Shown here: positions 1 through 62,056 of the stretch, piece by piece
Layout of the letters: every line of letters begins with the position of its first letter
Position numbering within the stretch: the first letter of the stretch is position 1
Assembly (NCBI GenBank): GCA_031387905.1
Contig: JANNDT010000208.1
Coordinates: 1 to 62,056 of the forward strand
DNA length: 62,056 nt
Direction of reading: 5' to 3'
Source of the DNA: Deltaproteobacteria bacterium
Lineage (GTDB): Bacteria > Myxococcota_A > UBA9160 > UBA6930
Program-made: the position numbers and the translations under genes
Notes under the pieces: model-generated
What the model was told of the DNA's origin: nothing
Databases searched by the model: none
Seen by the model: the letters and a program-made list of their open reading frames with translations, nothing else

Positions 1-129
1 GCGCGCGCGATCGCGCCCGCAGATGGCGACGCGCACGCCGTCGGCCGCGAGCGCTCGCGCTGTCGCGAAGCCGAGCCCGGCGGACGCGCCTGCAACCGCC
101 GCGCGCTTACCACGAATGCCCAGATCCAT
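1..129 (-). CDS. SDR-family oxidoreductase, N-terminal fragment (gene continues beyond left edge)
   Basis: Manual reverse translation from ATG 129..127 gives MDLGIRGKRAAVAGASAGLGFATARALAADGVRVAICGRDRAR. This carries the glycine-rich Rossmann motif (G-A-S-x-G-L-G) typical of short-chain dehydrogenases. It is absent from the ORF track because it is truncated to 43 codons. Confidence 0.55.
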   Translation of the reverse strand, partial: MDLGIRGKRAAVAGASAGLGFATARALAADGVRVAICGRDRAR

Positions 130-161
130 GCCGACTCCTTCGCTGTGAGGTTCGCGTACGC

Positions 162-2540
162 ATGCTAGACGCAAGGGCCCTTGCCTTGCCTAATAAATGT
201 CGTGCAGCAACCCTCGAATTCGTGATCCCCGACACCGAAATTCCGGATGCGGTAGGCGCGAGAGGAAGAGTTGTGGACACCGCGTCGATTGCGTTGGCCA
301 CTCTGTCAGAGCTCCCTTCGGCTCCGATCATCGTCTTCGACGCCGAGGCGCGCTGCGTCGCCGTCTTCGGCAAGCGCCGACCCGGCGCAGAGTTCCTGTT
401 CGGCGAACGCGAGGCGATCATCGGCCGCCCCGCCGAGGAGTACATGGGCTCTGAGGCTGCCGGCTTTCGGCGGACGCTCACGAGCGTGCTCGCAGCGGGC
501 GAATCGGCTTCGATCCAGTCTCGCGTGACGCTGCCGAGCGGCGAGTTCGTCTTCGAGTTGACGCTCTGGCCGCTGGCGGGCATGCCGCTGGTCGCCTGCG
601 AGCTCCGCAACGCGAGCGAGGTGGATCAGCTGCGCCGGGAGCGCGACGCCAGTGAGTCTCGCGTTCAGGCTGTGGCCGAACACACGGCGCACTTCGTGAC
701 CGAGGTGGCCGCCGACGGAACGATCGTCTACGTGGGACCGCGCGCTCGCGAGCTCTCGGTCGAGCCAGCTTCGCTCGTGGGCACCAACCTGCGCGACATC
801 GCGAAGCAGTTGCCGGGGTTGCATCCCGACGACGCACCGCTGGTCACTGCCTCGATGACGCGATTCATCGAGGCGCCGTCGGACTGGGTGCCATCTGTCG
901 CCCGCATGCGGAATCGCGACGGCTCCTGGCGAACCCTCGAGAGCGCCGGTGGTTCGTATGCGGGACCTGACGGAGAGCGGCGCGGTATTCTGGTGTTTCG
1001 CGACGCGCCGCCGAGCGCGGAGCGGGCCGTTCGCGAGCCCGCACGGCGGCCGGCTGTTGCGAGCAACACGAGCCAGCCGGTCGAGGCCACCCTCGACCTC
1101 TCGAGTGCTGGCACAATTTTGGGTGCGGGCCAGTTCCCGCCCAGTTTCGCGGGGTACGGCGAGAACCTGGTGGGCCGTGATGTGTACTCCTTCATCCATC
1201 CCGACGACCGGAAGCGTGCGCGCCGCAGCCTCGAGCGGAGCGTCCGCGGCGTCGGGTACGAGCCCAGCGTGTTCCGATGGCGCGATGTGGAGGACGGCTG
1301 GCGCTGGCTCGAAGTGCGCGCAGTCGCGCTGAAGCCGGATTCGGGAGAGGAACGCATCGTTGCGACGGCGCGCGAGATTCCCCGCGACAGCCTGCCCGAG
1401 CGCGAGCGGCCCGAGGAGAGCGGCGAGGCGCTGCAGCGAGACAATCTCGCGTTGCTCGTCGGCGGGGTCGCCCACGACTTCAACAATCTGCTCGCGATTT
1501 CGCTCGGCGTCGGGGATCTGATGGCGCAGCAGCTTCCCAGCGACTCTCCGCTTCGCCCGTACCTCGCTGAGATCGTCACCGCGAGCCGACAGGCGGCAGA
1601 CCTGTCCCGCCAGCTCTTGGCTGCCGCCGGAAGGGCCGCGGCAGCACCTCTGCGCCCTGTGGATTTGAACGAGATCCTGCGAAGTCAGGAATCCCTGTTG
1701 CGCACGGGCCTGCCCAAGAGCGTGCAACTCGAGTTCGCGCTCGCCGACGCGCCGCTCTGGATCGATGCGGACCCCCCGCAGATCCGCGAGGTCGTCCTGA
1801 ATCTGGTCGTCAACGCCGGCGAGGCGATCGGCGAGAGGCGCGGCACGGTTCGGGTCGCGACCGGTCGCGTTCAGGATCTGGATCCGCCCAACAAGCAGAC
1901 ACCCAGCGATTGGGCGCTGCTCGAAGTCTCGGACGACGGCCCGGGCTTCGACGAAGCGACGCGTCGGCGAATCTTCGAGCCGCGTTTCTCGACCAAGGCT
2001 ACGGGCCACGGGCTCGGGCTCGCGGTGGTGAGCAACGTCGTCCGCCGGCACGGTGGCCGCATCCACGTGGCGGGCGCGACGCTCCGCGGCACGACGTTTC
2101 GCATCGAGGTCCCGTGCTTGGCGGAGCGCGCTGTTCAGGCGGAGCAAGCGTTCGCGGCGAATCTCGCGCGGCCGCGCCACGCAGACGTCGGTGTGTTGAT
2201 CGTCGACGACGACGACGGCGTTCGCCGGGTGTGCGCCGCGATGCTCGGCTTCGCAAAGTTTCGTGTGTTCGAGGCCCGCGACGCAGCGACGGCGCTCGCG
2301 CTCGTCGAGCGGGAGCCGGAAATTTCCTGCGCGGTGGTCGACCTCATCATGCCCAATGGCGACGGGCTCGAACTGATCGAGGCGCTGCGCCGGAAGCGGC
2401 CGGACCTTCATGTCGTGCTCTGCAGCGGCGCCGTGCACAGAATCCCGGCGGATCGCGCCGATCTGGTCGTGCTCGAGAAGCCATTCCGCTACGCGCAGCT
2501 GATCGAGACGGTCTGGCGCGCGCTCGAGCCTCCGGCCTAA
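162..2540 (+). CDS. Hybrid sensor histidine kinase (PAS-like sensor repeats, HisKA/HATPase_c core, C-terminal receiver)
   Basis: 792-aa ORF with H-box GGVAHDFNNLLAISLG and ATP-lid boxes EVSDDGPGF and TGHGLGLAVV. The receiver shows VLIVDDDD ... VVDLIMPNGDG ... LEKPF. The true start may lie downstream of 162, because the first codons are AT-richer and promoter-like. Confidence 0.85.
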   Translation: MLDARALALPNKCRAATLEFVIPDTEIPDAVGARGRVVDTASIALATLSELPSAPIIVFDAEARCVAVFGKRRPGAEFLFGEREAIIGRPAEEYMGSEAAGFRRTLTSVLAAGESASIQSRVTLPSGEFVFELTLWPLAGMPLVACELRNASEVDQLRRERDASESRVQAVAEHTAHFVTEVAADGTIVYVGPRARELSVEPASLVGTNLRDIAKQLPGLHPDDAPLVTASMTRFIEAPSDWVPSVARMRNRDGSWRTLESAGGSYAGPDGERRGILVFRDAPPSAERAVREPARRPAVASNTSQPVEATLDLSSAGTILGAGQFPPSFAGYGENLVGRDVYSFIHPDDRKRARRSLERSVRGVGYEPSVFRWRDVEDGWRWLEVRAVALKPDSGEERIVATAREIPRDSLPERERPEESGEALQRDNLALLVGGVAHDFNNLLAISLGVGDLMAQQLPSDSPLRPYLAEIVTASRQAADLSRQLLAAAGRAAAAPLRPVDLNEILRSQESLLRTGLPKSVQLEFALADAPLWIDADPPQIREVVLNLVVNAGEAIGERRGTVRVATGRVQDLDPPNKQTPSDWALLEVSDDGPGFDEATRRRIFEPRFSTKATGHGLGLAVVSNVVRRHGGRIHVAGATLRGTTFRIEVPCLAERAVQAEQAFAANLARPRHADVGVLIVDDDDGVRRVCAAMLGFAKFRVFEARDAATALALVEREPEISCAVVDLIMPNGDGLELIEALRRKRPDLHVVLCSGAVHRIPADRADLVVLEKPFRYAQLIETVWRALEPPA

Positions 2541-2914
2541 CTGCGCGCGCTCAGCATGCTGCTGAGCACCGCGATCAACTGCGCTCGGTCGAAGGGCTTG
2601 CGAAGCACCGCTGCGGCGCCGAGCGCGAGCAGGTCGCTCGCGTCGTCATCCGTGAGGCCGCCGCCGAGCATGACGACGTCGATGTGCGCGAACGCGGGCG
2701 TCGCACGCATCGCGCGCAGTAACTGGCGCCCGTCGAGCATGGGCATCTCGACATCGGTCACGACGAGGTCGAACGCCTCCTGCGTGAGTCGGTCGAGCGC
2801 CTGCTGCCCGTCCGACGCCTCCGCGATGCCGTCGCTCGCGAAAGGCGAGTCGCGAAGGAACGCCGCGAGCAAGCGTAGGAAGCCCGGCGAGTCATCCACG
2901 ATGAGTGTCCGCAT
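2537..2914 (-). CDS. Single-domain CheY-like response regulator
   Basis: 125 aa with LIVDDS acidic pocket, DLVVTDVEMPMLDG phospho-Asp region and LRKPF conserved Lys. It is convergent with the kinase gene and overlaps its stop by 4 nt. Confidence 0.85.
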   Translation of the reverse strand: MRTLIVDDSPGFLRLLAAFLRDSPFASDGIAEASDGQQALDRLTQEAFDLVVTDVEMPMLDGRQLLRAMRATPAFAHIDVVMLGGGLTDDDASDLLALGAAAVLRKPFDRAQLIAVLSSMLSARS

Positions 2915-3106
2915 CTCGCCTCCAGGCTCGGAACGTCCGGTACGCGTGCGCGGACCAGCGCGTTACTCGGCCGGCCGGCGCCGAGTCGTGAGGCTCTCGC
3001 GGGGGGCCCGCTTCGCCTACGCGAAACCCTGCGCGCCGTCTCGCGCGAACACGCGATCGGTTCCGCTGGCGCGCGCGCCGAATCAAGCGGTCGGAGGAAA
3101 AGCGCA

Positions 3107-4522
3107 ATGAGCGCTCCGGTCGAGCCGCGCGATGCGCGCGGCAAGGCGCTCGCCGTCAACCTGGACGCGCGCCGTTATGGGACCTTCGCCGAGATCGGCG
3201 CGGGCCAAGAAGTCGTGCGCTGGTTCTTTCGCGTGGGCGGCGCGGCGGGCACGATCGCGAAGAGCATCTCCGCCTACGACATGACCGTGAGCGACGCGAT
3301 CTACGGCCCGTGTCATCGCTACGTTTGTCGCGAACGCTTGCTGTCGATGCTCGAGCGCGAGCAGCTGTTATTGCGCGAGCGCTTGGCGGAATCCCGCGGC
3401 GCCGAGACTGCGTTCTTTTCGTTCGCCGACACCGTCACCGCGCGCAGCTTCAAAGGCACCGGCGAGTGCCACGGCTGGATGGGCATCAAGTTCCAAGCCG
3501 AGCCGTGCGAGCCCGCGAGTCAGATCCTGCTTCACGTGCGCATGCTCGATGGCGATGCCGCCCAACAACAGGAGGCGCTCGGCATCGTCGGCGTGAACCT
3601 GGTGTACGGCGCCGCCTTCCTGCACGGCGACCCCGAGAAGTTGCTGCGCTCGCTGCTCGACGACCTCTCGACCGACCGCATCGAGATCGACCTGATCGAG
3701 TTCGGAGGCGCGCGCTTCAGCGAGGTGGACAATCGCGTAATGAGCCTGCGGCTCGTCGAGCTCGGGCTGTCGGGCGTCGCGGCCTTCGGACCCGACGGTG
3801 CGCTGCTCCAGCCCTCCGAGTTGCTGCACGGCAAGCCGGTGCTGATCGAGCGCGGCAGCTTCCGTCCGGTGACGCGCGTGCATCTCGACATGATCGGCTG
3901 CGCGCGCCAGGCGTTCCGCGCCGAGCTCGGCGGCGAAGAGCCGGTCGTGCTCGCCGAGATCACCATGCGCAACCTGCTGTCGGAGGGTGCGCTCGACTTG
4001 CGCGACTTCCTCGATCGCGCCGACGCGCTGGCCGCCATGGGATACACGGTGTTGATCTCGAACTATTTCGAGTACTTCAAGCTCGCCAGCTTCGTCGCCC
4101 GTCATACCCGCAAGCCGATCGCACTGGTGATGGGCGCGAACCTGTTGCGCGAGGTCTTCGAGGAGCGCTTCTACGACGAGCTCGACGGCGGCGTTCTCGA
4201 AGCTTTCGGGCGGCTGTTCCGTAATCACCTGCGCGTATTCGTGTATCCGTTCCTCGATCCGATCACACAGCGCATCGTCGACGCGCGCTCGCTCGAGGTG
4301 CCGAGCGGCCTCGCGCAGTTGCACGGCTACTTGTGCGAGCGCGGCTCGCTGGTAGCGCTTTCGGGCTACGACGAGCGCTTGCTGCCCTTCTACTCGAAGC
4401 AGGTGCTCGATTCGATTCGCAAGGGCACGCGCGCCTGGGAGGACGCCGTTCCCGAGCGCGTCGCGCGACTCATCCGGGAACGCGGCTTGTTCGGCTTCGG
4501 CGCCGAGCGGCCTCGCGCATGA
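3107..4522 (+). CDS. Conserved hypothetical protein (family not identifiable by eye)
   Basis: 471-aa ORF with GC3-rich coding-like codon usage. A GGAGG RBS sits 9 nt upstream of the ATG. Its stop overlaps the next start (ATGA at 4519..4522). Confidence 0.6.
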   Translation: MSAPVEPRDARGKALAVNLDARRYGTFAEIGAGQEVVRWFFRVGGAAGTIAKSISAYDMTVSDAIYGPCHRYVCRERLLSMLEREQLLLRERLAESRGAETAFFSFADTVTARSFKGTGECHGWMGIKFQAEPCEPASQILLHVRMLDGDAAQQQEALGIVGVNLVYGAAFLHGDPEKLLRSLLDDLSTDRIEIDLIEFGGARFSEVDNRVMSLRLVELGLSGVAAFGPDGALLQPSELLHGKPVLIERGSFRPVTRVHLDMIGCARQAFRAELGGEEPVVLAEITMRNLLSEGALDLRDFLDRADALAAMGYTVLISNYFEYFKLASFVARHTRKPIALVMGANLLREVFEERFYDELDGGVLEAFGRLFRNHLRVFVYPFLDPITQRIVDARSLEVPSGLAQLHGYLCERGSLVALSGYDERLLPFYSKQVLDSIRKGTRAWEDAVPERVARLIRERGLFGFGAERPRA

Positions 4523-6186
4523 ACGACGTCTCCTGGCTCCAGCTGATTTCGTTCGCGCTCACCGCCGCCATGTTCACGGGTCCCCTAGCCGTGCTGTTCG
4601 TCTGGTGGCTGCGCGATCGCACGCAGACGCAGCACGCGGTGCTGCGCGCGTTCCCGCTGCTCGGGCGCCTGCGATATTTGCTCGAGCACATCGGCCCCGA
4701 ACTGCGGCAGTACCTGTTCGACGGCGATTCTTCGGGCAAGCCGTTCTCGCGGAACGAGTTCCTGTCGATCGTGTTCGCGTCGAAGTACTTGAAGACGCTG
4801 ATCTCGTTCGGCTCGAAGCGCGACTTCGACCAGCCCGGCTGGTTCCTCCGCAACGCCCTCTTCCCGACGCTCGCGAGCGATCTAGGCGTCGACATGCGCG
4901 CCACCCTCGAGGCGCAGCGCTACGCGATCGATCACGAAGGTTTGCTGCACCGCGCGGAGCACCTCGAGCGAACGCCAGCCGCCACATGGACGCTCAGCGA
5001 CGAGCACGCGCTCCAGATTGGCAGCGACCTCGCGCAGCCGTGGGTCGTGCGCGGGCAAATCGGCGTCTCGGGAATGTCGTATGGCGCGCTCGGCAGCCAC
5101 GCCATTCGCGCGATCGCCGAGGGCGCCGCGCTCGCGACCGGAAGTTGGTTGAACACGGGCGAAGGCGGCCTCTCCGAGCACCACCTCGCGGGCGGCGGCG
5201 ACGTGATCTTCCAGATCGGGCCGGGTTGTTTCGGCGTGCGCACGCTGGAGGGGCGCTGGGATTGGGACGAGTTCGCGCGCAAAGCCGCGATCCCGCAGCT
5301 GCGCGGCTTCGAACTCAAGCTGCATCAGGGCGCAAAAATCCGCGGCGGCCACCTCGAGGGCAGCAAGGTCAACGAAGAGATCGCGCGGCTGCGCGGGGTC
5401 CCCGCCTGGCAGTCCGTCGATTCGCCTAATCGCTTCCAGTTCCTGGGCAGCGTCGACGAGCTCTTCGATCACGTCGCGCGCATGCGCGAAATCGGCGGCA
5501 AGCCCGTGGGCGTGAAGGTCGTGATGGGCGGCCCGGGCGCGGGCGACGAGTTGGCCGCGGCGATGGCGCGACGCGGCGACGGGCCGGATTGGATCACGGT
5601 CGACGGCGGCGAAGGCGGATCCGGCGCCACTTATCAGGAAATGGCGGACAGCGTGGGCCTGCCGATTCGCTCGGGCCTGGTGCTGCTCGACGACGCGCTG
5701 TGCGCCGCCGGCGTGCGCTCGCGCGTGAAGATCATCGCGTCCGGCAAGCTGTTCTCGGCCGATCGCGCCGCGCTTGCGCTCGCGCTCGGCGCCGATCTGG
5801 TGAACGTCGCGCGCGCCTTCATGATCTCGGTCGGCTGCATCCAGGCGCAGAAGTGCCACACCAATCAGTGCCCGACCGGCGTCGCGACGACCGACCCGCT
5901 GCGCATGCGTGCGCTGGTGGTCGACGAAAAGAAGTGGCGCGCGATGAATTACGTGATCGCGACGCGCGCCGGGCTCGCCTCCCTCGCGGCAGCCGCGGGG
6001 CTCGCTTCACCGACGCAGTTCACGCGCCGGCACGCGGTCTACCGCGACGCGCTCGGCCGCGTCATCGGCGCGGACGAACTGTTCCCGAGCGCGGGAGCCG
6101 CCGAGCGAGAGAGCCGCATGCAGGCCGCCGTCGAGAGTGCGCTCCGCCCGAGCAAGCGGCGCTTCGCCGCGCGCAGCGAGCCGTAA
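4519..6186 (+). CDS. FMN-binding glutamate synthase family protein (GltB FMN-domain-like) with N-terminal TM helix
   Basis: Start trimmed to ATG 4519 (MNDVSWLQLISFALTAAMFTGPLAVLFVWW). Motifs are GMSYGALG, NTGEGG, KLHQGAKIRGGHL, GGEGGSGA and the Cys cluster CIQAQKCHTNQCPTGV. Confidence 0.8.
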   Translation: MNDVSWLQLISFALTAAMFTGPLAVLFVWWLRDRTQTQHAVLRAFPLLGRLRYLLEHIGPELRQYLFDGDSSGKPFSRNEFLSIVFASKYLKTLISFGSKRDFDQPGWFLRNALFPTLASDLGVDMRATLEAQRYAIDHEGLLHRAEHLERTPAATWTLSDEHALQIGSDLAQPWVVRGQIGVSGMSYGALGSHAIRAIAEGAALATGSWLNTGEGGLSEHHLAGGGDVIFQIGPGCFGVRTLEGRWDWDEFARKAAIPQLRGFELKLHQGAKIRGGHLEGSKVNEEIARLRGVPAWQSVDSPNRFQFLGSVDELFDHVARMREIGGKPVGVKVVMGGPGAGDELAAAMARRGDGPDWITVDGGEGGSGATYQEMADSVGLPIRSGLVLLDDALCAAGVRSRVKIIASGKLFSADRAALALALGADLVNVARAFMISVGCIQAQKCHTNQCPTGVATTDPLRMRALVVDEKKWRAMNYVIATRAGLASLAAAAGLASPTQFTRRHAVYRDALGRVIGADELFPSAGAAERESRMQAAVESALRPSKRRFAARSEP

Positions 6187-6212
6187 GCGAGCGAAGTCGA
6201 ACAGTGGCCTCC
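6151..6212 (+). repeat. REP-like GC-rich element, copy 1 (contains the stop codon of the preceding gene)
   Basis: Sequence agcaagcggcgcttcgccgcgcgcagcgagccgtaagcgagcgaagtcgaacagtggcctcc. It shares GCGGCGCTTCGCCGCGCGCAG and GAACAGTGGCCTCC with the copy at 54985..55042. Confidence 0.6.
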
Positions 6213-6258
6213 CCGTTCGCTGCGCCTCAGCGCTTGCATTCCCGCGACGCCGGTAACG

Positions 6259-6310
6259 AGCAAGCGGCGCTTCGCCGCGCGCAGCGACCCGTAAGCGAGC
6301 GAAGTCGACG
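6259..6310 (+). repeat. REP-like element, copy 2 (tandem, 108-nt offset)
   Basis: 6259..6308 is 49/50 identical to 6151..6200 (single g/c difference). Confidence 0.65.
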
Positions 6311-6327
6311 CGGTAGCTGCGGACGCG

Positions 6328-7173
6328 CTACGCGCCGACCGATGCAAAGGCCGCTAGCGCGTCCTCGATATGGATCTCGAGTTCCGCCACCGCGATCTCA
6401 TCGATCTCGAGAGCCTGCGCCTCGAGCGTCCCCGCGAGTTGGCCCTCGGGCTTCGCCCCAATGCCGAAGCCGAGCGCGTTCGCCGCGTTGTCCGCGAGTC
6501 GCACGCTCATCAGCAGCGTGTCGGAATCCGCCGGCTGCGGATCGTGGTGGTGCTCGATCACGCGCGCGAACGACTCCGGCAGGTTCCACTGCTTCGCGAG
6601 GACAGCGCCGTAGCGAGCGTGTGTGCCGCTGAGGAGTTCGGAGATCAGTTGCGGAGCCGGCTTGAAATCCGCGCGCGCAATACGCAGGTCGTCGATCACG
6701 CGAATCGCGAGCAGCTTCCCGATGTCGTGCACCATGCCGGCGAGGAAAGCTTCGCCTGCGAGATCCCCGCGCCCGCTGCGCTGCGCGAGCCACTGCGCGC
6801 CCAGCGCCGTCGCGAGTGCGTGCTTCCAGAGCGCGCCGACCAGCGGCGAGAGATCCTTCGCCTGCACGCGATACGCGCTCTGCTGCGAGACGACGAGGGC
6901 GATGCGAGTCACCTGATCGATCCCGAGGCGCACCAACGAATCGCGCACCGTCTTCACCTGCGCGAGGCCTCCATAGAAGCTCGAGTTCGCGACGCGCAGC
7001 ACCGCGCTCGCGAGGACCGCGTCGCTGCTGATCGCTTGCTCGAGCGGCTCGCTGCTGTCCGGCGGATTGGCGAGCATTTGCTGGAGCTTCGCTGCGGCGC
7101 CCTGAAACATCGGCAGCTTGGTCTTGTTGCTGGCGATCTGGGCTTCCACCAGCTCGCTGAAGGATTGGGCCAT
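6328..7173 (-). CDS. HDOD domain protein
   Basis: 281 aa with LPMFQGAAAKLQQML, SSDAVLASAVLRVANSSFYG and MVHDIGKLL, typical HDOD/HD-like signatures. It starts 3 nt after the upstream ATPase stop. Confidence 0.85.
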   Translation of the reverse strand: MAQSFSELVEAQIASNKTKLPMFQGAAAKLQQMLANPPDSSEPLEQAISSDAVLASAVLRVANSSFYGGLAQVKTVRDSLVRLGIDQVTRIALVVSQQSAYRVQAKDLSPLVGALWKHALATALGAQWLAQRSGRGDLAGEAFLAGMVHDIGKLLAIRVIDDLRIARADFKPAPQLISELLSGTHARYGAVLAKQWNLPESFARVIEHHHDPQPADSDTLLMSVRLADNAANALGFGIGAKPEGQLAGTLEAQALEIDEIAVAELEIHIEDALAAFASVGA

Positions 7174-7176
7174 ATC

Positions 7177-9036
7177 TCATTCCCCCAAGAGCAGGTGCAA
7201 CTCTTCCAGTGTGCGCGGCCGGTCGAGCCGCGGAATCGATTCGATGATTTCACTGACGGTCGTTTCACCGCGCGCGGCCTTGACGATCGCGTCCTCGAGC
7301 AGCGAGACCAGCCCCTTCTCACGGCTGATCTTGCGAATCTCGTAGGAAGCTTTGCGGTTCAGGATCGCCTCGCGGACTTCTTCGCCGAGTACGAGCAGCT
7401 CGAACACTGCGATGCGGCCCGCGTAGCCGGTACGTCGGCACTTCGAGCAGCCACGCCCCTTGCGCATGCGCGTGCTGTCGAGCGCCCCCGCGGTGTAGCC
7501 GAGCTGGCGCAAATCCGACGCGGTCGGCGTGTAGGGCTGCGCGCAGTGCTCACAGACGCGGCGTAACAACCGCTGCGCGAGCACGCTCACTACCGTCGAG
7601 GAGATCAAGAACGCCTCGATCTCCATGTTGAGCAGGCGAACCAAGCCGCCGATCGTGTCCTCGGTGTGAAAGGTCGAGAGCACCTTGTGCCCCGTCAGGG
7701 CAGCCTGGATCGCGGCCTGGGCCGAAAACGTGTCGCGAATCTCGCCGATCACGATGATGTCGGGGTCCTGGCGCACGATGTGGCGCAGAGATTCCTCATA
7801 GGTCATGTCGAGAGCCGCATTGAGCGAGCACTGGGCCACGCCGTCGATCACGTACTCGACCGGGTCTTCGGCCGTGATGATCGCGTTGCTGCCGTCGTTC
7901 AGGTAACTGACGCAGCTGTAGAGCGTCGAGGTTTTTTCGGAGCCCGTTGGCCCTGTAATTAGGATGACGCCGCTCGGTCGTTCGAGCGCGTCGTCCTTGA
8001 AGTGCTGGAGCGTCACGGGCGGCATGCCGAGCTCGTCGATCGGCACGAGCGAGCGATCGCGGTTGAGCAGGCGCAGCACCGTTTTCTGGCCGTGCACCGT
8101 CACGTAGAAAGAGGCGCGCAGATCGAGCTCGCGGCCGCCGCGCGGCTTCGTGAAGCGCCCCCCCTGATGCCTGCGCCGCTCGGCGATGTCGGCGCCAGCG
8201 AGGATCTTGAGGTGGCTCGTGAGCGGGGCGAGCAGCGAAGTCGGAAGGTCGCGATAAGTCACCATCGTCCCGTCTGCCCGGAAGCGCACACGGATGCGGT
8301 CCGCGAGCGGCTCGATGTGAATGTCGCTCGCGCCCCACTCGACAGCCGCCTCGATCAGCTGGTCGACCGCCGCGACGACGGCGCCCGTGTCCAGATCCTT
8401 CGTCCCGCCACCGGGCTTGCGCGCCGCGAGCACACGCTCCCAGGCGAGTTCGATCGAGCGTGGCGTCGCAAGCACGCGCTCGGTGGTGTCTGCTCCGAAA
8501 AACTGCTGCGCGGCCTGCAGCGCCTGCTCGTCGACCGGATCCGCGAAGGCGACGACGACCTTGCCCTTTTCTCGGCGCAGCGGGATGAAGCGATGCTGGC
8601 GGCAATAATCGAACGGGGCGATGCGCAGCAGCGCAGCGTCGATCGGCTCGAACTCGGGCGCGACGAGTGGGCGTCCGAGCTGCAGCGCCAGCGTGCGATA
8701 CAGCTGATCCTCGGAGAGCAGATCCTCGCTCAGCAGCAACTCGCCGAGCCGCTTGCCCGGCGCCTCGCGCTGCTTGGCCATGACGCGCGCGAGTTCCACC
8801 TCGGTGACCAGGCCGAGATCGACGAGCATCTCGCCGAGCCGCAGCTCCGCCGGGTTTCGCGACAGCACTTCCTGGATCGCCGCGTCGTCGACGTGCCCCA
8901 GCTCCTTCAGGATTGTGAGCAACGGCCGCGGCGGCTTCAGCTTGGCTTGGATGCGTTCGGCGTGACGCAGCTGCTGCTCCGAGAGCACGCCTTCGCGCAC
9001 GAGCAAGGCGATCACACCGCCGCTGTTTTCCGACAT
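7177..9036 (-). CDS. GspE/PilB/MshE-family secretion-type ATPase with N-terminal MshEN-like repeats and non-canonical Walker A
   Basis: 619 aa with tandem RLGxxL(V/L)xx(G/D)L(V/L)...Q motifs at aa 66-119. Walker A reads GPTGSEKT. It has Asp box IITAEDPVEY, Walker B DPDIIVIGEIRD, His box TGHKVLSTFHT and tetra-Cys CEHC...CSKC. Confidence 0.85.
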   Translation of the reverse strand: MSENSGGVIALLVREGVLSEQQLRHAERIQAKLKPPRPLLTILKELGHVDDAAIQEVLSRNPAELRLGEMLVDLGLVTEVELARVMAKQREAPGKRLGELLLSEDLLSEDQLYRTLALQLGRPLVAPEFEPIDAALLRIAPFDYCRQHRFIPLRREKGKVVVAFADPVDEQALQAAQQFFGADTTERVLATPRSIELAWERVLAARKPGGGTKDLDTGAVVAAVDQLIEAAVEWGASDIHIEPLADRIRVRFRADGTMVTYRDLPTSLLAPLTSHLKILAGADIAERRRHQGGRFTKPRGGRELDLRASFYVTVHGQKTVLRLLNRDRSLVPIDELGMPPVTLQHFKDDALERPSGVILITGPTGSEKTSTLYSCVSYLNDGSNAIITAEDPVEYVIDGVAQCSLNAALDMTYEESLRHIVRQDPDIIVIGEIRDTFSAQAAIQAALTGHKVLSTFHTEDTIGGLVRLLNMEIEAFLISSTVVSVLAQRLLRRVCEHCAQPYTPTASDLRQLGYTAGALDSTRMRKGRGCSKCRRTGYAGRIAVFELLVLGEEVREAILNRKASYEIRKISREKGLVSLLEDAIVKAARGETTVSEIIESIPRLDRPRTLEELHLLLGE

Positions 9037-9064
9037 GACACGTCTCCGCCGCGAGGGCGCGGCT

Positions 9065-10354
9065 CTACTGGCCGAGTTGGACGAGGTTTGCGAGCAGCTC
9101 GTTGGTGGTGGAGATGGTGCGCGTGTTCGCCTGGAACGCGCGCTGCTGAAGGATCAAGCGCACGAACTGGGCCGCCAGGTCGACGTTCGACTGCTCGATG
9201 GCGCTCGCGCGGATCGACCCGAACTGGCTCGTGCGCGGGTTCCCGATCAGCGGCTGGCCGGATTCGCGCGTCTCGCCCCAGTTGTTATTTCCGATGGAGC
9301 GCAGCCCCTCGACGGAAGCGAACGAGGCCAGCGCGACCTGTGCGATCGGTCGCGTCTCGCCGTTCGAGAAGGTCGCCGTGACGAAGCCGCTGCGATCGAC
9401 CGCGAGGCTGGTGAGGGTTCCCGGCGGGAAGCCGTCCTGCGTCTTCGAGTTGACGCCGGAGTTCGCCGATCCGAACTGCGTGGTCGGCGTGCCGGTTCCG
9501 GCGCCCGCGATCGGACCGAAGGCGACTGCGACGGGCTGGCTCGCGGCTGCACCGCCGGAGAACTGATAGTTGAGCGGCGAACCGGTCATGCCCGTCAGGT
9601 TGCCCGTGTTGTCGAACGTCAAGGTGCCGGAGCCCTGCACCACCACGGTGTCGTTCGGACCCGCGAGCGGGAGCGTGGTATCCGCCGGCGGCAGCGTCGC
9701 GTTCCAGCTCCAGGTGTTAGAGCCGGTGCGGTTGAAGAAGATCTCCGACTGGTGTGCGTTGCCGAGCGTGTCGTAGAGCGACATGCCGACCTGGAAATTG
9801 GTCGAGCCGTTCGTGTTGGCGGGATCGAAGGCAAGGATCTGCGCGTTCGCGTCGAGGTTCAGCGACAGCTGCATCGTCGAGCTCGCGCGCGGCGGAGAGA
9901 CGGCGTTGTTGATCTGAATGTCTCCCACCTGGCTCGTCGGCAAGAGCGTCACCGGATCGATCCCGTAGCCCTGTACACGCATGCCGAGCGGATCGGTGAG
10001 CAAACCGTTGCGGTCGAACGAAAATAACCCCGCGCGCGAGTAGCTGCGGCCTTGGACGCCATCCAGGACGAAGAAGCCTTGACCTTCGATCGCCATGTCG
10101 GTGACGCGCGAAGTCGTCTCGAAGCTGCCTTGACTGAAGATCTGGCTGACATTGAGAACGGTTGCGCCCCCGCCGGTTTGCGCGAAGCCGCCGCTGGTGG
10201 CGAGCGATTGGCCGAGCACGTCGGCGAACTCGGCGCGGCGTTCCTTGAAGCCGGGGGTTCCGACGTTGGCGATGTTGTCGCCGATCACCGAGATCGCGGT
10301 CGACGCGGTGTCGAGGCCCGTGACGCTGGCGAACATTGCGCTGGAGAGAGACAT
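9065..10354 (-). CDS. flgE: Flagellar hook protein FlgE
   Basis: 429 aa. The N-terminus is MSLSSAMFASVTGLDTASTAISVIGDNIANVGTPGFK. The C-terminus is IEQSNVDLAAQFVRLILQQRAFQANTRTISTTNELL (flagellar basal-body rod/hook family ends). Confidence 0.9.
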   Translation of the reverse strand: MSLSSAMFASVTGLDTASTAISVIGDNIANVGTPGFKERRAEFADVLGQSLATSGGFAQTGGGATVLNVSQIFSQGSFETTSRVTDMAIEGQGFFVLDGVQGRSYSRAGLFSFDRNGLLTDPLGMRVQGYGIDPVTLLPTSQVGDIQINNAVSPPRASSTMQLSLNLDANAQILAFDPANTNGSTNFQVGMSLYDTLGNAHQSEIFFNRTGSNTWSWNATLPPADTTLPLAGPNDTVVVQGSGTLTFDNTGNLTGMTGSPLNYQFSGGAAASQPVAVAFGPIAGAGTGTPTTQFGSANSGVNSKTQDGFPPGTLTSLAVDRSGFVTATFSNGETRPIAQVALASFASVEGLRSIGNNNWGETRESGQPLIGNPRTSQFGSIRASAIEQSNVDLAAQFVRLILQQRAFQANTRTISTTNELLANLVQLGQ

Positions 10355-10409
10355 GCTTGATTACCTCGTTTGTGATTGAAAAGTTCGACGTGTCGCGATG
10401 CGTGTGGCG

Positions 10410-11057
10410 CTACTCGCGCACTTGGCGGATCTGGCTCACGGGGACGGCGATCGACCCCAACAACAGCGTGGGCGCGCCGTCCGCGAACGTGGCGCCGGTG
10501 ACGCGCGCATCCACCAGCACGCGCGGCGCCATCGAGCCGCCTGCGGGCGTCGCCGAGAGCGTGTAGACGCCCGGCGGCGGCGGCGCGCCGCCGAGAGCGG
10601 ACCACGGCACCTGCGTGCGTCCGGCCGCGAGATCGCGCGCGCCGAGCCGCGCGACCACGGCGCCGTTCGCATCGCGCAGTTCGGCGCCTAGCAAGCTCGT
10701 GGCGGCGTCCACTTCGAAGCTCAGCTCGGGCGGCGCACCGCTCGCGGGAATCTCGACGCGCGAAGTCTCCGCGGTCACCTGCCGCCCGATCAGCGAAGCC
10801 GCGGACAGCGACTGCGCGGTCGACTGCACTTTCGAAAGCGCGTCGATCGAACTGCGCATGCCGAACAGCTGATCGAGGCTCGAGAACTGCGCGAGCTGCG
10901 CCGTGAACTCGGTGGCGTCCTGTGGATTCAGCGGGTCCTGATTCTCGAGTTGCGCGATCAGCATGCGCAGGAACTCGTTGCGGCCGAGATCTTGCGTGCC
11001 CCCCGTCGCTTGCGCGGCCGAAGCGCTCGTCGTCGCTGTGAGACTCGCGATGTCCAT
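10410..11057 (-). CDS. flgD: Hook capping/assembly protein FlgD
   Basis: 215 aa with LGRNEFLRMLIAQLENQDPLNPQD, the canonical FlgD motif. Confidence 0.9.
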   Translation of the reverse strand: MDIASLTATTSASAAQATGGTQDLGRNEFLRMLIAQLENQDPLNPQDATEFTAQLAQFSSLDQLFGMRSSIDALSKVQSTAQSLSAASLIGRQVTAETSRVEIPASGAPPELSFEVDAATSLLGAELRDANGAVVARLGARDLAAGRTQVPWSALGGAPPPPGVYTLSATPAGGSMAPRVLVDARVTGATFADGAPTLLLGSIAVPVSQIRQVRE

Positions 11058-11066
11058 GAGAACTCC

Positions 11067-12341
11067 TTAGACCCGAAGGTCGATGCTGCCGGCGGGCGCT
11101 TGCCGAAGCTCGGCGGTTCGAGAACTGTTGGGTGCGCGAGTCGGGGTGTTCTCTCGCGAGTTCTCGGGCGAAGCCGCGGCGCGTTCGCGCGTCGGCTCCC
11201 CAGACCCGTGCTCGCTGCGTTCGCGGCTGCCCCCGCCGACGCTGAACTCGTCGACGCGGAAGTCCTTGGCGGCCAGCGCTTCCACCAAGCGCTCGCGGCT
11301 CTCGAGCACGGCTTGCTGCGCGCCGGCTTCCTCTGCGCGCAAGTGCACGTCGACGCGCCTGCCGCGCACACGCACCACGATCTCCAACTCGCCAAGCTCG
11401 GGCGGATCGAGATGCAGGCGCGCGCTGCCGCCTCCCTGCTCGGCGAGCCAAGCGATGCGCTCGAGGATCGGCCCGCTGTTAGGCGCGACGGATTGTTGCG
11501 GGGCCGGTCGCTCGGTCGCGAACGCCGCCGGTGCGGGCGCGCTCTCGACGCGCGGCGCGGCCTCCGAAGTAGCCGTCGTCTCGCGCGGCAAGGGCTCGAC
11601 GCCAAGCTCGGGCACTCGCCTCGGGAGCAGCGCGACGGACGCGCGGCCCAGATCCCTGGAAGACCCCTGAGAAGCGCGCGCGTGCGACTGTGTTTCGCTG
11701 CGCGCTTCGCGCTCGCTTGCAAGTTCCGGCTTGGACTCGATCGTGGCCGCGCTCGCAGCGGGCTGCGCACCAATCGCCTCCACTTCTGCGGGCGCGCTCT
11801 CGCTCGGGGTCCTCTCACTCGGGGTCGGCCGTGTCGAGGCGCTGTTCGCCTGCTCGCTCGCGGCTTTCGCGACCTCGCTCGCTGTCGCGGGCTCGCGTCC
11901 GAGCGCGGCGGCGGAGTCGTCGCGCACTTCGCCAGCCAGCGGCTGCGGCGAGGGCAAGAGCTGCGCTGGTGCGGCGGCGGCGGGTAGAGCCGGTGCAGTC
12001 GGGGGTGCTGGCGCGGCGGCTGGCGCCGGTACAACGGGAAGCCCCGCTGTCGCGGAGGTCGTGGCGAGCGCAGCGTCGGAAACCGGCGGCGCGACGGCTA
12101 GCCCGCCGAACTCGCGCGCGAGCGCCTCGGCGCTCTCGACGAGGTCGGCCGAGTTTTCCAGCGCGTCCGCTTCCTCTGCTGCGGTCGGCGCTTCGACCGC
12201 TGCCGGTGCGGGCTGCAGCGGTGCGCTGCCGAGCTGCGCGAACAGCGCCGCGATCAACGCGCCGAAGGCCGGCGAATCGAGCGGTCGCGCCTCGCGAAGC
12301 CGGGGGCTCGGCGAGGCCTCGCTGGAGACGATCGAGATCAT
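11067..12341 (-). CDS. fliK: Hook-length control protein FliK
   Basis: Start trimmed to ATG 12341 (MISIVSS...), which overlaps the upstream stop as ATGA. It has an Ala/Pro-rich linker and a C-terminal Flg_hook-like segment LHLDPPELGELEIVVRVRGRRVDVHLRAEEAGAQQAV. Position between fliJ and flgD supports the call. Confidence 0.7.
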   Translation of the reverse strand: MISIVSSEASPSPRLREARPLDSPAFGALIAALFAQLGSAPLQPAPAAVEAPTAAEEADALENSADLVESAEALAREFGGLAVAPPVSDAALATTSATAGLPVVPAPAAAPAPPTAPALPAAAAPAQLLPSPQPLAGEVRDDSAAALGREPATASEVAKAASEQANSASTRPTPSERTPSESAPAEVEAIGAQPAASAATIESKPELASEREARSETQSHARASQGSSRDLGRASVALLPRRVPELGVEPLPRETTATSEAAPRVESAPAPAAFATERPAPQQSVAPNSGPILERIAWLAEQGGGSARLHLDPPELGELEIVVRVRGRRVDVHLRAEEAGAQQAVLESRERLVEALAAKDFRVDEFSVGGGSRERSEHGSGEPTRERAAASPENSRENTPTRAPNSSRTAELRQAPAGSIDLRV

Positions 12342-13264
12342 GGGCTGAGCTCCGCGGCCGAAGGGTCGGCGTCGCTGCGGAGCGCGAGCGGATGCGCGAC
12401 GAGCCAACTCATCGCGAGCGCGCGCTCTGGTGTTAGGAACGGAAGCAGGGCCGCACTCTGATCGGGCTTCATCTTGGCCACGATGCGCGTCGCTAGCGAG
12501 AGCTCGAGTCTGCCGAGCAGCGGAGCGGCGGCGCGCGGCGGCATCTCCGCGTAAACCCGCGCGAGCCTTGCGATCGACTTGTCGCCCTGCTCGGCCTTCC
12601 AAGCCGCGATGCGCTGCTCGACAGTGCCGACGAGCGTGCGCGCCTCGGCCAGACGCGCCTCGGCCAAGCGCTCGAGTTCCTTCGCATGCCGTTCGCGATC
12701 GGCGACGGCCAGTTCGCGCCGGTCGAGTTCGGCATTCCGCGCGCGCAGCTCGGCGAGCAACGGAACCACCGCCGGATCGGGCTCGTTCGCGCGCGCGGGC
12801 GCGGCTGCGAACGCAAGCAGGAGGAACAGCGCGGGCAGCGCGCGACGAATCGCTTCCGCAGCGTCTTCGAGGCGGCGCTGGAGCGCGCGCCGCTGTTCGT
12901 TTCGCTCGCGCTGTGCAAGGCGCGCGGCGAGCTTGTCGAACACGCGCAGCGAGCGCTCGGCTGCGAACGCGCTGGAGCGCGCCTCGGCGAGGCGCTGCTC
13001 GGCCTCAGCCACCTGCTTCAGCTCGTGCTGCGCCGTCTCGGAGAGCCGCGATGCACCGCTCGAAGCCGAACTCCACCACTGGCCCGGCCGGCCTGCGCGC
13101 TCCGCTTCGGCGCGCACGGCCGCGGCTGCGGCAGCACGCAGCTCCGCTTCGTCGCTGCGTGCAGCGGCCTTCTCGAACGCGAGCGTCGCGCCGGCTACCG
13201 CGTGCAGCGCGCGATCTCTCTCCGCCTTACGCAGGCGCTGGAGCGTTCGCAGCCCGTGCTTCAT
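12338..13264 (-). CDS. fliJ: FliJ fused in frame to a YlxF/MotE-like (MgtE_N-type) secreted or membrane-anchored domain
   Basis: The ATG at 13264 overlaps the fliI stop (ATGA). The first ~140 aa are a FliJ-like coiled coil (AERSLRVFDKLAARLAQRERNEQRRALQRRLEDAAE). A hydrophobic segment LPALFLLLAFAAAPARA follows, then IARLARVYAEMPPRAAAPLLGRLELSLATRIVAKMKPDQSAALL. There is no stop codon between the two parts. Confidence 0.65.
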   Translation of the reverse strand: MKHGLRTLQRLRKAERDRALHAVAGATLAFEKAAARSDEAELRAAAAAAVRAEAERAGRPGQWWSSASSGASRLSETAQHELKQVAEAEQRLAEARSSAFAAERSLRVFDKLAARLAQRERNEQRRALQRRLEDAAEAIRRALPALFLLLAFAAAPARANEPDPAVVPLLAELRARNAELDRRELAVADRERHAKELERLAEARLAEARTLVGTVEQRIAAWKAEQGDKSIARLARVYAEMPPRAAAPLLGRLELSLATRIVAKMKPDQSAALLPFLTPERALAMSWLVAHPLALRSDADPSAAELSP

Positions 13265-14589
13265 GCGCTCTCCGTTTCGAGGGCAGTGCGCAGCGCGGCG
13301 AGGCTTTCGTGCAGGCTCGCGTGCTCGCCCCGCGGCTGGCTCATGAACGCGCGGATACGCGGCGCGAGCTTCAGCGCCTGATCGATGCGCGGATCGCTGC
13401 CGGGGCGGTACGCGCCGACGCTGACGAGATCTTCGACGTCGGCCTCGCGCGCGAGCGCCGCCCGCGCGCGCATTGCGAGCGCGAGCCCGTCGGCGTGCAT
13501 CACGTCCGGCATCACGCGGGAAATGCTCGCGAGCAAGTCGATCGCGGGAAACTGGCTGCGCTCCGCGAGCCGCCGCGAGAGCACGATGTGGCCGTCGAGG
13601 AAAGACCGACAGGCGTCGGCGATCGGATCTTCGGGATCGTCCGCCTCCACCAGCACCGTGTAGATCCCCGTAATACTGCCTGCGCCCTCGCCGTTGCCGG
13701 CGCGCTCGAGCAGCTGCGGCAGCGCGCTCCACACCGAAGGCGGGAAGCCGCGCGTCGCGGGCGGCTCGCCAGCGGCGAGACCGATCTCGCGCTGGGCGGC
13801 GGCGAAGCGCGAGAGCGAGTCGACCAGTAACAACACCTGGCGGCCCGCGTCGCGCAGGCTCTGGGCGAGCTCGGTCGCGAGCCAGGCGGCGCGGCGGCGC
13901 AGCGCGGGCGTCTCGTCGCTGGTCGCGGCGACGATCACGGAGCGCGAGAGCGCGGCGCCGAGATCGCGTTCGATGAACTCGCGCACTTCGCGCCCGCGCT
14001 CACCGATCAGCCCGATCACGATGCAATCTGCGTTGCAGCCCTGGGCGATCTGACCCAGCAACGTGGATTTTCCGACGCCCGAGCCGGCGAACAGGCCGAG
14101 CCTCGAGCCCACGCCGACCGTGAGCAGCGCGTTGAGCGCGCGAATCCCGAGGTCGAGAGGCTGCTCGATGCGGCGTCGGCGCAGCGGGCTTGTGATCTGC
14201 GCACGCCGGCTGAACGCGGCGCGCGGCAGCGCGGGCCCGCCGTCGACCGGGCGCCCGAGGCCATCGATCACGCGACCGAGGCAGCCCGGCCCGCTGAGCG
14301 GGCGAGCGTGCTCTACGGAAAGCTGAACGCGCGCTCCGGCGCGCAGGCCTTCCGGCGCCGCGAGCGGCAGTAACAAGCACTGCGAGTCGTCGAAGCCCAC
14401 CACTTCGGCGGCGAGGCCGTGCGCGCTGCCGTCCGCCACGTTGACGAGCGCACCGACTGGCGCCTCGAGACCCGCGACGCGCATGGCCGAGCCGACCAGG
14501 GCGGTCACCCGGCCGCTCGCGCTGTAAGGCCGCGCACGTTCGACGGCAGCGCGCGAGCGCGCGAAAAAGTTCGCGAGCGGAGCGCTCAC
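13261..14589 (-). CDS. fliI: Flagellar export ATPase FliI
   Basis: Walker A GSGVGKSTLL and Walker B VLLLVDSLSRFA, F1/T3SS-ATPase-like throughout. The start is set to GTG 14589, which overlaps the fliH stop (GTGA). The ORF is open up to 14658. Confidence 0.9.
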   Translation of the reverse strand: MSAPLANFFARSRAAVERARPYSASGRVTALVGSAMRVAGLEAPVGALVNVADGSAHGLAAEVVGFDDSQCLLLPLAAPEGLRAGARVQLSVEHARPLSGPGCLGRVIDGLGRPVDGGPALPRAAFSRRAQITSPLRRRRIEQPLDLGIRALNALLTVGVGSRLGLFAGSGVGKSTLLGQIAQGCNADCIVIGLIGERGREVREFIERDLGAALSRSVIVAATSDETPALRRRAAWLATELAQSLRDAGRQVLLLVDSLSRFAAAQREIGLAAGEPPATRGFPPSVWSALPQLLERAGNGEGAGSITGIYTVLVEADDPEDPIADACRSFLDGHIVLSRRLAERSQFPAIDLLASISRVMPDVMHADGLALAMRARAALAREADVEDLVSVGAYRPGSDPRIDQALKLAPRIRAFMSQPRGEHASLHESLAALRTALETESA

Positions 14590-15257
14590 GACGCCGCCTC
14601 CAGCTCGCACGCGCTGCTTTCGGCTGCCGCCCGGATGCGCGCGACGATGCTCTGCCAACGCAGTTCGAGGCTCGCCGCGCCCGCTTCCAATGAGACCTCA
14701 CCGCGCGCGAGCGTGGCGTCGGCGCGCAGCGCGAGCGAGTTGCGCTGGGCGAAATCCGCCAGCGCTTCTGCTCCGCCGTCGCGCAGCGTCGTCAGATCGT
14801 CGGGCGCGAGCGCGAGCGAACGCACCGCCGCGGGTGGAAGCGCGCGCAGCGCCTCCTCGAGGCATGGCGCGAGCCGCGCGATCTCGCTGGCTGCGACGGC
14901 GCCGAGCACGCGCTCGGCGATTGCGGCGGCCACATCCAAGCTGCCGCGGCCCAGGGCTGCCAACGCCTCATTGTCTGCGTCGCGGGAGCTGGCGAGCGCT
15001 TGCTCGATCTGGGCGAGCGTCGCGCCTACCTCGGCGGCGAGCTCTGCTCGCGCCTGGGCGGCGCCCTGCACGCGGCCTTGCTCGAAGGCTTCGGCGATGC
15101 GCTGCTCGGCGCTCGGCGCCGCGAGCACGTCCGCGCTGCTCACTCGGGCCGAGGGCTGGCTGCGCGCAGCGCCGCACGCGAGCGGCAGTTCGACGAACTC
15201 CGCGCCGCCCGCTTCGCCAGCCAGTGCAACGAACAGCCGCGGTTCAGACGAGAACAT
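14586..15257 (-). CDS. fliH: Flagellar export protein FliH
   Basis: 223 aa, Ala/Glu-rich coiled N-half with EQRIAEAFEQGRVQGAAQARAE. It lies between fliG and fliI. Confidence 0.75.
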   Translation of the reverse strand: MFSSEPRLFVALAGEAGGAEFVELPLACGAARSQPSARVSSADVLAAPSAEQRIAEAFEQGRVQGAAQARAELAAEVGATLAQIEQALASSRDADNEALAALGRGSLDVAAAIAERVLGAVAASEIARLAPCLEEALRALPPAAVRSLALAPDDLTTLRDGGAEALADFAQRNSLALRADATLARGEVSLEAGAASLELRWQSIVARIRAAAESSACELEAAS

Positions 15258-16251
15258 CGCCGCCGCCTCCGCCCTGATCGAGTGTTAGGCGGCCTTCCGC
15301 TTCGAGGCGGCGCGCTGTCTCGACGATCTCTTCTTGCACGCGCTCGACTTCGGAGAGCCGCATCGGCCCGAGCAACTCGATCTCTTCCTGGATCTGCTCG
15401 GCCGCGCGCGTCGAGAGGTTCGAGTAGACCTTCGCGCGCATCTCGTCGGAGGCGGCCTTCAGCGCCACGGCCAGGCTCTGCGTGTTCACCTCGCGCAGCA
15501 GCGCCTGGAAACCGCGCTTATCGACGCCTGTTAGGTCGTCGAAGCTGAGCATGCGCTTGCGGATCGACGTCGCGGTCTCGGAATCCCTGGCGCCGACTTC
15601 TTCGAGGATCGCGGCGCCGGCCGTTTTTTCCACGCGATTCAGCATTTGGGCCGCAGCCTTCGGGCCGCCGACGCGCGTAGTCGGCACGGGCCGGCGGTCG
15701 AACAGCTCGGCGACCCCGACCTCGAGGCTCGCCATCACGTCGTTCGAGACGGAATCGAGATTCGCGAGGCGCAAGATCACGTCGGAGCGCAGCTCCTCTG
15801 GCAGCGCCTCGATGATCTTCGCGCCGCGCTGCGCGGGCAGCTGCGAGAGCGTCAGCGCGATCGTTTGGGGGTGCTCGGAGGCGATTCGCTCGGCGATGTA
15901 TTCGGGCTGAAAGGCGCGCAGGGTCCAGTCGATGCGCTGTTCGTCGCGGCCGAGGTTCTCGAGGATCTTCGAGGCGCGCCCGTCCCCGCTGACGTGTTGG
16001 AGCAACGCGAGCGCCTGCTTGCGACCGCCCTGGAGGCCGTCTTCGCGCGCCTTGCCCGCGGCATCCTCGAACTCCGCCAGCACTTGTTTCTGCACGCGGC
16101 TCGGGATCGCGTCCATGCGCGAGATGGCAGCGAGCGCTTTCTCGACTTCGTCGTCCTCGAGCTGCGCGAACAGTTCGCGCACTTTGCCGCGAGGCAGCGA
16201 CAGCATCACGATCGCAACCTTCTCGGGACCGCTCAGGGATTCGAAGTCCAT
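15244..16251 (-). CDS. fliG: Flagellar motor switch protein FliG
   Basis: 335 aa with LSGPEKVAIVMLSL, MLSFDDL and C-terminal torque-helix region EVERVQEEIVETARRLEAEGRL. Confidence 0.9.
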   Translation of the reverse strand: MDFESLSGPEKVAIVMLSLPRGKVRELFAQLEDDEVEKALAAISRMDAIPSRVQKQVLAEFEDAAGKAREDGLQGGRKQALALLQHVSGDGRASKILENLGRDEQRIDWTLRAFQPEYIAERIASEHPQTIALTLSQLPAQRGAKIIEALPEELRSDVILRLANLDSVSNDVMASLEVGVAELFDRRPVPTTRVGGPKAAAQMLNRVEKTAGAAILEEVGARDSETATSIRKRMLSFDDLTGVDKRGFQALLREVNTQSLAVALKAASDEMRAKVYSNLSTRAAEQIQEEIELLGPMRLSEVERVQEEIVETARRLEAEGRLTLDQGGGGGDVLV

Positions 16252-16255
16252 GCGG

Positions 16256-17851
16256 TTACGCCTGGCTCAGCCAATTGCGGAGCGCACGCACGCCATCGGC
16301 CGGAGGCATGACCGCGCTGCCGGCATCGAGGACGGACGCGCGTTCGCCAGCGCCGAGCCCTGCACCAGCCTCGGAACTCCCAAGCGCCGCGTAACCGCCC
16401 GCCGGCGCTCCGGCCTGAGAAGTCGACCTCGAGACCGACGCCAAGGCCGGGCGCACGATCAGCCGTGCGAACAACAACAGCGCCAGCGCGACAGCGGCGC
16501 CGCGAACGAGCGACTCGACGATCGGCAGCCAGTCGCGGATCGGGGTCGTCTCTTCTCCGGCGATGAATTGATCCGGCGCGCGGAACGGCGCGCTCGAGAC
16601 CGTAATCAGATCGCCGCGCTTCTCATCGAAGCCGACGGCCTTCCGCGCGAGCTGAGCGAACGCTTCGATCTGCTCGGCGGTCCAGGGCGCCGGCGCGGCA
16701 GCCGGCGGTTCGCCCGCAGCCGCATCTGCCCCTGGCGCGGCCGGGTCGGCGACCAGCACGGCGATCGAGAGGCGCTTCACCTCGCCACGCGGCGTCGAGC
16801 TCGTCAGCACTTTCTTGCTGATCTCATAATTGATCGTCTCGGATTCGCGCGACGAGTTGGTCCCGGCTTCGGCGCCCCCCACCGGGAGCGCACTGGGATC
16901 GTTCGCGATCAGGCCAGGCGCGCCGCCCACGGCCGCACCACCGCCGAGCGCGCCTTCCTGAGAAGTCTCGGTGCTGTGCTGCTCGCTGCGCGCAACCTGA
17001 GACTCGGGATCGAAAACCTCTTCGGTGACCTGGCGCTCGGTCCAGTCCATTTCTGCGCGCACGCGAGCCACCACGTTGCCGGCGCCGAGCGTCTTCGAGA
17101 GCAGCGTTTCGATGCTCTCGGCCAACTGCGCCTCGACGCGCTGCTGGTAGGAGGCGCCGCCTTCCACGCCGGCCAGCTCGCCGTCTTGCCCTTCGCGAGG
17201 CGCGAGCAGCCGGCCGGCGCCGTCCACCAAGGCCACGTTGCGCCTGTCGAGGTTCTCGACGCTCGACGCGACCAGGTGCACGATCGCATCCACCTGATTA
17301 CTCGAGAGTTCGCGACCTGGGCGCAGGCGCACGATCACCGACGCGCGCGCTGGCTCGTCGCGGCTGGCGAGCACGCGGCCGCGCTCGGGCAGCGCGAGCT
17401 GCACGTGCGCGCGCTCGACCGGATCGAGCTGCTCGATCGTGCGCGAGAGTTCGCCTTGGAGCGCGCGCAGGAAGTTCACGCGATGCACGAAATCCGTAAC
17501 ACCAAAGGCCGGGCGGTCGAACAACTCGAAGCCGGCTGCGGAACCGCTCGGCAACCCGCGGCCCGCCAGTCGGATGCGCGCCTCTTGCACTTGCGTCGCG
17601 GGCACCAGCACGCTCGTACCGGAATCGTCGAGGCGATACGGAATCTTCTCCTGCCCGAGGCCTTCCACCACGCGCGCCGCTTCCTCGGCTTCGAGCCCGC
17701 GGTAGAGCGCCTGATAACTCGGGGCCGAGGCGCCGAGCACGATCCAGGCAAAGAACGCGAGCGAGCCGGCAGACGCGAGAGCCAGCGCGAGCTGCCTGGC
17801 TGGCGAGAGCGCTGCGAGATTCGCGACGAGCTGTCCGAGCGATGCGGCCAT
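16256..17851 (-). CDS. fliF: MS-ring protein FliF
   Basis: 531 aa with an N-terminal TM helix, YRGLEAEEAARVVEGLGQEKIPYRL, RAHVQLALPE, and a second TM helix near the C-terminus. Confidence 0.9.
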   Translation of the reverse strand: MAASLGQLVANLAALSPARQLALALASAGSLAFFAWIVLGASAPSYQALYRGLEAEEAARVVEGLGQEKIPYRLDDSGTSVLVPATQVQEARIRLAGRGLPSGSAAGFELFDRPAFGVTDFVHRVNFLRALQGELSRTIEQLDPVERAHVQLALPERGRVLASRDEPARASVIVRLRPGRELSSNQVDAIVHLVASSVENLDRRNVALVDGAGRLLAPREGQDGELAGVEGGASYQQRVEAQLAESIETLLSKTLGAGNVVARVRAEMDWTERQVTEEVFDPESQVARSEQHSTETSQEGALGGGAAVGGAPGLIANDPSALPVGGAEAGTNSSRESETINYEISKKVLTSSTPRGEVKRLSIAVLVADPAAPGADAAAGEPPAAAPAPWTAEQIEAFAQLARKAVGFDEKRGDLITVSSAPFRAPDQFIAGEETTPIRDWLPIVESLVRGAAVALALLLFARLIVRPALASVSRSTSQAGAPAGGYAALGSSEAGAGLGAGERASVLDAGSAVMPPADGVRALRNWLSQA

Positions 17852-17860
17852 TCGAGCTCC

Positions 17861-18163
17861 TCAGAGGGGAAGGCGCAGAACCTCTTGCAGACTCTCGAGC
17901 GCGCGATTGCGCAGCGTGACGAGGTGGCGCAGCGTGAGATCCGCCTTGCTGAGCGCGACCATCGCGTCGAGCGTGTCGATCTCGCCTGTCGCGAATTGGC
18001 TGGCCGCGCGCTCGCCCGCGACGAGCTCGCGGTTCGCGCCGTCGAGAGCGGCTGCCAGCTTGTCGCCGAAACCCTGCCCCGCGCCCGAGGCGGGCTGCAG
18101 CTGCGTAGGCGACGGGGCGGCGATGGGCCGAGCGGAGAGTGCCATTAGGCGTACGTCGTTCAT
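17861..18163 (-). CDS. fliE: Hook-basal body complex protein FliE
   Basis: Start trimmed to ATG 18163 (100 aa), which overlaps the flgC stop (ATGA). Motif GEIDTLDAMVALSKADLTLRHLVTLRNRALESLQEV. Confidence 0.85.
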   Translation of the reverse strand: MNDVRLMALSARPIAAPSPTQLQPASGAGQGFGDKLAAALDGANRELVAGERAASQFATGEIDTLDAMVALSKADLTLRHLVTLRNRALESLQEVLRLPL

Positions 18164-18591
18164 CCGACGCGCCCGATGCCGAGGGTGGCTTGCGCCATCT
18201 CGCGGACTTTTCGGAGTACCGCCAGGTTCGCCTCGAATGAGCGGCTCGCGGAGAGCAGGTTCGTGACCTCCTCCACCACGTTCACGTTCGGTAAAGCAAG
18301 GTTGCCGTTCGCGTCGGCGTCGGGATGGCTCGGGTCGTAGCGAAGTGTGGGCGGGCGCGGATCGAACGCGACGCCGCGCAGCGACACTTGCTGAAAGGAG
18401 CGCGTGAGCGCGTCGGCAAAGGGGCCACCGCTCGGGGTCGTGCCAAAGACCGGATCGCGCCTGCGATACGGCCCGCCTTCCGGCGTGCGCGTGGTTTCGG
18501 CGTTCGCGAGGTTGGACGCGGTCGCGGCCATGCGCGCGCGTTGAGCAATTAGGCCGGAGACGGCCAGGTCGCTGATGTCGCCGAGTTTCAT
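18160..18591 (-). CDS. flgC: Proximal rod protein FlgC
   Basis: Start trimmed to ATG 18591 (143 aa). Motifs SGLIAQRARMAATASNLANAETTRT and LPNVNVVEEVTNLLSASRSFEANL. Confidence 0.9.
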   Translation of the reverse strand: MKLGDISDLAVSGLIAQRARMAATASNLANAETTRTPEGGPYRRRDPVFGTTPSGGPFADALTRSFQQVSLRGVAFDPRPPTLRYDPSHPDADANGNLALPNVNVVEEVTNLLSASRSFEANLAVLRKVREMAQATLGIGRVG

Positions 18592-18601
18592 GCAAGCCCC
18601 C

Positions 18602-18988
18602 TCAGCGGTTCTCGCCGGTCGCGGCGATGCGGCGAAGCGTGAAGACGCGCGCGAGAACTTCGGCGCGCTCGCTGAACTCGCCGGCGTTGCGCGAGAGCGC
18701 GACGAGTTCGCGATCTCGGTCGACGCCGTTGCCATCGGGGCGGCTGCCCGGCGGCCCGGTCAGCACGCGAACGCCGGCGTTGCCGGGGCTCGCGATGTGC
18801 GACGGGTTGGTGCGCGCTAGGCCCTCGGCGGCGCGCTCGAGCGCGGGCGCGAACTCGACGTCGATGCGCCGATAGCCCGGGGTGTCCGAGTTGGCGACGT
18901 TCGCCGCGAGCGCTCCTTGCCGCGTGACGCGGAAACGCAGTGCGCTTTCGAGCTCCGCCATCGAGCCGCCTAGCAGCTTGTCGAGCAT
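18602..18988 (-). CDS. flgB: Proximal rod protein FlgB
   Basis: Start trimmed to ATG 18988 (128 aa). Motifs RQGALAANVANSDTPGYRRIDVEF and a C-terminal rod-family segment. A sigma54 promoter lies 28 nt upstream. Confidence 0.9.
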   Translation of the reverse strand: MLDKLLGGSMAELESALRFRVTRQGALAANVANSDTPGYRRIDVEFAPALERAAEGLARTNPSHIASPGNAGVRVLTGPPGSRPDGNGVDRDRELVALSRNAGEFSERAEVLARVFTLRRIAATGENR

Positions 18989-19016
18989 CGGGTCCACCTC
19001 TCCTGGGAGGCAGAAC

Positions 19017-19032
19017 TGCAACCGGTGTGCCA
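19017..19032 (-). promoter_or_regulatory. sigma54 (RpoN) -24/-12 promoter of the flgB operon
   Basis: Minus strand reads TGGCACaccggTTGCA, an exact match to TGGCAC-N5-TTGCW with correct GG-N10-GC spacing. Confidence 0.85.
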
Positions 19033-19102
19033 GGGCGCTGAGGCTCTCTGCAAGGCGCAGCGTGCGTTTCGCGCGCAGCGCCGACCTAATTGCATCGCAA
19101 GC

Positions 19103-19121
19103 GCGTTTCAACTCGAAACGC
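19103..19121 (-). promoter_or_regulatory. Palindromic upstream motif (candidate enhancer-binding-protein site) for the flgB promoter
   Basis: GCGTTTC-AACTC-GAAACGC, a perfect 7-bp inverted repeat, lies 70 nt upstream of the promoter. A 17-nt string within and just past it (19107..19123) is identical to 38868..38884. Confidence 0.55.
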
Positions 19122-19140
19122 TGTGAAACGCGGTCGGAAG

Positions 19141-19203
19141 AAACGTCCGTTCGGTTCGACTTGGCTCCGCTTCGCCTCGCTGCGCGCGGCGAAGCCGCTT
19201 GCG
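19141..19203 (-). repeat. REP-like element, copy 4 (inverted orientation), possible terminator hairpin after the EBP gene
   Basis: Minus strand reads aagcggcttcgccgcgcgcagcgaggcgaagcggagccaagtcgaaccgaacgg, related to the copies at 6151 and 54985. It contains the 8-bp stem GCTTCGCC/GGCGAAGC (19169..19195). Confidence 0.5.
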
Positions 19204-20448
19204 TCAGCGGGTTGCGCGCAACTTGTTGCGGAGCGTGCGGACGTGAATGCCGAGCGCGCGGGCAGCGAGCGTGCGATCGCCGCCGCTCGCGGTGAGAGCG
19301 CGCGCGATCGTAGCCCGCTCGAGCGTCGCGAGATCGAGCGTGGCGCCGTCCGCGGTGAGTGGCTGCGCCGCGGCGAGCGGCCGCGCGAGGCGCGCGAAAT
19401 CGATGCTGCGGCCCGCAAACAGCAGCGCGGCACGCCGCATCAGCCCATCTAGTTCGGGCAAGTTCCCCGGGAAAGGCCGCGCGGCGAGCGCCGCGAGCCC
19501 TGCAGCGTCGAGTCGCGCGGGCGCCTCGCCGGCTGCGCGCGCGGCGCGCTCGAGGAAGTGCTGCGCGAGCGCCGGCAGGTCGAGCGGACGTTCGCGCAAT
19601 GCGGGAATCGCCAGCGGCTCGAACCCGAAGTGAATGCCGAGTGCCGGCAGCAGGCGCCTGGCTGCGACCTCGGCCGCAAGCGATCGGCGCGATGTGACCA
19701 CGACCCGCGCCGCGCTGCGCGAGAGCACGCCGTCCGCATCGGCCAGCCGGCCCGCCCTCAGGCAACTCAGTAACAAGCTCTGCGAAACGATCGGAAGATC
19801 GCCGACCTCTTCGAGCACGAGCGTGCCGCCGACCGCCATGTCGACGGCCTCCAGCAGCGCGTCCTCCGGACGCGGCACGCGCGCATCCGCGTTCCACATC
19901 TCGGAGAGCTCCGCGCACTGAAGCTCTACCAACCGCGAACCGAGTGCGGCGCTCCGCTGGTGGAGCCAACGCGCCAGCTGCGTCTTGCCGGTTCCGACCT
20001 CACCGCTGAGCGCGACCGTGAGCGAGGTCGAAGCCAGCGCTTCGAGGCGCTCGAGGAGCTGGCGATAAGCGGGGTCCCGGGCGATCGGGCGCTCGCAGCG
20101 ATCGTCGCGAGCATCCATCAGGCGTGTGAGCGTCGCCTCTAGAAGCGCTGGCGCGAACGGCTTGCAGAGCGTCGCGTCGGCGCCAGCCGCCGAAGCGGCA
20201 ATCAGGGCGGCAGGCGAGCTGCTGCGGAGCAGCGCGAGGATCGGCAGCGCGGGCGCGAGACGGCGAGCGCGCTCGATCGCGAGGCAGCCCTCCGCGTTCT
20301 CGACGTCCAGCACGAGAGCCTGTGCGCCTAACAGGTGATCCTGGGCGCTCTCGCTGGCGACGGCGCGCGACGCGAACCCTGCGCGTCCGAGCGCCCGCGC
20401 GAGCGCGCGGCGCAAGCTCGCATCGGAGCACGCGACGAGCACGCTCAC
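19204..20448 (-). CDS. NtrC-family REC-AAA+-Fis_HTH regulator lacking the GAFTGA sigma54-contact loop
   Basis: Start GTG 20448 overlaps the upstream stop (GTGA). The receiver shows ALVLDVE ... LCKPF. Walker A is GEVGTGKTQ and Walker B is GGTLVLEEV. The segment where ESELFGHEKGAFTGA should lie reads AELSEMWNADARVPRPEDALLEAV. The C-terminal HTH is LAARALGIHVRTLRNKL. Confidence 0.8.
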   Translation of the reverse strand: MSVLVACSDASLRRALARALGRAGFASRAVASESAQDHLLGAQALVLDVENAEGCLAIERARRLAPALPILALLRSSSPAALIAASAAGADATLCKPFAPALLEATLTRLMDARDDRCERPIARDPAYRQLLERLEALASTSLTVALSGEVGTGKTQLARWLHQRSAALGSRLVELQCAELSEMWNADARVPRPEDALLEAVDMAVGGTLVLEEVGDLPIVSQSLLLSCLRAGRLADADGVLSRSAARVVVTSRRSLAAEVAARRLLPALGIHFGFEPLAIPALRERPLDLPALAQHFLERAARAAGEAPARLDAAGLAALAARPFPGNLPELDGLMRRAALLFAGRSIDFARLARPLAAAQPLTADGATLDLATLERATIARALTASGGDRTLAARALGIHVRTLRNKLRATR

Positions 20449-21047
20449 GGCGCCTCCTCGGCCGCGAGCCGGAGCTGGACGCGCAGGGGTCGACCGGCGC
20501 GCATCGGCTCGCGCTCGAGTTCGGCCCCTTCCGCGAGCGCAAAGCGTTCGAGTAGCTCGTCGATTAGGGCCGACTTCGAGTCGCGTGTCGGTCGCACCTC
20601 CAGCCCGAGGCGAGCGCCCGAACCGGCGCGCTCGAGCGACAACGTGATCTCGCCGCCCTCGCGCACCGCCAGGCACGCAACCCGGAGCAGACGCGTCGCA
20701 GCGCGACGTACCGCCGCCGGATCTCCGAGGACCGGCTCAGCGCCGGCCGCGAGGCAGAGCGTTGCGGAATGCGCAGCCAGCGCGGCGCATGCGCGCGAGC
20801 GGATCTCTGCCAGGGCGGGCCGGCAATCGCTGCGCGGTTCGTGGGCCCGCTGCTCGCGGGGCCCGAGCGCGCGCTCGAGTTCGCCGAGCCGCCCCGCCAC
20901 GTCCCCTAATGCCCCCGAGATTGCCGCCGCCCGCTCGCGCAGCTCATGCGGGCGCGCGCTCTCCAGCCGTTGCAGCGCGAGCGCGATGCGCGTGAGGGGA
21001 TCGCGCAGCGCGGACAGCGCCCTGCCCGCCAAAGCGTCGCGCCTCAT
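20445..21047 (-). CDS. Degenerate histidine-kinase-like protein (no sensor domain, H-box and ATP-lid motifs eroded)
   Basis: Start trimmed to ATG 21047 (200 aa), which overlaps the TPR gene stop. The DHp-like helix reads LSALRDPLTRIALALQRL where SHELRTPL is expected. No N-box Asn, DxGxG or GxGxG motif is recognisable. Confidence 0.5.
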   Translation of the reverse strand: MRRDALAGRALSALRDPLTRIALALQRLESARPHELRERAAAISGALGDVAGRLGELERALGPREQRAHEPRSDCRPALAEIRSRACAALAAHSATLCLAAGAEPVLGDPAAVRRAATRLLRVACLAVREGGEITLSLERAGSGARLGLEVRPTRDSKSALIDELLERFALAEGAELEREPMRAGRPLRVQLRLAAEEAP

Positions 21048-23092
21048 GGCTCGCTCATTGCGCTGTCGTCGAGCTCTTCGGAGAGCCGCTGGAGGTGGAT
21101 CTCCAACGCCGAGAGTCGACTCCAAGCGTTCTGCGACGCGTGCGCCGCTGCCCGGTCTAATGCTTCCTTGCGCTCCGCGCCTCCGGCCGCAGCGAACGCG
21201 GCATGGTGAAGCGCCCGATCGCGCAGCACTCCGCTCGGGAGCTGCGCGGCAGCTCGTTCGTAGGCAGCGCGCGCTTCCGGAACCGCACCGCGGCTCATGC
21301 GAAGATCTGCCAGGCGAAGCCAAGCGAAGGCACGCGCCTCCAGCAGGGCGGCTGGCTCGCGCGCGAGCGACGCCTCGAGTGCGCCAACGCCTGCGACGGG
21401 ATCGCGCCCGGCCTCCAGCATTCGCACGAGCGCCAGCTCGACCTGAATGCGCAGCTCGATCGGCAGCGCGTCGGCATTCGCGAGCGATGTAAGCGCGTCG
21501 AAGGCGGGGCCGAGCAACCCCTCCTTCTCGGCGAGCGCGGCTGCCAGATAGCGCCAGCGCAAGGCCGCGTCCGGCGGCGAACTCGGGGCCGTCTCGGCTG
21601 TCGCGGCTTCGATGGCGGCATGCACGGCGGGCAATTCTCCCGTAGCCAGGGCGGCCGCCGCCGTCCGCAGCGCGAGGTCGGGGATGCGCTGCGCGCCGTA
21701 AGTGCGGCCCGCGAGCCGATAGGCGTCGAGCGCCGCGCCCGGCATGCCCGTGACCAGGAAGCAGTCCGCGACGCGCAGCAACGCAGTGGGCTCTGCCGCT
21801 TGGCGAGCAATTAGGTCCGTACGGCTTCCGAGCGCCTGGAGCACGCCACTACACACCACGCTCTCAGCGGTGATCTGCGCGAGGGCGCGCTCCATGTCCT
21901 CGCGGAAGTAGGGAATCGAGCTCGCGTCCACGCCGGAGTGCGCGAGGCGGACGCCCGCGCGCAGGCTCTCCGTGACGGAACCTTTTGCGAGCTGGCCTCG
22001 CACGAGCAGGCCCAAGGCCGCGGCGCGCAGCTCGGGATGTGGCGAGTTCGCAGCGGCTTCGCTGGCCGCGCGCGCTTGCTCGGGGCGCCCAGCGTCGAGT
22101 TCGAGCCCGGCGATCCGCAAGCCTGCGAGTGCGCGCACATCCGAGTTCGCGCCGACCCGCAGCACGCGTTCGAGCGTGTTGCGCGCGTCGCTCACGCGAC
22201 CGAGCGCTGTCAGCGCATCCGCCTTGCGGATCGAAGCGAGACCGCCAGGCCACGCCAGCTCCGCGCGCGCCAGCCAATAATGAGCCGCCGAGAAATCTTT
22301 CGCGCGCAGAGCGAGTTCGCCCGCGACGAGCGACCACGGCTCGACATCGAGTCCCGCCTGAGCCGCTGCCTCGAGCTTGCCCGGGAAGGCGCCCCAGAGT
22401 TCCGCCGCCCCGTTGGCATCTTCGGACCCGGCCACGGGAAACGCGGCCTCGGCGCGTCGCAGCCAAGCTGCCAGCGCGAGCCGGTCGTCCGGCTCGTCGG
22501 CCAGCTCCGCGTAACGCCGTAGAGCCTGGGTTTCATCGCCCGTGCGGTGCGCTTCCTCCGCCGCGAGCCAGCTCGCCGTGGCCGCAAGCCGCTCCGGCCA
22601 CTCCTTGCTGGCGAGCTTCGTCTGCGCACGCGCGCGATCGACGCGCGCCTCGAGTGGGAGATCCAGTAACAAGGCGAGCCGCGCGCTCTCCAGCAGCGCG
22701 CACGCGCGCGCTGCTGGCCGCGGCTCTCGCTCTGCGATCTCCAATAGCCGCTTCCGGCTCGCGCTGCGCGCGGAGCCAACGGCGGTGCGGGCGCGGAACG
22801 TCGCCTCGAGCAATGCGCTGTCGCCCGGTGGTCCGGGTGCGAGCTTCAGGGCGGCGAGGCCTCGCTGCGCGCCAGCGATGTCGCCGTCGCGAATGCGCGC
22901 GAGGAAATCGAGCGCCGCGGGAGATTCCGTCGGCGAGCAGGGCGCGGTCGCGTCCAGAAAGCGCGGTGTGCGCTGCGAGGGATGCACGAGATGGAAGGGG
23001 CTCGGCGGCGGCACGCTGGGCTCGCTGTGCGCGGCAACGGCGAGCAGCGCCGCGCCCGCGAGCAGGCCGCAGCGAGCGCGGAGTCGCGTCAC
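21044..23092 (-). CDS. Exported TPR-repeat protein
   Basis: Start set to GTG 23092, which overlaps the PilZ stop (GTGA). The signal-peptide-like N-terminus is VTRLRARCGLLAGAALLAVAAHS. An Ala/Leu/Arg-rich helical repeat pattern runs throughout 682 aa. Confidence 0.65.
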   Translation of the reverse strand: MTRLRARCGLLAGAALLAVAAHSEPSVPPPSPFHLVHPSQRTPRFLDATAPCSPTESPAALDFLARIRDGDIAGAQRGLAALKLAPGPPGDSALLEATFRARTAVGSARSASRKRLLEIAEREPRPAARACALLESARLALLLDLPLEARVDRARAQTKLASKEWPERLAATASWLAAEEAHRTGDETQALRRYAELADEPDDRLALAAWLRRAEAAFPVAGSEDANGAAELWGAFPGKLEAAAQAGLDVEPWSLVAGELALRAKDFSAAHYWLARAELAWPGGLASIRKADALTALGRVSDARNTLERVLRVGANSDVRALAGLRIAGLELDAGRPEQARAASEAAANSPHPELRAAALGLLVRGQLAKGSVTESLRAGVRLAHSGVDASSIPYFREDMERALAQITAESVVCSGVLQALGSRTDLIARQAAEPTALLRVADCFLVTGMPGAALDAYRLAGRTYGAQRIPDLALRTAAAALATGELPAVHAAIEAATAETAPSSPPDAALRWRYLAAALAEKEGLLGPAFDALTSLANADALPIELRIQVELALVRMLEAGRDPVAGVGALEASLAREPAALLEARAFAWLRLADLRMSRGAVPEARAAYERAAAQLPSGVLRDRALHHAAFAAAGGAERKEALDRAAAHASQNAWSRLSALEIHLQRLSEELDDSAMSEP

Positions 23093-23628
23093 TTGTCCTC
23101 CGCGGACACCGAGTGCTGACGCAGATTCCGCCGCTCCACCGCGATGCAGTGCCGAATGATCGAATCGCGATCCGCCTCGTGGATGACCCGTAGCGCGAGA
23201 GGTACGAGCTCGAGCGAATCGCCGGCTGCGTGCGCCACGACGACGGCCTGCGCGCGCACCGGCCGCAGCGGCATGCCGGGTAGGTGCAGCTCGACGAGGA
23301 CGTGCTGACCGGCGACAGACAGTGACCCGTCGCTCGGTACCAACAAGCCGTTTCCGGAGATCACGATGTCGAGTTCTTCGCTCGGCAGAACGCCGGATTC
23401 GGCCTCGGCACCGAGCTTCCGTAACACGATGTCGAGCTTGCGCTCGATCCGCGCGAGCCATTCGGCGAGCTCGAAATCGATGCGCGTGCCGTAGCCCGGC
23501 TCGCGCTGGGTGATTTCGCGCGCGATCTCCTCTGCCTCGGCTCGCGTGAGCGCACGCAGTCCGACGCGAAGGCGCGTGTGAACGCGGAAGTACTCGCGGC
23601 TTTCGCGTTGCTCGGACGTGTCGGTCAT
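23089..23628 (-). CDS. PilZ domain protein
   Basis: Start trimmed to ATG 23628 (179 aa). It has an RxxxR-type motif QRESREYFR near the N-terminus and DIVISGNG (D/NxSxxG-like) further on. A sigma54 promoter lies 23 nt upstream. Confidence 0.7.
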   Translation of the reverse strand: MTDTSEQRESREYFRVHTRLRVGLRALTRAEAEEIAREITQREPGYGTRIDFELAEWLARIERKLDIVLRKLGAEAESGVLPSEELDIVISGNGLLVPSDGSLSVAGQHVLVELHLPGMPLRPVRAQAVVVAHAAGDSLELVPLALRVIHEADRDSIIRHCIAVERRNLRQHSVSAEDK

Positions 23629-23651
23629 GCGGACCCCCGCACGAACACGAG

Positions 23652-23667
23652 AGCAAGCCACGTGCCA
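23652..23667 (-). promoter_or_regulatory. sigma54 -24/-12 promoter of the PilZ-TPR operon
   Basis: Minus strand reads TGGCACgtggcTTGCT with exact consensus spacing. Confidence 0.8.
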
Positions 23668-23705
23668 GCGATCGCGCAGCTCGGATCGCCGCTCGGGTGC
23701 GCGAC

Positions 23706-23717
23706 GCGTTTCAACTT
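23706..23717 (-). promoter_or_regulatory. Half-site of the shared upstream motif
   Basis: GCGTTTCAACTT matches 11/12 to the left half plus spacer of the flgB motif. It lies 38 nt upstream of the PilZ promoter. Confidence 0.35.
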
Positions 23718-23776
23718 GCGCTGACGCGTTCCGATTTGGGAGCGCGCGGACGAAAGCCTCCCTTGGCGGATCTCAG

Positions 23777-24892
23777 TCAGGCGGTCGTCGCGTCCGCAGA
23801 AACATGTCGGTCGCGGCCTGCTCGTTTCGCCTGATAGAGCGCTTGGTCTGCGCGCCGGAACCAGTCTTCGGGAGAGTCGCCGAGGCGGCAGCGAGCGGAG
23901 CCGATTGAAACGGACACGCGCAGCGGCTCGCCGGGGGTCGAGATCTCGATTTCGCTCATTGTAAACAAGACCCGGTCGGCGACAGCCGACTCGGCCCCGA
24001 CCTCGGCGCCCTCGACCACGATCACGAACTCATCTCCACCGAAGCGGGCGATGAAGTCTTCTGCGTCGCGGTAGGTAACGCGCAGCCGCGCGCCGAGCTG
24101 GCGAAGGAGCTTGTCGCCAACCTCGTGGCCGTGGTTGTCGTTCACCCATTTGAAGTGATCGATATCGAGCACGAACATGAGCGCCGGCGTCGCGAGCAGA
24201 AAATTGATCTCGGTCAGGCGTTTCAGATGCGCGTCGAGCGCGGCGCGGTTGTAGAGGCCGGTCAGCGGGTCGGTCGTCCCTTGGCGCTGCGCGTTGACCA
24301 GTTCGGCCGAGACGTGCGCAAGCTTCGCGGAGAGCTTCTCTACGAACTCGCGCTGCCGGTGTTGGCGCGCGTCGATCGAGGCGTGGATGAACTGTGCCGC
24401 GAGAACTGCCTCTCGCTTGATCGCCGCGACATCGCTGCTCGCGACCACTTCCCGCAGCCGCTGGATGTGGTGCACAGAACGTTGGTCCGCCGTGAGATCC
24501 TCAGAGCTCGAACGCCCAAGACACTCGACGAATGCCCACAAGGCTTCTCGCAGATCCCCGACCGACCTGCCGACCGTTCGTTGTTCGGTCTTGCGGTGCT
24601 CGAGCACGAAGCGATCGAGCCCGTCCCAGTTTGGCGAGGGCTCGTCCGAGTCGATCTCGATCACGCGCGCGGCCAGCCGCGCCCAGTTCTCGAATTGCTT
24701 GCTGCTCTCGGCGCCCTTTTCGTCCGGCGATGCCGACACTGGAAACTGGCCCCAGCTTCGAAGCGCGAAAACCAGCGACTCGATCGCCCGCTGCGCGATG
24801 TCGTCCGGCTCTTCGACGCCCGCGGCCTTGGGCTCCGCGACTGGGAGGCTCCTCTTCTCCGCATCGCCGCCGCGGCGCCCCCAGAAGCTCAT
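23777..24892 (-). CDS. Diguanylate cyclase (GGDEF domain) with ~200-aa uncharacterised N-terminal region
   Basis: Motifs DPLTGLYNRAAL, VLDIDHFKWVNDNHGHEVGD, and an intact active site RFGGDEFVIVV. Confidence 0.85.
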   Translation of the reverse strand: MSFWGRRGGDAEKRSLPVAEPKAAGVEEPDDIAQRAIESLVFALRSWGQFPVSASPDEKGAESSKQFENWARLAARVIEIDSDEPSPNWDGLDRFVLEHRKTEQRTVGRSVGDLREALWAFVECLGRSSSEDLTADQRSVHHIQRLREVVASSDVAAIKREAVLAAQFIHASIDARQHRQREFVEKLSAKLAHVSAELVNAQRQGTTDPLTGLYNRAALDAHLKRLTEINFLLATPALMFVLDIDHFKWVNDNHGHEVGDKLLRQLGARLRVTYRDAEDFIARFGGDEFVIVVEGAEVGAESAVADRVLFTMSEIEISTPGEPLRVSVSIGSARCRLGDSPEDWFRRADQALYQAKRAGRDRHVSADATTA

Positions 24893-24926
24893 CGGATGAA
24901 CTCCGCAGCGGCGCGCGAACGCCCCG

Positions 24927-25133
24927 CTAGCGGTCGTGCCTGCGACGTCTCCGGCGCACGAGGCGCGGATCGATTCGAGTGCGTCGGTCGATCAGGACGT
25001 CGAGAGGTTGCCCCGACTCGGCATCGACTGCGCCGAAGCGCCCGCCCGAGAACGCCGTCGGCAGCATCCGAGCGCGCGTAAGTTCCACCGCGGTGTAGAT
25101 CGCACAGGCCATACCGAGCAGGGTCCACAGCAT
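24927..25133 (-). CDS. Possible small membrane protein
   Basis: 68-aa ORF with one hydrophobic helix MLWTLLGMACAIYTAVEL and an Arg-rich tail. It lies between two same-strand genes. There is no other support. Confidence 0.3.
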   Translation of the reverse strand: MLWTLLGMACAIYTAVELTRARMLPTAFSGGRFGAVDAESGQPLDVLIDRRTRIDPRLVRRRRRRHDR

Positions 25134-25223
25134 GTCCGTGAGTCGCGCCGCGCGCGCTAGAGGTGACGCCGGCTCCGCTGGAAACTATGCGTAGATCCCT
25201 GGAACTACTGAGATTTCTGTGAT

Positions 25224-26183
25224 TCATACGGCGACCTCCGGGGCTCCGCGGGCCGACTCGACGCAGCTCCGAATTTCCGCGGCGCTATAAGGATGGGCGA
25301 CGATCCCGTGTGCGCCGGCCCGCAACGAGGCGAGCAGCTGGAGGCGCGTCGGCCGGGCGAGGCCGATTAGCAAGGTCGCCTCGGAAAGGCGCGGATCGCG
25401 CGCGAGGCTCTCCGCCAACTCGATTCCCGCGCGGCCTGCGAGGTCCCACGGCACGACGAGCACACTCGCCTCGAGCACGCGGTCATCGAACGCCTTGGCG
25501 AGGTCGCGCGGTTCAACGGTGAGCACCGCCCAGCCGAGGTCCGGTTCGAGTTCGGCGATTCGTTTGCGTTCTGCGTCGCCGACGCTGACGAAGCACACGC
25601 TCTCGCGCGCCACTCCAGCGCCCACCGCTAGGTGCGAGCGCACGAAAGCCAGGTCGAGCCGGCCCGCGCTGAAGCCCTCCACCTCGAGCGTGAAACTCAT
25701 GCGCAAGTAGATGCTGTCGTCGATCCAAGTCGGGTCGGACTGCGGCGCGGCGACCTCTTTGGCCGGATCGATCGTGAACGGCGGCAATTCCGCCGTCGGA
25801 TACGAGCGCCTCAGCACGTCGGAGACCGACTCCATCACCTGGGCGAGCGCGCCGCTGGCATCAGCGTCGAGGGCGCCATCGCGCGCAGCATGCAGCGCAT
25901 CGTCCACGAGCCGGCGCTCGAGCGCGGCGATCGTCAGCGCGTCGACTTTCGGCAAGAGCACATGCAACGGCCCCGGCGGATCATCGCCGCAGCGCAGCGC
26001 TTGGTGGACGAGAGCTGCGTCGCTGGCAACGAGGTCGACCACACCAACCTCGTGGAAGCTCGCAGCCCCGAAGCCGATGCTCCGGCCGAGCCGCGCACTC
26101 AGCTCTCCCGCGAGACTCGACGCAAACGCGCTGGCGCCCTCTTCGAGCAGCGCTCGCGACAGGGTTGTGATGGGCTCGCTCAT
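25224..26183 (-). CDS. Hypothetical protein with C-terminal receiver-like (possibly pseudo-receiver) domain
   Basis: 319 aa. The C-terminal ~120 aa have a CheY-like beta-alpha pattern (VLVVPWDLAGRAGIEL ... LLIGLA ... GIVAHPY), but the conserved Lys position reads His. It starts 1 nt after the upstream stop. Confidence 0.5.
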   Translation of the reverse strand: MSEPITTLSRALLEEGASAFASSLAGELSARLGRSIGFGAASFHEVGVVDLVASDAALVHQALRCGDDPPGPLHVLLPKVDALTIAALERRLVDDALHAARDGALDADASGALAQVMESVSDVLRRSYPTAELPPFTIDPAKEVAAPQSDPTWIDDSIYLRMSFTLEVEGFSAGRLDLAFVRSHLAVGAGVARESVCFVSVGDAERKRIAELEPDLGWAVLTVEPRDLAKAFDDRVLEASVLVVPWDLAGRAGIELAESLARDPRLSEATLLIGLARPTRLQLLASLRAGAHGIVAHPYSAAEIRSCVESARGAPEVAV

Positions 26184-26184
26184 C

Positions 26185-26517
26185 TCAGGCCCGCCCGAGC
26201 GTGCCGCGAGTCTCGGAGCTCGGGAGGCTCCCGCGCACTGCGACGCGCGCTTCGCGAAGCTGCGCGAGCGCGACGCGCCGCTCGCCCTGTCGGGCCGCCA
26301 GCTGCGTCTCGGCTGCGCTGGCCGTCATGTCCACTGTGTCGAACAGGCGGCGCTCTGTCGCGTTCGGGCCGCGTCCCGAGAAGACGAGCGCGAGGTCCGC
26401 GACGAGCGTCGAGCGCGCGCTGATTAGGCGCTCGCAGGCGTCCAGGTCGTCGGCCGCGCAGGCCGCAAAGAGCGCCCGCGTGAGATCCGCGAGCTGTTCG
26501 AGCGACGGTTGCGTCAC
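26185..26517 (-). CDS. Small helical protein in the FliT position (putative export chaperone)
   Basis: 110 aa, predicted all-helical. The GTG start overlaps the fliS stop (GTGA). The assignment rests on synteny only. Confidence 0.4.
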   Translation of the reverse strand: MTQPSLEQLADLTRALFAACAADDLDACERLISARSTLVADLALVFSGRGPNATERRLFDTVDMTASAAETQLAARQGERRVALAQLREARVAVRGSLPSSETRGTLGRA

Positions 26518-26933
26518 GCGGCGCCTCCGCTCGCCGCCGGCTGCGCGACGGCGATGGTGGCGAACGCCTCCACGATCGGTTCGAGTGCGCGGAGCGCGTC
26601 CTCGAGGGCTCCACTCTCGCGCGTCACGCCCGCACGCATTAGGCGGTCGGCCGCGAACTCGTAGAGCCGATCCAGATTCGCGGCGAGCTCTCCGCCCGCT
26701 TGCAGGTCGAGCGCGCGCCGCAGCTCGGCGAGAATGTCGATCGCCTGCCCGAGCGCGCGCATGCGGGCAACGCCGTCGCCGCGCGCGAGCGCCTCGCGCA
26801 CTTTGTCGAGCGTGCGCTGGAGCAGGCGCGCCACGAGCGCTTCCGGACGCGCCGTCGCGATTTCCATTTCCAGGTAGCGGTGGCCCACGCGCGACTGCTC
26901 AGCGTGTCGAGGAGTTCGTGGAGCTGAGCCCAT
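26514..26933 (-). CDS. fliS: Flagellin chaperone FliS
   Basis: 139 aa with YLEMEIATARPEALVARLL and ILAELRRALDLQAGGELAANLDRLYEFAADRL, the FliS four-helix signature. Confidence 0.85.
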   Translation of the reverse strand: MGSAPRTPRHAEQSRVGHRYLEMEIATARPEALVARLLQRTLDKVREALARGDGVARMRALGQAIDILAELRRALDLQAGGELAANLDRLYEFAADRLMRAGVTRESGALEDALRALEPIVEAFATIAVAQPAASGGAA

Positions 26934-28320
26934 TCAGCGCGCTGCCTTGAGAGCGCAGCTGCGCTAGCAGTGCCTCCATCCGCGAGAACTGAGCCACCAG
27001 CAACTTCTCGCGAGCCGCCAGACGCAGCTCCAAGCGCTCGATCTGCGCGCTGAACGCCTTGATGCGCGAATCGATCGAGTCTTTGCGAGCGATCAGCAAC
27101 CCGAGGCGCGCATGGGTGGTCGGATCTTCTGATACGTCGAGGATCCCATCGAGCGCCTTAGAGAGCGTGACGAGCACGCCGTCGGTGACGCCGTCGCCGC
27201 CGAGCAGCTGGCGGGCGTCGACCAGGTTCGCGTCGAGCACGCTCGCCAGCTTCGTGCGGTCGAGTTCGAGCGTGCGGTCGCTCTTCAGCGATACCCCGAG
27301 ATTTATCAGGCCTGTGAGCGGATTCCCGGCGATGCCGACCGTCTTCAGGAAGGCCGTACTCAGCCGCGTTGCGATGGTGCGTAGGGCTTGATCCCCGAAC
27401 AGCGCACCCGCCTTTTTCGTCGCCGGGTCGAAGTTCGAGTTGATGCGGATGAAGCTCGCGACCTCGTTGTAAGCCGTGATGAAGGTCTCGAGCTTCGTCG
27501 CGATGGCAGCGTCGTCGCGAGCGACCTGCACCTGCACCGGCGTCGCACTCACCGCGAGCAGTTCGAGCGTGACGCCAGGCAGGACGTCGGTGACGGTGTT
27601 GGACGCACGCGTGATCGCCAGACCGAACAGCTCCAGCCGGGCGTCCGTGGCGTCCTGGCCGGCGACCCCATCCGTGAAGGCCGCGCCGCCGGGGCCGGCG
27701 ATCGTCGTGGTGAGCGTCGCGTTGTTGGCGGCGCCGGTCTGGCTCCCTTGCACCAGCAGCCGGTAGCCAGCGCCGTCGAACACGACCTGCGCGCGGATCG
27801 CGCCAGTGTTGTTGGGGTCGGCGTTGATCAGGCTGGCGAGATCGCTGAGCGATGCGCCGGCAGCGCCTACGGTGATTGCGATCGGGCTCGCGCCGCCGAA
27901 GTCGATCGAGAGTGTGTCGCCGGCGTTCGCGATGACTGCGCTGTCGGACGCGAACGCGTTCGAAACGCGGCGCGGAGGCGCCGCGAGCTGAACGACGCGG
28001 AGCGCCGTCGCGCCGGGCGAGGCCGAGCCGAACGCTCTCCCCCGCACGACGGCCTCGTCCGACGACGACGCCTTGTAGGCGAGGAATTCTTCGATGGCGG
28101 AGGCGCCGGTCAAGTCTCGCGAGCGGTTGTCGAGCGAAGCCGCCGCATCTCGTAGCGCAGTGAGCTTCTTGCCGAGATCCGTGAAAAGAAGCTTGTTGGC
28201 TTCGAACTCTTTCTTCTGCTGCTCCACGAGCGCGAGCGGACGCCGCTCCGCGCTCAGCAGCGCCTCGATCAGCTTGGCGGTATCGAGACCACTCTCCAGG
28301 CCTCCGAGCCGGATGCCCAT
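26899..28320 (-). CDS. fliD: Filament cap protein FliD
   Basis: 473 aa. The N-terminus is GLESGLDTAKLIEALLSAERRPL and the C-terminus is REKLLVAQFSRMEALLAQLRSQGSAL. Confidence 0.85.
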   Translation of the reverse strand: MGIRLGGLESGLDTAKLIEALLSAERRPLALVEQQKKEFEANKLLFTDLGKKLTALRDAAASLDNRSRDLTGASAIEEFLAYKASSSDEAVVRGRAFGSASPGATALRVVQLAAPPRRVSNAFASDSAVIANAGDTLSIDFGGASPIAITVGAAGASLSDLASLINADPNNTGAIRAQVVFDGAGYRLLVQGSQTGAANNATLTTTIAGPGGAAFTDGVAGQDATDARLELFGLAITRASNTVTDVLPGVTLELLAVSATPVQVQVARDDAAIATKLETFITAYNEVASFIRINSNFDPATKKAGALFGDQALRTIATRLSTAFLKTVGIAGNPLTGLINLGVSLKSDRTLELDRTKLASVLDANLVDARQLLGGDGVTDGVLVTLSKALDGILDVSEDPTTHARLGLLIARKDSIDSRIKAFSAQIERLELRLAAREKLLVAQFSRMEALLAQLRSQGSALNGLSSTNSSTR

Positions 28321-28357
28321 CGCCCGCTCCCCCTAATTCACGTTGGGCGGTTGCCCA

Positions 28358-28391
28358 GAGAGGGCAGCGCTCCCGCGAGCGCTGCCCTCTC
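28358..28391 (-). terminator. Perfect 15-bp stem / 4-nt loop hairpin between fliC and fliD
   Basis: GAGAGGGCAGCGCTC-ccgc-GAGCGCTGCCCTCTC lies 9 nt after the fliC stop. No U-tract follows. Confidence 0.5.
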
Positions 28392-28399
28392 CGGAACGA

Positions 28400-29227
28400 T
28401 CAGCCCCGCAGTAGTGCGAGAGCGTTCTGGCTCGAGACATTCGCCTGCGCCAGCACCGCGATGCCCGCTTGCTGCAGCACTTGCGCACGCGTGAGCGCCG
28501 CGGTCTCGGACGCCACATCGACGTCGCGGATGCGCGACTCGGCGGCCGTGGTGTTCTCGACCGCGACCGCGATCGACCGGATCGTCGACTCGAGGCGGTT
28601 CTGCGCCGTACCAAACCCGGAGCGCTTGGTCGTCACATTCGTGATCGCCGTGTCGAGGGTCGCGAGCGCCGCCTGGGCGTTCGCCTGCGTGTCCACCAAG
28701 AGCGCGTTGACGCCGATGCCGGTCGCCGTCGCATCCACGCCGGTGACCGAGATCTGGTCGTTCGCCGTGTTGTTGGCGCCCACCTGGAAGGTCACCGTCG
28801 GCGCGCTGCCGTCGAGCAGCTTCGTGCCGTTGAACTCGGTCACGTTCGCCACGCGATCGATCTCCAGGATCAGGTCCTGGAACTCCGCATTCACTACCGC
28901 GCGCTCGGGGGTGCCGAGCGTGCCGTTGGCGGACTGAACCGCGAGTTCGCGCAAGCGAACCAGGATCCCGCTCGTCTCGTTCAGCGCACCTTCCGCCACT
29001 TGCAGCAGCGAGATGCCGTCGAGCGAGTTGCGCTGCGCCTGCTGGTAGCTGCGCACCTGGGAGCGCAAGCGCTCCGAGATTGCGAGACCGGCAGCGTCGT
29101 CCGACGCACGCGTGATGCGCAAGCCCGACGAGAGGCGCTCGAGGGAGCGCGAGAGAGCCTCGGTGCTCTGCGAAAGATTACGCTGAGCATTGATCGAGGC
29201 GATGTTGGTATTGACTCGAAGACCCAT
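28400..29227 (-). CDS. fliC: Flagellin
   Basis: 275 aa. The N-terminus is MGLRVNTNIASINAQRNLSQSTEALSRSLERLSSGLRI and the C-terminus is ETAALTRAQVLQQAGIAVLAQANVSSQNALALLRG. Confidence 0.9.
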   Translation of the reverse strand: MGLRVNTNIASINAQRNLSQSTEALSRSLERLSSGLRITRASDDAAGLAISERLRSQVRSYQQAQRNSLDGISLLQVAEGALNETSGILVRLRELAVQSANGTLGTPERAVVNAEFQDLILEIDRVANVTEFNGTKLLDGSAPTVTFQVGANNTANDQISVTGVDATATGIGVNALLVDTQANAQAALATLDTAITNVTTKRSGFGTAQNRLESTIRSIAVAVENTTAAESRIRDVDVASETAALTRAQVLQQAGIAVLAQANVSSQNALALLRG

Positions 29228-29231
29228 TGTG

Positions 29232-29252
29232 TCGTTCCTTCATCCGTGAGGG
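29232..29252 (-). promoter_or_regulatory. Putative CsrA-binding GGA motifs overlapping the fliC Shine-Dalgarno
   Basis: The mRNA reads ccucacGGAugaaGGAacgacacaAUG. Two GGA motifs lie 7 nt apart; the first can sit in the loop of a short CCU/AGG stem and the second lies within the SD. csrA-fliW are encoded 2 kb away. Confidence 0.4.
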
Positions 29253-29391
29253 ATCGAGCCCGCCGATCACTGGCGAGCTTGCGAAGTCTGCGCCGAACGA
29301 ATCGGCACCGACTTCGCGGGCGCCGGTGACGCGCGCACCTTGCGCGCCCCGCCGACTCGCCGCCGGTTGCCCGGTGACGCGTTGCCTTTGG

Positions 29392-29407
29392 AGCAATCCG
29401 CATGCCA
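29392..29407 (-). promoter_or_regulatory. sigma54 -24/-12 promoter upstream of fliC
   Basis: Minus strand reads TGGCATgcggaTTGCT with correct spacing. It lies 164 nt upstream of the fliC ATG. Confidence 0.7.
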
Positions 29408-29526
29408 CGCGCAACCAGCGCCGCGCGCCGCGCGGATTGCGCGAGCGCGCGTCCCGCACTCGGCCGGTTGTTGCGTAGGCGCTGCGACCGCGTGAGCGAA
29501 GCGGCGCGGTTCGGAACGAAAGCTCA

Positions 29527-29545
29527 GCGTTTCAGGTTGAAAGTC
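29527..29545 (+). promoter_or_regulatory. Copy of the shared upstream motif (opposite orientation) upstream of the fliC promoter
   Basis: GCGTTTCAGGTTGAAAGTC lies 119 nt upstream of the fliC sigma54 promoter. Confidence 0.4.
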
Positions 29546-29609
29546 GCAGGGTCGCGCGCGCGCGCCGCGCGCGCCGCGCGCGGGCATCGAATTTGCGATC
29601 CGGCTTGTT

Positions 29610-30758
29610 ATGCAGGCCCACTCGCCGACGCGCCCGCTCGCGATCGCGACGTCGCACTCTGCGGACGGCTCGCGCAGCGCGCTCGACGGCCCGCGCGCGA
29701 TCGCAGCGCACGAGCGCGCCCGGCTCGTCGACTGGCTCGACGACGGGCTCCGCCGTGGCGAGCACGGGCGGCTCGAAGCCGAGTACCCGCTCTCGATGGC
29801 TGCGGAGCGTTGCCAAGGTCATCGCGCGATCTGGTCGGACGGCGCGCCCGTTGCACACGCGATGTTGCACGGCGCCGCGGTGCGCGCGCGCGGCGTGACG
29901 CTCCCGGTCGGGCTGATCGGGAATGTGTTCACGGCCCCGGAACAGCGCGGCCGTGGGCTAGCGAAGCGCTGCATCGAAGCCTGCCTCGCGGAGGCGCGCT
30001 CGCGCGGATACCCGCTCGCGATGTTATGGAGCGATCAGGGCGCGCTCTACGAGCGGCTCGGCTTCCAGCCGTGTGGGGTCGAGCGGCGCATCTCGCTCGC
30101 GGGGCCGGCGCTCGAGTCCGCGGCTGCGCTGCTCGGGTCCGCAGGGCGGACCGTTGCGATCGAAGTGTCGCGCCCGCAGGCGAGCGAGTTGCCCAGCCTC
30201 GAGCGGCTGTACGCCGAAAAGCCGGTGCATGTGGTGCGCGCGTGCGGCGATCTCGCGCGGCTCGCAGCCGCACCGAGCACCACGCTGCTGACCGCGCGGC
30301 GCGACGGCGCAGCGATTGCGTACGCCGCAGCGGGGCGCGGCGACGATCTGCAGGGCGTCGTGCACGAGTGGGCCGGCGACACGGATGGCGCACTCGCCTG
30401 CGTCGTGGCGCTGGCGCGCGAGCACGCTGCAGCGCTGCTCCTTGCGAGCGCAGAGCCCGAGGACCTGCCCGAGCGCCTAATCAGCCTGGGTGCACACGTG
30501 GTGCTCGCGCCCGTCGGTCTCGCGCGGCTGCTCGATGCCCAGAAGCTGTGGCGCACACTCCACCCGCACGGCAGCCGGCTCTCGTTTCGGAAGCGGGGCG
30601 AGTACGCGCTGCTCGCGGCCGGGCGAGTTCGCGAACGCCTGCCGCTCAGCCTCGCGCTCGAGTTGTTCTTCGGCAGCGCGCTCGGCGAGACCAAAGCCCG
30701 GCCTGCGCTTCCGGAACTGCCGTGGCCGCTCTACTTGTGGGGCTTCGACTCGATCTAG
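29610..30758 (+). CDS. GNAT-family N-acetyltransferase, Eis-like size (382 aa)
   Basis: Acetyl-CoA loop VFTAPEQRGRGLAKRCIEACL followed by YPLAMLWSDQGALYERLGFQP. It has a long C-terminal extension. Confidence 0.7.
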   Translation: MQAHSPTRPLAIATSHSADGSRSALDGPRAIAAHERARLVDWLDDGLRRGEHGRLEAEYPLSMAAERCQGHRAIWSDGAPVAHAMLHGAAVRARGVTLPVGLIGNVFTAPEQRGRGLAKRCIEACLAEARSRGYPLAMLWSDQGALYERLGFQPCGVERRISLAGPALESAAALLGSAGRTVAIEVSRPQASELPSLERLYAEKPVHVVRACGDLARLAAAPSTTLLTARRDGAAIAYAAAGRGDDLQGVVHEWAGDTDGALACVVALAREHAAALLLASAEPEDLPERLISLGAHVVLAPVGLARLLDAQKLWRTLHPHGSRLSFRKRGEYALLAAGRVRERLPLSLALELFFGSALGETKARPALPELPWPLYLWGFDSI

Positions 30759-30786
30759 AGGATGACCGCGGGCCTCGGCGGCGAGA

Positions 30787-31218
30787 CTAGAGGCGCAGCG
30801 GCGAGCGAAGCGGCAGCGAAGCATCCGCGAGCACGATCTGGGCAGCGCGCAGCTTCGCCTCGTTCACGAGAATTGGCGCAGCGAGATTCACATACACGCC
30901 GTCCGCATCGACGTTCACCAGCACCAGCCAGGCGACCTCGCTCGGATGCGTCGCGTCGACCGCGCGCAGATCGTTCGCACTTGGGTGCGGCACGTAATCC
31001 TTCAGCAGCTCGCTCGGGTCGAGTACGGCGAAGGCAAGGTCGAGATCGTCGAGGCTCGCAAGCCACGCGAAAGGGTGCGTGTCCTCGCGCTCGACGAGCG
31101 CAAAGGAGCGAGCGTTCGGGAAGCCGGGCAGCCCGTCGAGGTGCAGAACCCGAGCGTCGTCGATGTCGATCGCGCCGATGCGGCGATGCTCGATCGTGAC
31201 CAGCGCGTTGTGATTCAT
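30787..31218 (-). CDS. fliW: Flagellar assembly factor FliW
   Basis: Start trimmed to ATG 31218 (143 aa), which overlaps the csrA stop (ATGA). Motifs GLPGFPNARSFALVE and FAWLASLDDLDLAFAVLDP. Confidence 0.85.
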   Translation of the reverse strand: MNHNALVTIEHRRIGAIDIDDARVLHLDGLPGFPNARSFALVEREDTHPFAWLASLDDLDLAFAVLDPSELLKDYVPHPSANDLRAVDATHPSEVAWLVLVNVDADGVYVNLAAPILVNEAKLRAAQIVLADASLPLRSPLRL

Positions 31219-31454
31219 GAGCGGTCTCCTTGCTTGTTGTTTTTGCGGCCTGCAAGCGCAGCCAGCGCCGTGCGGTCGGCCGCGTCGCGGTTGGCCTCTG
31301 CGATTCGCGCGTAGACTTCTTCGCGCAGCACCGGCACGCCCGCAGGCGCTTCGATCCCGAGGCGAACCTGTCCGCGCCCCGCTTTGATCAACACGACCGT
31401 CACGCCATTGCCGATCCGGATCGCCTCGCCGCATTTTCGGGTGAGAACGAGCAT
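31215..31454 (-). CDS. csrA: Carbon storage regulator CsrA
   Basis: MLVLTRKCGEAIRIGNGVTVVLIKAGRGQVRLGIEAPAGVPVLREEVY, the canonical CsrA sequence. Confidence 0.9.
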   Translation of the reverse strand: MLVLTRKCGEAIRIGNGVTVVLIKAGRGQVRLGIEAPAGVPVLREEVYARIAEANRDAADRTALAALAGRKNNKQGDRS

Positions 31455-31456
31455 GC

Positions 31457-32401
31457 TCAGCTCAGGAAGTCGAGCAGCGAGGTCTGCACGATTCGACCCA
31501 TCGCGGCGAGCCCGGCCTGGAGCGCCGCTTCCTGCTGCGTGAGGTCGGAGATGACGCGCGCGAGGTCTGCGTCGCCGACTTCCGACACGCGGATCTCGAG
31601 ATCCACGTTTCGTTGTGACAGGCGCTGAGCCGCCGTATCGAGGGAGCTGTTGGTCGCGCCGATCGCGGTGCGTTCGAGCGCGAGTTGGGCGGAGCCGCGA
31701 TCGATGCGCGGAAGCACGGCCGCCACGCCAGCCTGGTCATTATTGACGAGCGCCTGCCAGAGATCTGCGAGCACTTGGAAGACGTCCTCGCGGCCCGGGT
31801 CGGGCACTCCGTCGCCGTCGCCATCGCCGAGGAAGGCGCGGCGGCCGTCGCTGCCGACGCTCACTTGAATGCCCGGCTCGATCTCGACTCGCACCTCGTT
31901 CGAATCACCGACGAACGCGACCGTGGGCGCGAGCGGCGGGCTCAAAGAGAATGGGCCGCTCGCGACGAAGGGAGCGGCGTCGGACGCGAAACCCGCGAAC
32001 ACGCGGGTTCCGGCGGTCTCGGTATTCGCTTCGGCGAGCAGCGCACCGTGCAGCGTGGCGACCTCGCGCGCGATCTGGGCTCGCGATGCCGCATCCTGCG
32101 TGCCATTCGCGCCTTGGATCGCGAGCTCGCGCGCACGGATCAGCACGTCGTTCGATTCGCCGAGCGCCGACTCCAGCGCGCCGACGCGCCCGCGCAGCGC
32201 GGACACGACGCGCGTGTACTGCGCGATGCCGTCGCGCTCTCCGCGCAGGCCGGCGAGGACGCCCGCGCCAACCGGGTCGTCCGAGGGGCGGTTGATGCGC
32301 AGGCCACTCGAGGCTTGCTCCTGGGTGCGCGCCAGGCGCGCGCGCGCCGCGAGCACGTCTCCGAGCACGGTCCTGTGCAGCATGTTCTGAGTGATTCGCA
32401 C
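31457..32401 (-). CDS. flgL: Hook-filament junction protein FlgL
   Basis: 314 aa. The N-terminus has QEQASSGLRINRPSDDPVGA (flagellin-like). The C-terminus has DADLARVISDLTQQEAALQAGLAAMGRI. Confidence 0.85.
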   Translation of the reverse strand: MRITQNMLHRTVLGDVLAARARLARTQEQASSGLRINRPSDDPVGAGVLAGLRGERDGIAQYTRVVSALRGRVGALESALGESNDVLIRARELAIQGANGTQDAASRAQIAREVATLHGALLAEANTETAGTRVFAGFASDAAPFVASGPFSLSPPLAPTVAFVGDSNEVRVEIEPGIQVSVGSDGRRAFLGDGDGDGVPDPGREDVFQVLADLWQALVNNDQAGVAAVLPRIDRGSAQLALERTAIGATNSSLDTAAQRLSQRNVDLEIRVSEVGDADLARVISDLTQQEAALQAGLAAMGRIVQTSLLDFLS

Positions 32402-32419
32402 GGGTCCTCCTTCGACCGC

Positions 32420-33862
32420 CTAGATCATGTTCACCACGTCTTCGAGCAATCGATCGACGAGGCTGATGACGCGCGCGTTGGCCTGGAACGCCGCCTGAAG
32501 CTCGACGAGGTGCGTGACCTCTTCGTCGAGCGAGACGCCTGAGATTTCGTCGCGGCGATTCTCGAGCGTCTCGAGAATCTGCTCCTGCGTCGTGCGCACG
32601 CTCGACATGCCGCGCACCTGGATGCCCACGTCGGTGACGAGCGAGGCAAAGTGCTCGAGCACGCTGCGCGTGGGCCCGCTCGGGGCGCCAAGGCTGTCGC
32701 CGACCACGTAGATCGGCGCTCGCGCGTCGCACAGTGCGGCGAGCGCCTGCGCGTTGCGGTTGTCGCCGGGCGCGCTGGTGAGGCCGGCTGCGATCGCATC
32801 GGGCGAAGCAAGAATCGCGGGCGCCAGCGCGAGATTCCGCGCGGCGTCAGCGACGCTGGCCGGCTGCGCAAAGAAATCTCCCACCGCACCGTTCGCGCCT
32901 GTGCCGCCGGCGTGCACTGCATTCACGCGCGCAGCAACGTTGAACGCGAGCGTGTCGAGCCCGCGCACCGCCGCAGCGATGTGCACGTCGCGCCCGCGCA
33001 GCAGCCCGCCGATGCTCCCGCCGCCGATCTGCGACGTGATGTCGGAGACGTTCGCTCCGTTCTGGAGACCGATGCGCGCGAAGCGCGGATCAAAAGGGTT
33101 ATTGGGGTCAGCGACCGCCACCAGCGTCCGTACTTGGTTGCCTTCGACGAGGCCGACGCCGTTCGCGAGCGTCACGTCGATGCGCCCGCCGTTGCCCTCG
33201 TGAACGCGCACATCGACCAAGCTCGCCAGCTCGCGCACGAGCGTGTCGCGCTGATCCATTAGGTCGTTCGCCGGCGACCCCGCGAGAGAGGAGCGCGCGA
33301 TCTGCTCATTCAGGTCGCGGACGCCAGCCAGCAACTCGTTCACCCGCGGCAGGCTGGCCTCGATCTGCCCATTCGCGACCTGCATCTCGTCGCGCAGGAA
33401 TCCGTCGAGCCGGTGCAGCGTGTCGATCAGGCTCTGCGCGGAACTGCGCACCTCGGCGCGCTCGAGTGACGCGCCCGGCGCTGCGGAGGCGGCCAGGTCC
33501 GAGAAGGAGTCGTAGAGCTGGGTCAGCGCGCTGCCTAAGCCACCGGCGGCGCGATCCGCGAGCACGCCCTCGATCAACTCGAGAGCACTCGCCTGCGCCC
33601 GCGTGCCGCCGAGGCTGCTGTCGCTCGCGAGCAACTGCTGCTGCATGAACGGGTCGACGACGCGCGCGATCCCGAGCTGCGTAACACCGCCGCCGAGCTG
33701 CACGTTGCCATAGGGCACCGGCGCCTCGGCTGCGAGCAGCTGACGTTGGCGCGAGTAATTGGGCGTTTCGACGTTGGCGATGTTATGGCCGGCGGTACGT
33801 ACGCCGAGCGCCGTCACCGCCAGCCCGCTACGCGCCACTTCGAGAGTTCCGTTGAGGCTCAT
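32420..33862 (-). CDS. flgK: Hook-filament junction protein FlgK
   Basis: 480 aa. The N-terminus has LEVARSGLAVTALGVRTAGHNIANVETPNYSRQ. The C-terminus has GVSLDEEVTHLVELQAAFQANARVISLVDRLL. Confidence 0.9.
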   Translation of the reverse strand: MSLNGTLEVARSGLAVTALGVRTAGHNIANVETPNYSRQRQLLAAEAPVPYGNVQLGGGVTQLGIARVVDPFMQQQLLASDSSLGGTRAQASALELIEGVLADRAAGGLGSALTQLYDSFSDLAASAAPGASLERAEVRSSAQSLIDTLHRLDGFLRDEMQVANGQIEASLPRVNELLAGVRDLNEQIARSSLAGSPANDLMDQRDTLVRELASLVDVRVHEGNGGRIDVTLANGVGLVEGNQVRTLVAVADPNNPFDPRFARIGLQNGANVSDITSQIGGGSIGGLLRGRDVHIAAAVRGLDTLAFNVAARVNAVHAGGTGANGAVGDFFAQPASVADAARNLALAPAILASPDAIAAGLTSAPGDNRNAQALAALCDARAPIYVVGDSLGAPSGPTRSVLEHFASLVTDVGIQVRGMSSVRTTQEQILETLENRRDEISGVSLDEEVTHLVELQAAFQANARVISLVDRLLEDVVNMI

Positions 33863-33871
33863 CGTCGCTCC

Positions 33872-34363
33872 TCAGGCGCTTTGCCGGACGAGACGGCCCG
33901 TCGCTTGTTGCGGCAGCGCCGGCCCGTAACGCGGATTCCCCGCGCTCGCGCCTTCGAGTGCGCGCAGCGTGGCCTGCACTTGCGCGAGCGCACTGCCGGC
34001 GAGAGCGCGGTTTGCGTTCAGCAACTCGCGCGCGACCGCGAGCTGCGCGCCGAGCCGACTGGCGGCATCGACGACCGGCTGCGCGGCCGGGCCGAGGCGC
34101 GCACACAGCGCGCTCAACCTGACGCGCGGCTCGGCGAACCCCAGCGCCGCTGCGAGCCGTTCGGCCACGGCGATCCGACTCTCTTCCAACAAACGGCCTT
34201 CATCCGCCAGCTCTTCCTTGTTCAGAGCGATGCGCTCGAGCTCGCGCGGATCCCGGCGCGCGAACGCGGCGCGCTCGTCGCGCAACAACTCGCACAGCCG
34301 TTCGTACAGGCTGCACTCCGCTTCGAGCAGCTCGAACATGCGATCGGCATCCGGCGTCATCAC
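33872..34363 (-). CDS. flgN: FlgN-like export chaperone
   Basis: 163 aa, helical, with LLEAECSLYERLCELLRDERAAF. It sits immediately upstream of flgK. Confidence 0.6.
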   Translation of the reverse strand: MMTPDADRMFELLEAECSLYERLCELLRDERAAFARRDPRELERIALNKEELADEGRLLEESRIAVAERLAAALGFAEPRVRLSALCARLGPAAQPVVDAASRLGAQLAVARELLNANRALAGSALAQVQATLRALEGASAGNPRYGPALPQQATGRLVRQSA

Positions 34364-34659
34364 TCGCTTCCTCGAGGCGACGGAGCGCCACCGGTGATCG
34401 CTTTCGCCAACCCGAGGCCGCCTGCCGCCGCCATGCGCTGGGCAATCTCGTCGGCGAACGCATCGCGATACATCGCACCCGCCGAGCCGCTGGAGAGCAA
34501 GCCGCCCTCGAACATCGGGCGCTGCGCCCGCTTCAGCAGCTCAGCGAGAAAGAGCGACTCGAACTCACGCGCCGCGCGCGCGGGCGTGGCCGTCTCCGGC
34601 CGCAACTCCTGTCGAAGTCCCGTGGCGCCTGCATCCGCGATTCGGCTGCTGTCGGTCAT
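34360..34659 (-). CDS. flgJ: Rod-binding protein (FlgJ N-terminal domain only, no muramidase domain)
   Basis: 99 aa with AAREFESLFLAELLKRAQ, the rod-binding motif. It shares 4-nt overlaps with both neighbours. Confidence 0.7.
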   Translation of the reverse strand: MTDSSRIADAGATGLRQELRPETATPARAAREFESLFLAELLKRAQRPMFEGGLLSSGSAGAMYRDAFADEIAQRMAAAGGLGLAKAITGGAPSPRGSE

Positions 34660-35768
34660 AACAACTCCAGCTGTGCGTCGAGCGCGCCCGCCGCCTTGAC
34701 GGCCTGCAGGATCGCGATCAGGTCGCGCGGCGAGACGCCCATCGCGTTCAACCCGCGCACCAACTCGTCGATCGTTACGGCCGCCGGCACTACCTGTAGG
34801 CTCGCCAGCTCTTCCGCGACGTCGATTTCGTCGTTGCGCACTGGCAGGGTCTCGCCCTCCCCGAACGGCGCAGGCTGCGAGACGTCGTTGACCGCCGAGA
34901 TCGTGACGGAGAGCGAGCCGTGCGCGATCGCAACGGTCGCGAGGCGGACGTGGCCGCCCATCACGATCGTGCCGGTGCGCTCGTTCATCACGACACGCGC
35001 GACGGAATCCCGCTCCACCTCGACGGCTTCGACTGCTGCCAGGAAGGCGACGACCGCGCCGGCCTGCTCCGGCGGAACGCGCACGTCGACGGTGCCGGGA
35101 TCGGGCGGCGAGGCGAGCTCGCTGCCGAGCGCGAGATTGATCGCTTGCGCAACGCGCAGCGCCGTCGTGAAATCTGCTTCGTGCAGCGTGAGCTGAAAGC
35201 TCGTTGCGCCGGAGATCGCGAAGGGCAGTTCGCGTTCGACGGTCCCGCCGCCGACGAGACGGCCGACGGTCGTGTGATTCTTCTGCGCGGAAGAGCCGCC
35301 GCCCGAGCTGACGTTGAAGCCACCGACCGAGACCGGGCCCTGCGCGAGCGCATACATCTGGCCGTCCGCTCCGCGCAGCGCCGTCAGCACTAGCGTGCCG
35401 CCTTCTAGGCTGGTCGCGTCGCCGAGGGAAGACACCGTGCAGTCGAGCGTCGAGCCCGCGCGTGCGAAGGGCGAGAGCTCGCCGGTCACCATCACGGCGG
35501 CGACGTTCTTCACCTGGATCTCATTGGCGTCGACGCCGATGCCCATGCCGCCGAGCACGCTCGCCAGCGATTGGACGGTGAACTCGGTGCCCTGCTTGTC
35601 GCCGGAGCCCGCGAGCCCGACGACCAGCCCGTAGCCGATCAGCTGATTCGCTCGCACGCCTTTCACGCTCGCGATGTCCTTCACGCGCACCGCATGGGCG
35701 GGCGTAGCGAGCGCGACGAATGCCACGGCGACGAGCCCGGCGAAGCGGTTGTGCGTCCTGATGCGCAT
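34656..35768 (-). CDS. flgI: P-ring protein FlgI
   Basis: 370 aa with a signal peptide, RVKDIASVKGVRANQLIGYGLVVGLAGSGD, and C-terminal ELVRGLNAMGVSPRDLIAILQAVKAAGAL. Confidence 0.9.
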   Translation of the reverse strand: MRIRTHNRFAGLVAVAFVALATPAHAVRVKDIASVKGVRANQLIGYGLVVGLAGSGDKQGTEFTVQSLASVLGGMGIGVDANEIQVKNVAAVMVTGELSPFARAGSTLDCTVSSLGDATSLEGGTLVLTALRGADGQMYALAQGPVSVGGFNVSSGGGSSAQKNHTTVGRLVGGGTVERELPFAISGATSFQLTLHEADFTTALRVAQAINLALGSELASPPDPGTVDVRVPPEQAGAVVAFLAAVEAVEVERDSVARVVMNERTGTIVMGGHVRLATVAIAHGSLSVTISAVNDVSQPAPFGEGETLPVRNDEIDVAEELASLQVVPAAVTIDELVRGLNAMGVSPRDLIAILQAVKAAGALDAQLELL

Positions 35769-36517
35769 CAGAAGGGCATCAGCCAGTCGAAGATGCGGCC
35801 AATCAGCGGCGGCCGCTGCTTGTCGTCGATCACGCCGATGCCGTCGAAGGTGAGCTTGACGTCGGCCAGCTGCATCGAGGACACGCTGTTGTCGATGCCG
35901 ATGTCCTGGCGCCGGACGAGCCCCTCGACCGTAATCATTTGCAGCTCGTGGTTCACCAGAATCTGGCGCTTGCCTTGGATGCGGAACAAGTCGGCGCTCA
36001 CCAATTCGACGACGCGGCAGGTCAACACGCCCGTCATCGAACTGCGGCGTTGCGTCTTGCCGTCGCCGGTGAACTGCGTGCCCTGATTAGTGGTGAGGGC
36101 GTTCAGCGTTCCGCCCGCCGGGATGTTCGTGCCCGTCTGCCCGAAGCCAAGCAGATCGAACAACGCCCGCGAGACGTCCTGGAGCGCGTCTGTGAAGCCG
36201 AGATCCGTGGTCGCGGTCGCGGAGATCGAGCTCTGCTTGTCGAGTTCCGTCGAGGCTGAGCCGGTCGCGGCGAGACTCTCCTCGACGATCACCGTCACGA
36301 GATCGCCGAGACCGCGCGCCTTGCGATCGAAATAGAGAAATGAGCCCGCCCCCGTATCGCCGGGCCAGATCGCGCCAGGGCTCGCGGGCGCCAGCGCCAC
36401 GCGCGGAGGCTCTACGAACTGCGTCGGCCGCACCGCCTCGCGCAGCGCGTACTCGACGCAGCCGCTCTGCGACAGCGTCAACACGCAGAGCGCGAGCGCT
36501 CTCTCAAAGTTCGACAT
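35768..36517 (-). CDS. flgH: L-ring lipoprotein FlgH
   Basis: Start trimmed to ATG 36517. The lipobox is LTLSQSGC. Motifs GDLVTVIVEE and ILVNHELQMITVEGLVRRQDI. Confidence 0.85.
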   Translation of the reverse strand: MSNFERALALCVLTLSQSGCVEYALREAVRPTQFVEPPRVALAPASPGAIWPGDTGAGSFLYFDRKARGLGDLVTVIVEESLAATGSASTELDKQSSISATATTDLGFTDALQDVSRALFDLLGFGQTGTNIPAGGTLNALTTNQGTQFTGDGKTQRRSSMTGVLTCRVVELVSADLFRIQGKRQILVNHELQMITVEGLVRRQDIGIDNSVSSMQLADVKLTFDGIGVIDDKQRPPLIGRIFDWLMPF

Positions 36518-37214
36518 CGGCCTCGCCCTCCCCTGCGACTCGCGCCAACACGACCTGTTTCGACGACACGTTCTGGACGCGAATCCACTCGCCTCGCTCG
36601 CCGTCTTCCTCGGCGCGCCCGACCGCCTCGATGGCAAGCCGGCCGCGGCGCAGCCGCAGCGCGACGCGCTGTCCGCGCCGCACGGCCGGGGCGCTGGCGA
36701 GCGCATTCGCGCGCAGCGGTTCGCCCTGCGCGAGATGTCGCGTCAGCGTGCGCCCGACTGCGTGGGCCGGGTCACTGAGCGCTTCGGGATGCGCTGCGGT
36801 CGCTTCGCGATCGGCGAGTTCGAGATCGGCCGCTGCGAGCACTTCCCCGCTGCGCAGCGCGCGGCTCGCCACCAGGGTCGGACGAATCACGCTGACGCGG
36901 GCAGTGATTACGGTCCTGCGCACGAGCGCGTCGCCCCGCCAGAGCGAGATGCTGATTGGGTTCGAGCCTGCGCGCGCGCCGTTCGCGCCGAGCGCGAGTT
37001 CCGCGCGAACGCCGGGCAGCGCGGCTTCGCGCGAAAGAGCAGCCAGGGGGGGAAGGTCGATCCGAGCGATGCGCTCCGAGCTGTGCTCCGCAAGCAGCTC
37101 GGCGATCGCAGAACCGAGGTCGGTCCGCGCGAGCTCGGAAGCCGGCTGGCCGTTTGCGGCGCCGGTGAGCAGGACCAGGCACAAGACGATTGCGGAAGTT
37201 CTCAGGATCGACAC
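36504..37214 (-). CDS. flgA: P-ring assembly chaperone FlgA
   Basis: 236 aa with a signal peptide and an SAF/ChapFlgA-like C-terminus RGQRVALRLRRGRLAIEAVGRAEEDGERGEWIRVQN. Confidence 0.8.
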   Translation of the reverse strand: MSILRTSAIVLCLVLLTGAANGQPASELARTDLGSAIAELLAEHSSERIARIDLPPLAALSREAALPGVRAELALGANGARAGSNPISISLWRGDALVRRTVITARVSVIRPTLVASRALRSGEVLAAADLELADREATAAHPEALSDPAHAVGRTLTRHLAQGEPLRANALASAPAVRRGQRVALRLRRGRLAIEAVGRAEEDGERGEWIRVQNVSSKQVVLARVAGEGEADVEL

Positions 37215-37237
37215 GACACCCCCCGGAAAGAACCCGA

Positions 37238-38017
37238 CTACAGATTCGCCGCCTTTTGGAGCATTTCGTCGCTGGCTTGAATCACCCGGCTGTTCACTTC
37301 GAAGGAACGCTGCGCGAGGATCATGCGGACCAACTCCTCGGCCATGTTCACGTTCGACGATTCGAGGTAGCCCTGAGAGATCGCGCCGAAGCCGGCTTGG
37401 GCAGGGGCACCGACCTCTGGATCGCCGGATGCCTCGGTCGGCGCGAACTGGTTCTCTCCGAGCGCGCGCAGACCCGACGGATTCGCGAAGCGCGCGATCT
37501 CGATGCGGCCGAGTACGGTTGGCGCCGTCGATCCAGCCGCGACGCCGGAGACGGTGCCATCGGACAGCACCGTCACCTCGCGGATGTCGATCGGGATCTG
37601 GACGTTCGGGGTTATCAGGGCGCCCGAGCGCGTCGTGAGATTTCCGTCGCGGTCGCGCTGCAGCGCTCCGTCTCGCGAGTAGACGGTCTCGCCCGTAGGC
37701 AGCTGCACTTGGAAGAAGCCGTCGCCGTCGATCGCGAGGTCGAGATCCCGTCCTGTCTGCACGCGCTCGCCCTGCGTGAACACGCGAGTCACCGAGCCCA
37801 GCTTCACGCCGTGGCCGATCTGCGCGCCCGCTGGCAACGCCGCACCCGAGGCATCCGCAGCGCCTGGCGCACGCAACGTCTCGTAGAAAAGATCTTCGAA
37901 ATCCGGCCGGGATTTCTTGTAACCGGTGGTGTTCACGTTCGCGAGATTGTTCGCGATCGTGTCGATGCGCGTTTGTTGGGCATCCATCCCGGTCGCGGCA
38001 GTGAAGAGCGCTCTCAT
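37238..38017 (-). CDS. flgG: Distal rod protein FlgG
   Basis: Start trimmed to ATG 38017 (259 aa), which overlaps the flgF stop (ATGA). Motifs MRALFTAATGMDAQQTRIDTIANNLANVNTTGYK and YLESSNVNMAEELVRMILAQRSFE. Confidence 0.9.
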   Translation of the reverse strand: MRALFTAATGMDAQQTRIDTIANNLANVNTTGYKKSRPDFEDLFYETLRAPGAADASGAALPAGAQIGHGVKLGSVTRVFTQGERVQTGRDLDLAIDGDGFFQVQLPTGETVYSRDGALQRDRDGNLTTRSGALITPNVQIPIDIREVTVLSDGTVSGVAAGSTAPTVLGRIEIARFANPSGLRALGENQFAPTEASGDPEVGAPAQAGFGAISQGYLESSNVNMAEELVRMILAQRSFEVNSRVIQASDEMLQKAANL

Positions 38018-38748
38018 GGATTCATCTCCTCGATCAAGCGACGGCTCGCTTGATCGTCGGCTTGAAGTGATTGCATCGAAGCGTCGAACGCGCGCTGCAG
38101 AATCAGCAGCTTCGCGAGTTCCTCGACGGGCTTGACGTTCGACTGCTCGAGCGAGCCGGCCACCACGCGCGGGTTCTCGACCGGCAGCCCGACCAGTTCG
38201 ATCGGCGCACGAAACAGCGAGGCGCCCTCTTTGATCAGCAACTCGGGCTCGAGAAACTCCTCGACCGACAGCTGACCGAGCGTGTTCCCGTTGCTGTCCA
38301 CGACGCGGCCGCCCTGCTCGATGCGCGCGCCGCGCGAGCCGACCGCGATCGGCCCGCCCGTCCCTAATACCGCGTGTCCGCCCGGCCCGGCTAGGAAGCC
38401 GTCCGCGTTCACCGAGAACGCACCGGCGCGCGTGTAGCGCGGCCCGTCGGGAGTCTGGACTTGAAAGAACCCTGGCCCCTGGAGCGCGACATCGAGCGTG
38501 CCCCCCGTCTTCGAGATCGGCCCCTGCTCGTGGCGTGCCTGCACCCCGGCCGTGGCGACGAACTCGAGCGCACCGGGGTGCGGCCGGCCGCGTTCGTCGT
38601 CGAGCGCCATGCTGAGCGCCGCGGAAAACAGCGGCTCGTCCGCCTTGAAGCCGGTGGTGTCCGCGTTGGCGAGATTGTTGGCGACGACATCGAGCTGGCT
38701 CATGCGCGCCCGTGCGCCGACCCCAGACAGATACAGCGCTGCACTCAT
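38014..38748 (-). CDS. flgF: Proximal/distal rod protein FlgF
   Basis: 244 aa with LDVVANNLANADTTGFK and LEQSNVKPVEELAKLLILQRAFD. Confidence 0.85.
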   Translation of the reverse strand: MSAALYLSGVGARARMSQLDVVANNLANADTTGFKADEPLFSAALSMALDDERGRPHPGALEFVATAGVQARHEQGPISKTGGTLDVALQGPGFFQVQTPDGPRYTRAGAFSVNADGFLAGPGGHAVLGTGGPIAVGSRGARIEQGGRVVDSNGNTLGQLSVEEFLEPELLIKEGASLFRAPIELVGLPVENPRVVAGSLEQSNVKPVEELAKLLILQRAFDASMQSLQADDQASRRLIEEMNP

Positions 38749-38777
38749 GCTCGACTCCGATCCCTAATGGCTTGCAT

Positions 38778-38793
38778 AGCAATCGACGTGCCA
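38778..38793 (-). promoter_or_regulatory. sigma54 -24/-12 promoter of the flgF operon
   Basis: Minus strand reads TGGCACgtcgaTTGCT, an exact consensus match. It lies 29 nt upstream of the flgF ATG. Confidence 0.85.
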
Positions 38794-38863
38794 GAGGCAG
38801 CGCGCGCCGAGAGCGCAGCTGCGTGCTCGAGAGGGGAAGATTCTGCCGAGTCGTTCAAATCGA

Positions 38864-38882
38864 ATGCTTCAACTCGAAACGC
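38864..38882 (-). promoter_or_regulatory. Shared upstream motif for the flgF promoter
   Basis: ATGCTTCAACTCGAAACGC lies 70 nt upstream of the promoter, the same spacing as at flgB. The 17-nt string at 38868..38884 is identical to 19107..19123. Confidence 0.55.
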
Positions 38883-38941
38883 TGAACGCTCGCCGTGAAC
38901 TCGGCGTCCTCCTGGCTGAAACGGCGCTGCGCACTGCGTCC

Positions 38942-39796
38942 TCATCCGAACAGCCCGCGCGCCGCCTGCGCCTCGCCGCCCACCATCTCGAGCACGGGCT
39001 CCACGTCGGCCGGAGTCAGGCCGAGCGCGCCCCAAGCCGGCAGGGCGGTCAGATCGATCGCATCGACGATCCCGCGCCGGCCGAGGCCGAGACGCGTACA
39101 GACTCGCGTCACGACGCTGGTCAGCGAGATCAAACGCGACTGCTCGGGAGGCAGCGCCGGGTAGTCGTCTGGTGCGTGATGGTGGTAACGGATCGCCAAC
39201 ACCAGCGGCTCGGGCAGGTTCCACTTCTTCGCCACCTGCGCGCCGAGCAGCGCGTGGTCGAACCCGAACTCCTCGCGCTCGGCATCGACCGCGGCGATGC
39301 CCTCGTTGTACGTGCGCGAGACGACTTTCTGGTAGCGCTCCCGGAACACGTTCATGAATGCGATCTTGCCGAGGTCGTGCAGCAGGCCGGCAGTGAAGGC
39401 GGACTCGCGCTCGACGCCGACATCGCGGTACTTCGAGAGCTTCGCAGCGATCACGCCCGCGAACGTCGAGTGCTCCCATAACATCTTCTCGGCGAGCCCG
39501 AACTGCTTGAACGTGTCGCGCAGAGAGGCGGCCATCACCAAGCTCTCGACGGTTTTGAAGCCGAGCAGCGTGACGGCGTGCCGGAGCGTCTCCACTTCGC
39601 GGCGGAAGCCGTAGAGCGAGGAGTTCGCGACCTTGAGCACCCGCGCTGCGAGGCTCGGATCCTGCTCGAGGATCTGCCGCAGCGCGTCCGCGGACGCGTT
39701 GGGGTCGGCAGTGGTGGTCATCACCTTGCTCGCGATCGACGGAATCGTCGGCAATTCACCGACGATGCTGACGGCGCGTTTGAGCTCGGAGTCCAT
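38942..39796 (-). CDS. HDOD domain protein (second paralog)
   Basis: 284 aa with LPTIPSIASKVM, DPSLAARVLKVANSSLYG and GLLHDLGKIAF. It starts 3 nt after the flhG stop. Confidence 0.85.
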   Translation of the reverse strand: MDSELKRAVSIVGELPTIPSIASKVMTTTADPNASADALRQILEQDPSLAARVLKVANSSLYGFRREVETLRHAVTLLGFKTVESLVMAASLRDTFKQFGLAEKMLWEHSTFAGVIAAKLSKYRDVGVERESAFTAGLLHDLGKIAFMNVFRERYQKVVSRTYNEGIAAVDAEREEFGFDHALLGAQVAKKWNLPEPLVLAIRYHHHAPDDYPALPPEQSRLISLTSVVTRVCTRLGLGRRGIVDAIDLTALPAWGALGLTPADVEPVLEMVGGEAQAARGLFG

Positions 39797-39799
39797 TTC

Positions 39800-40591
39800 C
39801 TAATTCTCCTTGCGCGGAGCGCCCGCGCGGGGCGCGGCTTGGCCGGGGCCGCTGACGCGCACAGCCAGCCGCGCGAACTCGCGGGACGAAGGCGCGTTCG
39901 GAAACACCTCGATGACCGCGCACTGGCGCGCGACGGCTTGGGGCAGGCGCGGGTCGTAGGGAATGAAACCGGCCAGCGTTGGCGCGCGGGCCAGGAAGCG
40001 CAGCGCCAGCTTTTCGAGGCGCGCGTGGCTGCGCAGCGCTTCGCCGAGGCTGCGAGCTCCGTTCACGACGACTTCCACCGGCGTGTCGGGCAGTTCGCCC
40101 GCGAGCACCTTCAACGTCGCGTAGGCATCTGCGAACGCGGTCGGCTCGGGCGTCGTGACGAGCAGGAGGCGATCGCAGCAAGCGGCGAGGCCTAACACGG
40201 CCGTCCCGAGGCCCGCGCCGAGATCGAGCAGCACGAGCTCGTAGCGCTCAGCCGCTTTGAACAGCGGCAGCAGCAGCGCCGCCAGTTCGCGCGGGCGCAG
40301 CGTCGCGAGATCGGCGCGCGCAGACGCGGCGGGCAACACGTGAATCCCCTGCGGGCCGATCGCGACGGCGTCTGCCAGCGCGCAATCGCCGCGCAACACG
40401 TCCCCGACGTTCCGCTTCGGTGTCATGCCGAGCAGCACGTCGACGTTCGCGAGCCCGAGATCGCCGTCGACGACGAGCACGCGCTTGCCCTCGCCGCGGC
40501 ACGCGATGGCGACGTTCACCACCAAGTTGGTCTTGCCGACGCCGCCCTTGCCCGACAGCACCCCAACGATCTGAGAACGTGACTCCGTCAT
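39800..40591 (-). CDS. flhG: MinD/ParA-type flagellar number regulator FlhG
   Basis: Deviant Walker A SGKGGVGKTN and LVVDGDLGLANVDVLLG. It has a 4-nt overlap with flhF. Confidence 0.85.
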   Translation of the reverse strand: MTESRSQIVGVLSGKGGVGKTNLVVNVAIACRGEGKRVLVVDGDLGLANVDVLLGMTPKRNVGDVLRGDCALADAVAIGPQGIHVLPAASARADLATLRPRELAALLLPLFKAAERYELVLLDLGAGLGTAVLGLAACCDRLLLVTTPEPTAFADAYATLKVLAGELPDTPVEVVVNGARSLGEALRSHARLEKLALRFLARAPTLAGFIPYDPRLPQAVARQCAVIEVFPNAPSSREFARLAVRVSGPGQAAPRAGAPRKEN

Positions 40592-41727
40592 GCGACTCCT
40601 TCGAGCACCGCGCGCGCGAGCGCATGCGGGTCGGGTACGTGAAGGTCATCCGGCACGCGCGGCCCGCACGCGATCACCGCGAGCGGCGGGGCGTCCGCAT
40701 CGAGCAGCACGTTCACGAGATCGGCAGCGCCCGTGCTCTCGTCCCAGTTGGTGATCGCGAGCGAGTCCGGCGCGAGCCCGGCGTGGCGCGCGATTTGCGC
40801 GCGCAGATCGCGCTCCTTGGTCGTGGCCGAGACGACGAGCTGAACGTGGGGCGCGCCGAGCGCGTCGCGCAGACGGCCCAATTCCGCGAGCGAGTCGCCA
40901 GCTCGGCGACCCGAGCTCGGCGAATCCACCAGCAGCCACTCGTCCTTGCTCTTGCGCGCTAGCAGCTCGAGTTTGTCGAGCTTCCCGATCGCGCTGAAGT
41001 TCACACCGAGGTCGCTGGCGAGTCTCCTCAAACGCTCCGACTCGCCCGTGCGCTCGATGTCTGTTGTTACGATTCGTACGCGTTTTGCCGGTACGCGCGC
41101 CGCGAGCTTCGCGAGCGTGGTGGTCTTGCCGACGCCCGGCGCGCCGATCAGCAGCCGCACGCGGGGGCCGTCTTCGCGCATCGGCAGGATGCGCGCCTCG
41201 ACGCGCAACGCGAGGCTGAGCAGTTCCGCCGTCGTGCGATCCGCACCTCCCCGCTCGATCCGATCTGCGTCGCGCGCGAGGCTCGGACAATGCAGCGCCG
41301 AGAGGCCCGCGGCGCGGTAGCGGGCGACGGCATGCGCAGGCGCTTTGACGCTGGCGCCGAGGCCACGCGCCAGTTTGCGCAGCTCCGCGACCTCGGCTGC
41401 GAGCGACACGGGCGGCTTTGCTTCGGCCAACCGCTCGACGATCGCGCGCAACTCGCGCAGCTCGAGCTCGAGCGGCTCCACCAACGCGCGCGAAACCTGG
41501 AGATCGCGCCAGGAGCGGTCGACGTGACTGCGCCCGCTCTTTTCGCTCGCGACGTCGCGGTCGATACCGGCCGTCACCTCGACCGAGGTGCGCGCGAACA
41601 ACCCGAAGCGCGAGCGCGCGCTCTGCAGGCTCTTGGTGCCGAGCACGATGGCATCCGGCCCGAGCTCGAGGCGCACCTGCGCGAGCGCATCGGCCAGCGT
41701 GTCACCCGTGAAGCGCTTAATGAGCAT
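40588..41727 (-). CDS. flhF: SRP-type GTPase FlhF
   Basis: 379 aa with G1 GAPGVGKTTTLAKLA, and TTDIERTGESERL and VDSPSSG in the G2-G4 region. Confidence 0.85.
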   Translation of the reverse strand: MLIKRFTGDTLADALAQVRLELGPDAIVLGTKSLQSARSRFGLFARTSVEVTAGIDRDVASEKSGRSHVDRSWRDLQVSRALVEPLELELRELRAIVERLAEAKPPVSLAAEVAELRKLARGLGASVKAPAHAVARYRAAGLSALHCPSLARDADRIERGGADRTTAELLSLALRVEARILPMREDGPRVRLLIGAPGVGKTTTLAKLAARVPAKRVRIVTTDIERTGESERLRRLASDLGVNFSAIGKLDKLELLARKSKDEWLLVDSPSSGRRAGDSLAELGRLRDALGAPHVQLVVSATTKERDLRAQIARHAGLAPDSLAITNWDESTGAADLVNVLLDADAPPLAVIACGPRVPDDLHVPDPHALARAVLEGVA

Positions 41728-43774
41728 CTGCCAACCTCACTTCCCCGGCCAGCACCACCGAAATTTCGGAGGGCAACTCGTTATGAGACAACACCGCGAT
41801 CTGCGGCAGTACCCGCGCGAGCAGCTGGCGCAATGGAGCGCGAATCGCCTGACCCGAGAGCAGCACCGGGACGCCTCCGTCGCGCGCGCCCGCTGCGCTC
41901 GCGATCGCGCTCTGCACTGCGCGCACGAGCCGATCGAGCAGGCCCGCCTCGATCGCGAGGAACGAGCCGCCTTGGGTGTGCTGCACCGTCGCTTGAAGCG
42001 TCTGCTCCAGCGCGGGGTCGAGCGCGATCACGTGCAGCTGGCCATCGCGACGCAGGTGCGGCCGCGCGAGCGTGCGGGCGAGACGCTCGCGCACGAGGTT
42101 GTTCAACAAGTCCGGCTGCTGAATCTTCGGCGCGTACTCGGCGAGCGTCTCGAGGATCGCGCCGAGATCGCGGATCGGAACGCCTTCCGCGAGCAGCGTG
42201 CGCAACGTGCGGTGCAGCACTGCGAGCGGAACCACCGCCGGCACGATCTCTTCGACGACTTTGGGCGCGCGCTCGGCGAACGCGTCGAGCAGCTCGCGCA
42301 CGTGCTTGCGCGTGAGCAGCTCGGCCGCGTGAGTGCGGATGACCTCAGCGATGTGCGTCGCGATCGCCGTCGCCGGCTCGACGACGGTGTAACCGCGCGC
42401 CTCCGCTAGTCCGCGGTCGACGTCCTGGATCCAGAACGCGGGCAGCCCGAAGGCGGCGTCGCGGGTCGCGATTCCGGGCAACTTCTCTTGGCCAGCCGCC
42501 GTGCCTACTGCGAGTGAGCGACCAGGCGGAACGCGCGATGTTGCGACGCGATTCCCGCGCACGAGCAGTGCGTACTCGCTGGCCTCGAGCTCGAGGTTGT
42601 CGCGGATGTGGATCAGCGGGACCAGGAAGCCGAGCTCATTCGCGAGTTGACGACGCGTCGCCTTGATGCGCGCCGGCAGATCGCCGCGCTTGGCATCGAC
42701 CAGCGAGATCAAGCCGAAGCCGAGTTCGAGTTCCAGTTCGTCGAGTGCGATGGCGCTGCGCGCGTCGAGTTCCGCCGGTTCCTCTGGCGCGGCCGGGGCG
42801 GGAGGCGGCGCGGGAGCGGGCCGTGTGTGGCTCCACCAGGCGAGCGTGCCAGCTCCGGCTCCGAGCAACGCGAACGGCAGGAACGGGAAGCCCGGCGCGA
42901 ACGCAAGGCCCGCGAGCAGGGCCGCTGTGCCCGCAAGCGCGCGGGGCTGGAAGACGACCTGCGTGCTGAGTTCGCGGCCCAGCGGCTCGCCGCCGCCAGC
43001 GCGCGTCACGACGATGCCGGCCGCGGTCGAAACGATCAGGGCGGGCACCTGGCCCGCGAGGCCGTCGCCAATCGTTAGGGAGGTGAAGGTTTCGAGCGCC
43101 TCGCCGATCGGCATGCCGCCCTGGATCACGCCGATCAACAGGCCGCCCAGAATGTTGACTGCGACGATCACGAGCCCGGCAATCGCGTCGCCGCGCACGA
43201 ACTTCGAGGCGCCATCCATCGCGCCGTGGAAGTCGGCCTCGCGCTGGAGTTCGCGGCGGCGTCGCCGCGCCTCGGCCTCGTCGAGCAGGCCCTGATTCAG
43301 GTCGGCGTCGATCGCCATCTGCTTGCCGGGCAGCGAATCGAGCATGAAGCGCGCCGCCACCTCAGCGATTCGTCCCGAGCCCTTCGCGATCACGATGAAG
43401 TTGATCGTCACGAAGATCACGAACAGGATGATGCCGACCACGAAGTTGCCGCCGATCGCGACATTCGCGAACGCCTGGATCACGTGGCCGGCGGCGTCGG
43501 GCCCGTTCACCCCGCTGCCGAGGATGAGCCGCGTGCTGGCGACGTTCAGGCCCAGCCGCATCAGCGTCACCACTAACAACAGCGATGGAAACACGGAGAA
43601 GTCGAGCGGCCGCTCCGCGTATAGCGCGAGCAAGAGGATCAGCACCGAGATCGTGAACGAGAGCGCCAGCATGAGATCCAGCAGAATCGGCGGCAGCGGC
43701 ACGACCAACAGGCCGAGGATCCAGAACAGCGCGGCGCCGAGCGCGATTTCGTCCCTGCGCAAGATCGCCGGCAT
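41717..43774 (-). CDS. flhA: Flagellar export gate protein FlhA
   Basis: 685 aa with FPSLLLVVTLMRLGLNVASTRLIL, RFMLDSLPGKQMAIDADL and the full cytoplasmic domain. Confidence 0.95.
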   Translation of the reverse strand: MPAILRRDEIALGAALFWILGLLVVPLPPILLDLMLALSFTISVLILLLALYAERPLDFSVFPSLLLVVTLMRLGLNVASTRLILGSGVNGPDAAGHVIQAFANVAIGGNFVVGIILFVIFVTINFIVIAKGSGRIAEVAARFMLDSLPGKQMAIDADLNQGLLDEAEARRRRRELQREADFHGAMDGASKFVRGDAIAGLVIVAVNILGGLLIGVIQGGMPIGEALETFTSLTIGDGLAGQVPALIVSTAAGIVVTRAGGGEPLGRELSTQVVFQPRALAGTAALLAGLAFAPGFPFLPFALLGAGAGTLAWWSHTRPAPAPPPAPAAPEEPAELDARSAIALDELELELGFGLISLVDAKRGDLPARIKATRRQLANELGFLVPLIHIRDNLELEASEYALLVRGNRVATSRVPPGRSLAVGTAAGQEKLPGIATRDAAFGLPAFWIQDVDRGLAEARGYTVVEPATAIATHIAEVIRTHAAELLTRKHVRELLDAFAERAPKVVEEIVPAVVPLAVLHRTLRTLLAEGVPIRDLGAILETLAEYAPKIQQPDLLNNLVRERLARTLARPHLRRDGQLHVIALDPALEQTLQATVQHTQGGSFLAIEAGLLDRLVRAVQSAIASAAGARDGGVPVLLSGQAIRAPLRQLLARVLPQIAVLSHNELPSEISVVLAGEVRLADAH

Positions 43775-44859
43775 CAGGCTCTCCTCCAGCGCCGCGCACG
43801 CTGCGGAGCGATGCGATAGACGTGGGCGAGAACTTCGGCGACCGCCTCGAACAAGTTCTCAGGGATGTGGCGGCCGATTTCGCAGGTGTCGTGGAGCACG
43901 CGCGCGAGCGGCTTGTCTTCCACGATCGGGACACCGTGGCGCTCTGCCGCTTCGCGAATGCGCAGCGCGACGCGGTCCTTGCCCTTCGCGAGCACTTCGG
44001 GCGCGCGCGAGCGGCTCGGGTCGTAACGCAGCGCGATCGCGAAGTGCGTCGGGTTGGCGATCACCACGTCCGCCGCCGCGACGGCCGCGATCATGCGCGA
44101 GCGCGAGAGCGTGCGATGGCGCGCGCGGAAGCGACCGCGCTGCTGCGGATCGCCTTCGCGCTCGCGCGACTCGTCTCGCACTTCCTGCTTCGACATTTTC
44201 AGCCGCGACGCGTGCCGGTTGCGCTGCCAGATGAAATCCAGCGCGGCGATCGGTGCGAGGCCTCCGATCAGCGCGAACGCGAGCGCGGTCGCGAGCTCGA
44301 GCGTCTCCCGTGTGGAACTCTGCTCCGAAGTCTGGAGCCAACCGACGAAGCGCGGCAAGTCGTCGCTCAGCATCCACCAGGCGATCGCGACTGCGGCGCA
44401 CAGCTGGCAGAGTGATTTGATTAGGTCGATCGCGCGCTCGGGGCTGAGGATGCGCTTCAGCCCCTGAAGCGGAGAGATGCGCTCGAAGCGCGGGCCGAGC
44501 AGCTCTGGATGCCAGTGGACGCCGCCTTGCAGCGCCGAACTCGCGATGCCCGCCAGTGCGATCGCGCCTGCCAGTGGCGCGAGCGCGGCGCCGGCGGCGA
44601 GCCCCACGTCGAGCAGCACGGCGTGGAAATCTGCGATTGCGTCGGGCGGCCGCGACGCGGCGCTCCAGATGCGGGTCGCGACGTCGCCCATTTGCAGCGC
44701 CAGTGCGCCGGCGCCGCCGAGCGCGAGCGCGCTCCACGCCGCAGCGAGTGCACTCGCGCTCTGCACGTCGCGCGAATGCGGGATCTGGCCCTTCTTGCGC
44801 GCCTGCTCGAGGCGATACGGCGTCGCGGCCTCGGTCTGTTGGTTGCGGTCTTCGCTCAT
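43774..44859 (-). CDS. flhB: Flagellar export switch protein FlhB
   Basis: 361 aa with QQTEAATPYRLEQARKKGQIP and the NPTH autocleavage site in VVIANPTHFAIAL. Confidence 0.9.
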   Translation of the reverse strand: MSEDRNQQTEAATPYRLEQARKKGQIPHSRDVQSASALAAAWSALALGGAGALALQMGDVATRIWSAASRPPDAIADFHAVLLDVGLAAGAALAPLAGAIALAGIASSALQGGVHWHPELLGPRFERISPLQGLKRILSPERAIDLIKSLCQLCAAVAIAWWMLSDDLPRFVGWLQTSEQSSTRETLELATALAFALIGGLAPIAALDFIWQRNRHASRLKMSKQEVRDESREREGDPQQRGRFRARHRTLSRSRMIAAVAAADVVIANPTHFAIALRYDPSRSRAPEVLAKGKDRVALRIREAAERHGVPIVEDKPLARVLHDTCEIGRHIPENLFEAVAEVLAHVYRIAPQRARRWRRA

Positions 44860-45620
44860 GGTGCGCCTCCCGCGAGCACGGCGAGTGCGCGCTCGCTGGC
44901 GAGCGCCGAGCCGTTCACGACCGCGTCACAGAACGGCGCCGCGCCGAGCGCGAACAGCCCGAGCACGAGCGCGACCTGCGCCGGCAGCTGCACCGACATC
45001 ATGTTCAGCTGCGGAATCGTGCGCCCGAGCACGCCTACCAGCACGTTCGAGAGCAACAGCGCTCCCGTGAAAGGGGCGGAGAGGCGCAGGCCATCCGCGA
45101 ACAGCGCGGCTCCCAGTTCCGGCGCGCGCGCCAGCGCCGGCAGCACGTCGGCGCCCGGCGGGAGCAGCTCGAGCGAGTGCGCAAACGCGCGTAACAAGTC
45201 GTGGTGACCATCGACGGCGAGGAACACCAGCAGCGCCGCAATCTCCGCGAGCGCGCCGAGCGCGACCGAGGTCGCGCCGCTGCTCGGGTCGAGCGCCGCG
45301 GCAGCGGCGAGGCCGCCTTGCACCGATGCCACCTCGGCCATCAAGCCGACGGCAGCGAACAGCAGCGCCGAGCCGAGGCCGAGGCAGGCGCCGACCGCCG
45401 CTTCGGCGAGCGCTGCGAGCGCGAGCGCCGCCGGATTCAGCTCGGGTTCGAGCGCGATGCTCGGCGCCAGGCTCGCCGCAACGAGCAGCGCGAAGCCAGC
45501 GCGCACCCGCATCGGAATCGCCGCGTGCGAGAACAGCGGCGCCGTGAGCAGGAACGCGAGCAAGCGCACCGACACGAGCCCGAAGGCGACGAGCGTGGCG
45601 ATCGGCAGCGAGAACGTCAC
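44856..45620 (-). CDS. fliR: Export apparatus protein FliR
   Basis: 254-aa polytopic membrane protein in the canonical position, with 4-nt overlaps on both sides. Confidence 0.85.
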   Translation of the reverse strand: MTFSLPIATLVAFGLVSVRLLAFLLTAPLFSHAAIPMRVRAGFALLVAASLAPSIALEPELNPAALALAALAEAAVGACLGLGSALLFAAVGLMAEVASVQGGLAAAAALDPSSGATSVALGALAEIAALLVFLAVDGHHDLLRAFAHSLELLPPGADVLPALARAPELGAALFADGLRLSAPFTGALLLSNVLVGVLGRTIPQLNMMSVQLPAQVALVLGLFALGAAPFCDAVVNGSALASERALAVLAGGAP

Positions 45621-45883
45621 GGCAGCGTCCCCGCTTGCGCGAGCAAGCTGCGCGTGAAGTCGACGAGCGTGCCCATCCAGACTGGGAAGATCCAGGCGAA
45701 CACACCGAGCGTGACCACGATCTTCGGCACGAAGGTGAGCGTCTGTTCGTTTACTTGCGTGGCCGCCTGCAGGATCGAGATCGCGAGCCCGATGCAGAGC
45801 GCGGCGCCGAGCAACGGCGCCGAGAGTTCGAGCGTCACCCAGAGCGTCTGCTGAAGAATTCCGCTGACTTGTTGGAGGTCCAT
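45617..45883 (-). CDS. fliQ: Export apparatus protein FliQ
   Basis: 88 aa with LGAALCIGLAISILQAATQVNEQTLTFVPKI. Confidence 0.9.
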   Translation of the reverse strand: MDLQQVSGILQQTLWVTLELSAPLLGAALCIGLAISILQAATQVNEQTLTFVPKIVVTLGVFAWIFPVWMGTLVDFTRSLLAQAGTLP

Positions 45884-45888
45884 GACGG

Positions 45889-46959
45889 CTACCGCAGGCC
45901 CTGAACGAGGGCGCCGAGCACGAGGTTCCAGCCGTCAGCGAGTACGAACAGCATCAGCTTGAACGGCAGTGAGACCACCACTGGCGGCAGCACGATCATG
46001 CCCATCGAGATCAGCAGCGAGGAGACGACCAGATCCACCACCAGAAACGGCAGGAACACCATGAAGCCGATCTCGAAGGCGGTGCGCAGCTCGCTGATTA
46101 GGTGAGCGGGCACCAGCGCGGTCAGCGGAACGTCATCGACGGTCGCCGGCCGCTGCTCCGTGAACTCGAGGAAGACCGCGAGATCGCTCTCGCGCGTGGT
46201 TTTTGCCAAGTACGCGCGGATTGGCACCAGCGCTCGCGTACCGGCCTCGCGCGCGTCGATCTGTTCCGCGACGTAAGGCTCGTAGGCCGCCACGCGTACC
46301 TGCTCACCCACCGGCGACATCACTCCGAGCGTGAGGAACAGCGCGAGACCGACGAGCACCTGATTCGGCGGCGTGTGCTGGAGCCCGATCGCCTGCCGTA
46401 GCAATGCGAGCACGACCACGATGCGCGTGAAGCAGGTGAGCATCAGCAGGATCGCGGGCGCCACGCTCACCAGTGTGAGCAACGCCAGCATCTCGAGCGC
46501 CGAGGAAAGTTCTGCGGGCGCGCCCGGCGCGTCGAGCGAGATGTGGATACCCGCACCGCTGCCCGGCGTCGCGGCGGCTTCGGCGCCTGGCTTTTCGCTC
46601 GGCGGCGCGGCGAAGGCCGACGCCGAGACGACGAAGCAGGCGAGCGCCAGCAGCAGCGACGCCAGCAGGCGCGAGCGCTTCGCCACGCGAGGTTCGGCCT
46701 CGGCGACCCCAACGGCCGCGGTCTCGATCGGCAGCGAGCGCAGGAACGAGATCTGCGTGTCCGTAACACCCAGCACGAGCCGCTCGCTGCCGGCTTCGAC
46801 CACGCATAGCCGCTTGCGCGGTCCGAGCGTGACACCGCCGACGATGCGCAGGGTTGTCGCCGTTTGGTCCGGCAGGCCAATGCCTCGCCAGCGCAACACG
46901 GCGCGCAGGGCGAACAAGAGCGCCAACACGAAACTGAGTGCACTGAGTGTCTCGGCCAT
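45889..46959 (-). CDS. fliP: FliO-FliP fusion protein
   Basis: 356 aa. The first ~85 aa are a TM helix plus LRIVGGVTLGPRKRLCVVEAGSERLVLGVTDTQISFL (FliO-like). A second signal-like segment follows, then canonical FliP (LLTLVSVAPAILLMLTCFTRIVVVLALLRQAIG ... GFMVFLPFLVVDLVVSSLLISMGM). Confidence 0.85.
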   Translation of the reverse strand: MAETLSALSFVLALLFALRAVLRWRGIGLPDQTATTLRIVGGVTLGPRKRLCVVEAGSERLVLGVTDTQISFLRSLPIETAAVGVAEAEPRVAKRSRLLASLLLALACFVVSASAFAAPPSEKPGAEAAATPGSGAGIHISLDAPGAPAELSSALEMLALLTLVSVAPAILLMLTCFTRIVVVLALLRQAIGLQHTPPNQVLVGLALFLTLGVMSPVGEQVRVAAYEPYVAEQIDAREAGTRALVPIRAYLAKTTRESDLAVFLEFTEQRPATVDDVPLTALVPAHLISELRTAFEIGFMVFLPFLVVDLVVSSLLISMGMIVLPPVVVSLPFKLMLFVLADGWNLVLGALVQGLR

Positions 46960-46995
46960 GACCCCTCCATGGGTTTGCCGCGCACGCGGCTCGGG

Positions 46996-47316
46996 CTACT
47001 TCGTGTCGCCCTTCAAAACTTCGACGATGCGAATGGCGAGCCGGTCGTCGACGTTGGTCACGTCGCCTCGGGCCACCAGCCTTCCATTCACCAAGATGTC
47101 CGCGAGCTCGCCGGAATCCCGGTCGAGTTCGACCACGGAACCCTCGTCGAGCGCCAGCACCTCGCGCAGCAACAGGCGCGCGGAACCGATCTCCACTGTG
47201 AGTCGCAGCGGCACATCGCCGACGAACTCCAGCAATCCCCCCGCCGAGCCCTCGGCCGTCCGCTCGAGGCGTTCTTGCAGCTTGTCCGACACTTGTTGGG
47301 CTCCTGTTTCGCTCAC
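46996..47316 (-). CDS. fliN: Switch protein FliN
   Basis: 106 aa with VPLRLTVEIGSARLLLREVLALDEGSVVELDR and VNGRLVARGDVTNVDDRLAIRI. Confidence 0.85.
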   Translation of the reverse strand: MSETGAQQVSDKLQERLERTAEGSAGGLLEFVGDVPLRLTVEIGSARLLLREVLALDEGSVVELDRDSGELADILVNGRLVARGDVTNVDDRLAIRIVEVLKGDTK

Positions 47317-48227
47317 AACCGCTCCGAGATCCGTAATGCGAGGCGCGCTCCGAGCGCGCCGCGCGTGGCCCGAAACTTGGCCTCGCCACCGATTCGCACG
47401 AGCAGCGCGCCCTGCGCCGACGGACGCAGCGGCACGACGTCGCCGCAGCGCAGCTCGCGCAGGCGGCTGAGTTTCAGTTCGGCCGAGCCGATCTCCGCCC
47501 GCAATTCGACCGGCGCCTCGCGGATGCGCTCAGCGACGGCGTCCGAGCCCCGCGAGACGGGCCGAACTTCGCGATCGCGTCCTAGCAATCCATCTGGGAG
47601 CGCGACGCGGAGCCGCGCGAGTTCTCCGAAACCCGTCGCGTCGAAAGACGCCACCCACAGCCTCGGAGCGAGCGCGGCGGCAGCCAACTCGGGCTCGAGC
47701 TTCGCGCCCACCTCGATGCGTGTCTCCAGCACCGGCGACAATTTCCCAGCGAGCAGCTGCGCCAACTCCTTCGAGGCCACCTGCAGGTGGCGGAGCTCGA
47801 TACGCGAATGGCGCCGGTTCGGGACGTGGAGCGGACTCGCGTCGATCTCGCCGCCGAGGCCGAGCGTGAGCCAGCCGTAGAACAGCGTGCGCCCGATCAG
47901 CAGCGCGCCGGCGCCGCCGGGCTCGAAGTTCAGCAGCACCGGAGCGTCGGCCGGCAGCATCCCGGCAGCGAAGTCGTCTGCCGGCAGCGAGCGCAAGTCG
48001 AGCAGCGAGATGCTGATCGTGCGCTGGTAGACCGACGACAGCCGGCGCCCGGCCTCGTCGCCGAAGTCGCGCAGCGCGCGCGCCATGGGCGTCCACGCGA
48101 ACGCCTGCGACTCCGTCGAGCCCGCGAGCCGGCGACTGCGCGGATCGTCGCTCGACGAACTCGCGACGCTGGCGAGGATCGCGTCGATCTCCTCGCGCGT
48201 GAGCACTTGTTGGGGCGCGTCGCTCAT
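47313..48227 (-). CDS. fliM: Switch protein FliM
   Basis: 304 aa with N-terminal QVLTREEIDAIL (CheY-P binding-type motif) and a C-terminal SpoA-like segment. Confidence 0.85.
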   Translation of the reverse strand: MSDAPQQVLTREEIDAILASVASSSSDDPRSRRLAGSTESQAFAWTPMARALRDFGDEAGRRLSSVYQRTISISLLDLRSLPADDFAAGMLPADAPVLLNFEPGGAGALLIGRTLFYGWLTLGLGGEIDASPLHVPNRRHSRIELRHLQVASKELAQLLAGKLSPVLETRIEVGAKLEPELAAAALAPRLWVASFDATGFGELARLRVALPDGLLGRDREVRPVSRGSDAVAERIREAPVELRAEIGSAELKLSRLRELRCGDVVPLRPSAQGALLVRIGGEAKFRATRGALGARLALRISERL

Positions 48228-48784
48228 TGCACCACGAACTCCGTGAACAGAACCGACTCGACCTGCTCCTTGCCCAGCATCTCGTTCACTTGATGTCGCA
48301 GGTCGTCCTTGAGCAGGGCCTTGCCTTCGAAGTCGGTGACGTCCGCGAGGCGCTTGCTCGACAGCAGCGAGATCGTGAGGTCGCGGATCGACGCGACGCG
48401 CTCTTCGAGCATCGCCTTGCCCTCGGGCGAAGCGGTCTCGAAGGCCACCTGCACCTTCAAGTACCGCGGGTAGCTCTCCCCCGTGACGTTCACGACGAAT
48501 GGGTCGAGCTGGAGGACGCGGTCCGCGAAGTTGCCCGCGGCTTCGCCCTTCTCCGCGCCGTGTTCGCCGTCGGCTTGCGACGCCTTGTCGCCATGCTCCG
48601 CGGGCTCGCTCTCTCCGTCGGCGTTGGCGGAGGCGGACGAGCCGCTCAGCAACTTCGGCAGCACGAAGTTGCCGAGGGCAGTTCCGCCGATCAGTGCGGC
48701 GACTCCGATCGCGATCAGCGGAAGCAGCGGCTTTCCGGTCTTCGGAGGGGCAGCGGGCTTCGCTTCTTCCGGCTTGTCAGACAT
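48224..48784 (-). CDS. fliL: Flagellar basal-body protein FliL
   Basis: 186 aa with a single TM helix, then LDPFVVNVTGESYPRYLKVQVAFE ... IRDLTISLLSSK. Confidence 0.8.
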   Translation of the reverse strand: MSDKPEEAKPAAPPKTGKPLLPLIAIGVAALIGGTALGNFVLPKLLSGSSASANADGESEPAEHGDKASQADGEHGAEKGEAAGNFADRVLQLDPFVVNVTGESYPRYLKVQVAFETASPEGKAMLEERVASIRDLTISLLSSKRLADVTDFEGKALLKDDLRHQVNEMLGKEQVESVLFTEFVVQ

Positions 48785-48803
48785 GGAGTACTCCGGTTCT
48801 GAG

Positions 48804-50201
48804 TTATTCCGCGAACGCGCCGTCGGCGGCGCCGAGAGGGTCTCTGCCGTCGATCCCGAACGTCTTCAGTCGCCGCCACAACGTCGTCGTCGAGATCTGC
48901 AGCAGCTGCGCGGCACGGCGGCGGTTCCAGCCCACGCGCTCGAGCGTCTCGAGGATGTGCCGTCGCTCGAGCGCCCCGAGGCTCTCGGGCTGCGTGCGGA
49001 GCTGGGCCGCGAGCGGCGGCTGAGCGCTGCCGAGCGACGGGATGTCGTCTGCGCGGATCACATCGGACTGGCACAGCGCGACGGCTCGCTCGATCACGTT
49101 CTCGAGTTCGCGCACGTTGCCCGGCCAGCGATAGCCGAGCAGGCGATCGATCGCGGCGGAATCGAGCTCGCACTTCTGTTTGCGCCAGCGCGCGGAGACT
49201 CGCCCCGCGAAGTGGCGCGCGAGCAGCGGCACGTCCTCCATCCGCTCGCGCAGCGGAGGCACTTCGATCGGAATGACCGCGAGCCGGTAGTAGAGATCCT
49301 CGCGGAACGCGCCGCGCGCGATCTCGCGTTCGAGGTGCTTGTTAGTGGCCGCGACGAGGCGCACGTCGACGACCCGCGTCGACGCGCTACCGACCGCGCG
49401 GATCTCTCCCGTCTGAAGGAAGCGCAGCAGCTTCGCCTGCATCGAGAGCGGCATCTCGGCCACCTCGTCGAGGAAGACCGTGCCGCCCGCGGCTTCCTCG
49501 AAGAGCCCCTCGCTATTGCTGGTCGCCCCCGTGAACGAGCCGCGCCGATGCCCGAACAGCTCACTCTCGAGCAGCGTCTCGGGGAATGCGGCCGAGTTGA
49601 CGGCGCACCAAGGGCGAGCGACGCGCGGGCTCGCGTCATGAATTGCGCGCCCGATCAAGTCCTTGCCGGTGCCGGTCTCACCGAGCACGAGCACGGTGCT
49701 GTCGGTTCGCGCGACGCGGATCACCAAGTCGAACAGACGCCGCATCGCGGGAGACTCTCCGAGCATGCCGGCGAGCGGCCGCACAGGCGAGTCGCGCTGC
49801 ACTTCCGGGGCGAACGATGCAAACAGTTCGTCGAGCGCCGCGTCGCTCAGCGGCTGCCTCAGCCAATAACAAACGCCAGCGCGGTTCACGGCGTCGCGGG
49901 CAGCGGACGGATCGTCACCCGCCGAGATCAGTACGCGCGCCACCAGCGGCCAATGCAAGCGCACGGACTCGAGGAACTCGATGCCGTGCCAGGAGCCCGG
50001 CTCGTCACTCGCGATCACGAGGTCGAAACGCTCGACGCTCATGCAGCGCAGCGCTTCCTCGAACGTCGCCGCTTCCGCCAGGCGATCGACGCGCGGCTCG
50101 AGCCTGCGCGCGAGCGACGCGCGTGCACCGGCTTGGTCGCCGGCCAACAGAATCCGCCGCGCCTGCCTGCGGTCCAACTGAACTTCCACTGCGCTGCTCA
50201 T
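48804..50201 (-). CDS. sigma54-dependent REC-AAA+-HTH activator (FleQ/FlrA-position master regulator candidate)
   Basis: Start trimmed to ATG 50201 with a GGAGG RBS. The receiver shows RILLAGDQ ... FDLVIASDE. Walker A is GETGTGKD, the sigma54 loop is ESELFGHRRGSFTGA and Walker B is GGTVFLDEV. The C-terminal HTH is RRAAQLLQISTTTLWRRLK. Confidence 0.85.
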   Translation of the reverse strand: MSSAVEVQLDRRQARRILLAGDQAGARASLARRLEPRVDRLAEAATFEEALRCMSVERFDLVIASDEPGSWHGIEFLESVRLHWPLVARVLISAGDDPSAARDAVNRAGVCYWLRQPLSDAALDELFASFAPEVQRDSPVRPLAGMLGESPAMRRLFDLVIRVARTDSTVLVLGETGTGKDLIGRAIHDASPRVARPWCAVNSAAFPETLLESELFGHRRGSFTGATSNSEGLFEEAAGGTVFLDEVAEMPLSMQAKLLRFLQTGEIRAVGSASTRVVDVRLVAATNKHLEREIARGAFREDLYYRLAVIPIEVPPLRERMEDVPLLARHFAGRVSARWRKQKCELDSAAIDRLLGYRWPGNVRELENVIERAVALCQSDVIRADDIPSLGSAQPPLAAQLRTQPESLGALERRHILETLERVGWNRRRAAQLLQISTTTLWRRLKTFGIDGRDPLGAADGAFAE

Positions 50202-50271
50202 CGCGAGCCTCCATTGCCGAGCAGGCGGCCGGCGAACGCCGAAACCGCAAGTCGATTTGTTTCGAAATCCA

Positions 50272-50290
50272 GCATTTCGACTCGAACTGC
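50272..50290 (-). promoter_or_regulatory. Degenerate copy of the shared motif upstream of the activator gene
   Basis: GCATTTCGACTCGAACTGC matches 15/19 to the flgB motif. It lies 71-89 nt upstream of the ATG. No sigma54 promoter with correct spacing was found nearby. Confidence 0.3.
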
Positions 50291-50553
50291 CTTTCTCGCG
50301 TGTGCAACGAAGCCCCGGTTCTCTCGCGTTGCCGCGCACTTCGAGCCTCTTCATCGGATGTGTCGCCGGTCGCCGTATCCGCGGAACCACGCAATTCGGA
50401 GCGCGAAAACCGGGATGCAGACCGCGGGCCGCGATTCCATTTGGAATGCGGAGGAACGTTCGTCCCACGCGCCGTAGCGCGGCGAACTGGCAATGCGCTG
50501 CCACGGAAGCGCGTGGCGCGCGGCGCTCGCTAGTTAGGGAACGCGGACCAGGA

Positions 50554-51357
50554 TCAGACGGAGCGCTGGAACGAGGCTCGCATTCGGGCGGCGTGCGCCA
50601 GGGTGACGGTGTTGGCGAGTTGTTGGGCGACCCCGGGCCGGCTGCGCAGCAGGTGGGGGTACGCGCGCTCGTCGATTTCGATCAACCGAACTCGCGTGCG
50701 CGCTAGCGCAGTCTCGTGGTGCCCGACGTCCGCGAACATCGGTAGGCCTCCGAACACCTCGCCGGGCTTCAGCGATGCAAAGTCCGTGTCGATCGCGCCA
50801 CGCACACGCAGGCGCAACACGACCTCGCCTTCCTGCACCACGAATATCGAACGCGGGGAATCCTGCACCGCGCCTTCCCGATAGATCATTTCGCCTGGGC
50901 CGTAGAGGGCGAGGCGGCTCGCATGCGCGAGGGCGCTCGCGCCGTCGATGCCGATGTCGCGAAGGTGCGAGTGCCGGAGCAGGAAGCGCGCCAACTGCTT
51001 GCCCGCTTCGAGCACGTGATCCCACAGGAGATCCTGGCTTCTCTCGTCGAGGCCCTGAAACGCGACGCCGGTGAGGATCACGCCGGCCGTTCGGTCCCAA
51101 TGCTGCCAACGGCCTGCGGCACGCACACTGAGCGGACCCGACGGCAGGTGGATTCTCAGGTTGCCGATGGAGCGGTAGTCGAGCGGGCTGCGCGTCAGGA
51201 TGCAGACACCGCCGACGCTCAAGTCCCTCGACGTGGCGCGCAGCGAACCGGACATGCCGTCGCCCCAGAACTCGACGGGAAGCTCACATCCCACACGCGG
51301 ATCGCTGCGGCTCTCGTACGAGGCGGGCTTCGACCGATTGATTTCTGCGCTCGTCAC
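50554..51357 (-). CDS. PilZ domain - cyclic-nucleotide-binding (CAP_ED-like) domain fusion protein
   Basis: GTG start with a GGAGGG RBS. The N-terminus has RSDPR (RxxxR) and DLSVGG (DxSxxG). The C-terminus has the beta-roll pattern GEMIYREGAVQDSPRSIFVVQEGEVVL ... LKPGEVFGGLPMF. Confidence 0.75.
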   Translation of the reverse strand: MTSAEINRSKPASYESRSDPRVGCELPVEFWGDGMSGSLRATSRDLSVGGVCILTRSPLDYRSIGNLRIHLPSGPLSVRAAGRWQHWDRTAGVILTGVAFQGLDERSQDLLWDHVLEAGKQLARFLLRHSHLRDIGIDGASALAHASRLALYGPGEMIYREGAVQDSPRSIFVVQEGEVVLRLRVRGAIDTDFASLKPGEVFGGLPMFADVGHHETALARTRVRLIEIDERAYPHLLRSRPGVAQQLANTVTLAHAARMRASFQRSV

Positions 51358-51534
51358 GTGGCTCCCTCCTGCGGCGGATTTCGGTCAAGCTCGTCCGAAC
51401 TTGAGGAATCCACCGTCGGAGACCACGCACCGGCGTGCGGGTTTCGCGAAGAGGGCTCGCGGCGTAATCGCGGAAGGATCGCAACCGCGGCGCAGCGACC
51501 ATGCAGGGCGTATGCGCCGCAAGACGAGTGCGGC

Positions 51535-52179
51535 TCAGGGACTGACGAGACCTTCGCGAATGGCGAAGCGAACGAGGCCTGCCACTTTGTGCACGTCGAG
51601 CTTGTTCATCACGCTCGTGCGATGCGTCTCGGCGGTTCGCGTAGAGACTCCCAGACTCGCGGCGATCTCTTTGCTGGAGAGCCCCTCGGCGATCAACTGG
51701 AGCACTTCGCGCTCACGCGGCGTGAGACGCGACTGGCCCATCGCACGCTCCTCGGGCGGGCTCGCGAAGGCAGTCACCAGGTGCTGCGCGATCTCGGGCG
51801 ACAGGAAACACTTGCCGGCGCGAGCCGCACGCACAGCAGCAACCAGGTCCGTCGCGGGCGCAGACTTGAGCACGTAGCAGGCAGCGCCTTCACGCAGCGC
51901 GGCCTCGACGAAGTCCGAGCGATCGTGCTGCGAGAGGATCACCACTTTGCACTGAGGCAGTTCCTCGTGCAGGCGTTTCGTGACCTCGAGTCCCGACAGC
52001 AGTGGCAGCCAGATGTCGACGATTGCGACATCCGGTTTCGCACGCAGCAGCAGTTCCACCGCTTCGCGGCCGTCCCCTGCCTCCGCAACGATTTCGAACT
52101 CGCCACTCGCCTCGAGAACGCGCCGCAGGCCGTCTCGAAGAATCGTGTGGTCTTCCACTACCGCGACTCGCGTGATCAT
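51535..52179 (-). CDS. NarL/FixJ (LuxR-type HTH) response regulator
   Basis: Start trimmed to ATG 52179. The receiver shows VAVVEDH ... DVAIVDIWLPLLSG. The HTH region is LTPREREVLQLIAEGLSSKEIAASLGVSTRTAETHRTSVMNKL. Confidence 0.85.
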   Translation of the reverse strand: MITRVAVVEDHTILRDGLRRVLEASGEFEIVAEAGDGREAVELLLRAKPDVAIVDIWLPLLSGLEVTKRLHEELPQCKVVILSQHDRSDFVEAALREGAACYVLKSAPATDLVAAVRAARAGKCFLSPEIAQHLVTAFASPPEERAMGQSRLTPREREVLQLIAEGLSSKEIAASLGVSTRTAETHRTSVMNKLDVHKVAGLVRFAIREGLVSP

Positions 52180-52457
52180 GCCTCTCTCCCCCCAGAAGAA
52201 ACTCGACACCCGTGCATGCACTTCATGCTTGATGTCTCAGCTTTTCAACCTAAGCAATGGCCGATCGCGAGAAATACGAAGTATTACGGATCTCAAAGCC
52301 GAAAATCACCGGTAGCCGGCCCGTGCTTGCCGCGCGCTCGGCCTCGGGCGTCTCCGCGGCGCTTCTCCGTAGTCTCACGGATCGAGGCGGAAAAGCGCCT
52401 TCCGATGAGGTACCGGCAAGCCGCTCGCAAGAGCGTGGCAAGTTGCTCAACGGAGGG

Positions 52458-52757
52458 ATGGCAATGAAGACGAGTCCGAACGCGCCGCGGGCGACACAGA
52501 ATCGTGTCCGAGAGATTCGCGAAGAGCTGCTGCTGACGCGCGGCGACCTCGCGCGCCGCGCCGGCGTTTCGCTGCGCACCGTGTGGAGTGTCGAGGCGGG
52601 CCACGATTGCCGCGTCGAGACGAAGCGCGCGATCTTGCGAGCGCTCGGCGTGTCGCGCAGCCGCTACCGCGACATCTTCCCACTACCCGTGCGTGCTTTC
52701 TCCAACCCGAGTGCCGGATCCCCTACCGGCGCGCACAGCGGCTCCGCGCTCGCGTAA
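52458..52757 (+). CDS. XRE-family helix-turn-helix protein
   Basis: Start trimmed to ATG 52458 (GGAGGG RBS). Motif LLLTRGDLARRAGVSLRTVWSVEAG. Confidence 0.6.
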   Translation: MAMKTSPNAPRATQNRVREIREELLLTRGDLARRAGVSLRTVWSVEAGHDCRVETKRAILRALGVSRSRYRDIFPLPVRAFSNPSAGSPTGAHSGSALA

Positions 52758-52796
52758 GTCCCTCGCTGCCACACTTTCGGCTGGAGCGCGCGCCGC

Positions 52797-53654
52797 ATGT
52801 TCATCTTGATCGGGTACCTCGTCGTGATGGGGTCCGTGTTCGGCGGATTCGCGCTGGCGGGCGGCCACGTCGGAGCGCTCTTCCAGCCGGTCGAGTTGTT
52901 GATGATCGGCGGCGCGGCGATCGGCGCGTTCGTCGTCGGCAACCCGCTCAAGGTGTTGAAGTCGACGGCCGCCTCGCTGCCGAGACTCTTCAAGAGTTCG
53001 CCTTACACAAAGTCGCTGTTCATGGAGCTGCTCGGCCTGCTCTACGAAGTTCTGATCCGCGTGCGCAAGGAGGGCTTCCTGTCGATCGAGCGCGACGTCG
53101 AGCAGCCGGATTCGAGCCCCCTGTTCGCGAAGTTCCCGGCCGTGAAGGCGGACCATCACGCCATGCACTTCGTCACGGACTACCTGCGCCTGATGGCGAG
53201 CGGGAACTTGAACGCGCTCGAACTCGAGGCGCTCATGGAAAGCGAGATCGAGACGCATCATCACGAGGCTGAAATCCCCGGCCACGCCATTCAGAAGGTC
53301 GCGGACGGCTTACCCGCCTTCGGCATCGTGGCGGCGGTGATGGGAGTCGTACACACGATGGCCTCGGTCGGCCTGCCGCCCGAGGAACTCGGCATGCTGA
53401 TCGCGCACGCGCTGGTAGGCACGTTCCTCGGCATTCTCCTCTCGTACGGATTCGTCGCGCCGATCGTGGGTCTGCTCGAGGGCAACGCCGCGGACGGCAC
53501 GAAGGTCTTGCAGTGCATCAAGGTCACGCTGCTCGCGAGCCTGCAGGGCTACGCCCCGGTGCTCGCGATCGAGTTCGGGCGAAAGGTCTTGTTCTCGACG
53601 GAGCGCCCGAGCTTCTCGGAACTCGAGAAGCACGTGAAGCGCAAGGACAAGTAG
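52797..53654 (+). CDS. motA: Stator protein MotA
   Basis: 285 aa with four TM segments and ADGLPAFGIVAAVMGVVHTM ... GTFLGILLSYGFVAP. Confidence 0.9.
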   Translation: MFILIGYLVVMGSVFGGFALAGGHVGALFQPVELLMIGGAAIGAFVVGNPLKVLKSTAASLPRLFKSSPYTKSLFMELLGLLYEVLIRVRKEGFLSIERDVEQPDSSPLFAKFPAVKADHHAMHFVTDYLRLMASGNLNALELEALMESEIETHHHEAEIPGHAIQKVADGLPAFGIVAAVMGVVHTMASVGLPPEELGMLIAHALVGTFLGILLSYGFVAPIVGLLEGNAADGTKVLQCIKVTLLASLQGYAPVLAIEFGRKVLFSTERPSFSELEKHVKRKDK

Positions 53655-53663
53655 CGGGCGCCG

Positions 53664-54623
53664 ATGGCCAACGAAGAGCGCACGATTGTCATCAAGCGCA
53701 TCAAGAAGGTTGCCGCCGGACATCACGGCGGCGCCTGGAAGATCGCTTACGCCGACTTCGTGACCGCGATGATGGCCTTCTTCTTGTTAATGTGGCTGCT
53801 CTCGTCCAAGCCCGAGGAAGAGCGCGAGGAGATCGCCAGGTACTTCAACAAGCCGCTCATTGAATCGATCCTCGGCACGGAGGGAACGGCCAGCGGCGGC
53901 GACCGGACGCCCTCCGTGATGCCGGCCGCGGGCATGGATCTAATCGTCGTCGAAGGAGACGCCGACCGCGGCGAATCGCACGCGCAAGCGGAGGGCAGGA
54001 CCGAGCTCGAGCGGCGCGAAGCCGCTTCGCTCGAGAGTCTGATGCGGGACATCGAGGAAGCGATCGAGTCCGATGAGATCCTGCGCGAGCTCCGCAACCA
54101 GATCCTGCTCGACCTGACGAGCGAGGGCCTGCGCATCCAGATCGTCGATGCGCAGGACCGCGCGATGTTCGCCTCGGGCCGGCGCGAGCCGCTGCCCCAC
54201 GCCGAGCAACTTCTGCGCGCGATCGGGCACAGCCTGAGCACGAACAAGCATCAACTCAGCATTTCCGGCCACACCGACTCGGCGCCCTACGCGAACGCCG
54301 ATCGCGCTTACGGAAACTGGGAATTGTCCGGCGATCGGGCCAACGCCGCGCGCCGCGCGCTCGAAGCCGGTGGCTTGCGCGAGAACCAGGTCCTGCGAAT
54401 CGTCGGGCTCGGATCGGCGGTGCCGCTGCGGCCGAGCCAGCCCACGGACCCGATCAATCGACGCATCACCATCCTCGTGCTGAACAAGGCCGCGCGAGCG
54501 GCGATCGTACGCGACGGTGGGCTCGCGAAGCCGCGCACTGCGCCGCCCGAGGCGGCTGCGCCCGCACCGCCAGAGTCGAAGCCAACGGCACGACCCGCAC
54601 TAGAGGTTCCGTCCACGCACTGA
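53664..54623 (+). CDS. motB: Stator protein MotB (OmpA-like peptidoglycan-binding C-terminus)
   Basis: AWKIAYADFVTAMMAFFLLMWLL contains the plug/TM Asp. The C-terminus has ISGHTDSAPY ... NWELSGDRANAARRAL. Confidence 0.9.
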   Translation: MANEERTIVIKRIKKVAAGHHGGAWKIAYADFVTAMMAFFLLMWLLSSKPEEEREEIARYFNKPLIESILGTEGTASGGDRTPSVMPAAGMDLIVVEGDADRGESHAQAEGRTELERREAASLESLMRDIEEAIESDEILRELRNQILLDLTSEGLRIQIVDAQDRAMFASGRREPLPHAEQLLRAIGHSLSTNKHQLSISGHTDSAPYANADRAYGNWELSGDRANAARRALEAGGLRENQVLRIVGLGSAVPLRPSQPTDPINRRITILVLNKAARAAIVRDGGLAKPRTAPPEAAAPAPPESKPTARPALEVPSTH

Positions 54624-54733
54624 GCGAGAGCGCCGTGCGGCGGCGACAGCGCGAATCGCCGCGGCGGACCCACGCGTCGCGCGTACAGTCCGAGCCAGGG
54701 CGCGCGATTCGAACCCAGTGCGTGGAGATTCAG

Positions 54734-54982
54734 ATGAGCGGCCACCCCGACGACCCGTCCGAGGCTGCGAGTGGCGTCGAGGTGCCGTTCGAGGCGCTCA
54801 GCAGCGCGGCGCTCGGCGCGCTGATCGAGAGCTTCGTGGCGCGCGAGGGCACCGATTATGGCGTCCGCGAGCGCAGCCTCGCCGAGAAGGTCGCCGACGT
54901 GCAACGCCAACTCGAGCATGGCGAGGCGCGCATCGAGTTCGATCCACGGACCGAGAGCGTGAACATCGTGCTCGTGCGGTGA
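54734..54982 (+). CDS. YheU/UPF0270-family small protein
   Basis: Start trimmed to ATG 54734 (82 aa). LGALIESFVAREGTDYG ... KVADVQRQLEHGEARIEFD resembles E. coli YheU. Confidence 0.65.
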   Translation: MSGHPDDPSEAASGVEVPFEALSSAALGALIESFVAREGTDYGVRERSLAEKVADVQRQLEHGEARIEFDPRTESVNIVLVR

Positions 54983-54984
54983 GC

Positions 54985-55042
54985 GTGCGGCGCTTCGCCG
55001 CGCGCAGGGGCGAAGCCGAGCGGAGCCGAACAGTGGCCTCCG
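54985..55042 (+). repeat. REP-like element, copy 3
   Basis: Sequence gtgcggcgcttcgccgcgcgcaggggcgaagccgagcggagccgaacagtggcctcc immediately after the stop at 54982. It has the 8-bp stem GCTTCGCC/GGCGAAGC (54992..55016). Confidence 0.55.
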
Positions 55043-55208
55043 CGTGCGGGAACACGACGTAGCCCGCACTCCTGCGACGCCGCAGAGCCGCACGAGCCGC
55101 ACCCGTACATCGGCGGCGCAAGCGAGCCTGCGGCGCAAGCGGCGCTGCGCTGCACGGCCCCGGCGCGCGAGGCAGGGTTCTCCCACCCCTCGCGTCAGGA
55201 GTCCCAGA

Positions 55209-56120
55209 GTGGCTGCGTCTGCATTGAAAGCTGGCCTCGGGCGCGCCGCGCTGATCGTTGGATCGCTCGCCGTAATTTTCAGCGCGCTCTACCTAACAGA
55301 CGCGGCCGCGATCTGGCGCGCGACGATCGTCTGCACGGTGCTCTTCTACGCGCTGGTTCATGCGGTTCCGGGCGTGATTTTTCGCATCCAGTCGATGCCG
55401 TACACGTACCAGCTCCAAAACAACCTCGGGGCGCGCGGCTTCGAGTTCCAAAACGTCACCTACGCCGCGTATCACACGCACTGGTACAACCACGCGACGC
55501 ACGCGGCGTTCCCGCTCGAGGCGTGGCTGTGGTTCGTCGTTGCCGCGGAGTGGGGCGGCGCGTTCGGGCTCGCGGCGCTGTGCTGCGTACTTTGCGCGCA
55601 GGCCTTCACATTCGGCGAACGCAGCTTCGCTCTCGGAGTCGGCGCGCTCTGGATCAGTTTTGCGGCGAGCGCCGGAGTGGCGGTCGCGATGCTGGGCGGG
55701 AGCCTCTTCGAGACCGCGCAGCTTGGCCTCGTTGGCTTCGGTTTCTGGCGCTTCACGGGTCATTGGGTGGAACCCCTACCGCCGGGAGTCGCCGGAAACC
55801 CCGGCTTCGTCCGCCTAACAAGCGAAAACGCCGACTGGCGGCTCTGCCTTCCGCTCGCACTTGGGTATCTGTCCGAGTTCAGTGCGGGCCTGCCATTCCG
55901 GCTCGTGAACAGCTGGCTCTTCCGTGCGGCGCAGCAGTGCGGCTACCGGCCCGATCGGGCTCTCGACTTGCGCCGCACCCACGAGTTCGCGATCCGAATC
56001 CATGACATGGGCTGGAGCGCGCAGGCGACGACCGCGGCGCTCGTGGTTGCTGCGCGCGAGCTCGACGCCGGCCGCCCCCCGGCGCTCAGCGTGTCATCGC
56101 GCGAGGCGAGCGCGCGATGA
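55209..56120 (+). CDS. Integral membrane protein, possibly Mpo1/DUF962-like
   Basis: The ORF is open from 55044. I favour GTG 55209, which has an AGGAG 7 nt upstream. It has several TM helices and the His-rich motif YHTHWYNHATHAAFP. Confidence 0.45.
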   Translation: MAASALKAGLGRAALIVGSLAVIFSALYLTDAAAIWRATIVCTVLFYALVHAVPGVIFRIQSMPYTYQLQNNLGARGFEFQNVTYAAYHTHWYNHATHAAFPLEAWLWFVVAAEWGGAFGLAALCCVLCAQAFTFGERSFALGVGALWISFAASAGVAVAMLGGSLFETAQLGLVGFGFWRFTGHWVEPLPPGVAGNPGFVRLTSENADWRLCLPLALGYLSEFSAGLPFRLVNSWLFRAAQQCGYRPDRALDLRRTHEFAIRIHDMGWSAQATTAALVVAARELDAGRPPALSVSSREASAR

Positions 56121-56977
56121 AATCCGAGAAGCCGTTCTCGATTCGCCTGATGGCGTGCGACCGGGGCGCGTCCGTGTGGCTGATCGAACTCGCGGGGCGC
56201 ACGCTGCTGTTCGATGCCTGGCTCGACGACCCCTACTTTTCAGGGCCTGCGGGCTTCTTCTCGGCGCATCGGAGCGAGCCAGCGCTGTTCTCAGCGAGCA
56301 GCCTGCCGCCGGTCGACGCCCTTGTGCTTTCGAGCGCGGAGCAAGATCACGCACACCCGTGCACGCTCGCGAAGCTGGATCGAGGCATTCCGGTGTACGC
56401 GCGCCCGGAGGCTGCGCGGCTTGCCGCGCGGCTCGGCTTCGCGCAAATCACTGCGCTCGCGCCCGGACAGCGCGCGCAGTTGTGGAATGGCGACGCTTCG
56501 CTGCTCGCGCTGGAGGGCTACGGCCGCAACACCCCGTTCGTGATGCGCGAGCAGGCGACCGGCGAGCGCGTCTGCATCGCGCAGCACGGCGTGAACGCGC
56601 GCTGGCTCACGAAGCACTCGCGCTCCGCATTCAGCGGCGAGTTCGCACCCGATGCTGCGGGGCGGCTCACGGACACGCTTTGCATCGGCGTACACACCAC
56701 GCTGCTTCGACCCCTCGGACTCCCGCGCTGGGTTCTAGGGGACGCCGGCACGATTCTGCCCGATCCGCTCGAGAGCGCGGCAATCGTCGCGCGCTTCTCG
56801 CCTCGCCGTGTGCTGTTCAGCCACGCCACACGGGAGGTCGAGCAGGGTTTCGCGGTGCGTCATCTGCTGCGATACCCGAGCGCGCACGACGACCTCGGCC
56901 ACGCGCAGCGCGCATTCCGCGAGAACGCGCCGGGCCCCCGCATCGCGGGCCTGCCTGCGCCCGCCGCGTGGTTTTGA
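56117..56977 (+). CDS. MBL-fold metallo-hydrolase family protein
   Basis: 286 aa with LLFDAWL and VLSSAEQDHAHPCT (a degenerate HxHxDH region). It has a 4-nt overlap with the upstream gene. Confidence 0.6.
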   Translation: MKSEKPFSIRLMACDRGASVWLIELAGRTLLFDAWLDDPYFSGPAGFFSAHRSEPALFSASSLPPVDALVLSSAEQDHAHPCTLAKLDRGIPVYARPEAARLAARLGFAQITALAPGQRAQLWNGDASLLALEGYGRNTPFVMREQATGERVCIAQHGVNARWLTKHSRSAFSGEFAPDAAGRLTDTLCIGVHTTLLRPLGLPRWVLGDAGTILPDPLESAAIVARFSPRRVLFSHATREVEQGFAVRHLLRYPSAHDDLGHAQRAFRENAPGPRIAGLPAPAAWF

Positions 56978-57001
56978 CGCGAACGGAGCCGCGCCGCGGC
57001 G

Positions 57002-60000
57002 TCAGCGCTGCGCGCCGTTCGCGGCCAGCGCCCCGCGCACGCGGCTCGCGAAGCGCGGCGAGAAGTCGAGCCACTCGCGCACCGAGTCTTGGTCGACCTT
57101 GATGCGCAACCGCACGTACGGGCCCTGCGCGGTGTACTCGCTGCGTGAGAAGTCGTCGTCCGTGAAGCCGGTGACGTTGTAGCCGAGGCTCGCCCACACG
57201 TTTTTGTAGAGCAGGCGGCCGACGCTCGCGCCGGCCGAGAGGTTTCCGTCCGTTGCGTCGCCCGAAGCGAGCTGGCGCACGCGCGCGTGGAGCGCGACGT
57301 CCCAGCGCGGCGCGATCTCGTAGCGGGCTTCGACGCCTATCAGGTGCCCGAGCGAGTCGTAGCCGCGGCCGTCGATCGTCTCGTTCACCCACTTGGCTGA
57401 GTACTGCCAGGAGACCTGCGTGCGCTCGTCGCGCTGGTAGTTGAACTTCAAATGATTCAGCACTCGCTCGCCCCGCGTGTCGAAACCGCCGCCTTGCGAG
57501 AGGCCGTACTCGAACTCGACTTGCTCGAGCACGATCCAGCGCGTGTCGAGCGGGCGGTACGCGAGCGAGAAGCGCGCCGAGGCGATGTCTTCCTGCACGG
57601 GCGCGAGGCCGCCGCGCTCGCTCTTCCAGAGTTCGAGGTGTCCGGCGATCGAAGTGCGTTCGTGCTCGCGCAGCGCGCCGAGCAGGAAGTTCCACTGGTC
57701 GTCGAGCTCGCCCATGCGCGTTTCGACGCGGCTCGTGAAGGCGGTGTTTTTGCGCGTGAAGCCGGCGCCGAGCGAGATCGCGGTGTAGTCGTCGGCGGGC
57801 GTGCCCGAGAGCGGCGCCACGCTCGCGTTGAACGGCTGCACGCTGCTGCCCGAGAGCGTCTGCGAGCGATCGACCGCGAAGTCGAAGCCCCAGTGCTCGG
57901 TGAGGTTCCAGTGCTGCGAGAGGCCGAGGTTCGCGTACGTGCGCGGGCCGTGTTCGCGGCTCAATTCCCCGACGTTTTCGCCGGGCTGCGCTGCCAGCTC
58001 TTGCTGTCCCAGACTCGTCGCGATCTGCCCGCCTTCCCAGGGCTGAACCGTCGCGCCGATCCGCGTGTCCTGACCGCTGTGCACTTCGCCGAACGTGATC
58101 TCGTGGTCCGCGAACAGCGTGAGCCAGCTCGTCGCCTTCAAATCCGCGCCGACGCCCACGCGGTCTGAATAATCACCATGGGGGCCTTCGGAGCCGAAAC
58201 CGACTTCGCTGCCGATGCGCAGGTTCAGCTTCTGGTCGAACAGCCCGTAGTGACCGCCGAGCAGAAGCTGGCCCGTGTTCGCCGCGGCGATCGGCGCGGA
58301 ATCACGCACGTAGCGCGCTCCGACGTGCGCACCTCGCCCGCTCGTCTCGTATTCGACCAAGCTCTCCGCGATCACGCGGTCGTCGTTCGTCACCAGGTTC
58401 TCGTCGCGGAACGTGCTGCCAACGAGGCTCCAGTTCTCACGGAAGCGGTATTTGCCGTCGACGCCGATGCGCCGCGCGCCTTGATCGATGCTCGAGAGCT
58501 GGCCGAGCCCGAAGCCGGCTTCTTGTTCGCGCGCGTAGGCGAGCAGCTCGGTCTTCTCCGTGCGGTGTTCCGCGGAGACCAGCCACGCGAGCCCGCGCTG
58601 CGCGCCCGAGGCGCTCTCGCCGTCGCTCCCGGCCCACTCGGCGTGCAGCTTCGTCGCTTCGCCCCATTGATAAGTCGAGTCGACGCCGACGAGGTCGCTC
58701 GCGAACGCGCCGCGCCCTTCGTGGATGCCGCTCGCGCCCACTTCGAGCGCGCCGCCGAACCAGCGGCCCGCCACGCGCCCGCCGCCTGAGATCGCTTCGC
58801 CCGGCCCGTCGACTTCGTATTCCACCACGATGAACACGGGGTTGAAGTGCTCGTCGCGGCCCGGCACGGCTTCGCGGAAATGCAGCGTGCCGCCGCCGGA
58901 ATCGATGTCGTAGTCGATTTGCGTGATGAGCGGGCGCGTTTCGAGCACGCGGCTCGGGCGGAAGCGATCGCGCACTTCGATGCGCACACGTTCGCTGCCA
59001 ATGATGATTGGCGATTGTGAGAGGCGATATAGCCCGGACGTGCCGTTGCCGCGGATCTCATCGCGACCGAACTGCTGACCCGAATCGGTGGCGAAGCCGT
59101 TCCAGCGCAGGCTGTCGCCGTAATACTCGCTCTTCAGGCCCGTGAGCACGCGCTCGTAGCGCGCGAGTTCCGTCTCGCCGAGCGCGCTGTCGTAATCGCC
59201 GTAGAGCGCGTAGAAGCGCTCGCGCTCGAGCTTCAGGTAGAGGCCGTCCGAGGTCGGCGCGGCGTAGCTCTCTTGTGTGTCGTCGCCGTAGAGCGCGAAG
59301 TGCTCCTCGGTGTCGAGGCTGCGCTTCAGACGCTCGCCGGGCACGGTCTTGTGCGCGTCGGTGTCGTAGGCCGCGGTCAGTTGCCACTCGCCCCGGACAG
59401 TGCCGCTGCCAAACAGCGCGACGTGACCCGTCTGCCCATCGGACGAGGGCACGCCCGCGGCGCGCCGCTCGGCCACGTTGCCAGAATCGTTCCCAAAACC
59501 GCGCGTGCCGGTGCCAAGCGCGACCAGCGTGAACTCGCGCTTCCCAGGCGAGAGCCAGCCCTCGATCTGTTCGCGCCGATCGCCCGCGAGTACGAGCGTG
59601 AGCGCGAAGCGCCCAACCGTGGTGGTGGGCTCGAGCTCGATGCGCGCGATGCCGCCGCCGCCGACCACGAAGTTCGTCGCGCCGAAATCGGGCACTGCGA
59701 GTTGCCGCTCGCGCGAGCGATCGACCGCTTCGCGCGCGCGGTGCGGCGCCTGCACCTGCAGCGGGCCGCTCATGCCTTCGCGCACAGGCTTGCCCCAGCG
59801 ATCGAACATGCGCACCGCAATCACAGGCGGCTCGCGTCCATCCGCAACCAGCCGCGAGAGCGTCGGCATCAGCTCGCCGCGCACCGGCGGGCCCGACGAG
59901 TGGAGGTCTTTGCGAATGCGAGCGACGACTTCGCCGCTCTCGCCCAACAACTCGGCGACGAACACGTTCGGGCCTTCGCTCAAATCGACGCCGCGCCAGC

Positions 60001-62056
60001 GGCTCACCGCGACCGTCTTCGCCGAATTGCGCTGCGTGCCGTCGAAGTTGAGCGGCTCGACGAGCGTGCCGTTGCGGAACAGCCGCACGCGCAGCGCGGG
60101 ATCGTGCTGGATACCGAGCTTGATGGACGGAATCTTCGGGATGTAGGCCGACTCCGGGTACAGCCACTGATTCGCGGGCGCGACTCGCGCGAGCCAGGCG
60201 TCGCCGAACGCCGCATCCGGCGGGAGTTCCTCCGCAGGCTCATCAGGCGCCGGCGGCGCCTCCTCCCAGGTCGCGCTCTGCGTGTACGAGCGCGGCGCAT
60301 CGAGCGCGACTCTCACGACGGGCGTCTGCACGAGCGCACCGGTGTCTCGCTTTGCGCGCGCAACGGCATTCACCTGCGCCGCGGGGTCTGCCGCGACGGC
60401 GAAGCGCAGCGTCACGACAGCTCCTGGCGCGAGCGTGAGTGCGCGCAGGGTCGGCGCTGGGCTCTCGCTGTCGAACGTCGCGCCAGCTCCGACCACCTCG
60501 ATCGAGCCCGGCAGCGGCGCGACGCCGTCGGGCAGCATCACGAGCGCGGCGACACCGCCAAGCGTTGCGCCCTCCACATTGACGCTCAGCTCGATGTTCT
60601 GACGCTCGCCCGCAGGCGTCACCGTGAGCCGTTGATGCAGACCGCGCCCGCTGGGGACGCGCTCGAGGAAGAAGTCCGTGCGCCAGAGCGAACCGCGCTG
60701 CGGCTCGACGAACTGCGAGTAGGCGCGGCCCGCAAAGCGGTTCGCCGCACACGGTGCAGGCATTAGGCCGTCGGGTACGGTCTGCGTGTCGAGCTGGACG
60801 ACGTGCGTGTCGGCGTACACCACCGGGAAATGGAAGCGGCCCTGCTCGTCGGTCACGACCTGCGTGCCGTCTTCGAGGAACACCCGCACGCCTGCCACGC
60901 CGGCGTGCTTCTCGGTGAGGTTCGAGTCGCAGCTGCCTTCCATCACGCGGCCCATTAGGGTGGCGCGCTCGTTCAAGAGATCGCCGATCACGAGCAGGGT
61001 CGCGCGCGCGGTGTTCGACGCGAGCGCGCCGCCGCGCACGACGGCCTCGTTCACCGCGCGGCCACCCCCCGCACCCGCACCAATGCGCGCGACGTATCGC
61101 ACCTCCAGCTGCGCGCCCGCGGCGAGCGCACCGAGCGGAATCGTGAGGGTGCGCCCGTCCACAGAAATCGCGGGATCTGGCGCGGGCGCATTCGCGATGC
61201 GCAGCGAACCCGCCTCGAAGCGGAAGCCTGAGGGCAGCCGGTCTTCGAGGTTCAGCGGGATACCGGCGCTGCCGGCGGGCGCCGACGCGTTCAGCACGTA
61301 TTGCACGAACTCGCCGACGCTCGCGCTTGCGCGGTTCACGCGCTTGGTGAGCGTGAGGCTCGCGCCGCCTCCGCCTGAAGGATCGAGCGGAACATCGACT
61401 TCGAAGATGGGGCCGAGCGGCACGACGAAGTCGTTGCCGCGGGAGCCGGGGCCCAACACGAAGGGCGCGCCGGGCAGGAGCTGCAACGTCGCGTCGGGCA
61501 CGAGCGACGGGAAAGCGTAACTAGCGGGCGGCACGATCTGCAGCCGATACGTACCAGGCGCGACGAACGGGAACCGGAACTGGCCTGGGGCGAACACGTA
61601 GTTCGTGCCGCCCGAGTCACTCGTATTGCCACCCGAGCTGATGGTGGCCGGATAGATCGACACGCCGTCGTCGCCGAACACGTTGGCAGGCAAGCCGCTG
61701 GCCGAATCAATTAGGGTGATCTGGGCGCCGTCCACGGGGGCGCCCGTCTGGCTGTCGAACACGCTGCCGAGCGGGTCGACGAGCGCTCCGTTGCTCGAGC
61801 TGTCGGTCGCGTCGGCGGGATCGCTGTAGCTGGCGCGAACGGTCTCACCGGCCGTGACGGAGAGGCGGCAGTCGCCGGAGATCGGCGGCGGTGGGCCGCT
61901 CATCGAGTACGCGACGAACTCGCCGGTGTTCGGGCCCGTCTCGGCGGCGCGCAGCACCTCGAGATCGCCGGTGGTCTGCGAAACGAGCGTAATCAGCGTC
62001 GTCTCCGCGAGCAGCGGATTCAGATTCTGATCGAGATCGACGACGCGCAGGAAGAG
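57002..62056 (-). CDS. Very large surface/outer-membrane protein, 5' end outside the window
   Basis: The frame stays open for 33 codons upstream of the first listed start, to the window edge. The N-half has prealbumin/Cna-B-like units (GSVFDSQTGAPVDGAQITLID ... PGTYRLQIVPPASYAFPS) and a DUF11-like repeat (LTLTKRVNRASASVGEFVQYVL). The C-terminal ~900 aa are rich in alternating aromatic/Gly/Asp strands and end in GYNVTGFTDDDFSRSEYTAQGPYVRLRIK (beta-barrel-like). Confidence 0.7.
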   Translation of the reverse strand, partial: LFLRVVDLDQNLNPLLAETTLITLVSQTTGDLEVLRAAETGPNTGEFVAYSMSGPPPPISGDCRLSVTAGETVRASYSDPADATDSSSNGALVDPLGSVFDSQTGAPVDGAQITLIDSASGLPANVFGDDGVSIYPATISSGGNTSDSGGTNYVFAPGQFRFPFVAPGTYRLQIVPPASYAFPSLVPDATLQLLPGAPFVLGPGSRGNDFVVPLGPIFEVDVPLDPSGGGGASLTLTKRVNRASASVGEFVQYVLNASAPAGSAGIPLNLEDRLPSGFRFEAGSLRIANAPAPDPAISVDGRTLTIPLGALAAGAQLEVRYVARIGAGAGGGRAVNEAVVRGGALASNTARATLLVIGDLLNERATLMGRVMEGSCDSNLTEKHAGVAGVRVFLEDGTQVVTDEQGRFHFPVVYADTHVVQLDTQTVPDGLMPAPCAANRFAGRAYSQFVEPQRGSLWRTDFFLERVPSGRGLHQRLTVTPAGERQNIELSVNVEGATLGGVAALVMLPDGVAPLPGSIEVVGAGATFDSESPAPTLRALTLAPGAVVTLRFAVAADPAAQVNAVARAKRDTGALVQTPVVRVALDAPRSYTQSATWEEAPPAPDEPAEELPPDAAFGDAWLARVAPANQWLYPESAYIPKIPSIKLGIQHDPALRVRLFRNGTLVEPLNFDGTQRNSAKTVAVSRWRGVDLSEGPNVFVAELLGESGEVVARIRKDLHSSGPPVRGELMPTLSRLVADGREPPVIAVRMFDRWGKPVREGMSGPLQVQAPHRAREAVDRSRERQLAVPDFGATNFVVGGGGIARIELEPTTTVGRFALTLVLAGDRREQIEGWLSPGKREFTLVALGTGTRGFGNDSGNVAERRAAGVPSSDGQTGHVALFGSGTVRGEWQLTAAYDTDAHKTVPGERLKRSLDTEEHFALYGDDTQESYAAPTSDGLYLKLERERFYALYGDYDSALGETELARYERVLTGLKSEYYGDSLRWNGFATDSGQQFGRDEIRGNGTSGLYRLSQSPIIIGSERVRIEVRDRFRPSRVLETRPLITQIDYDIDSGGGTLHFREAVPGRDEHFNPVFIVVEYEVDGPGEAISGGGRVAGRWFGGALEVGASGIHEGRGAFASDLVGVDSTYQWGEATKLHAEWAGSDGESASGAQRGLAWLVSAEHRTEKTELLAYAREQEAGFGLGQLSSIDQGARRIGVDGKYRFRENWSLVGSTFRDENLVTNDDRVIAESLVEYETSGRGAHVGARYVRDSAPIAAANTGQLLLGGHYGLFDQKLNLRIGSEVGFGSEGPHGDYSDRVGVGADLKATSWLTLFADHEITFGEVHSGQDTRIGATVQPWEGGQIATSLGQQELAAQPGENVGELSREHGPRTYANLGLSQHWNLTEHWGFDFAVDRSQTLSGSSVQPFNASVAPLSGTPADDYTAISLGAGFTRKNTAFTSRVETRMGELDDQWNFLLGALREHERTSIAGHLELWKSERGGLAPVQEDIASARFSLAYRPLDTRWIVLEQVEFEYGLSQGGGFDTRGERVLNHLKFNYQRDERTQVSWQYSAKWVNETIDGRGYDSLGHLIGVEARYEIAPRWDVALHARVRQLASGDATDGNLSAGASVGRLLYKNVWASLGYNVTGFTDDDFSRSEYTAQGPYVRLRIKVDQDSVREWLDFSPRFASRVRGALAANGAQR

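Follow-up and report, generated by a model that had tools for sequence, protein, structure and literature searches.

A PilB/PilF-type ATPase with a predicted MshEN c-di-GMP receptor domain, paired with an HDOD gene at the apparent end of a flagellar hook operon

Here we analysed a 62,056-nucleotide stretch of DNA (hereafter the window, in whose coordinates all positions are given) that carries, directly after the flagellar hook gene flgE, a gene whose product, by its profile matches, belongs to the PilB/GspE ATPase superfamily and has a c-di-GMP motif of the MshEN type. Judged by the marks shared with its relatives, this ATPase belongs to a PilB/PilF-type clade of its own, widespread and as yet without a name, and among the loci compared the invariant partner of the clade ATPase is an HDOD gene and not the flagellum. 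The reading that we favour, with a confidence that we would put at about even, is that MshEN-headed PilB-like proteins of this clade and their HDOD neighbours would form a c-di-GMP-responsive unit, the hook-operon cassette coupling c-di-GMP to motility in the lineage of the window.

Domains and motifs of the ATPase

The gene (7177..9036, minus strand; 619 aa), a PilB/PilF-like ATPase of what we call the 'RRHQGGR' clade, was delimited as an open reading frame with a Pfam T2SSE match. A preliminary description of the locus had assigned it to the PilB/GspE family and had considered the core motifs other than Walker A to be complete, and the profile searches agree: T2SSE (PF00437), with a cut-off of 24.9, matched at 352.7 bits and PF05157 at 69 bits. 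The core has an Asp box reading AEDPVEY, a Walker B with the catalytic Glu (DPDIIVIGEIRD), a His box (TGHKVLSTFHTED) and the tetra-Cys zinc motif (C495/C498/C530/C533), all of them invariant or nearly so across the clade. The Walker A pattern GxxxxGK[ST] is not matched by the window protein, which reads GPTGSEKT. Scores against the equivalog models for PilB (TIGR02538, 454.2 bits) and GspE (TIGR02533, 440.5 bits) remained under their respective cut-offs of 675.65 and 630.25. The AF2 model (pLDDT 85) has a PilB-like N2D+CTD arrangement, and Foldseek aligned it to the PilF/PilB cores 5OIU, 5IT5 and 5TSH with TM values of 0.92-0.94.

Two N-terminal four-helix modules precede this core, and the c-di-GMP motif model NF053729 of NCBIfam reports two matched stretches in the protein. 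The first module (residues 8-60; 8857..9015, minus strand) is a degenerate MshEN_N-like repeat without RLG, with AF2 helices at 8-14, 20-32, 39-45 and 51-60, in which R28 is invariant across the clade and conservation reaches at least 90% at L12, Q22, A26, L33 and L46. The second (AF2 helices 67-73, 79-91, 97-103 and 109-120) contains the canonical tandem 24-residue MshEN motifs at residues 66-119 (8680..8841, minus strand), which read RLGEMLVDLGLVTEVELARVMAKQ-REAPGK-RLGELLLSEDLLSEDQLYRTLALQ. The tandem motif had been proposed before from the letters of the sequence, and the HMM search that was then run bears it out, NF053729 scoring 62.5 bits over these residues against a cut-off of 38, as does the homology of residues 61-176 to the MshE N-domain 5HTL (E=6e-12); the N-domain also aligned with the PilF c-di-GMP domain 8PFA (E=4e-7). 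Each motif has one deviation (L21 is Met in motif 1, G10 is Asp in motif 2), the linker has six residues instead of five, as Geobacter PilB likewise aligns with a longer linker, and G68, L71, G75, L82, Q89, G98, L101 and L116 are 95-100% conserved in the clade.

Further marks set the clade apart from canonical PilB/GspE proteins. In the alignments the N2 domain carries AERRRHQGGR (8155..8184, minus strand) where the canonical proteins have ERRxPQDGR, and residues 600-619 (7180..7239, minus strand) form a clade-specific C-terminal tail, [LVI]PRLxxPRxLxELRxLLG, past the end of PilB homology, since the T2SSE HMM and PDB alignments stop at about residue 598. Within the clade P602 and R608 of this tail never vary and R603, L604 and P607 show conservation of at least 90%, and AF2 predicts a helix at 610-616. 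The clade is thus marked by the N2 signature AE[RK]RRHQGGR (more loosely AE[RK]RRHQ[GD]G), the PRLxxPR tail and the HDOD gene downstream, all of which the window has; a scan with the N2 signature retrieved at least 472 metagenome relatives, and the cassette of ATPase and HDOD gene is conserved across Myxococcota-like, Desulfobacterota and gammaproteobacterial genomes. Its carriers include Geothermobacter ehrlichii (P0340), Desulfobulbus rhabdoformis (P0362) and Rhabdochromatium marinum (P0351).

Among known systems, Vibrio cholerae MshE (5HTL) shares with the window ATPase a four-helix MshEN_N with the tandem RLGxxL..G..L..L..Q motif, the T2SSE_N fold and a PilB-type ATPase, and by this analogy c-di-GMP control of the window protein may be expected. 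Relative to MshE, the clade adds the degenerate MshEN-like front module, a linker of 6 and not 5 residues, the RRHQGGR signature, the conserved tail at the C-terminus and an HDOD gene as obligate neighbour; moreover the mshE gene lies inside the msh pilus operon with platform and pilins, whereas the clade ATPase never adjoins such genes. The best matches in both sequence and structure were Thermus thermophilus PilF and Geobacter PilB (6F8L, 5OIU, 5TSH, 5ZFR), whose cores are 41-43% identical to that of the window protein and share its fold (TM 0.92-0.94) and the tetra-Cys zinc site; repeated MshEN/GSPII modules are also common to PilF and the window ATPase. Unlike PilB and PilF, the window ATPase has no pilC/pilT/pilM-Q neighbourhood, and its HDOD partner and hook-operon location are absent from those systems.

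The hook operon and the HDOD partner

The open reading frame had been described as starting 28 nt after flgE and ending 3 nt before an HDOD gene, and the sequence confirms both distances. The flgE gene (9065..10354, minus strand; Pfam FlgE_D2 and NCBIfam FlgE families) lies directly upstream, its stop codon occupying 9065-9067 and the ATG of the ATPase gene lying at 9036, and the ATPase stop codon (7177-7179) is followed at 7173 by the ATG of the HDOD gene (6328..7173, minus strand; 281 aa), which is in the same reading frame. The 28-nt spacer (9037..9064, minus strand) contains a GGAG ribosome-binding site and, by folding, a hairpin of 6 bp (GCCGCG-CCCT-CGCGGC), and a scan for promoters and intrinsic terminators over 5900-11200 detected neither a terminator-like nor a sigma-70-like site in this gap. 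The same scan gave two terminator-like matches within the ATPase gene itself, a number no higher than expected by chance. The genes from flgC to the HDOD gene form a contiguous run on the minus strand, and a perfect sigma-54 consensus (TGGCAC-N5-TTGCA; 19017..19032, minus strand) upstream of flgB/C is a candidate promoter of the operon that ends in the ATPase and HDOD genes, no further perfect match being found from 19017 down to 6328. Sigma-54 matches with two mismatches occurred at chance level (25 observed, 19 expected), and therefore only perfect or one-mismatch intergenic sites were used. The flgB...flgE operon with the ATPase-HDOD pair at its 3' end appears to be sigma-54 driven.

The remainder of the 62-kb window is a near-complete flagellar regulon. 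As the preliminary description had maintained, no pilus or T2SS structural gene is nearby: T2SSF, pilin and secretin families were absent among the approximately 60 open reading frames scanned in the window, a T2SSF HMM built for the analysis had no match in it, and none of its six frames contains a prepilin N-terminal motif. A second HDOD gene (38942..39796, minus strand; Pfam HDOD 198.7 bits) lies directly after flhF-flhG, and its product is about 29% identical to the HDOD partner of the ATPase.

The partner itself matched Pfam HDOD at 137 bits and HD at 40.5 bits, retains the conserved residues H118, H149-D150, H185 and H209-H210, and has a dN/dS of 0.14 relative to a metagenome-assembled genome (MAG) locus, L001, whose ATPase is 90% identical. 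This locus was the one close relative found in a first contig scan with a single protein and over-specific patterns, which also returned 19 canonical PilB/GspE loci that we kept as negative and positive controls. An orthologous HDOD gene stands directly downstream of the ATPase, as a rule only a few nucleotides away, in 72 of 73 clade loci (the 11 loci with gene tables all agree) and next to none of the 19 canonical genes, and no other conserved neighbour of the clade ATPase was found. No ATPase-HDOD fusion protein occurred among the best 150 cluster representatives; in the same set, clade ATPases were fused to MinD/ParA/FlhG-like or REC domains instead. A role in defence was rejected because PADLOC gave no match for the ATPase and only weak generic HD-domain (Cas3/Cas10) matches for the HDOD protein.

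The T2SSF HMM matched at 10 of the 19 canonical loci and at 0 of about 95 clade loci. As far as these neighbourhoods reach, the clade cassette is without accompanying platform, pilin or secretin genes. An ordinary T4P/T2SS-like extension ATPase with its platform, pilins and secretin encoded elsewhere, in which c-di-GMP would stimulate fibre assembly as in MshE, the HDOD protein would be an accessory regulator and the position after flgE would merely co-time pilus and flagellum production, has to be weighed here, and we consider it somewhat unlikely. It would explain the closeness to PilB/PilF in core identity and fold (41-43%; TM 0.92-0.94) and the invariance of Walker A and B, Asp box, His box and tetra-Cys in the clade under strong purifying selection, and the evidence covers local context, which for the window genome means 62 kb. 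It fits poorly with the contrast in T2SSF adjacency, with the PilB and GspE equivalog cut-offs that are not reached, with the altered N2 motif and the additional conserved C-terminal tail, and with offshoots whose ATPase motifs are destroyed and which are retained alongside the HDOD partner. The strict conservation of catalytic motifs, zinc tetra-Cys and PilB-like fold argues that most clade members are working motors, and these could serve a platform encoded elsewhere.

Placement at the tail of the hook operon, as first proposed, is supported indirectly by the absence of terminator- or promoter-like sites in the gap and by the recurrence of the order flgE-ATPase-HDOD, with gaps of 24-30 nt, in relatives at 66-70% identity. 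The hook-operon position is kept in four loci (L021, L110, L113 and L024), and in the window lineage (relatives at 58-70% identity) the cassette forms the 3' tail of the flgB...flgE operon. The wider flagellar association did not extend to the clade as a whole: among 47 non-redundant loci with flanks of 8 kb or more, flagellar genes are adjacent in 5, and the other 42 have no motility gene nearby, so that any role in motility may be confined to certain lineages. In the loci compared, the linkage to flgE is lineage-specific, conserved only in the near relatives of the window, and elsewhere flagellar, stator or chemotaxis neighbours are sporadic, as in a locus with the order fliC-flaG-fliD-tPilZ-ATPase-HDOD-cheY-cheA (L028) and another in which the clade ATPase adjoins motAB (L115).

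The Walker A substitution

Codon 367 (7936..7938, minus strand), where the invariant Walker A glycine precedes the lysine, was read directly as GAA (Glu). The preliminary description had seen a broken P-loop here and had named glycine in orthologues beforehand as evidence against its proposal, and glycine is what the orthologues have: all 119 closest homologues (48-91% identity) carry GPTGSGKT, Glu being unique among the 120 sequences, and codon 367 is GGC at L001. The allele itself appears to be real, as it is present in two assemblies, and only its status as a clade feature was lost. A sequencing or consensus error beside the A-run (GAAAAAAC), the true codon being GGA, would be in keeping with the single base that separates the two codons, with the homopolymer context and with the uniqueness of Glu; we regard it as highly improbable because an independently assembled Logan contig (run SRR20217213), with four single-nucleotide differences from the window, keeps GAA, and so GAA looks like a real allele. 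Both assemblies that carry GAA may derive from related samples. From this distribution, Glu367 looks like a strain-level allele, private to the strain of the window and not a feature of the clade.

With a dN/dS of 0.12 across its whole length and 0.08 for the ATPase part, the ATPase gene is under strong purifying selection, and substitutions fall symmetrically on the two branches, 29 on that of the window and 24 on that of its sister. Long-term relaxed selection as the cause of Glu367 was rejected, since both the dN/dS values and the branch symmetry are against it. Recent inactivation is a different matter, and Glu367 could mark a freshly inactivated, decaying gene in a cassette that is dispensable in the population: the substitution is unique and falls on the P-loop residue under the strongest constraint, and the window sub-lineage has two further changes, R275H and E317Q, at sites where conservation is at least 97%. 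We nevertheless judge decay unlikely, given that the reading frame is intact, that the window branch has no excess of substitutions, that the HDOD partner is intact and constrained, and that R275H and E317Q are common to L001/P0002, where the P-loop is intact.

From the established chemistry of P-loops, replacement of the glycine directly before the Walker A lysine by glutamate should impair nucleotide binding, and therefore the protein of this strain is probably ATPase-deficient; it would probably still be able to bind c-di-GMP and its partner. Elsewhere in the clade, two ATPase-dead offshoots (P0154 and P0271) nest beside an active protein (P0083) and have kept their MshEN motifs, and their HDOD partner was seen at L115. 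The presence of Glu367 in two assemblies, the flgE linkage kept in near relatives and the existence of ATPase-dead relatives beside motAB would suit the role first suggested for the window protein, that of a catalytically dead, c-di-GMP-sensing PilB-like regulator dedicated to the flagellar operon and acting on hook/filament assembly or the motor. This role seems improbable to us, for the dead P-loop is restricted to the window strain, Walker A is intact in every relative linked to flgE, and most clade members are not close to flagellar genes.

A c-di-GMP-responsive unit and its possible significance

To place the reading of a c-di-GMP-responsive ATPase-HDOD unit into a mechanism, we propose that c-di-GMP would bind the MshEN module and gate the ATPase, as in MshE, PilF and PilB, and that ATPase and HDOD protein would act together as a regulatory unit instead of driving a neighbouring fibre. 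In the window lineage the cassette would be co-expressed with the hook-basal-body genes, so that the level of c-di-GMP would be coupled to motility. The putative ATPase-deficient, receptor-competent state of the window strain would have a precedent in the lineages that lack ATPase motifs and keep MshEN and HDOD. A bolder version, which we hold to be doubtful, makes the pair a free-standing c-di-GMP device that serves no fibre at all, the MshEN-gated hexamer and the HDOD protein acting on flagellar export, switch or stator-like targets; ATPase activity would then be dispensable, as the G367E change of the strain and the P0154/P0271 lineage may suggest, and leave a pure receptor-adaptor.

Links between HDOD proteins and the regulation of flagella are known, and these proteins work by contacting other proteins. 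Campylobacter Cj0248 (1VQR) and Pseudomonas SadB are HDOD regulators of motility, SadB being a YbaK+HDOD adaptor (PMC12075610, PMC6543031); compared with SadB, the partner described here stands alone as an HDOD protein, keeps the conserved H/HD/H/HH residues and has no YbaK domain. In the literature we found no HDOD protein described as paired with a secretion-type ATPase, none joining HDOD with MshEN or PilB, and nothing relevant on PilB and c-di-GMP within a flagellar gene cluster. The proposed likeness to the PilZ brakes YcgR/FlgZ/PlzC and to FleQ lies in being a flagellar-regulon c-di-GMP receptor that would link messenger level to motility; the predicted receptor differs from these in its fold, which is MshEN and not PilZ or AAA+, and in its large hexameric-ATPase body.

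HDOD domains are very common in bacterial signalling and have, to our knowledge, no established biochemical role, and we know of no view of PilB-type ATPases other than as fibre motors. The tight, platform-free coupling of ATPase and HDOD provides a concrete and testable partner for HDOD, and if the free-standing device were true, the domain would for the first time have a defined partner and a defined pathway. The natural Walker A mutant and its motif-degenerate relatives are ready-made separation-of-function alleles, and the current annotations of clade proteins as PilB, GspE or TadA are probably misleading. The cassette suggests that secretion-type ATPases may have been recruited as c-di-GMP signalling modules, some of them wired into the flagellar regulon.

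Domain architecture and predicted c-di-GMP-binding motifs of the ATPase

The gene under study encodes a PilB-like ATPase of 619 amino acids (7177..9036, minus strand) that starts 28 nt past the stop codon of flgE, and 3 nt separate its end from the ATG of a gene for an HDOD protein of 281 amino acids (6328..7173, minus strand). Both distances agree with the preliminary description, every one of whose motifs was found in its place. Searches with Pfam matched T2SSE to residues 216-598 (352.7 bits) and PF05157 to residues 120-206, and the NCBIfam model of the c-di-GMP motif (NF053729; cut-off 38) scored 62.5 bits over residues 66-119. The NCBIfam equivalog models for PilB (454 bits, cut-off 676) and GspE (440 bits, cut-off 630) both scored below their thresholds.

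The AlphaFold2 model, built from 64 homologues (mean pLDDT of 85), begins with two successive four-helix modules (residues 8-60 and 67-120), followed by a T2SSE_N-like alpha/beta domain, the N2 and C-terminal ATPase domains and a short additional helix at the C-terminal end. In Foldseek its core superposes on PilF of Thermus and PilB of Geobacter (TM values of 0.92-0.94, 41-43% identity), and the N-terminal 215 residues alone matched the N-domain of MshE (5HTL; E = 6e-12) and also the c-di-GMP domain of PilF (8PFA). Compared with the published definition of MshEN as 24-residue motifs joined by a 5-residue linker (PMC12943098), both motifs depart at a single position each and the linker has 6 residues. 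The motifs' key residues (Gly, Leu and Gln) are 95-100% conserved in 119 homologues. Taken with the matches to 5HTL and 8PFA, this conservation makes c-di-GMP binding by the ATPase a prediction well supported by its sequence.

A subfamily defined by its HDOD partner

The ATPase belongs to a subfamily of PilB-like MshEN ATPases that is defined by an obligate HDOD partner. Members of this clade carry AE[RK]RRHQ[GD]GR in the N2 domain, where canonical PilB/GspE proteins have ERRxPQDGR, a His box reading TFHTED, and, past the end of the PilB homology, the C-terminal tail [LVI]PRLxxPRxLxELRxLLG, in which P602 and R608 are invariant. Metagenomes scanned with the N2 signature as seed yielded at least 472 relatives; 80 loci were fetched, and exact-protein look-ups brought the clade set to 90 loci. 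Among the 73 clade loci that extend 700 nt or more past the ATPase gene, an HDOD gene comes directly next in 72, whereas it does so in none of the 19 canonical PilB/GspE loci kept as controls; the pair is also present in every gene table from the exact-protein look-ups. When the flanking ORFs were clustered all against all, no further neighbour proved to be conserved; the next real cluster was present in 6 loci at most. A T2SSF (PilC/GspF) HMM, built from the neighbours of canonical loci and verified with Pfam, matched 10 of the 19 canonical loci and no clade locus; nor did it match in the window, from which the platform gene had been reported absent. Given the HDOD pairing, the lack of other conserved neighbours and the lack of T2SSF matches in clade loci, the family is a two-gene cassette, an "orphan" as to fibre machinery. 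Source annotations of its members read PilB, GspE or TadA only, and our literature search found no paper connecting HDOD with MshEN or PilB.

The HDOD partner retains H118, H149-D150, H185 and H209-H210, so that a metal-dependent activity is possible. HDOD proteins already described, SadB among them, act as adaptors (PMC12075610). A second stand-alone HDOD gene (38942..39796, minus strand; 198.7 bits) lies directly after flhF-flhG, and extra HDOD paralogues flank the cassette in three related loci (L021, L024 and L110); HDOD genes thus seem woven into the flagellar clusters of this lineage.

In Hydrogenedentota MAGs an unusual MshEN architecture was seen: at locus L002 (6279..9386) a protein of about 1035 amino acids has both an MshEN (PF05157) and a DnaA-type ATPase domain, and its gene lies shortly upstream of one for a canonical PilB-like ATPase; similar proteins occur in L003 and L004.

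The Walker A glutamate and the loss of ATPase motifs

Direct reading of codon 367 gave GAA (7936..7938), and hence a Walker A of GPTGSEKT. The preliminary description took this as a broken P-loop and named glycine in orthologues as the counter-evidence; as a family feature the broken P-loop has to be abandoned, since GPTGSGKT is the reading in 119 of the 120 best homologues in the database, which are 48-100% identical, the window protein being the only one with Glu, and the equivalent codon is GGC in the closest genome locus (L001, from a MAG labelled "Deltaproteobacteria bacterium", 90% identical in amino acids and 87% in nucleotides). Glu367 is probably a real allele, as the same GAA occurs in an independent 4.4-kb contig (L114, assembled by Logan from run SRR20217213) with 4 other nucleotide differences from the window. 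In a P-loop, replacing the Gly that precedes the Lys by a residue with a side chain should hinder phosphate binding, and the substitution is probably disabling.

The sequence comparisons show no decay of the gene. Against L001, dN/dS is 0.12 for the whole gene and 0.08 for its ATPase part; when outgroups are used to polarise the substitutions, the two branches are in balance, the window's with 29 and the sister's with 24; and the HDOD partner is constrained (dN/dS of 0.14), with all its conserved residues retained. Two further replacements in the N2 domain, at residues at least 97% conserved, are R275H (8212..8214, in SRxK) and E317Q (8086..8088, the Glu of GEK); both are shared with the homologue P0002 and with L001 and are therefore older than Glu367. 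The Walker A Glu is a strain-level allele and no defining character of the family.

Loss of ATPase motifs was found elsewhere near the clade. A full-library HMMER search found 55,969 T2SSE cluster representatives, and near the clade there are proteins with wrecked Walker A (for example GPAGAGRA, GPASSGCT and GPLESGRT), Walker B and His box and with intact MshEN motifs (P0154 at locus L115, P0271, P0131, P0132, P0138, P0142, P0149, P0160, P0169, P0173 and P0184). None of them is as close to another wrecked protein as it is to the active clade, which suggests that the motifs were lost repeatedly and independently, giving putative ATPase-dead c-di-GMP receptors. P0154 and P0271 (GPTGSGLT), 76% identical to each other, nest beside the intact P0083 (65% identity); two sequencing runs gave identical copies of P0154, which still has an HDOD gene 3 nt downstream. 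Other clade ATPases are fused to an N-terminal MinD/ParA/FlhG-like domain (P0124, P0132 and P0164; that of P0124 is 36% identical to the window FlhG, E = 4e-46) or to a receiver domain (P0166).

Flagellar setting and proposed role

The window holds a nearly complete flagellar regulon (flgC, then fliF to fliK; flgD and flgE; fliL to flhA-flhF-flhG; flgA, flgH, flgI; flgN, flgK, flgL; fliC, fliD, fliS; motAB), together with a GGDEF gene and a PilZ+cNMP gene. Genes from flgC through the HDOD partner form one uninterrupted same-strand run. Perfect sigma-54 consensus sites, all intergenic and on the minus strand, lie upstream of flgB/C (19017..19032), of an unannotated 190-aa gene (23652..23667) and of flgF/G (38778..38793), and one with a single mismatch upstream of fliC (29392..29407, minus strand, intergenic); no further perfect site occurs between 19017 and 6328. 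Genes for sigma-54 enhancer-binding proteins lie at 19204..20676, where the AAA+ match is weak and split, and at 48804..50504. Between flgE and the ATPase gene there is no terminator-like site, just a hairpin of 6 bp and a ribosome-binding site (GGAG). The order flgE-ATPase-HDOD recurs in L113 (66% identity, gap of 24 nt), L110 (69%, 30 nt), L021 (70%, with an additional HDOD gene inserted) and L024 (58%), so that co-transcription with flgE is plausible and this lineage has kept the arrangement.

Beyond such relatives the order is not general: of the 47 non-redundant clade loci whose flanks reach 8 kb or more, 5 have flagellar genes adjacent, and in the 42-55% identity band 1 of 38 does. Outside the near relatives (66-70% identity), a gammaproteobacterial locus reads fliC-flaG-fliD-tPilZ-ATPase-HDOD-cheY-cheA, and in L115 the cassette lies beside motB-motA. 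In the window's lineage the cassette is appended to the hook operon.

Several neighbours deserve record. A protein with PilZ and cyclic-nucleotide-binding domains, a candidate c-di-GMP/cNMP integrator, is encoded near the cassette in the window (50554..51357, minus strand), in L112 (12768..13589) and in L001 (at about +7.8 kb). A single 356-aa ORF (45889..46959, minus strand) matches FliO (residues 32-101) and FliP (residues 160-351), and is either a fusion or an over-extended start. A 471-aa protein lacking a Pfam match (3107..4522, plus strand) precedes a glutamate-synthase-domain protein (4333..6186, plus strand), a pair conserved on the downstream side of the cassette in L021 too (15307..18383), the relative at 70% identity; a hybrid kinase of the PAS-HK-REC type and a lone REC gene (162..2914) are likewise syntenic with L021.

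Cassette neighbourhoods are rich in signalling genes (HK, REC, GGDEF and PilZ). This richness, the motif-dead and fusion patterns and the absence of platform genes make it more likely, in our view, that c-di-GMP, ATPase and HDOD protein form a regulatory unit than that the ATPase is a fibre motor, although a platform may be encoded elsewhere. The observation behind the preliminary description is confirmed and its interpretation stands in part, the Walker A Glu being no family feature. The strongest version of this reading, in which the regulatory unit is a signalling device that needs no fibre, we consider rather unlikely. Evenly balanced, in our judgement, is the mechanism in which c-di-GMP would gate the ATPase, which would act through its HDOD partner, with an effect on motility as the output.
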